DNA from: Chrysomallon squamiferum
Lineage: Eukaryota; Animalia; Mollusca
DNA: 64,000 nt
Direction of reading: 5' to 3'
Assembly (NCBI GenBank): GCA_012295275.1
Contig: CM022673.1
Location: forward strand, 25,358,001 to 25,422,000
Below are positions 1 to 64,000 of this stretch, in pieces. Under the pieces are notes generated by a model. It was given only the letters and a program-made list of their open reading frames with translations. It made no database searches and was not told the DNA's origin. Position 1 is the first letter of the stretch. Each line of letters starts with the position of its first letter. The position numbers and the translations under genes are program-made.

Positions 1-11
1 GGCAACGTTAG

Positions 12-3000
12 CTATGTTGGAGCTACTTCCTGCAAGGTGGAAATAACCTCCATGTCCCTGTCCTGTTCAGCTGACGTCTGCTCGTTCTGGTTCGGGTCAG
101 GCAGTGACTTGATGAGAGCTGTAATGAGATCTTGTAGCACTTCAGTGTCCTTTTCTTCCAACAGGTCAAATCTCATGTTGAGTACCATGAAGTGAGTGAA
201 CAAACTGTTTAGATGACCATGAATACCTAACATGATTATATCTCTATAGTGTGCGTGGTATATATGAGCAAACACGTGTAGCAGGTACCTGTGAATCTTC
301 TTCACAAAATTGTCAAAACAGCTGGGAAAGGAATGATCTGAAAGAGAAAATTAAAATGTTTGAGCGAGTCAAAACATCTTAACAAGTTACTGTCATACAG
401 AGCATTAAAATGTCATTTCTCTCCACAGGAATTTTTTTCTCATCCATTTCAAACTTTTCCAGGAACAAATCTGCTATTAAAACAGTCACAACTTTAAATA
501 TTAAAGAAATATAATCTACACTTTTCTAGGTACGTACCAAATTTTGTAGGGAAGACAGTTTCATCTGTGATAGTTTTTTGTATAAATGTCATTACATAGT
601 CAATATACTGTGGAGCAGAGTATTTGTATTTCTTGCCTTTATCATCATACCACAAATATTGTCTGAAATACAATTTAAATTAAAAGATTAAAAACTGCAT
701 CAACTACATGAATTTAAATGTTTATTTTGCAAAAGAGTCAATAAAATTTCTGGATACTATTTTTTAAAAGACAAGAAAATATGTATGTCCAAAACAAAAA
801 ATTAATATTTATTTAATAATATTTCTTGTAACTGCTGCAGTTATTTATGTACAATTTCCAAAGTAATGAATTTTAAATAGTAACGATGTAAGTCAGTATT
901 ATAATAAATCTACTACATTAACAAGTCAAAAATCTTTATTTTACATTATGACTTAAACAGTCTACTCTGGATACAAGTACTATATATCTAACTTGAATTT
1001 AAATGAAAGTCTGCTGACAAACTAGTGAATTTATTGTGTTTCAGAAGAGATAAAACAACAAACTGTCACATACACACTGCGTGGAGCACCCATTGAAGGA
1101 CAGTTTTCTGAAGTGCAGTATTCTGATATGACTCCATACATCAGGTTTACATGGTCAAAAAAGGACATTGCTGAAAATTAAATATCAGTACTTAATAAAT
1201 ATGTTGTAATAAAAATGTTTATATAAATATAAATTATTATCCATTATTAAGTATAATTTCTTAATAAAGATACTTTTTCAAATAAGTAAATCACATATAA
1301 ATATGATCAGTTTTTATATTACATTACAGTTATTTGTTATCCTGGAGTTTTTTGTTTTTGTTTCAATACTCTAATAGAATTGTGGAGATTTAGAGTGATT
1401 TATTGTATTGTTTGTTTTACTCTACAAATAAATGAACTGTCTACATTAGCTGTTTTCTTGCTTCTCACTCTGGTTATTATGAGTTTTTATAGCAGTTGAA
1501 GCAATGATTCTGAAATATAATATGAAGATATTAACTTTTGATTATTTGGGAGGGGGAAGTTTTTTGTTTGTATTTTTCTATTTCTTTTTTCTATTTTTTT
1601 TGTTTTGTTTTCTTTCTTTATCTAAATCAGAATTTACAACTGTGCATGTATCTTCTACTTTTTTTTAACTGTAAGTTTTAATACAACAGAGAGGCCTGTT
1701 ATACCTTTTAGGGCCAAATTTTGATTCTGTTTATACATCCTAGGTTATTCTGGATATTCCTGTAAAATAATATAGCCTCCTTATTCGAGACTTAAAAAAA
1801 CTATTTAAGGTTTTGGTAAGCATAACTTAACGTTTCTAAATAATATTCTTAATGATCTGGAAATTTTTTAATTCCTAATAAAAAATATCAGTATTTTGTT
1901 TATATTGCATCTTACAACCTCTCCTAATATCAGTTATATATTTTTTCTGTTGTATTTTTTTTTTTCTTTTTTCCCTTGTTATTAGTTATCTTGAATTTGT
2001 ACAGTTCATTATTACAAGTACTATATTGTTGTAACCACTGAATAAGTTATATTGATTTCAATTTTTTGCTTCATTTTTTTTATTTTTTTTTTTTTTTCTT
2101 CTTCCAAATCTGTGTTTGATATTTTGTCATGTATGTGGTATTTTGTTTATCAAAGATGGCTAGGCATCTCTGGATATGTGCTATTGCTATGGAAACCAAT
2201 GGTAAATCATGGCAAGTTATAATCTGCTTTTCTGATTGTGGAGCCATGTTTCTTGTCTGCAAAGGAGATAATTAATGAAGTTTTATATTCTTAAACCATG
2301 TTTCTCTGAAACAAGTCCTTTAACATTCCATAACTAAATGCAATAGCCTTTGTTGTTTTATGTGTTATACTGGTCAAAAGTGCATTGTAATGGTATCTAT
2401 TCTCTTAGCATAAAGATAAAATTTAGTAACTGTATATATTAGATGAAATCTAACTATGGATATCATAAATTATGTGCCATATGTTTATGAGACTTCCATT
2501 CTGCTGGTCATTTGCCTGTGGCATTTCATTATTCACTTTATTTGCTTATTCTACTTTCTTTGTTTTTGTAAATGATTATTTCTTATTGCCTGAACAAAGC
2601 AGATGTGAAGTCTGTTAAGAAAGATCAATTCATCACGATTTCTTTGGATTTCTTCAGCATGCTTCAATGGAGGGAGTTATTTTATGTTGCTATCAAAGAC
2701 CCGTTCATGATGTCTACTATCAATACAACCACTGACATCATCAGATTTCTGCCATTTATGGAAGTATTTGACATTTATACTCACTCATTCTTTTAAGCAA
2801 TTCATCAAACTTACACCATTCACAACTAAACAAATTTTTTATTTGTTTTCTAGATATATCAACTTTGACTGAATGTCAGCAGCTCATAACTGTAAGTTAT
2901 AAAAGACTCAAACTCTTCTTTTATTTGTAGTCTTTTCTTAGTTTGTTATATTAATTCCTAATTATGTAACTGCTAAGACCTTTCACAGTGGTCTCTATAA

Positions 3001-6000
3001 GCCTGTGAGCTGTTGTTTTTGGTATGGATGAGCTAAGCAGGTCAATAAATGGCATCTTGCCAGTAAACTAAGTACAATGATGAGTTCTGACCAGGATATG
3101 ACTAACAAAGGTGGAACAGGAAAACTTAGTCCTGTTCAAACACAAGTAACAATAATCCACCCAAATTAAGGTGTACAAAAATCAGTGAAAAGAATATTTG
3201 TTTAAATATCTGATTTCAATAAAAAAAAAAAAACTGTATTTATAAATACAAAACAGGTTGGGTTTTTTAAAACAAAAAAAGACAAAAAAATATTTATTAA
3301 ATCTGAAGTAAGATTTAAAAATAGTTTTTGTGAAAGATGTTCTACCTGTTACCTTTATTTAATCTTTAACTTATTTCTTTTTAATTTCTTTTCTTTTAAT
3401 TTTATTTTTTATTACCTGTTTTTTCTTGAATAAATAATGAAAGTTTGATACTTAATACTTTATTGTATTAATAGTTATGGGTTTCAGTTGTACAGTTTAT
3501 GATAACTATGTACAAACAACAGCTATTCTTATCAGCAGCACCTGATCTTATACAATGCATCAGAGATAAAAAGAAAGGATATATCACTGTCTAAAGTTCA
3601 GGATGAACCGTAAACATGCTCTGTATTTTTCAGGGTATTTATGTCCTTGCAGTTTTCATAATCATTTAAATGGTCTGAATATTTAATGTGTGTATATGCG
3701 TATATCTCAAAATGTATTATGGTAATTGTATTGTTCCAGAAGACGAAACATATTCAAATCATTCACCAGCACAGTGTGTCGTATAACCAACATCTATTAC
3801 CATTGATCCCAAAACAACATGATTGAAATTGCATTGTGCTCTGTCTGTAAGACCTGGTTTTATGCCTTTTCAATTATTTTGAGTGAGACAGGGAGTAGAA
3901 AATAAAAAAATCAATCATGTTAAAACTGCCAGATACTGGAAGTGAACAGCAGCACTGTCTATTATCTTGTTTAAAAGTGACTGCTGAAAATTTATCCATT
4001 TGGTCTGCATTTTTTTTTTCTTTCTTTTTTTCAATTTTAAATAAACATGACACAAACACATACACACATATGCATGCATATGTATGAAAGGAAGCAGATT
4101 AACAGAATTCTGATCACTGAAAATAACTAGAAATTACAGAATTAGCTGAACACATGGAACATTAATGCAAAGGTATATTTTTGATTTGGGTTAATATCAC
4201 TAATTTCAGTGTTTTTTTTAATGATTTGATGTTGGTTAACATCTTTAGACACCTTTGGAGAGTGTATAATATTAAGCTTTAACGATGAATCTGTTCATTT
4301 AAATAAACAAGTATTCACTTTATATTATATGGTTGCTCAAGATTTGTGATTTAAGGTACAGAGCAGTAAAAGAAAAAACTCTACGTACAGTACATATTGG
4401 GTTTGAGTAATAATTGACAAAAGTGTGTTACTAAATGCTTTGTTTTCAAGGATATTAAATAAAGAATCAAATAAATATTCCCTAGTAGCATATTATTAAA
4501 TCTTTGAGATTATCAGGAATGGCTGAACAAGAACTAGTTGAAAACTAATATTTGAAACTAATATTTTTCTATTATTTTTATGTTATATGTTTTTCAAAAA
4601 TTAGAATAATCCTATTTTTAAATGGATATATGTTTTCAAAAATCAAAATAATACTAATTTGATAAATCACTTATTAACTGGTTGAAATTAACCACCAGCA
4701 TTTACTGGAATGTGTCATCTGACAGCAACTGAAGAAAACCTCAAAATAAACCCAAAGTAAAAACTCACTGTGAGTTGCCAACCATTCATTATAATCAAGT
4801 TGAGGAGGTAGAGCTACGAGTTTGAAGAAATCTGCATCAGTGATTCTTTCTTTTATGTAATCTTCACATAAATATTGTTTTTCTTCTTCTGGAGGAGTTG
4901 GACAGTCTTTGTCTTTTCGTCTTCCTTTCCTAGAAAAAAGAAAAGAAAAAAAAGAGAGATATATTAATTTTGGTCAATTTTTTGTTAATACTGGTTAACT
5001 AGGTTCAATCACTAAAATCACCAGTTTGATATAATATTAAATTTTAAATATTTTTTTTTATATCTCAGGTAGTCTAATTTCACAGTTATGTATTTCTTTT
5101 ATAAATTTTGAAGAACTAATTTTGTTATTTAATAAACTATGCAGTAACAGTAAAATGCATTACTGGAACTTTTTCGATTAAATTATGATTATGGTCTTGT
5201 GATCATCTCTCTGGAACTGATTCCATGCTATGATAGTTGGAAAAATATAACAACACTATACCTTCTGTTATTTTTATTACTAGTTAAAAATGTTTTTGTT
5301 AACATACAAATAATTCATTCCCTACCAATACCATAGCCAAATACCAGTGTACTGGGAACCCAAAACAAAAGAATACAGAAATTTCAGTAAATATAAGCCT
5401 TTTCAAAATAGTTGATTTACTCATTTAATATGATAAAATAAATCTTAAAAAAAGAGTTTCGTTTTATTTATGGCTAATTTCTATTTTGACAACAATCATA
5501 CAATTATTTTAAATGCGATATGGTGATATGGACATGTAATTATTTCAACACTAGCAATTCCCAGTTTCAGATTAGATTAATTGCAGCTAAAACATTCAAT
5601 CAATTAAAAATGAATTTTTTTTTTTAGAATTTCCGGTCAGCTTTCATGTGCTTTTATTTAGTTATAATAAATTTTTATTTTTACTACTTGCTATTTTTAG
5701 TTAAGGTAACAGTATCTGTAATTTATTTAAATACAGTATGTAGAACAGGCAACTGTCAATGGAAAAAGAAATAACAATATTCATTATTAAATCATGATAT
5801 GGACTTTAGGACATGCTTTCACATTCATCACAAACTATTAAAGCGATGGCAAATCATTCAGACATTTTTCAATAAGGACACCTGCAACATGACAGAAATG
5901 AACCATTTATCATCTGTAGATGTTAAGAATTTAAAGAGAACAGTTATAAGATGTATTAACCAGATTTTAGGAAAAACGTCATAAATATTTAACTACATTC

Positions 6001-7524
6001 TGAAGAAAAGAAGAAAGATGTAAATTGATCTCCTTTCTTTTACATTTTTTAATGCATAATATTAAAACAATTAGGGTGGCAGAAAACGGTTTATTCCATG
6101 AAAATCAAAACTGAATGATACAGAAATAGGGCCATTTCCTTTCACAGCCAGAGTAAAATATTAATACCAAACATAAAATGAGCTGTGCTAAAACATTTCA
6201 TAACATTTAAAAAAGAAAATTTAAATAGGAACTAAAAACAACATGATTTAATTAATTGTAGACATGACCTGGCTTGGAACACAAAGAAAGAGTATAAAAA
6301 CAATCACACCTCTGTTTACACCATTGTGTTTACTTAATGTGATTAAATGGGAATTTAAAAGAACCATGATCAATAAGAAACAGCATACTTGTAGAGAAAT
6401 TAAAATTCAGCAAAATAAACTGAAAAAAGTGGGAAAATTTATACAGTGACTATGATTATTTTACTTATTAGACTCCCAATGCCATATCTTCAACAACAAG
6501 CAGTCTAAATAGTATAAAATCAACTTCAGAATAAATTATATATCAAAATTACACAAACCAGATTAATTTATATTTAATCTACATTTACTAAGGGTTTTTA
6601 TATATAAAATAGAGGCAATATTGAAAAAATACAAAACATATATGTACAATGTATATGTGTGTTTGTGTTTGTGTTTGTGTTTGTGTTTGTGTTTGTGTTT
6701 GTGTTTGTGTTTGTGTTTGTGTTAGTGTGTGTGTTTGTGTTTGTGTGTGATCTTAACAGTTTTGAATACCATATATAAAAAAAAACATAAAAAACAAAAC
6801 CCCATTATATTAAAAATTAATCACATTTAATAACATTAAAGAATAAGATTATTATAGATGATTAACATGAACTCAAAACCCTTAACTTCTACAACCTCAG
6901 ATGACAAATATTAATTACTTTCAGTATCAAATTCCACCGCTATTTAACAAACAATAAACTGCAGCATGTGTTATCAATGTCAATATAAAGGCAATCTGAC
7001 TCCACATACATATGCACAGCATCTGTGCAAAGCAACAATCAGCCATAATTCTGCAAGATTTGTTAACAGTAATAATCAATATCAAACATTAATAACAACT
7101 TTCAGTTTTCACTTATGCTTCGTCTCCCGTTCTACTTGGAATAGCATAAAATAATCCATTGCATGGCTGTTAAGAAATTCATGAATATTAAAGATCGTAA
7201 TGATGTATGAATAACAGGCTTCTTGAAATTCACAAAGAAACGTGGTTAAACCAAAAAAGAAATCTAGGCAGGTAATAATATGTATCTTGAGCCTCACATT
7301 ACTCCTGTAATGACACATAATAACAGAGTACAAGTACAAGTACAAAAGAAAAATCCAAGAAGATAAGCAGCTGACAAATTTAAATGTTCCACCTGACCTG
7401 ACAGAGAGGTGGGAATTAAGCTCTGCAAGTTCAAAATTTCTGTTATTTATATAGCAAGACTAATGGTCAGAAAAATTAACAATTAACAATTATGGTGTAT
7501 GTTGCTAATCAGAATGGGTGTGTA

Positions 7525-7566
<42 letters not shown>

Positions 7567-7723
7567 TGTGTTTGTGTGTTTGTCACTGTTTACTTAACTG
7601 TCATTAAATAATAATATCTACACACACATATATGTACAGATACATATGTGTGTGTGTGTGCAGGCGTGCGTGCATGTGTATGTTTATATATATATAAACA
7701 CACACATATACACATACACATAC

Positions 7724-7790
<67 letters not shown>

Positions 7791-9400
7791 ATTCAACTTA
7801 AACTTACTTACCACAGTTTGAAAACAAGGAGGATTCCAGTTGTCATATTTGATTTACACTTGAAAAATGTTTTTAATGAAAAGAGGTTCTCCAGTTTTTC
7901 TAACTAGTCCACTATACTGAACTTTAAAGCCCAAACTAATTACCACTATCCTCAGGAAAAAGAAGTGAAATTTCTTTTGACTGCTAAGTAAATTTTGTGT
8001 CCTGTTTGTTCAGCCAGCAACAAATTTGTAGTATCAATCACAACAGAATATACCAAGTTTGATCACAATGATGTGTCAGTACTATTTTGGTTCAGTGACT
8101 GGTTTACAGAATTACCACTCCAGTAATCATTAATCAAGTAATTATAGCTGTATGTATCACAAGTAACAATAAAAACAAAATATAAATAAAAACAAAACCA
8201 AAAAGATGAGAATACTTCTTTGATATAAATAATAATGTAAAGAAAATATTATTATTAATTTAAAATTTAAAATTTAAAATTTAAAAAATTTTAAAATTTA
8301 ATTTTACACCTAGTTGACTAAACTACTGTCACATTTCCTGGTACGAGTTGAGCTGAGGACACAAAAGCAGTGTTGTATCATGTAGTCAGGGCACAAAGCA
8401 TGTACAAAAACAGTTTCTTCACCTTGCTATTCAATGAGTATCCCTGTTCCCTCACCTGACAAAACCACGTGGTGTGTACAACAGCCTATGAACAATTTAT
8501 TTCTACATGGTCTGATAAAAATCAGGTCATGTTTGTGTATCATGAACTTTCAATACTATAAATAAATTAAAATTAATGTGCATATCATATGATTCATAGA
8601 TAATTTTTTTTTCTTTTTTTTTTCTTTACACAGGAAAAAGCAACCAATTGAAAAAAGATAAAAAGAAATAAAAACTTAAAATATTTTTTTAGCCTTTAAA
8701 TGTATTACACTTAACTAAATATTTATTTACAAACATCCAAATACATCTTAACAAATAAACAGAGTCAGATATTAGGCCTTTGTGTTGATAAGTTTTTTGT
8801 TTTTTTTTTTTTTGTTGAAAAAAGTCAAAAAGAGAAAAAAATAGCATTTCTGTTAAAAGTAATCTTTTTTGTGCACCTTCTATATTATCAGCTTTATTTA
8901 AATATTTAATATTATCTCAAATACAATATTTATACCAGATTTAGAATCAGCACACTAGGAAATAACATATGAAATACCCAACATTATTGTTTGTTTTTTT
9001 GTTCTGTTCAAAAGATAAATCTAAAAGACTTTTCAATGTAACAGTATACATAATTAAGTATGTAAATGGAATGATAACAAAAATTAATAAATGAAAGAAT
9101 AAATAAATATTACATTGCTAATTTTATATTTTAAATGACATCATCATACACTTTATGTCAGAAATAGAAAGAATAAGATGCCACACCTACAAGTTTTTTG
9201 TATTGGTAAGCACCCTTTGATAGACTGGTCACTGTTTTATATTTTATGAATTAAGAAACAGGACTTTAATCAAATAAAATTTTTAAAAAACAAATGAAAA
9301 AATAAAGAATACAAAACTACAGAAAGAAAACAACAGCAACAACAAAAATAATAATAAAATTACTTTCCACTACAAAGTAATGATTTTAATATTGTTATTG

Positions 9401-9473
<73 letters not shown>

Positions 9474-11244
9474 ATTCTGCTGACTGAAAAATAAATGCTT
9501 AATTATTTTATTAATTGAATATGATAATTATTTAGATTTTATGAATAATGTGAAAATTTGTTTAGAAATATGTTGCCTATTAACACACAGGGAAGAACAG
9601 TTTTACAAATTTAAACAATTAATTCCATTATTTATATTAATTCCATTTTTCATTTTAACATAATACAATACCACCCACAACACTAATAAAAACTCATTCA
9701 AAATTATGTTATATTTTATTCTAGTTGGTTTATTTACAGTCTACAGCAAATATCAATTAAAAACAGCTGCAGACACAACAGGTGATGTTATTAATGCTGT
9801 GACTGACCTATCACGATCTTTGATCAGAGCCACATGTTGACTACATTGTCAGCACAATGCAAACATGATTTAGTCATCAACAAGAGGTTGTAACTAGAAA
9901 CAAATATTATTAATATTTAACAGATAAATAATAACTGCATCCCTGAAGTGAACCCAAGTTTACCAAAATGGTATTAAAAATGGTTTTAAAACATGTTTCA
10001 TAATAATAAATATGTATATGGTTTTGTTTGTTTTTTTGTATTTTGGGTGGGGATTTTTTTTTTTTTTTTTAATTATCGTTATGAATAATAATTAAAATAA
10101 TAATGCAACTAAGCAAAATCTGCAAACATAATGTTTAATAAGTAAGTATTACTATTATTGTTCTTTTTTTACTACATTTTTCTTCATCTTTTAAAATGCT
10201 TATAAAAATTACTTAGATTTTTTATTATTTAAAAAAAGAAATAGAATTCCCCTTTTAATTATATGTAATGCATTCTTATCAAAAATCCCTCTGTAAAGAA
10301 GTTTTTCAAAAATGAAATTATAATTAGTTTTAATTTAAATGGAAAAATGTTTAATCTTTCCTGAAATGAAAAACATAGCAGCAAAATACTTGAAGACACA
10401 CTAAGAAAATCTGTTACATATTGAATGCTTAGAGAAAACCTAAAATGCAATTTAGTGACTGCTGGATCAATATGCATGTCGCAACATTATGTTACAAGAA
10501 CACAAATGATCTAATCTACAATGCATAAGGATATTAAATTACAAATTTGTCCATAGATTTAATAATGAAAACCCCTATTACAGCAATGTGAAATAATGTT
10601 TTTTACAGAAAATGATCCATGGTTTATTTATTTTGAGTATGTGTAAACGTGAGCAATGGGATAAACTGTTTCAGTTTTAATCCACTGATGAGAAATCAGC
10701 CTTTAGGCTTTAGCCAAGTTTAAGCTTTAGTGTTGACAGCATTTACGATTTTGTTTAAAATATGTTTATATAGATTTTTATTTATTAATTGTTTTAAATT
10801 TTTATTGCATTTACACACTTTTTCTTCTTTTCTTTTTTTTAAGAAATAAAAACAAACAACAAAAATATGGTATAATTAATAATGAAAATAAGACTGAAGG
10901 AAATAAAGGGGACATAACTCGGTCTGCCGTACTCTATGTTTCATCGTAGTATTAGTTCTGTTACACCTTGGCATTTAAATTAAATTAATAATAATAATTA
11001 ATCGAAATCCTAGTGCTATACTATTTGGTTTTGAACCGGGTGGATCTGATAATATTTCTATCAGTTTTTACTTTACATACACTAATTTTTCAAAGGCACA
11101 CCTAATACTTTGCTGCAGTGTTAGTACTGGTCAGCTGCTGATTTTCCTTTTTCTCCAAAAAGTCACCTAAAGCTAAACTCTAGCTTATTATCATCCCTAC
11201 CGAAGGTCGTTTTTCGATCAAACTTACCCCATAAACCAATCCAT
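12..11244 (-). CDS. MOB2: MOB kinase activator 2 (5 coding exons, ~241 aa)
   Basis: Exons 11244-11228, 4929-4769, 1170-1074, 662-538 and 337-12 have GT-AG ends and consistent phases (726 nt). The product reads MDWFMGKGRRKDK...LVALPPQLDYNEWLATHTMSFFDHVNLMYGVISEYCT...YSAPQYIDYVM...DETVFPTKF...HVFAHIYHAH, matching MOB2 as recalled (MDWLMGK...NEWLASNT...APQYVDFVM...FPTKY). Confidence 0.95.
6657..6748. repeat. (GTTTGT)n microsatellite
   Basis: Directly visible tandem hexamer. Confidence 0.95.
7527..7787. repeat. (GT)n and (TACATA)n microsatellite cluster
   Basis: GT run at 7527-7582 and TACATA run at about 7711-7787. Confidence 0.95.
7812..7846 (-). CDS. MOB2: Candidate alternative first coding exon of MOB2 (MTTGILLVFKLW)
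   Basis: ATG at 7846, then 35 open nt and a perfect GTAAGT donor (7811-7806). Its phase (2) is the same as the main first exon. Confidence 0.5.
9404..9471. repeat. (ATT)n microsatellite
   Basis: About 22 perfect units. Confidence 0.95.
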
Positions 11245-11385
11245 AGTATCTTTCAGATACTCCGGTAGCTTATCCAGTTTGAGGGATAATCACTCTTTCG
11301 TTTTTTCCTCTGATGACACAGTCGTTCCGCAGCAGACGAATCTCAATACTGGCAACTGCATATACTGTCCGACACAACACAAGTC

Positions 11386-11411
11386 CAAAATGGCGACTTA
11401 CATTATCGATA
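11386..11411. promoter_or_regulatory. MOB2 proximal promoter motifs: YY1-like CAAAATGGCG and DRE-like TATCGATA
   Basis: Both motifs lie 140-170 bp upstream of the MOB2 ATG in a locally CpG-enriched patch. This is a motif match only. Confidence 0.45.
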
Positions 11412-12051
11412 GAAATACTGTTTGCTAAACGACGGATTTTCCAGTTAATTTAATTAGTATTAAAATTATTGTCCTTGTCATTAAAAAGTTACTGTACTCC
11501 TTAATGGAAGAACATATTTAAGCAGCAGTCAATAAATGAAAAATATCTGTATATAACGCGACGTACTGAGGCTGTTAGTATTACTGACTGGCGAACAGTT
11601 TGTTTTTCACAATGCTCAAGATTAAAATAATAATAATAATTGTTATTGTTATTATTATTTTTTATTTATTTATTTATTAATTATTATTAATTGTTGTTGT
11701 TGTTGTTAGTTTAACCTGACGCAGGTAATAAACGACGATAATATTTGTATCTTTTTGGAACAATAGGACATAATGAGGTTTGTTTCGAGGTAGACAAAAT
11801 AAAATGAAGTTATCAGCAACAACACTAACATGAAAACAACAACAATAATAATAAAAATAACGCATCAAATTATTTCAATATGTAAAAATTATATTTACAT
11901 TGATTACTGCTTGCATTACAAAAATCAATTAAACGATGATTTTTCTTTAAAATTTTAACAATAATGGCATGAATCACCCAAGCTTAAGAATAACATCGGA
12001 AAAGCCACCAAGACGTTTATAAATATGTTTCTGAAACATTTATAAAATGAA

Positions 12052-12054
<3 letters not shown>

Positions 12055-12087
<33 letters not shown>
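12055..12087. repeat. (GT)n microsatellite
   Basis: Directly visible. Confidence 0.95.
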
Positions 12088-12090
<3 letters not shown>

Positions 12091-12544
12091 AAACAAAAAG
12101 ACAGAAATCAGAGACTGACAGATAGACAGATAGATTGATAGATGTAGTGTTCATACTTTACCATCGTTCCCATTTACATTCCTCTGTCACAACCGATTTT
12201 TTTTTCTTTTTAGTCAAACTTAAATTATATGAAAAATATATTTAAAAAAAGGATATTGACAAAGTACAGATATATACGTGGTGCGTGTGTATGTCTTTTC
12301 TCATCTGATATGAAAAATAATTTTTATATCTCTATTTCTTTCTATCTTCTTGGGCAATAAGAAGAAATACAAAATATGCAAACACGGCTAATAATAATAA
12401 TAATAATAATAATAATACCTTCAACACTAGAATATCAAGTCAGACTTACATTATATAGAAAGCCTAATATTTCATTTTATTGAAATTATGAAATTCGTGA
12501 ATAAACGTACGCACACATGCACTCAAATACACATATATACAGTA

Positions 12545-12548
<4 letters not shown>

Positions 12549-12597
<49 letters not shown>
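12549..12597. repeat. (AG)n microsatellite
   Basis: Directly visible, in the MOB2/SIRT3 intergenic region. Confidence 0.95.
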
Positions 12598-12600
<3 letters not shown>

Positions 12601-13188
12601 ATTTATTCCGATGATTCTAATGTTAGAATCTTGATTTTATTTTGCATTAAATACTGTAAACTAAATGACAATTTTCAATACATATAAAATAAGCCGAATA
12701 CTTTATTACATAATCTGATGCTGAAACTGAAGCATTCGTTATGCTCTGCACCCCTAAAATGAAAATAATCCATTCCACCCACTGTTAATTGTGACGTATA
12801 ATTATTTCACGCAAATTATGTTTAAATACATTAATAGGGCAAGGTAAAATATTTAGTTAATATTTTCTTCTTCTACTTCTTTATATTTCTTTCTTTATTT
12901 CCTTCCTTCTTTCTTTCTTCTTCTTACTTTTTAATTCATCCGTTTCAACATGCCAGCTAAAGAGTAATAGCTTATTGTACAGCTTATAGAGCTCATGCGC
13001 ATTACCCCAAATTATTGTCATCAGTAAGTTATCTTCCCTTGGCCATTTCATAGGTGTTATATTGTAACTATGGGGTTTCTGATGGCTCTTCGAATCTATA
13101 TTTTGCTTTTGTCTGATAGTTTTGTTTTATTAACGTAAATTTCGAAACTCATTTTTCTACGAACAATTAACATATTAAGGGAAGCAGG

Positions 13189-16100
13189 ATGTTCAGACGA
13201 TTGATAATGGCAGCAGCATCGAATTTCAAAGGTTCGTTTATTGAACCCTTTAGCCGTTTTGGCTTTTACTAGCCAAAGTTAACTTGTTAAGGCTTTGACA
13301 GTATGAGTATGCTGCATGATGTATATAAACATTGGTTTTATTTTAAAACCGTAATGGTAATACAAATTTGGATTATGTATATACATATATAAAATACTGG
13401 CAGTGACATTAATGAATGAAGTACAAGTATTAAGTCAGTAATATTTATATACACTTGAGTCCAGTCATTACAAATAACGAGTATTTTTATTGGCTCACAA
13501 GACTAAACTGAACCAAATGAGGAAAAGATGAAGATACATGAACTTAAAAACAAAACAGTGGAACCTGTCATAAGTGTTAAGAGAACTTCGTTAATGTTTG
13601 CCATTGGGTAATGATGAAAACTTTTGTTTGGCCTGTGTTGCCATTGTATTTAGTTATTAAGGTGGTGCTTGATGTTACATAGGTGATAATTTGTAATATT
13701 ATTATTTGTTTAGACGTGTTGGTACATTTGGTTTTTCTTCTTTGCCTAAGTTTTGATGATGATGACAATGATGCTAATAATAATAATAACAATATCTTAA
13801 TAAAAATATAATATTGATGAATAAATTTTATTCTGTAATTCATTGATTTTTAAAAATTCTCTGAATATTTATTCTATCTTTGTAAAAATGTTTTTTTTTT
13901 TTTTTTTTTTCATTCAGCAAAAGTTGTCACAATGGAACAAGCTAAGCCTCCCTTGAACAAAAACAGATTAGTTGATTCGAAGAGCACCCCAAGTTATAGG
14001 ACTTCATCTCTTACTAAGGAAATGGCAACCTTAAGCTTAAATAATACACACAATCTGTACAGCCAGTAAGCTTTCTTCTGTTTTCTTTTTTTCTTTTTTT
14101 CTCTTTTAATATATATATAAATAATAATTTGGATACATTATAAACAGTTAATTAATCCACTTTTCTAAACAACTGTGGCCATCATATGTTTGCTTAAACA
14201 ATTATCTGACAAACGAATGGTATACTTGCTCTTGCATGTACTTTGATGTTTTATTATTTTAGCTAATTTAATATTCAGTTAAGTTTGTTTTCCAACATTG
14301 TTTCTAAACTATTTCTAAACAAGTTTAGGGAGTATTCAGTACATGTCTTTAGTGTGTAACATGGAATAATGTTTAAAGAGCAATTAATGTAAATAGCACA
14401 GATACACCATATTTACATCACTTAACTTACATAAATACACTGTAGTGTATCTATAATCAGGAATAAACATGTAATAAGTAATTTACTAAACAATATACAG
14501 TAAAACACCCATTGATCACATTCATCCATCCAGAATGATGAAACTACAAAACAGAAAGGGTGTTAGCTGAAATGTTGTCCCTCATGCTGATGTATGTGCA
14601 GATTGGTGTACACGGTGTGAACATGTAGTGTAATCTTGATGAAAATTTAAATGTATTTCAGAAAAAGGTTCAGCAGTAATGGAAAATCCTTGAAATATTT
14701 ATCAGATGTGGCTAAACTGATCAGTGATCAGAAAGTGAAAAATGTTGTTGTTGTAGCTGGTGCTGGTATTAGTACCCCAAGTGGAATTCCAGATTTCAGG
14801 TAACATTAATTATATTTTGTTAACATCATTCATTCATTTGAAATGCCAACATTATTGGGATGTTCACTTAATCAATTGAAAAACAAATTTTGTAAGCACA
14901 CACAAACACAAACACTCATATGTATGTATGTATGTAGGTTTGAAGGTTTGTATGTATTTATATATCAAGAGTTTCAAAGATTATTTGTTCTAGTTATAAC
15001 TACATGAAAGACATTATTTCTTTTAATGGTCTTTTCTTTTTCTTACCAATCAGTTTCTAGTGGTTTGATATACATTTAAATTTATTTAACTTGTTATTAA
15101 AATCTGATTAGATTTATTTATATCTGATTAGATATTTTAATCTTCACTGTTACAAAGTAAACTGTTCCAGCTGACAGATTCTAATACTTCGTGTTTTTGA
15201 ATTATTCACAGAACACCAGGAACTGGAATCTATGATAATATTTCCCAGTACAGAATACCATATCCAGAAGCAATTTTTGATATAGACTATTTCTTCAGAA
15301 ATCCAAAGCCATTTTTTGCTTTGGCCAAGGAATTATACCCGTCTGGAAAATATCAGCCAAATTATATTCATTACTTTGTTCGGCTTCTTGAAACAAAAGG
15401 GCTGCTACTGAGAATGTATACACAAAATATCGATGGTCTTGAAAGATGTGAGTTGATTTTTTTATTTGTGAAATCTTTATTAAATATTTATTTGAAATGT
15501 GATATTATATGTACATATACTGGGTGTTAACTCTCTTGCTCAGTCTATCATTGATACACAATGATTTAAGGACCAGTCTGTAAAAAGTATTGATTAAATA
15601 TGTTTCCAAAGTCTTAAATATTATTGAATTGTTCTGTTGGAATAGCTAATTTTTAAATTTAAATCGTTTTTTTTTATTAATGTGCACTCTGAATTCTGTC
15701 AGTGCAGTTCAGTTGCATGTAGAATAAGGCCTGGTGAGAATTATCATTAATTGTAAAAAAAAAACTGATAACGTGTTGATGTTGAGACTGATGGTTTGGT
15801 GATAAAGAAATACATTTACATAGTTTTAAATAAATTATGATATAATGATAGAGGACAATCAAATCATTCATTAGTTATGCATATCAAATATTCTGTAAGG
15901 AAAATCCTGTGCATTTAATATCAGCAGTGTTTTATTAGTAATAAATTTGTAGATGCATTCAGCGCTGATATTACATTTAGATATAAGATAAACAGTAGAA
16001 AACAATTTAATTAAATGTCTGGATGACTTCCGTGGGAAAAGAAAATATTGATTCAATTTATTACACATAAGAATTTTTGGAAATGATGTACTGACTAAAA

Positions 16101-17510
16101 TGTGATAGAAATCAAGACGATGATAATTTATTTATATTTTGTCAAAGTGAAGAAAAATGACAAAAAAACAATAGCTGTGTTGTTTTTCTTTGTTCAGGAA
16201 TAAAGTCACAAATAGCCATATCTTTTCTAAGTATTCACTGAATATCTTGATTTTAATAGTTAATTTTTCAGATTAATTATTTGTCAGTATATTTATTCAA
16301 TATACTTGCCATTGGCAAATCAAGAAATTCTTCATAAGATTAAATTGAAAAAAATGTAAATTTATCAACATACATTTTTTTATATATATATATTTTAAAA
16401 TTGTTTCTTAATTTATTATTTTGGTTTAATTTTATTATTATTACTATATATTTTGTTTTCTTGTAAAAAGTGATATTTCTGTACTAGTTTATTTTTCAAA
16501 GTGGCAGGAATATCTCGTTCAAAACTTGTTGAAGCTCATGGAACATTTGCAACTGCTACCTGTACCTTCTGTGGACAAAAATACAATGGACATGACATTA
16601 AAGTAAATAATTTTTACTTTTATTAATATCATTTTAGGGAAACAATTTTTTTTTTTTTTTTTGTGCAAGCTATTAGTAACTAACAACTATATAGAATGAA
16701 CTTTTTGAATTAGTGAATATTTGTTCGTTGCTGTATAAACAGATTTGTTGTTTTATTTTTACAATGATGATATTAGACAGAACCTTTTAAGAAGTAACAG
16801 TCATACTTGACATTAATTTTCAGGAAAAAATCTTCACCGACATATTACCACGGTGCACACGGATTGGGTGTATGGTGAGTTGTAATACTCTGATTTTTTT
16901 ACATTGAACTGTGTTAGAGAAATGTAAGAATATCAATTCAATGAATTATAGTTTTTCATGATCTTTGAAAACAATTCACGTTAACTTTTCAAATAATAAG
17001 TAAATATTTATTATTGTGCTGATAGAGTTATTTAAAAGATTTTTGTTCTTTTTTTTTTTGTAACATAAACAATTTAGTAAGAGAATTTTTTTTCTGCAAA
17101 ATATTAAACCCCTGATTATTACTGTTCGTGTTAATTTTTTGTCCAAATACAAGAGTAAAATGAAAGCTGGAGGTCTTGAATCGTAGCTTTTCTTGGATTA
17201 TATTCATGAAATGAACTGAATGAAAATACATGTATACAGCATTCAATTTGTGGAACAAAAATGACACCTTAACACATCTTCTTTTTAATGATTATTAGAC
17301 ATTAAATATAAACAGTTTTTGTGTAATTAAATGAAAAAAGAAACCCATTCTGCCATTTAAGATCCACCTTTACTGGTTATCCACAAAGATTCTTTTATGT
17401 ATATCTTTCTGCAGATACTAGCTGATCATAAAACATCTTAATTCTTAAAACTTATATCAGAGATTTTACAGTTATTTAAGAAATAAAGAAAGAAATCACA
17501 TATATATAAT

Positions 17511-17551
<41 letters not shown>

Positions 17552-20500
17552 TGCACACACACACACACATATATAGTTAAATATCGCTATTTACATTCAG
17601 TTTATGAAGTAAACTGTGTTGTTTCCTGCAGGGTACAATTAAGCCTGATATTGTGTTTTTTGGAGAGGATCTTCCTAAGCGATTCTACAATTATAAAACT
17701 GATATGATGAACTCTGACATGGTTCTGGTGATGGGGACTTCTCTAGAGGTATTATTTAATAAATTAATGAATATGTTCTGAAAAATGAAATTACATACTG
17801 GGTTTTCCTCTGATATGCTGCTGCAGACTGCATATTGACTGATACACATAAATAAATCAGCAGGCATTTGCATACTGCACACTATCTGTTCTAAGGATGG
17901 CAACATGCTTTTGTTCACCAAGATCAATATCAAAATATCAATGAAAAAAATGAATCAGCAGTTCAATCATATTTAATATTAATACATTCTGATTTTATTC
18001 AGTTTCATGTTAGTGTTAAGTCTGAGGTAGAAAATAAAAAACAAGATTCAATATTTCATTGGACCAATTTATCAAGACTTTTTATAGCATTCAAATCAGC
18101 ACTCCATCAAGATCTAACTACTCTTGATACTGGAATGTTCAGAGCATATTATAATTTGATACAAATTCTAGAAAAGAAAAAAAAATAATACTCTGTTTAT
18201 TTTATTGAAATTCACCATTTGTGCATTTTGTTGTTAATTTTAGAGAAAACTATTCTGAATTTTTTCTTCTTTTTTTGTTTTTTGAATAATTTTTTTTTTT
18301 TGTAGGTATATCCTTTTGCAGGGATTATTGATAATGTACGTTGGAATGTACCTCGTATATTATTCAACAGGGAGTCAGTTGGCCCATTTTCTTACAACAA
18401 AAGAACAAGAGATCTGGTCGCAGAAGGTTTGTTTTTAATGTAATTTTCATATTGATTGAAAAATATTTACTCCAGTTTATAGGAATAAAAAAATTAGTTT
18501 GATCTAATTTATAAAATATAGATTATAGTTTCAGTGATTTTTATTTATCTGATTTTATGGATATAAATTTTTGTTAATAAAAATATGAGTTTTGTTTAAA
18601 ATAAATGTCTCTTTTCTGCTTCAAACCATACCAGTATGTTTTGATAATAACTTAATTACGATATATGCATACACCACTTACTTGCATATATACATTTAAT
18701 TAAATTGGATTTGGTGAGTTCTGAATTTGTTGTTTTATATTGCAATGTACAACTTTTAATGTGAGAAGTAAATAAACTTTTTTTAATTTTTAATTTTTTA
18801 TCCTACTTGCAGGTGACTTACTGCAAACTGTACAGAAGTTTGTCAACATGATTGGGTGGAATGAAGACATGACAGAGTTGTTAAAAGCTCGTGAGGTAGA
18901 CAAAAATGTGAGTGACTGACTTTATTTTCATAGCATTCCATACAGTTAATATCTGGAGAATATAAGAAAAGAGATGATGCATTATTTCTCATTTAAAGTT
19001 ATAGTTTTCCTATAGCATCTTGGGCATAATAATTATCTGAAAAAATAATTTGGTTGGAGTTTTTAAGTGTTAAAACATAATTTTACATGTATGTATATAT
19101 GTAAAATTATAGAGTTTTTAAGTGTTAAAACTGAATTTTACGTGTATATATATTATATATCTATATATAGATATAGATATATATGTATATATGTATACAC
19201 TGAATTTTGGTAGATACATCTCCTGTTTTCAGGACAATCTGTGCAAAACTCTTCCAGATGATTTAATTTTTACACATTAAAATTATTTTATTACAGATAT
19301 TTTAGCTCAGACCAGATGGATAGCCACAAGTAATTTTTATCCTCATTTTGTTGTGCATGTTTTCATTTTGTTTTGGAAAGATTTATTTCAAAATTAACTT
19401 AGATTGTCATCAGTGCTTAAATTATGCTGAAAGATGCATGGTTTGTGTTCACTATATTTTCATCATTTCAGACTAGTTCTGTACGAAGAGACATTCAAAA
19501 TGTCACTTACGTTCCTGAGTACAGTACTTCAGGAACAGTGAAATGTCGGCTTGACCGGGTAGATGAACATTTGTGCTATTGTCACTGTTCTGTGTTTTGT
19601 GGAGAACAATTCTTTACAGAATTAACTGCATGCTAGTTGCACATTTTTATTCTATTTGAAAAAAAGCATGCGTTCATCGTATGTTGTTTTATTCTATCTG
19701 AAGACAAAGCATGCGTTCATAGTATGTTGTTATTCTATTTGAAAAAAAGCATGCGTTCATCGTATGCTGTTTTATTCTATTTGAAAAAAGCATGCGCTCA
19801 TTGTATCTTCTTTTATTCTGTTTGAAGAAAAGCATGCATTCATTGTATATTGCAGTGTAAATAACATTCACTTTTATTATGTGTTATGAAAAGCACAGGT
19901 ATTAGTCAGACCTAATAACACAATTATTTAAATAATAATTTTAAAAATGTTTTTATTATTATTATTTTCTTCTTAATAACCATGCAAGAATAATTAACAA
20001 AATGTTTGATTACTAACCTTCACATATATACAAATGTTTTTTTTTTTTTTTTTAAATCCTGAAAACAGGAATTGGTGTTAAAAATCAGAAATGTATAAAA
20101 GTATTTTAAACATAAAAAATGACATTGTATAATATTTTAACTTGCGACACAAATAAAAAGAACAAAAGGCATTACTCTATGATCAGTGACAGAAGATGTG
20201 GGTTGGGATGCATTTTACTGTAACCTTGTTTAACTTTATCATCCACAGGAAAATTGTCAAACTGTCTGATTAAAGACTAGTTACAACATTGTTCCCATTA
20301 TTTTCATGTCAATAATTTGGAAGATAGGGAAGAAATGATTTGTGTTAATGTGACATACTCTGTGCAATTAGACTAAACATACAGAAAAAAATTCACAGTA
20401 TGTTACATAATTCTACAAAATGTATTTTTATTTGAAACATGAACAAAAATCTAAACATTTCATACCTTTCTGCTGTTTGCAGTGTTGTTATATGAGCATG

Positions 20501-22317
20501 CATCACATAAGAACATGTTATATATGTGAAACTGATATCAACTGTAATGTTATTTTTACTTGACATTTTCTGCTTGTGGCAGTACAGATAAATACCAGTA
20601 CATTTTAAAAAAAAAACTAAATTCATTGCTGTTGCTTTGTCATCTCAACAAATCAGTAAAATCAGAAGATCAGTGACATTTTAATATGCAGTTAAGATGT
20701 TTTGTTTGTAGCACCTTCTTTGTTTGAAATGTCAACAGTTATCCATGAATCACTTGCACTGGTGTATATTGTGTTGTTCAAAATATTTTGTTTTTATAAT
20801 TCAGTTTTTATAGATATATTTTTACAGATAATTTTTTTCAGTCATACTGGTTTCTAATTATATTACTTTTATTACCTGAAATATATCAAATAATAAAAAA
20901 ATAAAAAAAATAAAAAATGAGTGCATTGTGCACACACACATTTGTGTGTGTGTGTTTGTGTGTTTTAATGAGTTTTCAAAATTCTGCAAAATATATGTGT
21001 GTGCTCAGAAGACTTTATAAATTAAATTTGATTACATTACTTGATTAATATTTATGAGTTTTGTCATTTAAATAATTCAGAATCTTGTTTACTGTCAGTT
21101 CTAGTGAAATTAAATATCTATACACAGGCAATTATATTAGTACAAGGTTTACTTTGCCAGTTGATATTTGTGATATTTTAAGACACCTGCTATATTTGTT
21201 ATGATATGTTTAAATATTGATGTCATTTTTAATTTAAAAATTTAATTTTTTTTTCAGTTTTTCTTTTTTGAATATTATCTGAAGTTAGTAATACGAAAAT
21301 GTTATTTTACAGGCTTCTGCCCCACCAGTTATGCAAAGAAAGGAATCGTCAGTATCTGGGGTCAAAAATAATAATGCCACATACAGATGGAGACAGAACA
21401 GTGGAAGTTTTATTCGAAGAACTGCCTACTCTTCCAGCAGCACTGAAGACAGTAGTTCTAGCTCTGAATCAGAAAGCAGTGAAAGTGAAACATCGGACAG
21501 CGATGAAGATGAAAACGATACTAAAAAACAAAACGGTCGTATGGGAAATAGAGGCACTAAAACAGAAGTGCCATCTAGAAAATTTAGTACCATTTCACAC
21601 CCGAAAAATGATAGATATAATAATTCCAGAAGGATGAAACCTCCACTTGGAAAATGGATGTTGAATGAATCCAAGGATACTGATAATTTAGTTAAAGTAC
21701 AGAATACAAAATTACAGAAGTCAGACACATCTTCAAAAGAGAAACTTAATGAAGTAGAATCACATAAAAGCCTTGTTGCAAATAAAAGGAAGTCCCTGAA
21801 ACCTTTAAGAACTAATAGTGGAAAGTCATCGAACAGTGAACAAGATAGAAAAGTGCGGTCACAGGAACAAAACATATTAGTTCAAAGGAAAATTTCTTCA
21901 AAGCAAACAGAAACACAGAACAGTGATGTACATGGAGATGTGGTCCATACAAGGTCCAGAAGAAATGGTGAACAGGAAACACAAGCAGAAGAAACAGATT
22001 TTTATGAAAAGGAAAATTTATTGAGACGCCTAAATTCACAGAAAAAAGAAGCCTCTGCTTTAAAGAAAATATTTCGTACGGAAAAAGAAAATTCCCTTAC
22101 TGAAATTCAGTTACAGACTAATGGCACTCGACCCAGTAAAAAGATTTTACCGGAAGAGTCACCATTCACTGATGCTGTCAGTTCCAAACAGACAAAACCA
22201 GCAGAACATTCTCAGTTAATTTCAAAGATACCCAAAGAACTGCCTGCAATAAGACCACCAAGAGTCAATAAGTCAAGCAAAGAGAAATATTTATCCAAAA
22301 ATCAGTTTTTAATATGA
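13189..22317 (+). CDS. SIRT3: Class I NAD-dependent deacetylase, SIRT3-like, with long low-complexity C-terminal extension (~680-710 aa)
   Basis: Exons 13189-13231, 13918-14065, 14662-14799, 15212-15447, 16502-16602, 16824-16874, 17632-17748, 18306-18426, 18813-18907, optional 19472-19558, and 21313-22317. Motifs present: [40 protein letters not shown], Zn ligands [30 protein letters not shown]. The N-terminus [14 protein letters not shown] resembles a mitochondrial presequence. The catalytic core is secure; the joining of the terminal exons is inferred. Confidence 0.88.
17512..17569. repeat. (CA)n microsatellite
   Basis: Directly visible, in a sirtuin intron. Confidence 0.9.
19644..19852. 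repeat. Minisatellite, 5 copies of a ~41-bp unit
   Basis: Unit is approximately TTTTATTCTATTTGAAAAAAAGCATGCGTTCATCGTATGTTG, head-to-tail with no spacers. Confidence 0.9.
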
Positions 22318-23921
22318 GTAGAAAGTCTTTACTACATCAAGGAACCTCAGGATTATCCAATTCCACTAGAAATACTCCTGTCAGAGATCTGTCCACGCCA
22401 AAGGTTTATCAAAGGATCGGATCAGCAGAAATGCCAAGACTTCAGACAAGAGAAAAACAACAGGGGTCATCATTCAGTGATACAAACTGTTCTGATAAGA
22501 AGCAACACCATTCAGAAGGTTTATGATAAAACTGATCAGTCGTGTTTTTGTTTAATTCCATCTTCTTTTTTTTCAGTAATGACTATGAAAAGTTCCTGAA
22601 CTAAGGAAAATAAAATAAATAAAATGGAAAAAAATAATATACATGCCAGACTCTTAGCTATGCAGATGAATGAAATAGAATAAATTTGTGAATGGCTACA
22701 AATGTGAAGTGTACTGTATAAAGTACATGTGTATTTACTGCTAGTATTATTTGTTATTACATTATAGTACTATTTTTTTATTGTGTTAATTCTTGCACAA
22801 ATGTGAAATCTTTTTAATATAAGGTTTGCTGATACCATGCAACTGAAAAATCAGCACTTTGTCAGATTAAAAATAGATTCAGTAATGAATAAAAAATGAT
22901 AATAAATGAGAAAAAAAAAAAAAAAAAAAAATGGAATGAATATTTTATTCTGCCATTACCAGGCATCAAGATGTTGACATAAATATGGAATAGTCTAATA
23001 AAATCATAGTTCAAGAAAACAATGTTCAGTTCATCAAGGATTATGAATAATTAATATACAGATTTAAGGATTTAGTGCAGGAAAACCTCCAGATTCATCG
23101 ACAAATAGACAAGAAAATAGAGTCCACCTTTTGGATGCAGTTTCCCTTGTACATCCATCTTTTATGTCCAGCTATGACAATCAGCATGATAGTGACGCAA
23201 TATATGTATTCCATCAAATTTTTATTTTTAGTCAGTGTTTCTGCATTATGAAAGTTGATACTTTTTAGTTTTTTTTATCAAGGATGGGTTAAAAAATACC
23301 CTCACTATTCAAGAAGTATTCATCCTATATTAATTTATAATAAATCTTTAGAAAACTGGATATTGATTTCAGTAATTTGCAATTATGATATTCATTTTAT
23401 AACGGTGAAATTTATCAACCTAACATTTTATTGAAATGTATATTTTGGGCTATGTTGAGAAACCCATTTTTTTGTATCAGTTTAATTAATTTATAAATAT
23501 AGTTACATTTTTAAGATAATATAAATGAGGACTTACTTGTAACAAAATGTATGTAGGTGAAAATTGTTACAAAAACTGAATTGTCTTACAGATTGATAAA
23601 TACATACTGTGTGATAGAAACTGGCTTGCCCTAAGAAAATGTATGTATTAATCAGATTTGTATTTTATACAAGAAATGCATGTCTGTGTATGGTGGTTTG
23701 AATTATCTTTCATTTATACACCTGAAAGTAACATTAGCAAGCAAATAAGTGAAAAATATAATTTCATGTTTGAAATTATTTAACATAGAAGGTGCTTATA
23801 GAAATCATGTAATGTGTAATTCACTTCTTTTTTTTCAAAATTATTCATTTATGAGTTACTAATAATGTTAGAAAAATTTGTTTCAGATCTCATTAAAGTG
23901 AATGGTAATAAGTGAATTTTA

Positions 23922-24020
23922 TAATTTATACACAACATTTCATACAAAGAATGTGTGTGTTTTGTGTTGTGATTTTGTAATTTATACACAGTATTTCATA
24001 CAAAGAATGTGTGTGTTTCA
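23922..24020. repeat. Two-copy direct repeat (~56-bp period)
   Basis: TAATTTATACACA..ATTTCATACAAAGAATGTGTGTGTTT occurs twice. Confidence 0.8.
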
Positions 24021-26206
24021 TGTTTTGTTTATAAAGTTTCTATACACCATGATAATGTGTGATGTTTAAAAGTATAGGAAGTGAAAGGAAAATGAATTAG
24101 TACAAAACTTAGAAACGTTTTCTACCTAAACTGTTTAAATATTACTATTTTATCTTGTGAATAAAACTTAGTTCTTTTTAAAAATTACTAAAAAAAATAT
24201 ATATTTTTTGTATTAATAATAATAAAATGTATATAAATTGTTTTTAATTTTTAATTTTTTTTTAAATGATATTCCCAAAGGCAAAGATTACACATTCCTA
24301 ATTTATTACTTAAATAGATTAAATTTGTTAATGGCTGAATTGAAGATTATATCTCAAGTGTACTGTGTGAAGTTTGTGTGTATTTGGTCAGTATTACTGT
24401 CTATCATGTTACACTATTCATATTTTATCTAATTATTTTAATTATACAAATATGAAAGATCTTTAAAGAAAGAAACTTTTGTTAAATATTTATTATGTTA
24501 ATAATAATAATAATTGAACATAAGCCATAGATAGAAGGATAAATTAGTGCCATGTCTTTATTTTAAACTAACAACCGGTGAAAAATAAATATCAGATCTC
24601 TGACAAAGATTATTGTTAATGTTTTGTTTATCTTCTTGCAAATGACACTGAAAGAGTCAGTGGATGATCATGCCTATAGACACATACAGTATAATGTTAT
24701 CTATCCAAAAAACATGGCCAGCAATTGCATGAAATTTTGTGATAATATTATTACTGTAAAGTATTTTATAATTTTGCCCGTAAAGTCTTTGTATTGTTTT
24801 CTCATAAACTTTTTCTCCATTTTGTTGAATATCCATAATAATATAAAACATTGAAGCATTATAAAAAAAATAAAAATAATAATAAAAGTAAAAATATAAT
24901 AAAGCAAGACAGTTCAGTAATAATTATTATTTCTACTTTTCATGTAGGAATTCATTAAAATTGCAGCAAGTCATTATATTATGTCATTTATTGGCTTTCG
25001 ATCATTATTATGTTAAAACATTTGTAGAATTGTTATTTATTTTATGTTATTTGACAATCAATGTTAATGATTCAGCTGTAATACCATTTGTTTTGTTTTG
25101 AAGTGTGTGAATTAGACTTGTATAATTATGTATTTTAAATAACAATTATATATTTGTATCATAATTTATTGTAAAATAGAAGTATAACAACACTGTATAG
25201 TAAAATAGAATTTAACTATTAAAAAAAAATTGCATTGTTTGTTTTTCTCATTAATTTATTTATAAAAAATGTTTCTCATTAAAATAAATAATGTTTAACA
25301 CTTTGACTTATTTTTGCTGCAATTCATAGGCATTATCAGCCAAGGAATGAAATTATTTGATCAGGAGATACTGAACTGAGCTTGATTTCAATGGGATTTA
25401 TTTTCATTTTGGTTGAGAAATTTTTGAAAGTTTCACCTTTTTTCTTGTATTTATTATTTTCAAATATTGGTGATTCAAATAAATTATAATGCTTCCAAGA
25501 TGTCTTGTTATGCAATTTCATTTATTCATTCTATAATATTTTCTGAACAATAAAATGTATGTATATAATAATCCAAAAGCAACAACAATTTGCTATGTCA
25601 CATGTATTTATTTTGTATACATTCGTGTGTCCCTAAAACCTGTGACTGAGATGGTAAACTATGCAAACATATTTTTTGTAATTTATTTATCTTTCATTCA
25701 GAAAATAATTGTTAGAAATTGGATATGTTATTAGCCATTTACATCGTGAAGAAAGCAAGTCGATACAATCAAGTTAAATACATTTTTATATTTTGATTTA
25801 GAATGCAGTCAGCATAAATCACAAATTATTAAATCATTATTGCAATTTCCTTCATTGATAATAATAATTTATAGATTAACTACATCTTTAAAAAAAAATC
25901 TTTTTTTTTTTTTAAATTTATGATTCTTGCATTTTCAGTTTAAATTAACATTTTCCTGTTATTATTCAAATCCAGAAAACGTATTTACTACATGTAATAA
26001 ACAAATCTTTCATTACTTCAGTCTTGAATGCATATTATATTTTATCTTTCTCAAATTATACAAATGATGTAAAAATAATGTTTTACTTAAAATGAATTTA
26101 ACTTAAAAACAATTTTTTTAATAAAATCTGCCATCAAAAGATAAAACATAGTTTAAAAGTTACACAAATTCCTTTTTTTATGTGAGAATATTTCTAACAG
26201 AAATAA

Positions 26207-26237
<31 letters not shown>

Positions 26238-26474
26238 AATTTTGAAAAGGAACTTGATGATAGAGTAAATACCTTTGACCATCAGATTAGTTTTGTATTC
26301 CTATGTATAAAATGAGGGAAAGCAAGATGAATGTCTTTATTTAATGACATTTTGACATTTTTAATCTGCAGTTTTGTAAAACATTTGCTAAAGATCAGTG
26401 AGAGAGAGAGAAGAAACCTGATACCGAAAACAAACAGGTATCTGTATTCACATTCCCTTAACCAGAAAATATTC

Positions 26475-26870
26475 AACAAAAAAATTTTAGGCTGAATTTA
26501 CAAAAGGTAACCTGAACATGTTTGTCTTAGATAATGCAACTGTTAAATGCAGACATAAAATCATACCTGTATACACTAAGCTGAACACCTGTGTATCTTG
26601 TAGTTAATAATAGATCAGAATACGATACTTCATGTTGTTCATGTATATTACGACTTACATATGATAGCAGTATTTCAGGTTTTTCACAAACAATGAATTA
26701 CCACAGCAAAATATTTTAGACTGAATTTATGAAAGGTGATCTGCATTTATCCTATATTATCAAAAGATGAATACATGCAACTTCATATCTGCATATAACT
26801 TGTACTTACAACACATCAGAGTGACACTTTATACTTTTCATGTATATTACCACTTACGCACGACAACACT
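26475..26870. repeat. Diverged tandem duplication (~200-230 bp period)
   Basis: TTTTAGRCTGAATTTA..AAAGGT.A.CTG and ATCAGA...TTCATGTATATTAC.ACTTAC each occur twice in the same order. Confidence 0.65.
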
Positions 26871-27089
26871 ATGCAGTGTTATAATGACCATAGCGAGAAT
26901 GAGTTTACTATATTTAAAAAAATAATTCATATCATTGATAAAGGTAATGGTATATGCAGTGTGTAATTAAAAATATTATTTGAAATGAAGATATTTTCAA
27001 TGCATACCCATTTACAAAACTGTAAAACTCCTACATACATCTATACCTTTGTACCAGAAAGATGTCTTAAAATAAATGTTAAAAAAAAT

Positions 27090-27960
27090 ATCTCATAAAT
27101 TATTAAGAACAAGTCATAAAGAGGTCACAGAAGATAAAAGGTGTGACAGTAAATCAAACTTATGGAACCAGGAAGCTTGGGAGAGCATCACCAGGTAAAT
27201 AGCAGCCCAGTTTCCAGACAGGTTTAAATGCACCACCAAGGATTTGAAGTAGTGGTGTCAAATGAAAGGTAAAGTTTAGGGAATAGCCACAGCAAAATGT
27301 TTTGACATACTTGATCAGATATAAGCAGTCTTGGAGATGAGATATTGGTCACTTTAAACACAGATGGAGATCTAGTGGATCTAAGGTAATTCAGACGAAA
27401 CAGACATTTTTGATATCACATCAGATGATAGCATTTCTTATACAAGTTATTCTAAAAATTCATCTGTTGATGCTAATAGCAGATAAATATTTCCATAATC
27501 TATATACTTACGAAATATTATTTTCCAATTTTGTAACATGTCGTGTCTATATTAATATGTATGAAATATTGTTTCTTTTGGCATATGGCTGCTTTCTCGT
27601 GATGGACTGTTTGACACCATGACACCTACAACATATCACACAAATCAACAAAAACAACAATTGGGAATGATCCCCAGATCTGAAACTGAAGAATAATGGA
27701 TAGTTGGTGAAAAGGAAGAAAGGCACAATGCCTTTTTTTTACCATGTTCAATTTAATATTGTCTAATAAAGTTTGAAATGAATCTTTGGAAATTCTATGT
27801 AGTTATACGATCTTGACATCAGTAAAAAAAAAGATTCCAGTTCTTAATGCTGCTCATCATTGGACATAATTTCTGTGCTCATCCACGTATTCCTGGGCAA
27901 TTTCAAACATTCATAAACCATCAACTGGTTTTGTTGAGCACAGGTTTCGGTAGCTGGTTA
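27090..27960. mobile_element. Decayed PIF/Harbinger-like transposon remnant (Myb/SANT-like fragment on +, transposase-like fragment on -)
   Basis: The plus frame reads HKLLRTSHKEVTEDKRCDSKSNLWNQEAWESITR*IAAQFPDRFKCTTKDLK*WCQMKGK, a Myb/SANT-like (MSANTD) pattern with stops. Minus strand 27799-27752 reads HRISKDSFQTLLDNIK, similar to the FRxSxxxFxxLxxxI motif of Harbinger transposases. No terminal inverted repeats were identified. Confidence 0.5.
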
Positions 27961-28229
27961 ATTGGACTTAAAAAAGTACGATGTATTTTAAACACATATT
28001 TCTAACTTATTTCAACATTCGTATTCATGTATAGACTTGTTTTCCCAAAAATTTGGTTATTAAGGAATAAGCATCTTTCATAAACTCAGCTTTTTATGTT
28101 TTAAAATCTTTCAGAACTGAAAGGGGTAAAAAAATAAAAATAAAGGTTGTAAATAATTGAGAAATTATAACAGTTATGAATTATTCATCCATTTTCTGTA
28201 GTTAAATGTTTATTGATTTGAGTTTCTTT

Positions 28230-31200
28230 TTATAGTCTGCTGGAAAACTGAGCAACACCTGCTAAAGAGAAAAGTAATAAATAAATAAAATAATATGATA
28301 ATAATAAAGAAATAAAATACAAACAACAGAAAATTAAATAGTTAAATATAATTTTAACTTATTTTCTACACAAATATATTTTTTTTGCATTGAAATTTCA
28401 ATATAGTTACAATATATACTGAATTATGCACAGAATTACAAATATTTGTTTTTTTGCATTCAAATTGCAATAGCATTAATAGAGCTATGATATAACAGAA
28501 TATATTTTTATTTATTTATGTTGCATATGGTATGCACACACCACTGAAACATATGATAGGTAATATATTATGCAATCTGACATCAGAACCAGCAGCTGGG
28601 TTAAAAAACTCAAACATAAATGACAAAAATGAGTAGTTGCGGCTACCTCCAAATATTTTCAACATGTCATAACAATTTATATAATTCACTTTAAATCAAA
28701 CTGAATATTGTCATTTATCTTATAACAGAATTTTAAAAATTATATATTTGTGTATGCAAGGTTTTTGTTTTTTTGTTTTTGGAACAAATAGTTCAGCTGG
28801 TGTAAGCAGATTTAATTTCATGATAAATGTCAGTTTATAATTTTTAATAACATCTAAAATAGATTTTAAATACAAATTATGAGATAAATGATATTACAAA
28901 TTTGATTTCCAAAGTATGTATACACAGATATATTCACAAAACAATTTGATAAAATAAAAAAAAAAAAAAAAAAAATAAAAAGTTTAGATAACCATTAAGT
29001 TTTAAAAGAGTTAAAAATAGATAATTTTACCTGTTTGATTTCCAAGAGTCCACAGGTCACTAATGATTTGATTCTTTAAGTGAAGTTTGTTTAGTACACT
29101 AATATCTTTAAAAAAAAAAAAAAAATTATGTCAAAGTATAACTAAGGATTAAAAAAAACTAAAAAAAGGTCACGATGACATTTAAAAAAATATTTTTGGT
29201 GATAAAAAAAAGCAACAACAGAAAATAAGGAAAAAAAAGCCAGTAAATAAAATAAAAAAAAAAAAAAAAAAAATAAAAAAATAAAATAAAATAAATAAAT
29301 AAATAAAAATAAAAACTGATTCAAAATGTTTAAATTGAAATTTGTTTTTATCCTTATATAACATATTAACATGAAGTATATTTTAAAGGGTAATATATAC
29401 AAATTGCCTTAAGTAGGCCTCTATTTAATATGGATTCAAGAGATTACTGTTAAACTGTTTGTAACTTGTGACCAATGATTTTTAATAATAAAATAAGGAA
29501 AGTGACATTTTTTTTCAGTTGACAAAATAATTTGGAATATACTTAAGCAAACTGAAATAAAGGCAACCAACTGATAATGCAGTAACTTTGAAATGACAAT
29601 TAAGCCTTTATAGACTGAGTAAATCATTGCAAAGAGGCTTTTTACTCAGTAATTGGGGGTTTTCAAAACATTCTCTCTATCAGTGATGTCATGATAAAAT
29701 GAAAAATGTAAATGCTTCTTGTGATTTTGTTATATTTTATTATTAGGAAAGACTGGCCACCAGTTAGTATGAAAATATAACAAATTAATTTATAGATTTA
29801 TTTGTGTTACCACTGAAAATACACTTTAAAAAGGTTGTCATATTACCTTGACTCATGCAGTATTTATGAACAACAGGCCATATAGTTATCATGGGTATAC
29901 TCATATTAACATGTGGGAAACATGCTCCAGAAGAGATATCTCTGGAATCAAAATATATTTTGGATTATGGGTTATCAAAAAATATTATTAAAATAATAAT
30001 TTTATAAACTTTATAATAAAGTAGAAGAAAAAAATCATTACACATTTTTTTAAATGATGGAAAAAAAAATTAATCTGATAGGATGATTAATTCACAAAGC
30101 TGTATGTTAACACTGTTTAGTGAGTGAATCAAACCTCTCTAGTATTTGTTCTTGGTTCCATATGCATTTGTAACCTTTACCATCAATATTTAATTTCAAA
30201 AGAAAACGTTCCAATTGTACATAAACCTAAATAAAGAAAATCTGAGCATTTATTTCTCTTGAAGACATACTTTGCATTACAAACCACAATTCCCAGAAGA
30301 TGTCCATCTTTATCTATGAGTGCTCCACCACTGGCACCAGCATGCACAGCACAAGTTGTCTGTAATTAACAGTATTTGTTTTCTCATAACAATAGACGTA
30401 TCTGTTCAACTGGTTGTAAATAATGAAATGTATCAAAATTAAAGACAAAGTAAAGACAAATTTTGAAAAAAAAATTGTTCTGATGTGGTTATGTAAATTT
30501 TATTATAAATGTTATAATTCTTTGATCATACTTTATTATATTTTGTAAGTCATTTTGAAGATAAGCATTTACAATGATCTTCATTGTTTTGTTTTGAGGG
30601 CATTTGTATCAGATGATGATATTTCACACTTGTTAATGAAATAATCAATTCTCATGCTGCAGTTTGATTATAAAATTTCCAAAATTCTTTCCCAACATTT
30701 TAAGCATTTTTGTACTTATGTGTATTAAATACCTCTACCATCTTATGAAAAACAATTACCTCAAATACTGGAGAGTAAAACGTAAGTAAATAAAATTCAG
30801 TTTGTTTCTTACTTGAATTATGACTGGGATCCTGTTTACACAGACCACCTTGGAGATAACTCCAGCAGTCACTGAAGGAAACAGGTTATCATCTGGTCCA
30901 AAACAGCCATGTCCAATGACATAAACCAAAGATCCTGAACATTAGTTATTAATATTATTAGTAGTTATCAGATTTCAAACATAGCTGTTTGTTTGTTTTT
31001 GTTTTTTCATATAACAATGGTATGAAAGATAAAACCTGTTATATGCAAGAACAGACTGAATATTTCTATCACTGTAAAAATTATTTTTCACAAAAATATG
31101 TTTTTTGGTTTTTTATATATGGATATTTAATTATAATTTGTTAAATTTATCATCTTTAACAGTCAAAAAGAAGAAGTCTTTTATATCTACTTCTCCACTT

Positions 31201-33270
31201 AAAATCTATATAAAAAGAAACATTCACTGGAAACAAAAGGACTGAGGAATTTGTATTTCTTCAAACCAGTTTTCAGTTACTGAACAACTGACTTTGAAAT
31301 GCATCAAGATCTTGAAATATATTGTAATCATATCTATTGAATTGTTATAAATAATAATTTTATTTGTGTATACATATATATTTCATGGCTAGCAGAACTG
31401 TTGATTTGTATTCCAAACAATTCACTTCTGAATCAGTTTTGTCATTATAAATTAATATTAGATTTGTATACAGATCAACATAATTAATATTCCTATCCAA
31501 TACACCTGCCATAATATGATAAATAGTCATTGATAAATAATTTAATTTTTTTTTAATTTTTTACAGTCAAATATTATTTAAAATATCCAGAAGCCATTAG
31601 AACTGATTTTACAGTATCTTTATTTCAAAATGTTCAAGGAAAACATGCTTTTGGGTGCCCCATGGCAGCTTCAGAATCTTTAGTTAACAGCCCCAATTGT
31701 TCCAGTGGCCCTGTATTTTATTTTAAAATTCAAAATATTTGTAGTTAGGGAGATGTATTAAATGAATAAATAAATAAAAAAATCATTCAATTCAGATCCA
31801 TTTACAATGCATATTTTTCTGATATGTGTGGGAACTCCATTTTGAAAGTAATTTCTGACCTTCTTTTGGAATGTATGGAATAAATGATGGTGCTTGAAAC
31901 TGATGATTTTGACTGGGATGATTGGCATATGACAGAACAGCCAAGTCAAACTGCTCTCCTAAAGGACTCCTCCACAAAACATCACATTCAGACAAAGGAG
32001 CCTTTCTTTTTCTCTTCAGATACACTGTAGAAAAAAACAATATAATTTACTGGCATTTTCATAATTAATCTGCAGTATGCTTAAAATACTTGCATAAATT
32101 TTTAGAATTAAAAACAAATTTATAAGAATATGTTTAAACCTTAGGTGGTATGAGCAAACTCTAAATATACTGGGTATACTTCCAACTGATTGTCTTATTA
32201 GTTATTCCATCATCCTGTGAAGGTTTTTGGTTTTTTTTTGAAAATTATGTCAGATAAAATAGAAAATTTAGCTTGGTAAGATTTTTTTATTAAATTTTAT
32301 TACAGAACTTTATCATTGGAAAAAAATTAAATAAAAATAAATTATAACTATAGATACTTGTGTTAGCAAAAAAAAAAAAAAAAAAAAAAAATCATTCTCA
32401 GATGTTAACTTTGTCTCATTATCATAAAAATTATAAATTCACTGAACTTGTGGGATTTTTTCATTTAAATGAACGTGTAACATTAGAATGATGAAAACTG
32501 ACAGGCGACAAAGTGCTTGGAAACTGATGTCAGGGCTAAACAATTGTTTTTTTTTCCACATAATTACAAACATCTGTCCTGAACAGCACAATAACAGTTT
32601 TTAGAAAGTAAATTAAAAAAAAGACAGAAATTTTGAAAACCAATATATTAATTACTGCTTTAAATACACTATTTAATGAAGAATCTGTAGAGTGTTGATT
32701 TTTCAAAAATGATTTACCTAAATATATTTGATTATTTAATTTTTTGGTAAGGGCATATGAATTGAATTGTAATATGTTACCTAATTATTCTATTTTTAAT
32801 TTATAGCTGTTACTACTGCGTTTTTTTTGTTTTTTTTCAAGAACACAAGTCTCTTTTTGTTGGATTACATTTATTAAAAACAGGGTAACTGATGTTACAG
32901 TAGATGTAACAATAGGTGTTTTAACATATACATTACCTTTGTTGTTTCTTTTAACAACATGGCTGCAGGTGAGAACCAGACGTCTGGCTGGATCAACAAT
33001 GATCCCAGAACCCCAAAAGTTATCCAGTTTTATCAATGCAATATTCTCAAACATGGCTAATATGTGGTCCACTGAATCTGTTTTATAAATAAAAATAACC
33101 AGTTTATCCATCTCTGCATATTTGGTTAGTGTTCACTTTGGTCAATTGTATTTCAAAAAAAAACTTTTGCTGCTGTATAGATTTATAAATTCAGCAAGGT
33201 AAAACTCTTATGATGCTGTGAATTTTTTTTTTTTAAATATTATTTATTTATTTATTATTATTATTTTTTA

Positions 33271-33302
<32 letters not shown>

Positions 33303-35991
33303 TTTTTTTTTTTACATTTACAGAGCAGCTTCTCAACCATATTCTCAGTAAAATTTCTCTAAAGGTAAATATTTTAAAATCACTGACATGTAAATGTTTA
33401 CATTATATTTATATATGCTGATGGAGATTTACATATTTCACATAAATAAAAATTAAATAATTTATTTCACTTCATTAACTAATGTCATTTGATTTTAATA
33501 TATGATAATAATGACAAAAATCTTATAAATATTACATACATAACTGAAAATCATTAATCAAAATTACTGTTATGTACTAAATTTAACTGAGCTGTTGTTT
33601 TTATTTCTAAGCTGAAGTCACTGTATCAAGCAGGCTGATTATAGGAACTTCAACAATTTAAAACTGAAATTTCAACTACATTAGTCCAAAACACAACCCA
33701 AATATAACAGTAATCTATCCTTCCATGATAGGCCTGGGTGTGGTACAGGTGGGAGCAACTCATTCTCAGATTTCCAGAACATTCAGTTGACTTTGGCTTG
33801 CTGTAACAAACTTAATGCAGACAACCAGAGCAACTCAGTAAGGCCCAGACTTACCAAGTTGCATTATGACAGATATTTGCATACCTTGTAACTCCAGAAA
33901 CACATCTTTACAGTGATGTTATCAGTGACAGACACCTTACATGAATAAGAACTTTCAAACTGCTCAGAAAACAGTTACTGACAGTGCAACATCATCATTT
34001 GAGACTGCACTCAGCCCAGATTGTGTAACTTCTGCAGTAACATGACTAGCACAGAGCATGGATACTAAAACTCAGCATTACAATGATGGCATTCTTCATC
34101 CAGCTGTCTTACCATTGGTAATTATACAGAATTTCCTTGGTGCTCACCAAATTTGTTCCCTTTAGAACACTTTTAAGATGTCATTGATCACTGTAGACAA
34201 TAAAGAGAACACTCTCCAACCAATTAATCCAGTGTATCCCGTGTGACTTCATCACACTTTTTCTGAGTGTTGGAGAGTTTTTCTGCATATTGCATCACGA
34301 GGTGATCATGCATGATTTTAATGTGACTTCTTATTGAACCTTGACCTTTGCATATTGTCAAATATGTTGAAAGCTTTATTTTTATGATTCCTTGTGATTT
34401 TCATTTCCAATGCCGATTATGTTCACATGTTGATCTTTTCAAAATATTTTAATTCATACATATGTCTACTCGTACTTTTAAACTAAAAATCTGTGGAAAA
34501 GTTTCTTTTTTATCAGATTTACCTCATCATAAATCATTTATATCAGTTTATAAAAAGAGACATTTTACAAAGTTTGCTAAATAAAGTTACAAAATACATA
34601 CCTGTACCTTTCCTGATGTTTGGAAATGTTTGGTTTATTGAATTTACTAATACACCATTTCTGTTCAAAGAATCCAAAATCAGATCTATAGAACAGGCAA
34701 GAGACAGTCCAATCCATTCAGAGTTCTTCCAGCACAGTGTTGCGACAATTATACCAATTAGATACCTAATACAAAATCACAGTATCAATGTTAATACAAT
34801 TATATAATACTTATCTTCTTTTTTTTTTTAAATCTCAGTGTGATTAAGTAACTTTTTTAAAGTGCAAAAGTAAAAATAAATAAAAAGTATTTACATTGTT
34901 ATGTAACAATGCTTTATAATGACAGATTTAAAAATATAAACAAACTTTTTAGTTATCATTAGAAACATTAATGAATTGTTAGGATTATCAGAAGAAATAC
35001 AAAGATAAAAATATATCAATCAATAAATAAATAAAATTTTCAAATTTGTTAATTACTGCTTTCTAACAAATGTCCATTACAATAACATGTTAGATTATTA
35101 CATAACAGAATAGCATGAAATTATACAACTCATCCACTGCTGTTCAATCAATGTTTTTGTGGGGTTTTTTCTCTTATTTTTAAATATTTTAACTTAAGCT
35201 TACTTTTTCTCATCTACAACTGAATACAGTGGTCCACCTTCACATCCGGGAATACATCTGGCATCAGTGAAAATAAGACACTGATTCTTTCCTGCCAGGT
35301 TGCTAATGATACCCCGACTACATGAATTTATTAAAGCGCCAGGGAAAAGGTTTCCAAAAGGCGTGGCTTGAATTTCAACTGGTTCACCAGAACGACAAAG
35401 CCGAGACGATCGTATCAACAGATTCGACTTGCAGCTGGTCCAGTCATTCACTTTCAGTAAAATAAAATATGGTAAGAGAGTAAATGCTGTAGCTTCAAGA
35501 CTGTGCTGATCACTGGAAGATGAAGTTGAACTGTTTGATGGTTGATCATCAGAACCATCGGCAAATTTCCAGTTAGACAGAGGTGTGAAATATTTCACTG
35601 CATTCTCAAACACAGCACACTTGAATATGGAAACCACTGATCCTGTGTGAACAGAGTAATCTGGATATCTGTCTTCAGAGGAAGAATTCAGAAGAGATGT
35701 CAGATTGTTCGATTTTATCACGTTTTGCATGGTCTTGTTGTCCTTTACTCTCCTTTCGAGAGTGATCTCCACATTTTCTTTACTGTTGATATATTTAACA
35801 CAGCCATCTAGCTCTTGTGATGTGACTGCTTCCTTCAGATGTTTGTCTTTGAGGACAATGGCACCTAACAAACTGGCATGAGCGACAACAAATCCCTGTG
35901 ATGTATCAATAATGAGTCCACTGCCTGTACCTTCTCCATCATAGTTTTTAGCTTTTAGTGTCACTACGCAAGAATGGTTATAATGTGCCAT
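28230..35991 (-). CDS. TYSND1: Peroxisomal leader peptide-processing protease (trypsin-like, ~556 aa)
   Basis: Exons 35991-35204, 34765-34602, 33077-32937, 32024-31860, 30934-30813, 30359-30271, 29941-29847, 29105-29031 and 28261-28230 (1671 nt, in frame). Motifs: TDARCIPGCEGG, LCWKNSEWIG, the catalytic triad LTCSHVV / FDLAVL / HAGASGG, and a C-terminal PTS1 -SRL*. Confidence 0.93.
33720..34440 (-). mobile_element. Possible heavily decayed Tc1/mariner-like insertion in a TYSND1 intron
   Basis: A GC-elevated island with broken frames loosely resembling a Tc1 transposase N-terminal region. There is no intact motif. Confidence 0.3.
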
Positions 35992-36190
35992 CTAAGAATG
36001 CATAATGACCAAGAATGATTATTAAAAACATATATTTTTTCAAAATTATAATTTATAATGAATAATTTAACCAACTAAATTTCAATACAAACAGTCTACT
36101 AGGTAATCTCTGTTCACAAAGACATTGGCAATAGTGATTGGGCTTTGATGGCCTTTATGTAAAAAAACTGTTAGGGCCCAGGATCCACTG

Positions 36191-36192
<2 letters not shown>

Positions 36193-36230
<38 letters not shown>
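36193..36230. repeat. (TA)n microsatellite
   Basis: Directly visible. Confidence 0.9.
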
Positions 36231-36233
<3 letters not shown>

Positions 36234-36388
36234 ACACACACACACACGTTCTTGACAATGAAAAAGTAACCAATGAAAACTGATTTTTGGTCTTATTTTA
36301 TCACTGTACAAATAAAAAATACTACTGCTACTACTACTCAAAATAATAATAATAAAACAAAAAATTAAACAAATTAAAAATTAAATTG

Positions 36389-36424
<36 letters not shown>

Positions 36425-37249
36425 TATACACTAATATAATAAATAAAAATAATAAAATAGAGAAAAAGTAATTAAAAAAATAATAACAAATGAAGATATA
36501 ATTTAAAAAGTAGTATTATTGATATCCATTATAGCATTAGTCATTTAAAAATAGTCTTTAATAATCAGATACCATGAAGATAAAAACGATTTCCTTACAT
36601 AAAAGCCTGCACTGAAAGTTTTACATATTAATTTAAAAAGCTATTTGAAAAAAATATATATTATTTTTAGTTTTCCTTTTATTTATTACTTCTATATAAT
36701 TTCTTCAAAATCTATGAAATGAGGATCAAGAACAATAATTGATCCTCCTGCTCAAACTTCTTGAAATTCTTGTGGACCCAACACCTTTCAGACTTTGTTC
36801 ATTAAGTATCATTATTATCATTATTTATTTATTTATTTATTTACTTGTTTAAATATTTTGCATGTGTTAACGTCAGACTCAAAGATTTTTGTAGCTTTGC
36901 ATATCATTATTTTGATTTTTTTGTGAACAAAATGATGCACAAAAGTCATTCGAACTTTTCGTTGAGCATTTCAGTTTGATTTGCATTTCTATTTTCTTAT
37001 AAACAAAATACGACAGTATCGGCGTTATCTACAATAATACACATAATTTATTTAAAAGTAATGCAAATGCATGTTAATAGTTTTGCATTTCATCATACAC
37101 ATAAGTATTAAATTTAAAAAATAAATAAATCAATCAATAATAAATCTTTATTCATATTAAATTTAAAATTACAGCTTACAGACTATATATTTATTTTTGT
37201 GAATGTATGGATAAGTAACCAATGCAAATGTCTAGAACAATAAAGCAGA

Positions 37250-37320
37250 AACTGGCATGCGCAGTGCGTGTGGCTGATGTTGTTTTCGGTAAAAAGTAGG
37301 TCACATATGTGACGTCAGAT
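37250..37320. promoter_or_regulatory. Likely bidirectional promoter core for TYSND1 and BICRA
   Basis: Contains an NRF1-like GCATGCGCA (37255-37263), the palindrome GTCACATATGTGAC (37300-37313) and an overlapping CRE TGACGTCA (37310-37317). It is flanked by outward-facing donors: minus-strand GTAAGC at 37179 and plus-strand GTGAGT at 37595. Confidence 0.55.
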
Positions 37321-40214
37321 AGTCTGCGTGTTGAGCACTGTTCATGTCATACAGTGCAAAAGAAAGGATATGTAATACAATCAGACTGAAATAGTGATAA
37401 TGTTATTAAACAGCACATTAAAATATAATCATACATACTTCACTTTCAAACTGAAAATAAAGAGAAGCAGCCAAAATTGATTCCTTGGACGAAACAAAAA
37501 GTAAAAAAAATAATCAGGTCAGCAGGTCAAAGGTTAATCCGGCCCCTGGCATAAAATTGTAAACCCCCGTTAATCATTGGCACGTTACATGACGGTGAGT
37601 GTTTTCTGAATATTATTTCGCTGATAAAATTTGCAGGGAAAGGCAGGGGTTTGCCAACACATGTAACTGAAATGGCTGATTTAGGTCCACAGATACAGAA
37701 TAATAAATAAAATTTTCCTATCATGAATGGTGTCGTTGAACAGACTTTCATTCAGTCTATTTTGAGCACCAAGGCATTTTCTACGATGAGGTCAGCTTTG
37801 TAAAATATAGCCAGTTCATGTCGAACCTAAGAATGAATTGCAGAAATCCACCATGAAAAATGACAGTGACCTCGTCACTGTAGTTAATCTTTTATTTTTT
37901 ATATACTTGAAATTAGCTAAATGATGAGTAAAACTGTTTAAAATAAAAATGTACAGTATAACAGATTATGGTCTAAATTTGATAAAAATTGAAGCGAAAT
38001 TCGCGAAGCATTTATTTTTACCTCGTCGAGCTTTCTTCGGTGTTGCAGCCTACAATGTTTTTAATATGTATGCATTCATAAGTTAACGTTTGACTTGATA
38101 TATATCGTTTTCATACATTTAAAACTGTTAAAGTAAGGTTAATATTTTGTCTGTTAAATTTGATAAACGCTCTTTGGAAATAACATTTCACATTCAAACG
38201 GGCGCCTTTTCTTTGTAGATAATTAGTTGTCGGCCATTATTCGCTGTAATTTGTTATTTCGACAGTACAACTATTCTGACTCCTGACTTTAGTTAGGATC
38301 AAGAATAATTTTACTAAACGATTGTCAGTTATGTGTGTAAAATATGAATTTCATGAAATCTTAAATGTTTATTTTTCCTATTTTGACTCGACTGAATTAA
38401 AAACAAACCACAGTATATTAGGTTTCTAATAGCAAATATTAATAAAAGTATTGAACATGAAACCTATAAAGCCAATGTCTACAGCTTCGTATTTAACAGA
38501 GAAAAAGTCGAGTTGAACAAAATTAATATGCCACTACATCTGTCAAATCATAATGGAAAATTTTACAAGTGTATGTCATGTAGTAAAATTGTACATTAAA
38601 TAACATTTTATTTACATATCAGTAACGTTCTGAAATGTCAGTTTGATAATTAAGTTTTATTTGGATATATTGGACAATTTCCTAAATGCCAATAATCAAT
38701 TACTGTAAAAAGTGGCAAGGAATGTTAAAATGTTACTAAAGGTTATTTACTTATTTCTAAAATGTAACATTTTAATTTTATACTCTATTATTTTTTACTC
38801 CTTTTATGTAACTGAAAGCAAAAAAAACAACAAAAGGCCAACTTTTTTAATACAATGTGCAGAGAACAGGTGTTGAGTAGTGTTTTTCACATACAATCAA
38901 CAGCTTCTAAGTTTACATCCTAAAAATAATTTGAAAGTGAAATCCTAAATGTAAAACAAACCAAAAATTCAGATATTTAAATTATTTTCATAATCATTTA
39001 GGATAATTGGTTTGAAGTGGCTTTCAACTTCAGTATGGAAAAGTTAAATAGTGTAAAAACTTAAATTTGTCTTCATTTTCTGCTTTATTTTTATCACGTT
39101 TCAAATAGTTTTAAAAAATGCTTTATTCATTAAAATTCAGTTAATTCCAGTAATAAGAGCATTACATGTTCAGTTTATGTCCTCCAGTAGATTATGACAT
39201 TTCTAATTTACAGTATTGAATATTGTGGCTGTGACTATGAAGATCATGTGGCAAGTGTGGAAGCATCATATAGAGGCCACTTGATCAGATGTGTAAGTAT
39301 ATTCTTTCACTGCAGTCTAAATTTCACCTTTACTGTATTTTCATACATACTTATTACATCTATGTAATTGTGACAAGTACAACATACATATCTTTTGTTT
39401 ACTTAAAACTGATTTATTTCATTTATTTAAACCTTTGTATTTTCTAATAAAAATGCTTCAGAGAATAATAATAATAAGTTAATAAGCAGAAGCAGTGAAA
39501 AAACGAATGCAGCAGTTTCTTCTATATTTGAATTCTAAGAGTATTGTACCTTGTAAATGTGATGAAGAAGACCATGTCACATGTAATATCTTCATTCATC
39601 AAACAAACAGTTGAATTTACGTCAGATAGGTAAACAGTAGTAAATGACTGACAGTCTTTTTTTTCTTTTGATTTTCATTTCTGTAAATTGTACAGCCGTC
39701 TCAGTGACACACACACACACACACACACACATGGCTAAACAAGGTTCTTGAAGCAGCAGATAAAGCTGTAATTTTATGATTCTAAAAATGTTGTAAACTG
39801 CTAATGTATGTTTGTTATTATTTTTCTAAACCATCAGGTCCTTTCCTCCTTCAGGCACACTCACATGTACACATTTATCATAAATCTTGTTAAACCAAAA
39901 TAAAATTTGCACTTGAACACCTCTTTCTTATTTTTAATTTATTTATGCATTTTTTTTTTTAACTGTTAATACTGAATTATTATGAGATGAATTTGAATAA
40001 AAAGTCTGATTACTAGAGTATTCAGTTACAAGCATATGTAATATCTGCCATTCAGGAATATCCATCAGTCAGAATTAACAAGATTGGTTATATATTTAAA
40101 TATTCCAAAAAATGAAAATATTCTGTCTTTTCTTTAATAAACTTAATACTCATTTTATTTTTCAAGCATTATAACAGTATAACTCAAATTTCAGTAACAG
40201 TAATTATTATCATA

Positions 40215-40870
40215 ATTTAGTTCCAGGATTCGTTTTGAACAGAAAATATTCTCTGTCAGTTCTTGCAGTTTTCAAGGAATATACTGTGATGTGGCCAGTG
40301 TATTCCAGGTCTCTGATATCGTGGTTGATCAACTTGTCTTTCAGAGACTGGATTTTGGCTCAGATAGAACTGTATATTTGGTTTCCTGCCAGAGCTTGCC
40401 AGTGTCCAGCTAACTGCTATAATTTAAAGTCCACCATAGACTACATAAATAGGCCTTCTATTTTGAACATTTTGGGGTGACTGTTAATTTAGTGGCTGGC
40501 ATTGCCTATGTAGTTAAACATTTCTGAAGTCTGTAGCCCTTCTGCACAGATGTTAGTGACATAATCCTTCAGTAATTTTATCTTTTCATCCTCGGGAACA
40601 GTCAGCAGTTGGGTGAACCCAGACATCCTCAACTTTGTCCAGCAGAATCACTGGAAAGGCTGAAGCATTCCAAATTGAATTTTGTACAAAATAATTCTAA
40701 ATCTGATCTTGTCTTACGATTGTGTTCTATCTGTTCTGCCATCTGCAATGTCCTTTCAACAGTCACAATATTTCCAATGTGTTCTCGCTCCAGTCTTTTT
40801 CTATGCCAAATTTATGCTGGTTATAAAATAGATGCCCGCTGCCTTGTACTGTTTCAAAGAGGTCACTCAA
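40215..40870 (-). pseudogene. Decayed coding fragment of unknown origin in the BICRA 5' intron
   Basis: An intronless GC-elevated island giving about 200 protein-like codons in two frames with scattered stops. Confidence 0.45.
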
Positions 40871-41050
40871 ACCTGCCAATATAGATTAAACAAGAAAAAA
40901 TACAGAATACAAGCACTTGCCTGCTAAATTAAAATGGTAATCCTTTAAAATTGTAGATACAAATATATTTTTTGATTTATTGTTGTAAAAAAGTCTTTGT
41001 TTATTGTTATTAGCTAAAAATTATGTTTATTTTTTTCAGTTCCATCTGAA

Positions 41051-44000
41051 ATGGATGATGGCCTTGAAGTAAGCTTGTAAGTTTTACTTACTTTTTTTTC
41101 TTCTGTTTTTTTCTCTCTCTCTGTGTGTGTGTGTGTGTGTGTGTGTGTCTGTCTGTCTGAATCCAGCTTTTGATATTTAGTAATTTGATGATTTTTTATG
41201 CTTTTCCTTTAAGTTTGAAATAGATCAGGAGAATAATCAGGTTTACCCATTTAATATTTACAGAGATGCTAACTTGCTGAACGACTTCTTTCAAGATGGA
41301 GGCAATGCAGTAAGTTTTAAAATATTCTGTTTTAATTTTGTCTGAGTTACTTAACCAATGAACTATATCTGTTAATAATAATTAAAATAATAAATGTCCT
41401 TGCTTTTTATTCAAATTCATAATTGTGAGAGCTATAGTAAATTAAGAATTTTTAATAAAATATGTAAATTAAAGGGGACAAAAATTCAGTTGCATTCAGT
41501 TAGACTGGTATATTTGACCTTAAATAAAAGTAATCACTTAACCGTGTGAAATGGTAATTCCTGAAAGTCTTTTAGCAAAGGAGTTTTATTTTTATTTTGG
41601 ATAAAATGTTAATCTGTATATTGCATAATTCAGGTTTCCTCAATTGCTGATGATGACGGCTGTTTCCAGGACACTGCCTTCAGTTGGGCTGATGATTTCA
41701 TTTCATCAGCTCAGGAAGCTGAAGAGGTTCATACCTCCGTCCAGTCTTCACTGCCAGCTGTCAGTATGGCACAGAACCAGACAGAATCCAGAACAGTGGA
41801 TATCAGCATGCAAGGCACAACAGCACTGGGACAGCAACACATTATTCAGCAGCCTTCCAGCACGATCACATCTCAGCAGATTTTGCAGAACTCTGGTGGC
41901 ATCATCCAGGGGTATTCTCATTTAAACGTTTTTCTTTGAACTATTACTTTTAAAACAAAGGTATTAGATTCAAGACAAACTGTAATGTTTGTTTATTTAT
42001 TAATTTTAAGGTAGAGTGAAAACTGTTTTAATATTAAATATTGTATATATATAGCCATTTTGAAAGAGTAAAAATAGTTAATTAATGCACTGTGTGCTGG
42101 TTATAACTAATTGATAATTAACCCAAATGACATTCATAAGATTTATAAAAATGAAATTCATAAAATTGTTACACAAAGTGGTGAATGTCTTTCAGCAAGT
42201 ACATTTATATATTTGTTTAGGATCGGAGGGCAGCAGTTTATCATTTCACCATCAGCTTCCATCCAGCTATCACAAAGCCAGTTAGGCCAACAGCCACTGA
42301 CTAGTCATGTTTCCAGTCAGCAGTTCAGTATCCCATCAACACTTGTAAGCAGGTCCTTGACCCCAAGTCAGAGTCCTGCACCTTCACAGTCACCTCATAG
42401 CAGATCTCTTACCCCAAATCAAACTTTGATCAATCACAATATTCTTCATAATCATGCTGCAACGTCATCACCAAGCATCCTTCAGTTTTCAAACACTGCT
42501 CAACAGTCCCAAGCACAGATGCATATGGCAGGTGCTGTTCCTGTTCAAAGCATTATCCAGAATCCTAATGCAGGAATTATGCAGGGCCAGGCTGTCGTTC
42601 ATACACAGAATGCTGTGATTCAGAACCCAAATGTTGTGAATGTTAATGTGGCTCATGTCTTGTGCAATAATTCTCAGCAGACACATCTGCAAAGTGGAAT
42701 TCAGGGACTACCTGTTGCAGTATCCAATACAAATATTCAAGGGAATCCAGTCAATATTCAAGGAACAATTATCCAGACGGCTCAAGGCAAAAGTATTTTA
42801 ATCCCTAACCAGCTGACTGGCCAACAGATTAACTTACAAAACTTTCAGCAGTTGCAGATGCAGCCACAACAAGTGCAGGTCCAGTCTCAGCCAGTTCAGA
42901 TCCAGCCACAGCAGATACAGATGAATCCTCAGCAAATGAATCTTGGTCAGCATATCATATCCAACAACGGTACGCTAGTTCAGAACCAGCAGGGTGGTGT
43001 GTCTCTAGGTAATATCATCAGGCTTGCTGCTCAGTCAAATCAAGACAAGACGGGTACACTCCCGCCAAACATCAGTCTTATCAACTTGCCTGGAGGTCAA
43101 GGGCAACAAATATTGATCCAGCGAGCTCCAAATCCAAATGCTGGTCAGCCACAAAACATAGTTCTGCGAACCATTTCTCCTAACATTGTGCAAATTCAAA
43201 ACCCAAATCAAAGTGGACAAGTATCTGGAACACCATTGCAGATAGCATCAAATATTTCTCATCAGATTGTGAACCAGAACAATCAAGGAATACAGCTCCA
43301 GCAGGTGTTTTCTGGAGGACAGGCACAACAAATAAAATTAAGTAATCAGCAAACCACTCAGCAGAGGTTACAAGCTGGCACTATGACTTTGAATCTGGCT
43401 GGACAGAATATTAATTTCCAGCAAATGGCAGGGACTATGCAGTTGGTACAACAGTCCCAGAACACTAATGTGCCATCTAGTATTGCTGTGACAACACCGA
43501 GGTCCTCCACTTTCTCAAATAGTAATAGCCAGATGTCTAATATAGTATCTAAAGCACTGATCTCTTCAGGTATTAGTCCAGCTATTACAGCACATAGCAC
43601 ACAAGGACATCTTGATATAAACAGTAAAACTTCAAATGTTCAGGCTTCAGTCGTAAAACACAATAGGTCCAAAAAGCAGGCAGATGTGCAGTCAGTACCG
43701 TCTCCACTGCAAAAAATGCAAATTCCAGTTTCACAGTTTATAGCAACAGCATGTAATACTGCTGGAATCAGTACAGTACAGTCTACACCAACTCCTTCAA
43801 CAACAACAGTGTCACAGGCATTTGTTCAGATTCCTTCTCAGTTGACTGTTGCCAATAGTTTGGCCTCATCTCAGACTGTGTCTTCCATAACTTCAAATTG
43901 TGCAAATCAGTTGACAGGATCAATGGTAAAATTGCAACAGGTTCCTTCTAACAGAATATTTCAGTCCCCTATTTCTGCTTCTGCTGTGCAAGGTAGTGGT

Positions 44001-47000
44001 TCAAATGCTAGACTTCAGAGTGAAATGATGAAATTGTCAATGCAAAAAAAATTAACTCCTGAACAAAAGCAGTGTTTGCAACAGATGAGTGTTTTGCAAA
44101 AAAGAGCAGCTCACCCTACACAGGTAAGAAATGTAAGTGTTGCTAACAGTTCAATGCAACCAAGCATTGCTACATCTGTACAGACACCTGTTGTTTCTGC
44201 AGCTTCCATAGCAAAGTCCCAGCTTCAAACCAAACCAACAGTGCTCAAAGACCAACAGAATCATGTTTCACCTTCACAGTCTGTACCTATAGTGACAACG
44301 ACAGCTACGTTAAATAAACAGATTATAAAAGAAGAGCCTGGTTCTCAGTTGTCACACTGTGATAAAGCCTCTGTAAAGACGGAGCCAATTGTTCAAATGG
44401 GTGTAAATTTGCCAGGCCAAAAAATTATGAAAATGGAACCTCTTGTGGTTAGTTCAACAGCTTTCGTGGCAAACTCTAACCCAGGGAGCACAGTGTTATG
44501 TACAAAACAGAATGTGATGATTCAGACTTCAACAGTTGGATCAAATCTTGTCAGAATGTCTGTACCTCAGATGGCAACTGCTACAGGAGCCTCTAATGTT
44601 AGCAGTAATCAGCATATAAAAATAATTCACCAGGCACCTGTGAAAAAAGTGATTCCTATAACTCAGACTCAAGTAATTAAAATACATCCAACACAACCCC
44701 ACATCAGAACTTCTGCTTCAGGAGGAGTAATGCAGAATATTCCACCAGGAAAAGTTCCTATTTCGGCTACTCCAACTGTGCCAACACAAATCAAGGTACA
44801 TTATATTATGTGTTTATATTGCTTTTTGTTTACCTGTATTATCTGATTGAAAGATATATTACAACCTTTACCTAGTTGGTAATCGTTTTATAACAAAACA
44901 AAAAATGTAATTAGATCAAATGTTGATGTAAGATAATTTTACAATAGATTTATAATTATATCTATGCATTTATGCACACTCACATCTGAATGTGTAGTTA
45001 AAAGTTTTGTTTTATTTTAACAGATAGCTAACCAGACGTTGACTTTAAACCTGACAGCACAACAAAAAGAAAAACTTCTAAACCATTTAGCAAAGATGAC
45101 TCAGGAGCAGCAGGAGATGTTTCTAGAACAACAACAAAGTGTTCTGCTGAAACTACACCAGCAGCATCAAGCCCAAGCACAGGCACAAGCTCACACACAG
45201 TCTCAAGCACACATACAAATACAACAGGCCACAGTTCAGTCAAAACCCCAGTTGTTGGTTGCTAGTCCAGCAGGGAAAATACCCATTACTGTTCAGGTTT
45301 GGCCATTAATCTGATATTTATCCTGTTTCTGAGAACACATCAGCCTGGATAATAATGCTAAGTGTCATAAAAAGTCCTTGAAATAAACCCATTAAAACTA
45401 TAACAAGTATAAAATGTGAATTCACATTTAAAATTTTGTCACTCAAGGCAGATGGAATCATTGTTTGTACTAATTATTTTGTTGTACCCATTACCTTGGT
45501 TTCTTTAACAGAACATCTATGGCAGGGATGATGTATATTTTTGGCCAGCCATATTATTTCAGTGTTAATAAAAGATTATTTTTTCTTCTGTTTAATATAT
45601 TTATTCATTTGTTTGTATATTTTTATTTATTTATTTATATATTTTTTTTTTTTGTGTGCATCTGAAAGCATGTTATTATATATTATATAAAATACACAAG
45701 TCTGTAAGTAAAGCAGAAGTTTATACATCTTGAACATGCAGTCATCTTACAATAAACAGGAAATATTTTTCTTGCAGCAGTTGGATAAAGGTGTAAATCA
45801 GATCAAAGTTGTGACTCAGGTAGATTCTAATGGTCAGCAGAATTCTCCAGCAAAAGGACTGAAGCGCCCTGCAACAATTGATGGTCCCCCTGTCCCCTTG
45901 TAAGTAAATGTATCCGTGTCCTAATGATATATTTTCACTTCTTTTTTTACAGGAAAGTTGAGTAAAAAGAAATAATATTGCATTTGATGCAGCCATTAAG
46001 AAGTTAATGTTCTGATGGTGATGACAGTAAATAGTATTCATTAATTAAGAAAAATATGTTCTATAACAAGTCTATAAATATTAAATTACATAATAAATTA
46101 TAAACAAAGGTATATATTGTAAGCTTGTTGGTCATGACACTGGAAATGTAATTCACTCACAAAATAAAAGTGAAAAATTCAGACACCATTCACTAAATCC
46201 TTATTGTTTTTGAGATGGACATTCAAGAAGAAGAAGAAAAGTAACTGGTATGAAATTAATTTTTAAAATTTAACGAGGTAAATGACCAGTTTGATTCAAC
46301 AAAAAAAAACAAAAAAACAATCATAATGCATAAATTGTTAAAATTCACAACTATTTGTAATTCTCATGCCTAAGAAAAACATTTTATTACTGTTACAGAA
46401 TCCACCAGCAGCTAGGGAAAGATCAACTTCAAGCAACAAATCCAGACAAGAAATCTCCTTTTAAGAACAACCGTGAAGCTGTCAGGAGATTGCTTAGATA
46501 TCATGTGTTTCAGTCTCCTGGCCCGTCCACAAAAGTGTTTGAGAGTGGTGGGTTCCCTTTTCTTTATAAATCAAAAACTTCTTACGACAAATAGTGTTAG
46601 AACATTACTCATCTTTCAAAAATAACCTTCAGTGTCAACTGTTGTTTCTGTTTTGTCTAATTATCTACATATCAGAATGTGAATCATGTTTGTTTTGTTT
46701 TAGAGTGATTTAATATTTTTCCTAAGAAGTATTTCACTTGAGAAAATTTTGCTTTCAGCTGATAAATTATTTGAACAAGTTTCTGTTGACCTGCTGAAAA
46801 AAAGTGAGGCCATGAAAGCTAAATTTCAGCTTCTGCTGTTTGAGGAAAGTATGGTAAGTGTTCAGCTCAAAAGCATATTTTGTTTTTGTCCAGCAGACAT
46901 AATAATCATTAAGTTAGTCGTTTTGACATAAAAAGCTACTTTTTTCTTTTTTTTCCTTTTTATAGGTTTGCATTACTTCATGTTAGAAAATTGAATTATT

Positions 47001-49004
47001 AAGCAGGAACTCTAAATAAATGTAAATTTTTTTTGGATAACAAATATTGGAAATGATTCCTCCTTACAAGAATTATTTTTGTGTGTTCAGAATGAAGACC
47101 AATCAAATAAATGTAGTCAAAAAATTCAATTTGCATTTAATTTTGGCTCTTCTTTTATCTAATGTAATATTTCTTTCATACTTTTATCATAGCGACAGAG
47201 TCCATCAGCAGAAATGGTAATGATACAGAGAATGCTAAATCAGGATTTATCCGTTCTTGTTGAAAAAGAAAAGATGATTGTGAAGAACAACCCAGGTATA
47301 AGCTTATAGTTTACAAACAAAGCTGGTTTTGCAAAATGATTAAAAGAAGTATAAAGATTAATGAAAGACATTTTTTTAAAATCCTTATAATAAAATATTC
47401 ATAAAAGAAGTACATGAAAATATAATTGCTGTTTGATGTTTTCATAGTGGAGATGATGCAAGAATGCATATTTAGAAAAATATGTTTAAATTGTTTTTTT
47501 TTTTTTTAAATTTACAGATGACTTTAAACCCATGCCTTTGAAATATCTGAAATTGGATAAGACTGAACCATCAGAAAAAGGCCAAGATAGTGTTAGTGAA
47601 GGAACTACAAAATGCAAAAAAGAGTCTGTTTCTGAAGGTGGTGATTGTGAGAATAAAAAACTTAATGCTTTACCACCTGAGACATTGAAAGTGTGTGTTA
47701 AGTCTTCACCAGCTCATTCTCCTGGAAGCATGAAGCTAGTTATCAGGAAAAATGAAGGCCAGGGATTTACTAGCATTCTTCAGAATGTAGATGAAAATTC
47801 GGAAACTGGATCCCATCCTGTTAAAAAAGAACCTGTCATTGGTAATGCTAATGGATTTGACAGTGTTGAAAGCAAAAAAAGTGAAAAAAATAAACACATT
47901 TTAAGAGAACATATTCAGTCTACAGAAAAAACATTTCCTTCTGAACCTTTATCAAAACTAATAACAGAAACTTCTGAAAATGTTATGAACGGACAGCATG
48001 AAGAGGCTTCCCATTGTGTTAATGACCTACCACCATTCCATAATCTTGGTGAATCCCTTGATGAAGACCATATATCAGATACAGGTGATTCTCAAAGAGT
48101 TTCAGAAAGTAGTCAGCCACACTACAGTGATATCAGTGTAACTGATTTGTCTGGTGAATACAGCAACATGTTGTCACCAGTTAGCAACCAGTCATCGCCA
48201 CATTCAGTAACAACAGCATCCCAGGTATCACAGAATTACCCTTCTGTGTTCACTTACAATTCAGACTTGTGTTCAAATCAGCAGTCTGGTGTAGATAACA
48301 AGAGTGGCAATAAAGTGAACTCATCTGAATCAGTTTCACAGATGGACATTGAAAGTAATTCTGTGGTGTCATCTGATTTAAATTTTCTGAATAGTTGTGA
48401 TGATGTGCCATTTTCTGCTGCAAAAAGTGGTGGTGGTGGTGGTAATGAAATTCAGAGTGCTGTTTACAGCATTATGGAACTAGAAGATGTAAGTAGTGAC
48501 AGCAGTGGTCTGACAGAAGAATCTGTACAGACTGTGCACAAAGTAAATGTTGGAAAAACTATGGGTAAACAAATAGTACAGCCTGATTTTTCACCAGACA
48601 GGCTGTCAGATAGCAAAGCACCTGGCTCAAATACACAAGTCAGTAATGATGATTCAGAACCTGTTAATTTAGATGCTTCTTTTGAATTAGATACAAATGA
48701 TCCACAGAATGGTATGATGAATGCTCAAATGCAGAATGCCATAGAAAGCATTCTTAGTCTCAGTCAGGAAGCAGAAGCAGAAGCAGCAGAGGAAAACTAC
48801 TACACTGATCATTCGAATTTTGTTCCCAATCTGAATGGCAGTCATGTGTCTGAGTCTATGGACACAAGTCAGGACAGTGATTGTATAGGTGACACTGACT
48901 TAGATTTTAGAGACGAATCACAGACTGAAAATAATTCAGAGACTGTAGGGAATGATTCGGTAGAGGATGACCTTGATGCTGCAGTTCAAAGTATTCTTAT
49001 GTGA
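41051..49004 (+). CDS. BICRA: BICRA/BICRAL (GLTSCR1) homologue, ncBAF/GBAF subunit (~1717 aa)
   Basis: Exons 41051-41076, 41264-41309, 41634-41911, 42221-44795, 45024-45296, 45778-45899, 46399-46547, 46759-46853, 47193-47295 and 47518-49004 (5154 nt, in frame). N-terminus MDD...LLNDFF, then a Q/S/N-rich region, then the GLTSCR1 domain PDKKSPFKNNREAVRRLLRYHVFQ...FEQVSVDLLKKSEAMKAKFQLLLFEES...SPSAEMVMIQRM. The C-terminal AAVQSIL resembles BICRAL. Probable 5' UTR exons end at 37594 and span 39214-39292. Confidence 0.92.
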
Positions 49005-52000
49005 AATGGTGCTAATGAGTGAATAGAATGAAACATACAAAGGGTTTTTGTGGGTTGTTATTATATTTTTTTTAAAGATCTAAAGAATATTGCCAACATC
49101 TCGCACATTTCCAATCAGTATTTTTTGTTGCAACTCATTTGCTTTTTGCCAGGAAACACTTGTTATATGCTATTGTTTCAGATTCTTATCATTCATATTA
49201 AAAAGACATAACTTCATCATTTTTCCAACACCATTACTCTTGGTCTCATTTTCTTCTAAATATGTTTTATTCAAGATCCTTTCCTTTTTCTTTTTCTTTC
49301 TTTTGCACCCCCCACTATCAAGATAACTGAATGAGTTTTAAATATATTGTTGTTGTGAAGTTGACCTGTTAGCCTGAACTTACCTGTAATATTTTATTAA
49401 GAAGAAACATTTTAGTACTAATCAAGAGAATTATCTGAACATATCACTTAATAGTTCTTTTTCTGTATCAAATAGTATAATAACATTTTTTAAATATAAC
49501 TGTTGGTGTTAGACTAATAGAAGAGTGCTTTCCTTAAACCACAAATAATAAAAATATCTAGATTGTAGTTTTCTCCATAATATCAAATTTTTATGACACT
49601 AAATCTATCACTTTTACTTACATTGAGTTTCTTCTTCTGAGAAAATTCATAGAAATGTTAGAAATGTTGAAAATTTCCTACATATGAAAACAATTTTTTT
49701 AAATGTACTTGGAGAACATTTATAGACAAAGTTCAGTGATTACCTTTAGTACAGACACTGAATGTTTTCCATACTTGCAGCTAGTGCTGTATCATTCTAT
49801 TTTTTAATTTTATTTTTATTACTAATATATTTTTCCCCACAATTGTTTTGTTGCATCAGTTGTTAACAGAGAGAGATAGAAAGTAAGCAAGGGATAAAAA
49901 TAATGCATCCTTTTTGAACAAATAATTTATTTTTGAAAAAGTCACGTCCACTCATAAGAAAAAAAGGCCTTACTGCTGAGTACATTTCAAGATGTTCTTT
50001 TAAACTATTGTTCATTAAATCATGTTTTAGAAAATATTGTTAAATATATATATATAATTTTTTATTTTATTTTTTAATTCTGTTTCTAGTATAAAAAAAA
50101 AGTTTGAATAAATGTTCTTTACATTGGCATTTTGCTTCCAGAAACAAATGTCTACTTTACAGTATGTTCATTCCCTGAAATATTGTCATCTAAATTCATT
50201 TTTAAATTTTTATTTTTTATTTTTGTTAAAGTTTATTAAAATGGGTAAAAAAAAAAAAAAAAAAATTAACTTATTAAACTCAAGAATTAACATTTAAGTA
50301 ATTTCACTGATATTTTAATGTATTCATGTTGAAATATTTATACATTTGCTAAATCCCTCATTATCAGAAAATTTTGTTATGGGAAGATCGGATCATTGCT
50401 TTAGTACATAAATTGACTCTTTTATTTATTTATTTTTCAATATGTTTTACTTTTTATTATTATTATTTTCAAGTTACAAAAAATAAGTTACCTGTGACAT
50501 TTATGGCTATGGTTAAATACAGAAAGGTGAAGGTCAACTTTAATAAACATTAAATGGATTGCTTGCTGAAAATCTTAGTTCACAGGTCTGTCATATTGAC
50601 AGGCGTCTCTCTTAAGTGAAGAAACTAACAAATAGCTTAAATATTTTGTTGTCTGTTCCTATGCTAGTAATAAAGGATAACACTAAATTAACAATTGTGG
50701 AGCTGTTCATGGAAGCCTCTATTTGCCATTTAATCAGGATGCATTTTTTTAATTATTTTTTTTTTTTTAATATGAATAAACTTGAATGATAAATATCATT
50801 TGAAAACAAGTAATTAACATTTAGGTTACATATTTGAATTACCACAGGTATACTTTTAAAGATGAAAACTATTTTGTTTTTTTGTGACTTTACAAGAAAA
50901 CTGAAAATGCTATCGATAATGCTAAATTGTGATAAGAATGTTTACAGTCTCTGTTGCTTTGATTAATACCAAACAGTATTAGAGTTGATATGCTTGGAGA
51001 TTGTAAAGTATAAACTATTATGTGCTGGACACTGTGAAATGCATAAAGTAACAAAATTTTTATATTGTTAAATTCAGTCTATTTTGTAATTTTCAGTTGA
51101 ATTAAAAATAAATTCACTATGAATAACAATTTAATATATTGGTGACTAATTCTGAATTGAAACTTAGATATGTGATAATTACAGATAGCAGAAGTTATTA
51201 TTTATTTGATTAAAATATTTAACATCAGATTGTTAGTGTAACTCGTTAGCCATAGTTGAGAGTTCCATTGCACAACCTATAATTGTTGAAATATTTTTTT
51301 TTATTTATTAACTATAAAAACAGCTTGTTCCATTTTTCTGTCCTTTTAATTACTTGATTTACTTTCGGCTTGTTACATTCTTTTTTTTCTCCTTAAATTC
51401 ATCCATTTTTAGATGTCTAGTTTCATCTTTTAAGCATAAAGTTGTTTTACTGTTTCCAGTATCCATGTCAGCCCAACATGGAATTAAAAGTAGCATAAAG
51501 AAGTCTCACTGGCTTCCTTTAAAAAAATAAATAATGCTTTGATGTTGGTTATATCTGTCATTACAAAATTATACGTAACTCTTAAAATGTTAGTCATCTC
51601 TCTTCTCCTCTAACCATAGTTCAGACAGGTTGCAATTCATTAGAAATCCAGGTCCTTTTCAGCTAGCTCAATGTCTTCAATTTCATTGATGATCATGTTT
51701 TTAATGATAATTGAAAAACAAAATTGAAAGTTTTTGAAATAATTAAATGAGAAGTATATATTTCATTATGATAAAGCTTCCTAATAGCACTGGAATCTGA
51801 TACATGAATTTTATTGGACGTTAAATTAATAAAAAAATTATTAAGTTTGGGTAAATATTCTTAATTTGGTGTTATGTTACACTTTTTTTATTTAAAGTTA
51901 AGTGTTGTGTAATTATTAAATAATTAATTTCCCTCTCTAAACATTCTAAATTAATACTTTACAAGATTACCTGCTGGGGCCAGTGTCTTAACTTTACAGA

Positions 52001-55000
52001 GTAATAATTAGAATATTATTTGTCATATTCATTAAGTTTCTTGTCCAAACATTTTGGTTGTCTTTTCTTCTGTATTGCTTAGAAGACAAGTTTCATTTTT
52101 ATTATTTTCTTTGTTATTTAATGGTTTTTGGTTGGAATATCATGTAAAAATTATTTCATTATTATTTATTTTTTTATTGACTTCGCAGAAGAGTAAATGG
52201 CTGTTTTCATTCCTGTATAATACTTTATCAACAATTGCATGTTCAGTTTTGATAAACAGTTATTTACTATTTTTACAACAGGCATGGCCCTGATTATTTA
52301 AATATTTATTTTTAAAATTAGAACTGAATTGTTACCCCAAAATGGTTACAATTTCTGCAGAGGTTTTGTTAAGAAGTTGTGTAAATGTCATTAATTACAA
52401 AAGGAACACACACACAAATACAATTTTTTTTGACTAAAACTAAAATTGAGGTCTATAATATAGCTATTGGAATTGTTAGCAGTGTGTCATTTCAGAATTC
52501 TTTATCCTTATTGTGCTGAATCTCATTTCAATGGTATGCTGCATCAATTTAATATAAGTATTTGTTTCAAAATAAATAATTTGTACCTTTGGACAAACTG
52601 TTGCATTTATATAAAATTTTAACTGGCATCAGAATAGATATATGTCTACGATATTTGTTAAGAATTATCTCAAGTATAGTGTATCTCTAAAACAAGTTTT
52701 TTTTTTTTAAATTCAAAAATTATAAATAATTCTAGTGTTCATCTAATGTGTAGTAGTACATATCATGTCACTTCTTCAGTGCTCATTTAAATCAGGTTAG
52801 AATGAATTGTTAAACTGATCATGTCGTCCATATGCAAAAAGATTTATGAATCATGACTTAATTTTTCATCATTGCTTTATGATGTATCTGTGTTAGACTG
52901 TATTTGTATAGTAGTCTTGAGACTGTATTTATATTTTGTGTAAGCCTTATTTGTACATGTACATATAAACTGATATAAACACATACAGAAAAAAAAAAAT
53001 GTTTTGTGTATTTGTTTGAAATGTTTAAAAGCTGGTATTGTATACATATTCAAAGACAGATTCTTGAAATAACAAATTTGATAGAAGAGGTCATATTGGA
53101 AATTATTTTCTAAAAAGATAAAAATGCAGTTATTTTGAATGGAACTTGAAGTGCTTGAACAGCAAGATCAGTTCAGAATACCATTAACCTTTTCAGGGAA
53201 AATTGAATTTTCAAAAATAATTATTGCTTCTGGTCAGAATAGTAACAAGAATTACATAGCATTAATATTTTGAGAGACATAAAAAATGCAATTCATGTAT
53301 TCAAAAATCAGATTAGTCGAGTTTGTAAATGATCTTGTATGTGCACCCACAAACATAACCTAAACTGGCATATTTGCAAGTTATTGTTTTATTTCTCAGC
53401 AGTGTCTGAACACAAAGTAATGTAATAAAATTAACATGCCTGTAAGTATGCACAAATACAGTATATTTTTTCACACTAAAATGAAATGAAAAAAGATGAC
53501 ACAGGATTCATCAGCTTGGCAGTGAATTAGTTCAAATAACAGATTTTGTTTCTCTCATTATTCATAACATTTCAAAATGCATTCTCATCAGTTTGTTAAT
53601 TTACTGTTGTGAAGAGAAAATACTTGTCCTGCTATAAACAACATTTTTTTGAAGTATTTTGGGCAAAGAAGATACTTTACTTGAGTAAAAGGTTCAATAT
53701 CTTTACATTGTAACTGGAGATGAATTATGTATCAACTTAACAAAATCTTAAAAATATTATGTGGCAATTTTAATTATTCCATTATCTATTTAAGTGACTG
53801 TTAAAATAATGAGCACACAAAATATGCAACAGCATAAAATACCCTTCAACATTTAATTTCAAATATATAATCAACAAACATCACATCAAATATAGTGAAA
53901 CTACAGAAAAAAGTTTTAACATCAAATGACAAGCACCTGCTTGAGATAAAATTTAATATAAGTCATTAAAGCTAAACCATCAGAATAAAACTATTTTAAT
54001 ATTGCAAATATTTAAGTGTGGATAACTTTAGTTTGGTTTCTTCAAACAATAGTACTAAAATACAAATTCAACAGTTAAAAACTTGTATATTCATTAACAA
54101 TGTTAAAACTGACCGAATTCATCTGAACTATGTTATCTGATATGTATCTCACAACAGAACACTGCAATTTGTTTCTTTATGTTTTCTGTTAAAAAAAAAT
54201 GCAGAAAATTTTGCAGAACATTTTCATGCTCTTGGAAAGAGAGACAAATTTTATTTGAATTAGATTTTTTAAATTCAATTCATAGATCACCACTGCTTTT
54301 AAGACTGTATGTCTGCTGTGCAGGAATTAAAGTTTGTTATAACCTTTCATTATAATTAATGTCTCTTTGAATATCAGTTGTGCATAATAGTCAAAATATC
54401 TGACATGTATACACTGTTTTCATTTATATAAATTAAAGTAAATAAATTCCTTACTTTTTCTCTTTATACATAGCTTGTGCTGGAAGAACCTTAATCAAAT
54501 GATCAATTTTTTTTTTTAGGGTACAATTCAGAAATAGTCCAGTGAGATATTATTTAAAAATTTGCAATGACGCACAAATTGTTTAACAATAAGTATAAAC
54601 AATTTTTTAAATAATAAAACAATATGACCTATATATATGGTCAACATTAAGAACAGAGATCTACAACATGCAACAAATATATCAATTTTGTAACTGTATC
54701 AAAAGATTTTCTTTTATGGAACATTTACTTTAGATTGTATCATTATAGTATTTAATTCAAACAAAACTAAAATAAAAAAGCAAACAAAGTAAGAAGAAGT
54801 ATGAATTAGTTATGTTACCATTATAAGCTGAAAAACATAGGCAAAATGTTTCCATTTATCAATTCTGCATGTAAAAATAAATAATTTTAAAAAATGTCTT
54901 TGTTACTAACATCAAAATATATCAAAATATTAGTTATATTACATTACACAAATACTTCTGGTATAAAATTAAAAAGGTTAAATATGAGTTAGCTGCTTTG

Positions 55001-55751
55001 TTTAGAATGTTTGCCCAAATCAAACATTATTTCAAATTGAACTGATAAAAAAAGCTGTTATATATAAATACTGGAATGTCTGGAATAACAGAGGCCTATG
55101 TATTTATGAATCAAAGATCTGAAATCAGAATTTCCTTGCATGCTATGTTTGCATTATAGCTTGAAGGATAAATAATCATTTCACAGAGTAAACAGTCCAG
55201 AACATCCCAGAATTAAAATTATCTGATAATATGATGAACATTTTTTCTTCTTCATTATTTATTCACTCTTCAACAAAACATAACTGAGTCTTGAATAAAC
55301 CACAAATTGTTTTCTTAATCTATGCTCTGTATTTCTATCAGAAAGCATCATCTGTTATAAAATTTCCCCTTGAATCAAACAAATCAGTACACTTATATCA
55401 AATCAATTCTTTCTCCAATAAACTATAAAAAAAACAGAATGTTAAAATGATTAATATGCTATTACAGCACACAGGGATTAATACTAACTATATTTCAGAC
55501 GATGAAAATATAAATTTTCAATGTCTAAATAGATTCTTAAGAAAACGAAAGGATTTTTTAGTGGGGGGTGTTAATGATTAAGTAATATGTATTAAACTTC
55601 ATAAGAATTAGACAACAATCAAATCATAAATTCATTTTATGTTTTTTTTAAGGATCTAATTGGATATTCTTCGAAGTCTAAAATGCCTTGACACTGTTGC
55701 TTAAAGTCTCTTTAAAACTGCTCGCTTAAAAAGGAAAATGTGATGCTTTTG

Positions 55752-58700
55752 TTATATTTTGGCTCCTCCCATTGCCCCAGTTAAATCTTCTTCATAATCA
55801 CTTTCCAGCAGGGAGTCATCATCGAGTGTGTTCTGGCGTTCCTGAGATGAAAAAGTAACTGGCCGTCTCCTTGGTGAAACATCACTGTTGGATGTGAATG
55901 ATGGACTGCTGTACAGACTTGTGTCACTAGTGATGTAGTCACTAGGGGAATATGGAGGAGGCGCTTCTGAAAAAAAAAAAAAAAAATTCAAAGATTAATT
56001 AGTTACTCTATTATGAATAAATAGATCATTTGAATGAGTTTTTGTTAATATACTTACTGTGAAAGAGCAAAACTTCAAATTAAGCTACGATTAAAGAATT
56101 GTGATTTCGTCCTATTAGGCTGATTTTTTTTGTTGGTATTTTATAAAATTATTTTTTAGCTGGTTTATTTATTTATCATTTTTGATTTTTTTCCTATTTT
56201 CATTTTATATACCAAGTAGGTAAGGAAATTATATTAGCTAATTCAGCATTGCACATTTGGTAATTTCAGTGTGCAATGTTCTTGGGAAATGTTTTTTTTT
56301 TTCAATATGTTCTCAAGACTTGTAATTAGTGTAAAAATTAAATTTGTTCAAAACTCTAATAATTTTTATGTTGTTGTATATACGATAAGGATCTAAATTT
56401 GAGTATTCTACTATTTATTTGCTATTAAAGTTCAATATGGATAAAACATGAACAATCCATTTAATTAAAAAGTCAATGTATTTATAGGTGCAATGAGAGA
56501 ATTGTTTTTACCAAAAGTAGATTGTTGGTGTGAGTGATTGTCTGATTTTCGTCTGTACTGCTTTACTTTCTCTTTAGCTTCCTGAACAACAAATTTGGTG
56601 GTTCCTGAACCTGCAGCAACAAAAAGAAAACAGACAAATATATATGTTTCTTTTTACTACCAGTATGTAAATATTCCTACATCTCAGTTGTTCAATTTTT
56701 AAATATGCTTTGTACATTATTATCATACTTTTCTTTTCAATAACACTGATTAAATAAAAAAAATTAAACAAAAGTGTATTCACATTATGAAAGAAAACTT
56801 CTGTTTTACTATTAGTTACCTGTGTACTTGATGTTACGCAGATCTTGATCATGGACATCAGGCATTTGTAGAGCAATATCCTACAATTGGAAAAAATAAA
56901 CAATAGCTACAGTATTTTTTTCATTTTTTATAAATTATGTACAAATATGCGCAATATCAAACAGATACTCTTAGTGTTTGTACCACATTATAACCATTTT
57001 GTGAATGCTGATGAACATTTCAAATATTGTCAAAACATTATCAGTCTAGGATTTTGGCCTTTATGTTAATGCTTTGCTTTGAGGAAAATTAGATACATAT
57101 CTTTCAAGAGTGATTTAATAAACAATAGGGTTTATAATAAAATTTAACAACTCTGAAATAATTTCATAGTTTAAGAATACAAAATATGGTTTTACCCTCT
57201 GTGCTTCGAAAATGACAGCACATTTTTTGGCATAATCAATGTATGATTCAGACATTTTTAGCAAGCCATCTTTAATTCTGATTAACTTGACCGCTTCGTT
57301 TTCCTGGTGACGGTCACTCACTGAAAAACAAATGGACAGGAGACATTAAATACACACTGGGTCTCAACTTATTACTGATTTATTATTCTTGAGTTGTTGT
57401 CATTTTTTGTTTGTGTGTGTGTGTGTGTGGATGTCAGCTGTGAAATATTCACAAAAATTATTTTATAAAAAGCAGTGAACAATGCTTTAAAATGAACATT
57501 CAAGATTCAATTAAAGATAAACTGGATTAAAACCAAAAGTTAAATATTTAAGCTAAGTAATGCAAGATAACAAACAGTAATTTGTTACTAAAAGTAATAT
57601 AATTAGTAATATAAGAGTATTATTCACCAGTTAATGGTGTAACAAATTGTAACCCCTGCACCAACTGGGCAGAGAACATTACATAAATGTTACTGGAGAA
57701 CAGCTGCAGAAATGTTATGTTTCACATACCTTCCATTTGAGCAAGATCCTTGGCTCGTTCTGCTTGAAGAAGTCGATTCTCCAAAACCTGCAGTTCAGCT
57801 GAAGATGCTTTCTGTAATCATTAAAAACAGAAGTTTACATTTGTTTAACAGAATTGGATTAAGTCCATTAATTAAACAACTATAATTAAATTATCAATTT
57901 TCATGCAATTCTTGTTAGATGAGAAAATAAAAAATGGATAAAAATTAATTTGTTTTAATTGGATGACATTAATGTCACAGATTTGTTATATTAAAAAAAT
58001 ATATATTTTAAGTTTCCAACAGATGACAAACCTTAAATGCCTTTTTAATTTCTTTCCTAATCTTGTACTCTCTCTGCTCACAGGAAACCTGCCAGTACAA
58101 AAAGAAAGAATAATGTACTTTTTATTCATTATAATATGATGTATGTTGCGCAATTTCAAAACATTTGCATCTTAAAGGATCATATGCTTAAATTATCTTC
58201 AATAAAATTTTAAAAGCCTTGGTCAGTATGATTAAAATTTTCCTGAGCAACATTTAAATATAGTAATATGAATAAACTTACATAGTTGTTTTTTGCCTGG
58301 GAAACATGTTTTTCTCCTTCCAAAACCATCTCAAACATCCTCTTATGTTCTTTAATATGTTCTGAAAATACACTTTTATGTATGTATTCAACATAAAATA
58401 AAAATAATGTGACATAAACCCACTGCATTACAGTGATTTATAAATGACAATACATATTACTTATAATAGTAAAATTAGCAGAATTAAAATCAATGACATG
58501 TTTTCTTTTTAAAATATTATAATTTACATTTATTTATATAATTGTTAAATTATGTATTAAATCAGCATATTTTATTTATTATGATAAACATACCAATAAA
58601 TTCTCTCTGTATTTCTGACCAAGCTAAATTCAGTTCTGCTAGCTGATTTGCAACATCCTAGAATGAAGAAACATTACAACTGAATTATAATTTTTATTTA

Positions 58701-60154
58701 TTACCAGAGCTGACCACAGAACTGGAAGTTATTTGTTTATCATTCAAAAGCTTCTTTTTTTCTGGAGGTTTAGCTGGATTTTTTCCATGATTTTCAAGTT
58801 AACCACATTAAATTAAATAATGCTTATGTGGGTTTTTTTTCCATATCAGATTATTATGTTTGTTTACAGTATAAAAGCATTACCACTGATGAATGTCTCC
58901 ACAGTCCACTTACATATATGTTTTTACTGATATTACACAGACTGGACAACAGACATGACTGGCCAGTACCTAAGAGATTATCTCTCCTTAAATTGGGAGC
59001 CACTTACCAATTATTGCATCAGAATGACAATTCAGTGATATTAATAAAATTACAGGACAGGCAACATTTTATCAGGACTAATATGTTTTTAAGGCAATTT
59101 TTCAACACTGCTACTAAATATAATTAATCGGAACATGAAACAAAAACTATTCAACACTGCTACTAAATATAATTAATCGGAACATGAAATAAAAACTATT
59201 CAGTTTACCTGTATAGCCCGATTTTCTTCATTAGATGCCCACTTCAAAAAATCCTGGGAAGCTTCATTAAAAACAACATAACATATGCTTTATAATGGTA
59301 CAGAAATTAATGACAGTTTAAAATTATATATATATTTATTTTTCTTTTAATTAAATATTTTAACATATGCAAGGTATAAAGCGTTTTATCATTTACAGTA
59401 GTAAAATTTTTATATATCTGCCAACCAATACATCTAAAAGCTTTAAAATATGGCTTACAAATAAAATGGCCAATGAGTTTATCTTTAAGATATAAATTAC
59501 CTGCATTCTGGGCATTCAGAAATGCTTTGGCTGTGTTTCGCATGTCTTTAACTTCTGAGATCAGTACACCGAGATCAGCATGACCACCACTAAGAAGCTT
59601 AACACTGCTTCTGGAACATCAACACAAACAAAATATATTAAATAAGATCAGTATCAGTGATTATAAATATAGCAAACGTATTAAAAATTTAAGAAACACA
59701 CATTGTATATTCAAATACTAACTAGTGAAAACCTGTATGCATAAACACAATGTGTATCTCTTAAATATAAAGCCACATGTACACTTTTCCCTAATTTCTG
59801 AATGAAAAACTATTTGGCATAACTCAGGGACACAAGTTTATCATGAAAAAAGATTAATGTGACAATATTAATGCAGATATATTATGAAAAATTAGGAATA
59901 GGTTTCTGACATACACAGAGCATTTAAATTTTGATGTATATTGATTTAATTGATTAGGTAGAATTTTTTATTTATAAAGTTCAAATTAAACCTTAAGACG
60001 TCACTTTTTTATGCTTTATCAATAACTTGAATAAGTACTTAATTATTACAACATTTAATCATCTATATTATAATTAATATTAACAGTAAAAAGGTAGATT
60101 TAAAAATATAGTTTACCTCCTAACTGCGCGTGCTGCTCTGTCCATTTTCTGCAT
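55752..60154 (-). CDS. Pil1/Lsp1-like (eisosome-type) BAR-domain protein, 327 aa, 11 exons
   Basis: Exons 60154-60117, 59610-59501, 59261-59209, 58657-58594, 58361-58282, 58088-58032, 57811-57730, 57320-57196, 56880-56820, 56610-56512 and 55966-55752 are all GT-AG and total 984 nt without internal stops. The product has a helical core of about 240 aa and an S/D/E-rich tail. The gene model is strong; the family call rests on by-eye alignment to remembered yeast Pil1. Confidence 0.8.
59101..59201. repeat. Near-perfect 48-bp tandem duplication
   Basis: TTCAACACTGCTACTAAATATAATTAATCGGAACATGAAA(C/T)AAAAACTA occurs twice, adjacent to the exon-3 donor of the Pil1-like gene. Confidence 0.9.
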
Positions 60155-60523
60155 AAGTTAGATCAGTAAAATTTGTCACTACTCGCTTCTAATCACAAGT
60201 TTAGTGATTGGCGTTCCTTGACAAATTGTCAACACATAAAATTAACATTGACAAATTCAGTACTTCTTAGCCCTTTAAATTTTACGATAACCTTCCGCTT
60301 AACACAGCACATGAGGTCTAGAAATCATTAAACCATGGCTGAGAATGAACGCGTATAAATTAATTTTAATAAAGCTTCAAAAAATATATATTTCATTACA
60401 AAACTACAGCTGACACCAGGAAGCGTCTTTTACCAGAGCGCTCTCTGTCGGAAGCTAGGGGAAAGAGCACCTGCTGGAACGACAACTCTAAGAAAGAACA
60501 GTGAAATCGTGACGAAATACGAA

Positions 60524-60712
60524 ATGGAGATAAATAATAAAACCTCCAAACAAACAACACCCCAAAAACGGTGTAGCACTAGAATTTTTATCCTTTAGGC
60601 TTTTAATAATCAGAGCAGGTTTATTTTTCTGAACTTTTTAATAATAGTTTTATATTAAAAGAAACTATATTTCTTATCTATCTTAATCTGATGTTATTAT
60701 TATTATTATTAT

Positions 60713-60745
<33 letters not shown>

Positions 60746-63700
60746 ATTGATTGATTTATTTATTATTATTTTTATTATTATTATTATTTTTTTTTAGGTT
60801 GGTTTTTATTTAGTAATTTTGACTGGGTTCACAACATCAAAGCAGGTTTAGTATAATCGTTTAGGCTAACTTTATATCCTATTCTACTGTACTGTATTGT
60901 ATTGTATTGTTTTGTATTTAAATAATAAATTTAATTTTCAATTACAGAAGTATGCACACTAATATAATAGATAAGATACCAGAATGCTGGCAAGGACTGT
61001 TTGAAGCTCTGAAGTCTTCACAGAACAATTTCCAGTCAGCAGAACTGTGGTTGCAGCAGAAATGTTATTCTCAGTATGAAGATCCTCCGCAATGGGAAGA
61101 GCTGATATCTTTTTTGGCCCAAACAAAACCAGAGTCTGCCATTTTTCAGTTTGTATGCTTCTTAACATTGACAGACATTAAGCTGATAATTATTTTCTTT
61201 TATTCTGAAAATTTTTTTTTTTTTATAAATGAAATGAATAATTCTTTATAGTATCAGATTAATACAGTAACCATAATTAACATATCTACTTTTAATATTA
61301 TTAACATTTATGTAATAATTATTAATTTTTGGAATGAAAATCTATTTAATTATATATATTTAATAAGTTTATTTCTTTAAAGATAAAAAGAATAAAAAAT
61401 GAAATAATAATTATAACGTCCCTAGATGGTGCCACAAACATTGTTATTCATACATACAGTTTTTTTTTTCCTTTCTTTTCAGAAAACCCATGTTTTATTT
61501 CCTGCCTCCAGACATACAGAGAAAACTCTTAGCTGTGATATTTCAACACCGACACCAAATATGTCTGACATCACTGCAGCTATTTCTTAAAGACATTTCT
61601 GAATGCACAGAGGAGTGCAGCTGGCAAAAAACATTTTGTGAATTGTTAGAAGGATTTGTAGAAAACTCACGTAAACAAGATTCCAGCTCAGAGTTAACAA
61701 CACATTACAAGTTTACTGAGGCAAACCGAGCTCTGAGTGAAACCATTTGTCACAAATTATTAACAAATGACTCCGTATGGCAGACACACAATGTCACAGG
61801 TTTATTTTAATTTTATTTTATTCCAACAGAAATTTTTGTCAGTGAAGTCATTCTTCACAAGTTATCATTGAATAAATAAATGTAGTAAAAATTTATTATT
61901 TTTACATATAGTTAAAATATTCAGTTTTTGTCTGATCACTCATTTGAAAATAGATGTATAACATAGGAAAGATATATGATGTAATTATTTAGTAAAATAT
62001 ACGTATCAATTTTTTTCTGCTAAGAATGTTGTTTGTTTGAAAAGAGTTCATTTATACATGTTGATTTACACTGATTTATTTAATTCTTTTTTTTTTTTTG
62101 ATTTTATACAGCATTTGGTATAAATATATTACAAAAATTCCAGTTGATACAAATACAGTAAATTTACAATTATATTTTTAGCTTTAAAATCGTCTGTGAT
62201 TTTTTTAAATGTTATTATTTTGTGTGTGAGTGTGTTACAGTAATCAGTAATACACATTTTTAAGAATTTTTATAAATGTACTTTTAAAAAATCTTGTAAT
62301 ATTTTAAAATAAATTTATATTTCAGAAATCATTTTATGTAATATGTATTTTAACTGTAATTAAAATTAGGTCAAGAAGTGAGCACAGATATAAAGAACTA
62401 TACATCACCAGTTGAAGACAAAGAACTGAACATTTCAGGTGTTGAAAATTCACTGTCACAGAATGATAATCCGAAAACTGAAGAGATGCAGAATGAAAAA
62501 TATGTAATAATTATGGATGATGAAGACACCTCAGATGAACCACCTCCAGTTAAAAAAGCTAAAGAAGACTTAAAAACATCAAGTATGTCAACTGAATAGC
62601 TATGTATATCACATTTTACTGACTAACTATAATACATTTCTTTAGTCATTATTACATTTTCACAATATGCTCAGATTTCTTTTAATCTGTTTTGGAATTT
62701 GAGGAATGAATAATTATAACAATACAAATGGTAGTCAGAAATGTGATGTGAAATATGATGCCTGTTGATAACTCTGTATTGATTGTTAGTAACAGCTTGT
62801 GCAAAGTGCTAAACTAGTTAATGTGGTAACTTAAAAAATATACAATACTAATAATGTCAACACTGAAAACATTCCTATTTGTTTGTGGTAGGTTCTAGCA
62901 TAAACAAGGGAGATAACTTCTCTGGTGTACAGACTATAGCTGGTTACATTTAGAATGTATGATAAAAATCACACATCCTTGACCTGTGAATTATGTAATT
63001 TTACTGAAAAAAATGTTCAAAACTTTTTTTTTAATCTTTGTATATACATAAATAATTAGAACTTTTAAAATTTAGTTTTCACTTTTAATTTTTAGGTGAA
63101 ACTGAGGATGAAAATTCCCTTGAAAGTACATTAGTGGTACAGTTTTTAGTTTGATTTGTTATTGTTTATTTGTTTATTTATTTTATTCTGTTGTTAGTAT
63201 GGTTATGTCATTAAATCCCCATGATATTTTAATACAGAAAGCAAAAAAAAATTTCAAATTTTGTAAAACATAAATAGTCACTCTGGACTTGCATAAACTT
63301 ACAAAATGTTCAGTGAGAAGTATTTTGGACTTTGGGAGGAATAAATAAAAATGGTTTAAAACATTTTTAATACAAAGGATTTTGTTTTGCAATTAAGGTA
63401 AATGATAGTTAATATTGAGAATGAAAAATTTTAACAGAGAAGACGTTGCTGGAACCAATAAAAAATAATTCCGTGAAGTATATATGTTATATTTAGGATA
63501 TTTATATATATTATAAAAATAACATAAAAAAAATTTCATTTCTTTTTAACAAAATGTAGCTGAAAGCAGAATGGCTTCGAGAACAGTTACAAAGTTCAGG
63601 TGGTTTGGATATGGAATCAACAAATCTGGGTTTTCTTTCTTCTCTCTCACCATCCCAGGTAAAATAATCTTCTTAAGTGTTGTCTTAAAGAACTGGTGTT

Positions 63701-64000
63701 TTAGTTTCTGTTAAAATAAGTTTAAAGTGTTTTTAAATTTGTTGTGACAAAATAGATGTCTAAAACTCACTATTCTAATTATTAATATATTGTCGAACTG
63801 CTGCAGAAGTATTTAAAAGTAATGCATTGTTTATTAATTTGAAATGAATTGACATTTCCTACATCATGTGTTTACTTCTCATTAGGACTGATTGCTTCTT
63901 TCTTTTTATAACTGTAAAATAATAATTTTTTTTTTTTTTTTTTTTATACTCTTTTACATGTTTTTTTTTAAATTTCAGATGAAACAACTTTGCACTGCTG
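60524..64000 (+). CDS. FANCE: Fanconi anemia group E protein homologue (5' part; continues past window)
   Basis: Exons 60524-60570 (uncertain; ATG 60952 is an alternative start), 60948-~61148, 61483-61799, 62370-62582, 63096-63136, 63560-63658 and 63979 onward. WEELISFL...KPMFYFLPPDIQRKLL...SWQKTFCELL and LSSLSPSQ|MKQLCTA parallel remembered human FANCE (WGRLLEAL...KPLLLRLPRICQRNLM...AWLRALGELL; ECSPSQMDLLCAQ). Confidence 0.75.

What the first reader, a model, noticed from the sequence alone, without database searches (positions are those of the whole stretch)
55752..60154. An intron-rich animal gene encoding a Pil1/Lsp1-like (fungal eisosome) BAR protein
Seen: 11 small exons splice into MQKMDRAARAVRRSSVKLLSGGHADLGVLISEVKDMRNTAKAFLNAQNAASQDFLKWASNEENRAIQDVANQLAELNLAWSEIQREFIEHIKEHKRMFEMVLEGEKHVSQAKNNYVSCEQREYKIRKEIKKAFKKASSAELQVLENRLLQAERAKDLAQMEVSDRHQENEAVKLIRIKDGLLKMSESYIDYAKKCAVIFEAQRDIALQMPDVHDQDLRNIKYTGSGTTKFVVQEAKEKVKQY plus an acidic tail. 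The ORF track shows only fragments of it. Against S. cerevisiae Pil1 as recalled, the blocks are collinear: VRRSSV ~ FRRSAA; ASQDFLKWASNEENRAIQDVANQLAEL ~ AAKQLSIWGLENDDDVSDITDKLGVL; EFIEHIKEHK...LEGEKHVSQAK ~ QFIDRYDQYR...RDIEGSVQPSR; ELQVLENRLLQAE ~ KIEVLEQELVRAE; KYTGSGTTKFVVQEAKEKV ~ AYDGYEASKQIIIDAESAL. Overall length and the acidic tail also match. Established: Pil1/Lsp1 form PI(4,5)P2-binding BAR lattices that build eisosome/MCC membrane furrows and buffer membrane tension, and they have no recognised orthologue in vertebrates, flies or nematodes. Inference: some invertebrates may keep an eisosome-like membrane scaffold, either inherited from the opisthokont ancestor or acquired by old horizontal transfer. 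Ten host-style introns and flanking animal genes (BICRA, FANCE) argue against fungal contamination. Automated 'PIL1/LSP1-like' labels may already exist for some invertebrates, but I know of no functional study.
Basis: partly seen in the sequence, partly recalled or inferred. Interest (0 to 1): 0.92.

Follow-up and report, generated by a model that had tools for sequence, protein, structure and literature searches.

The report
Animal branch of yeast eisosome proteins
This snail-type gene is spliced and transcribed and encodes a distant relative of the yeast membrane-furrow proteins Pil1 and Lsp1, one of an unnamed family running from single-celled relatives of animals to sponges, nematodes, molluscs and arthropods, that likely bends membranes but has lost part of the yeast lipid pocket and gained a predicted ubiquitin-ligase docking motif.

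The parts
60155..60440 (-). 5' part of exon 1 covered by RNA contigs (presumed 5' UTR; holds 6 upstream ATGs)
   Evidence: (table 8)
60117..60154 (-). Coding exon 1; first ATG at 60154, second ATG at 60145 in better context and matching the start of relatives; start of the basic amphipathic helix
59501..59610 (-). Exon 2: end of N-terminal segment, start of BAR helix 1 (K34 = Pil1 K66)
59209..59261 (-). Exon 3: end of helix 1 with the conserved Trp (W57 = Pil1 W89)
58594..58657 (-). Exon 4: BAR helix 2
58282..58361 (-). Exon 5: helix 2 with the remodelled lipid pocket (K92, K95, E99, L102 = Pil1 D123, R126, K130, R133)
58032..58088 (-). Exon 6: end of helix 2, basic arm tip
57730..57811 (-). 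Exon 7: tip loop and start of helix 3
57196..57320 (-). Exon 8: helix 3 with the 7-residue insert and most of the predicted dimer interface
56820..56880 (-). Exon 9: Pro-Asp loop after helix 3 (Pil1/Lsp1-type extension)
56512..56610 (-). Exon 10: helix 4 (Pil1/Lsp1-type extension) and start of tail
55752..55966 (-). Coding part of exon 11: low-confidence Ser/Pro-rich tail and stop
55950..55961 (-). PPPY motif (residues 259-262), PPxY kept in 59 of 63 relatives
55755..55796 (-). Conserved C-terminal 14 residues: acidic run, then a hydrophobic pattern Phi-x3-Phi-x2-Phi-x-Phi (45 of 63 relatives)
54898..55751 (-). 3' part of exon 11 covered by an RNA contig (presumed 3' UTR)
   Evidence: table 8, record 8

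Best explanation
The gene encodes a holozoan relative of the yeast eisosome proteins Pil1/Lsp1, likely inherited from the common ancestor of animals and fungi, that is predicted to form a banana-shaped BAR homodimer, likely coats and bends acidic membranes through a basic N-terminal amphipathic helix and rearranged basic stripes, and would recruit WW-domain (NEDD4-type) ubiquitin ligases through its PPxY tail. Shown here: gene structure, splicing, homology, range, residue changes. Predicted: fold and dimer. Inferred: membrane binding and bending, ligase recruitment. It most likely acts as a curvature scaffold plus adaptor at plasma-membrane invaginations, with a lattice and lipid preference that differ from the yeast eisosome.
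Against: The protein alone is a weak match: P0001 scores 20.4 bits against Pfam's cut-off of 27; the window's product scores 6.6 bits on my fungal HMM against a best shuffle of 5.3 of 200, and Lingula and Sycon score below zero; the protostome-only profile gave hhalign probability 6.7 and PDB E 4e-4. K130 and K165 are acidic in most animals, which could weaken binding. No membrane, localisation or ligase data exist. The fungal sample is 12 ascomycete-like Pil1/PilA rows found with one motif, the root is assumed, and fungi sit on a long branch. Pil1 is reported absent from Zoopagomycota (PMC10079182) and, by BLAST, from chytrids and microsporidia (PMC3128537), so inheritance needs several losses or missed divergent copies. 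That PPxY binds WW domains of NEDD4-type ligases is recalled knowledge, not a call result.
Confidence: 0.7

Rival explanations
1. It builds true eisosome-like, static, tension-buffering furrows in animal cells, as Pil1 does in yeast; the changed residues only retune the lattice.
For: Whole-domain fold match including the Pil1-type fourth helix; basic amphipathic N-terminus at the position of Pil1's helix; conserved dimer; strong conservation, 42-80% identity to P0001 among the near-full-length rows.
Against: PI(4,5)P2 triad R126/K130/R133 (PMC11324527) is K/E/L here; R70 lost; residues 1-8 lattice contact has no counterpart; Y155/Y158 tip contact replaced by basic or variable residues; arms longer by 7+7 residues. 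Within fungi, Meu14 and Ssp1 show that family members take non-eisosome jobs (PMC12470953).
Confidence: 0.2
2. Homology is real but reached holozoans or fungi by one ancient horizontal transfer between an early holozoan and the ancestor of Mucoromycota plus Dikarya, not by descent from the opisthokont ancestor.
For: Patchy fungal range in print; Capsaspora is much closer to Pil1 than other holozoans are.
Against: Holozoan rows branch in species order and share two inserts, so any transfer predates Filasterea; Capsaspora's closeness is also what slow evolution would give. Transfer into invertebrates alone is excluded by the protist copies.
Confidence: 0.15
3. It is another BAR type (FAM92/CIBAR, SNX-BAR, arfaptin) or a generic coiled coil whose Pil1 likeness is chance.
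Against: Eleven orders of magnitude between Lsp1 and the next PDB row; Capsaspora bridge; only Lsp1 aligns through helix 4.
Confidence: 0.03
4. Fungal contamination or an assembly artefact.
For: None found.
Against: Spliced RNA contigs, an independent contig through intron 10, 90% orthologue on an 85-Mb mollusc contig, mollusc clade 100/95, GLTSCR1-domain neighbour and even 23-41% GC across the window.
Confidence: 0.005

Closest known systems
Saccharomyces cerevisiae Pil1 and Lsp1 (eisosome core; Pfam PF13805; PDB 3plt, 8qb7, 8qb8)
   Same: Three-helix BAR plus Pro/Asp loop and fourth helix, collinear over about 215 residues; W89, K66, R126, R145, K148, K159, G243 kept; basic N-terminal segment with RRS at like spacing; predicted antiparallel dimer.
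   Different: 14-18% identity; K130E, R133L, R70N, K165E; new basic sites; no counterpart of residues 1-32; 7+7-residue longer arms; tip aromatics not kept; tail Ser/Pro-rich with PPxY and a conserved hydrophobic C-terminus instead of a 41% acidic tail.
Capsaspora owczarzaki CAOG_01508 (uncharacterised)
   Same: Same holozoan clade, same two inserts, same short N-terminus.
   Different: Keeps R126/K130/R133 and K165, has no PPxY tail: an intermediate state.
Ssp1 and Meu14 (divergent fungal Pil1-family BAR proteins of the prospore leading edge; PMC12470953, passages)
   Same: Precedent for a Pil1-fold protein with little sequence likeness and an N-terminal basic lipid-binding patch.
   Different: Fungal, sporulation-specific; not compared by sequence here.
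FAM92A/CIBAR1, arfaptin, SNX1/SNX5 and amphiphysin BAR domains
   Different: No significant profile match (FAM92A E 1.8); alignments stop before helix 4.

Membership tests
Pil1/Lsp1 homology group | Significant, full-domain profile match to Pil1/Lsp1 that beats all other families | tested here: met
   (family level, carried by the wider holozoan profile and Capsaspora; the protostome-only profile is weak)
Pil1/Lsp1 homology group | BAR fold with the Pil1-type loop and fourth helix, closest to Lsp1 | tested here: met
   Predicted model of the 90% orthologue
Pil1/Lsp1 homology group | Antiparallel homodimer | tested here: met
   Prediction only: ipSAE 0.82, best control 0.00; may reflect likeness to solved BAR dimers
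Pfam PF13805 in the strict sense | Score at or above the curated cut-off of 27 bits | tested here: not met
   P0001 20.4 bits; 8 single exons no hit. Four of 46 distant relatives reach it: 84.9, 33.4, 30.0, 27.0 bits. Hence filed as a sister subfamily
Eisosome core protein (yeast type) | PI(4,5)P2 pocket R126/K130/R133 | tested here: not met
   K95/E99/L102 in the window; K130 acidic in 29 of 32 non-nematode protostome rows, 4 of 4 sponge-like, 5 of 5 choanoflagellate-like; intact in 2 of 2 filasterean rows
Eisosome core protein (yeast type) | Phosphatidylserine site K66/R70 | tested here: inconclusive
   K66 kept (K34), R70 is N38, but the next residue R37 and K41 are basic in 29 and 31 of 32 rows
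Eisosome core protein (yeast type) | Membrane-inserted N-terminal amphipathic helix with bulky sterol-binding residues F33/Y40/F42/F50 | tested here: inconclusive
   A basic amphipathic segment is present but has no aromatic residues, is modelled at pLDDT under 50 and was not aligned by MAFFT
Eisosome core protein (yeast type) | Lattice contacts: N-terminal residues 1-8, and Y155/Y158 at the tips | tested here: not met
   Only 33-34 residues precede the K66 equivalent against 66 in fungi; Y155 column basic in 31 of 32 rows; Y158 is F in the window but variable
Eisosome core protein (yeast type) | Forms static plasma-membrane furrows and tubulates liposomes | not testable with these tools
   Needs cell and liposome work
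FAM92/CIBAR, SNX-BAR, arfaptin, F-BAR | Best profile or structure match to that family | tested here: not met
   All are listed and rank well below Lsp1

The most novel reading that the evidence does not exclude
Many invertebrates, choanoflagellates and Capsaspora keep a Pil1-derived membrane lattice that builds furrow-like plasma-membrane domains without a cell wall; at the stem of choanoflagellates and animals it traded part of the PI(4,5)P2 pocket for a PPxY tail, coupling membrane tension to NEDD4-type ubiquitination, and the nematode copy could be the missing scaffold of epidermal folds such as meisosomes.
Probability: 0.2. Interest if true: 0.9.

Novelty: new variant of a known kind. Interest (0 to 1): 0.7.

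Why it matters
Eisosomes are described as structures of walled cells (PMC5753163, passages), and a 2023 paper states there are no direct orthologues of Pil1 or Lsp1 in animals (PMC10010689, passage). A conserved, expressed holozoan branch overturns the sequence part of that view, dates the Pil1 fold to at least the origin of Holozoa, and gives a direct test: do animal cells build Pil1-type domains? The series fungus, Capsaspora, choanoflagellate, animal marks which residue changes to test. Databases hide the family under unrelated automatic names, although weak PF13805 hits are precomputed for part of it.

Tried and rejected
No whole genome is held for the window, so copy number and paralogues were not checked. 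Single exons gave no Pfam hit (0 of 8). A word-based search with the Capsaspora protein returned no fungal protein (2 hits among 2145 candidates), a limit of that search. The protostome-only profile was too narrow to link to fungi convincingly. The FANCE label for the upstream gene was not confirmed (3 fragments against Pfam, 2 against PDB). No vertebrate, fly, Caenorhabditis or holometabolous insect name appeared among the named rows, but only 150 of 627 hits were listed and 30 were looked up, so absence is not shown. The idea that the hemichordate protein P0214 is a second, ancestral-type paralogue was not established: forcing it into the animal clade gave p-AU 0.054 (34 of the 64 rows, long or redundant rows left out). 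Intron positions could not be compared across taxa. Lee et al. 2015 on eisosome evolution was not held. RNA contigs cannot give strand, start, end or level.

Full report
Observation. The minus strand from 60154 to 55752 holds 11 exons with GT...AG introns of 193-551 nt that join into a 984-nt frame, 327 residues. RNA contigs from three runs of one study show 9 of 10 joints exactly; a fourth run shows three of them. For intron 10 the contigs join 56512 to 55960 with six letters between, which fits the acceptor at 55966 beside a skipped poly-T repeat, and a contig from a second study runs through that intron unspliced. The second ATG (60145) has the better context and matches the start of relatives. 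The neighbour carries a GLTSCR1 domain, and Mob1/phocein, Sir2 and trypsin-like exons lie further off; GC is 23-41% in all 2-kb bins. The FANCE label was not confirmed.

Identity. Exon 8 found an uncharacterised Gigantopelta aegis protein, P0001, 294 of 327 residues identical to the window's product, so the window is a close gastropod relative. Pfam, PDB, structure and dimer tests were run on P0001 or on family alignments; the window's own spliced product went only into my scripts (alignment, tree, own HMM). A search with P0001 residues 1-250 gave 102 proteins among 1210 candidates, from gastropods, bivalves, a chiton, Lingula, a nemertean, chelicerates, crustaceans and insects. A profile of 63 of them found 627 representatives at E<=0.001, 150 listed. 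Of 30 looked up by name, the named ones include Capsaspora, two Salpingoeca, Sycon, Oscarella, Amphimedon, Ptychodera, eight nematode genera, hemipterans, Artemia and Lepeophtheirus. The ESM Atlas adds a mostly cnidarian cluster with Pil1 on 31% of members.

Origin. Fungal sequences came from a motif scan (116 loci; 22 distinct long frames kept of 114 with the motif, 12 used in the tree); L049:514-1530 matches yeast Pil1 in length (339) and in the stretch printed. With fungi as root, the 64-row tree runs Filasterea, a long hemichordate branch, choanoflagellate-like rows, sponges, nematodes, other protostomes; choanoflagellate-like rows plus animals without Ptychodera 98/90, lophotrochozoans 99/95, molluscs 100/95; a 34-row subset agrees. 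Holozoan rows share a 7-residue insert in helix 2 (51 of 52) and another in helix 3 (52 of 52). Transfer from fungi into invertebrates is therefore excluded; descent from the opisthokont ancestor is the simplest reading. It is not proven: the root is assumed, the fungi are ascomycete-like only, and Pil1 is reported in all Mucoromycota but not Zoopagomycota (PMC10079182, passages) and, by BLAST, not in chytrids or microsporidia (PMC3128537, passages; that paper also missed Mucoromycotina).

How it differs. PMC11324527 (abstract, passages, first part of the extended-data legends) names R126/K130/R133 for PI(4,5)P2, K66/R70 for PS, F33/Y40/F42/F50 for sterol, and lattice contacts at residues 1-8, 145 with 171-186, and Y155/Y158. 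The window has K95/E99/L102 and K34/N38; K130 is acidic in 29 of 32 non-nematode protostome rows and all sponge-like and choanoflagellate-like rows, but Capsaspora keeps R/K/R. New basic sites (R37, K41, K92) appear one turn away in choanoflagellate-like, sponge-like and non-nematode protostome rows, and R145, K148, K159 are kept while K165 is acidic; that they face the membrane is inferred from helical spacing, not from coordinates. The protein starts about 33 residues later than Pil1, with a basic amphipathic segment (moment 0.91; net +3 to +6 in 56 of 56) that lacks aromatics. The tail holds PPxY in 59 of 63 against 6.1 expected and 0 of 22 fungi, also in 5 of 5 choanoflagellate-like, 3 of 4 sponge-like and 7 of 8 nematode rows but 0 of 2 filasterean rows, so pocket change and PPxY arise together at the choanoflagellate-animal stem. 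The last residues follow an acidic run with a pattern Phi-x3-Phi-x2-Phi-x-Phi in 45 of 63 against 0.3 expected (pattern chosen after seeing the tails, rows are kin); it resembles a nuclear export signal as recalled, untested.

Mechanism. Shown: gene, transcript, homology, range, residue states. Predicted: BAR fold and dimer. Inferred: the dimer binds acidic membrane through its N-terminal helix and basic stripes, senses or makes curvature, and recruits WW-domain ligases through PPxY (recalled motif function). A yeast-type furrow lattice remains possible (about 0.2), but Meu14 and Ssp1 show that the family is repurposed even within fungi (PMC12470953, passages).

Novelty. PMC10010689 states that there are no direct orthologues of Pil1 or Lsp1 in animals (passage); PMC5753163 ties the furrows to walled cells (passages); PMC13312728 treats eisosomes under yeast (passages). 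Ten searches listed no paper describing an animal or holozoan Pil1 relative; two of them returned nothing (49: Pil1, eisosome, Capsaspora; 72: Pil1-like, animal); most rows were seen as listings only. The library lacks most subscription papers, Lee et al. 2015 was not held, and no supplements were read, where domain tables may list PF13805 in animals. Weak PF13805 hits are precomputed for part of the family. Four earlier notes of this scan describe the same family on other DNA; their claims on range and PPxY were tested here and hold. Verdict: a real, apparently undescribed holozoan sister subfamily of Pil1/Lsp1; new variant of a known kind; interest 0.70.

Noticed in passing
window 55755-55796 (-): The last 14 residues are conserved across protostomes (acidic run, then Phi-x3-Phi-x2-Phi-x-Phi at the very end; 45 of 63 against 0.3 expected). 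Resembles a nuclear export signal as recalled; could be another docking helix.
   Followed up: partly
window 60155-60440 (-): RNA contigs extend about 290 nt upstream of the start and this stretch holds six upstream ATGs; a plus-strand gene begins about 500 nt further on, head to head.
   Followed up: no
window 59501-59610 (-): Exon 2 lacks two codons relative to 55 of 56 relatives in the linker before helix 1; RNA contigs confirm the shorter exon.
   Followed up: partly
window 59101-59198: Tandem duplication of about 49 nt inside intron 3; short RNA-run contigs map there.
   Followed up: no
   Followed up: partly
window 12-4973 (-), 15201-15530 (+), 32785-35991 (-), 42111-49004 (+): Exons with Mob1/phocein, Sir2, trypsin-like peptidase and GLTSCR1 (BICRA-like) domains: ordinary animal genes.
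   Followed up: partly
protein P0214 (Ptychodera flava): Keeps Capsaspora-like states (R126, K130, K165, no PPxY), branches deep, best Pfam hit FAM92 (E 2.6e-4): possibly a second animal paralogue, perhaps with the long-tailed cnidarian Atlas cluster; AU test inconclusive (p 0.054).
   Followed up: partly
proteins P0165, P0167, P0179, P0183, P0206, P0215, P0219, P0231: Nematode members form one fast-evolving clade that has lost K66 and R126 equivalents in most rows yet keeps PPxY (7 of 8); Caenorhabditis not checked.
   Followed up: partly
proteins: The family hides under unrelated automatic names (rickA, zinc-binding alcohol dehydrogenase, myosin-I heavy chain-like, tropomyosin-like, staphylocoagulase, F-BAR); P0006 and P0080 are fused to HIT and mS25 domains, probably gene-model joins.
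   Followed up: no
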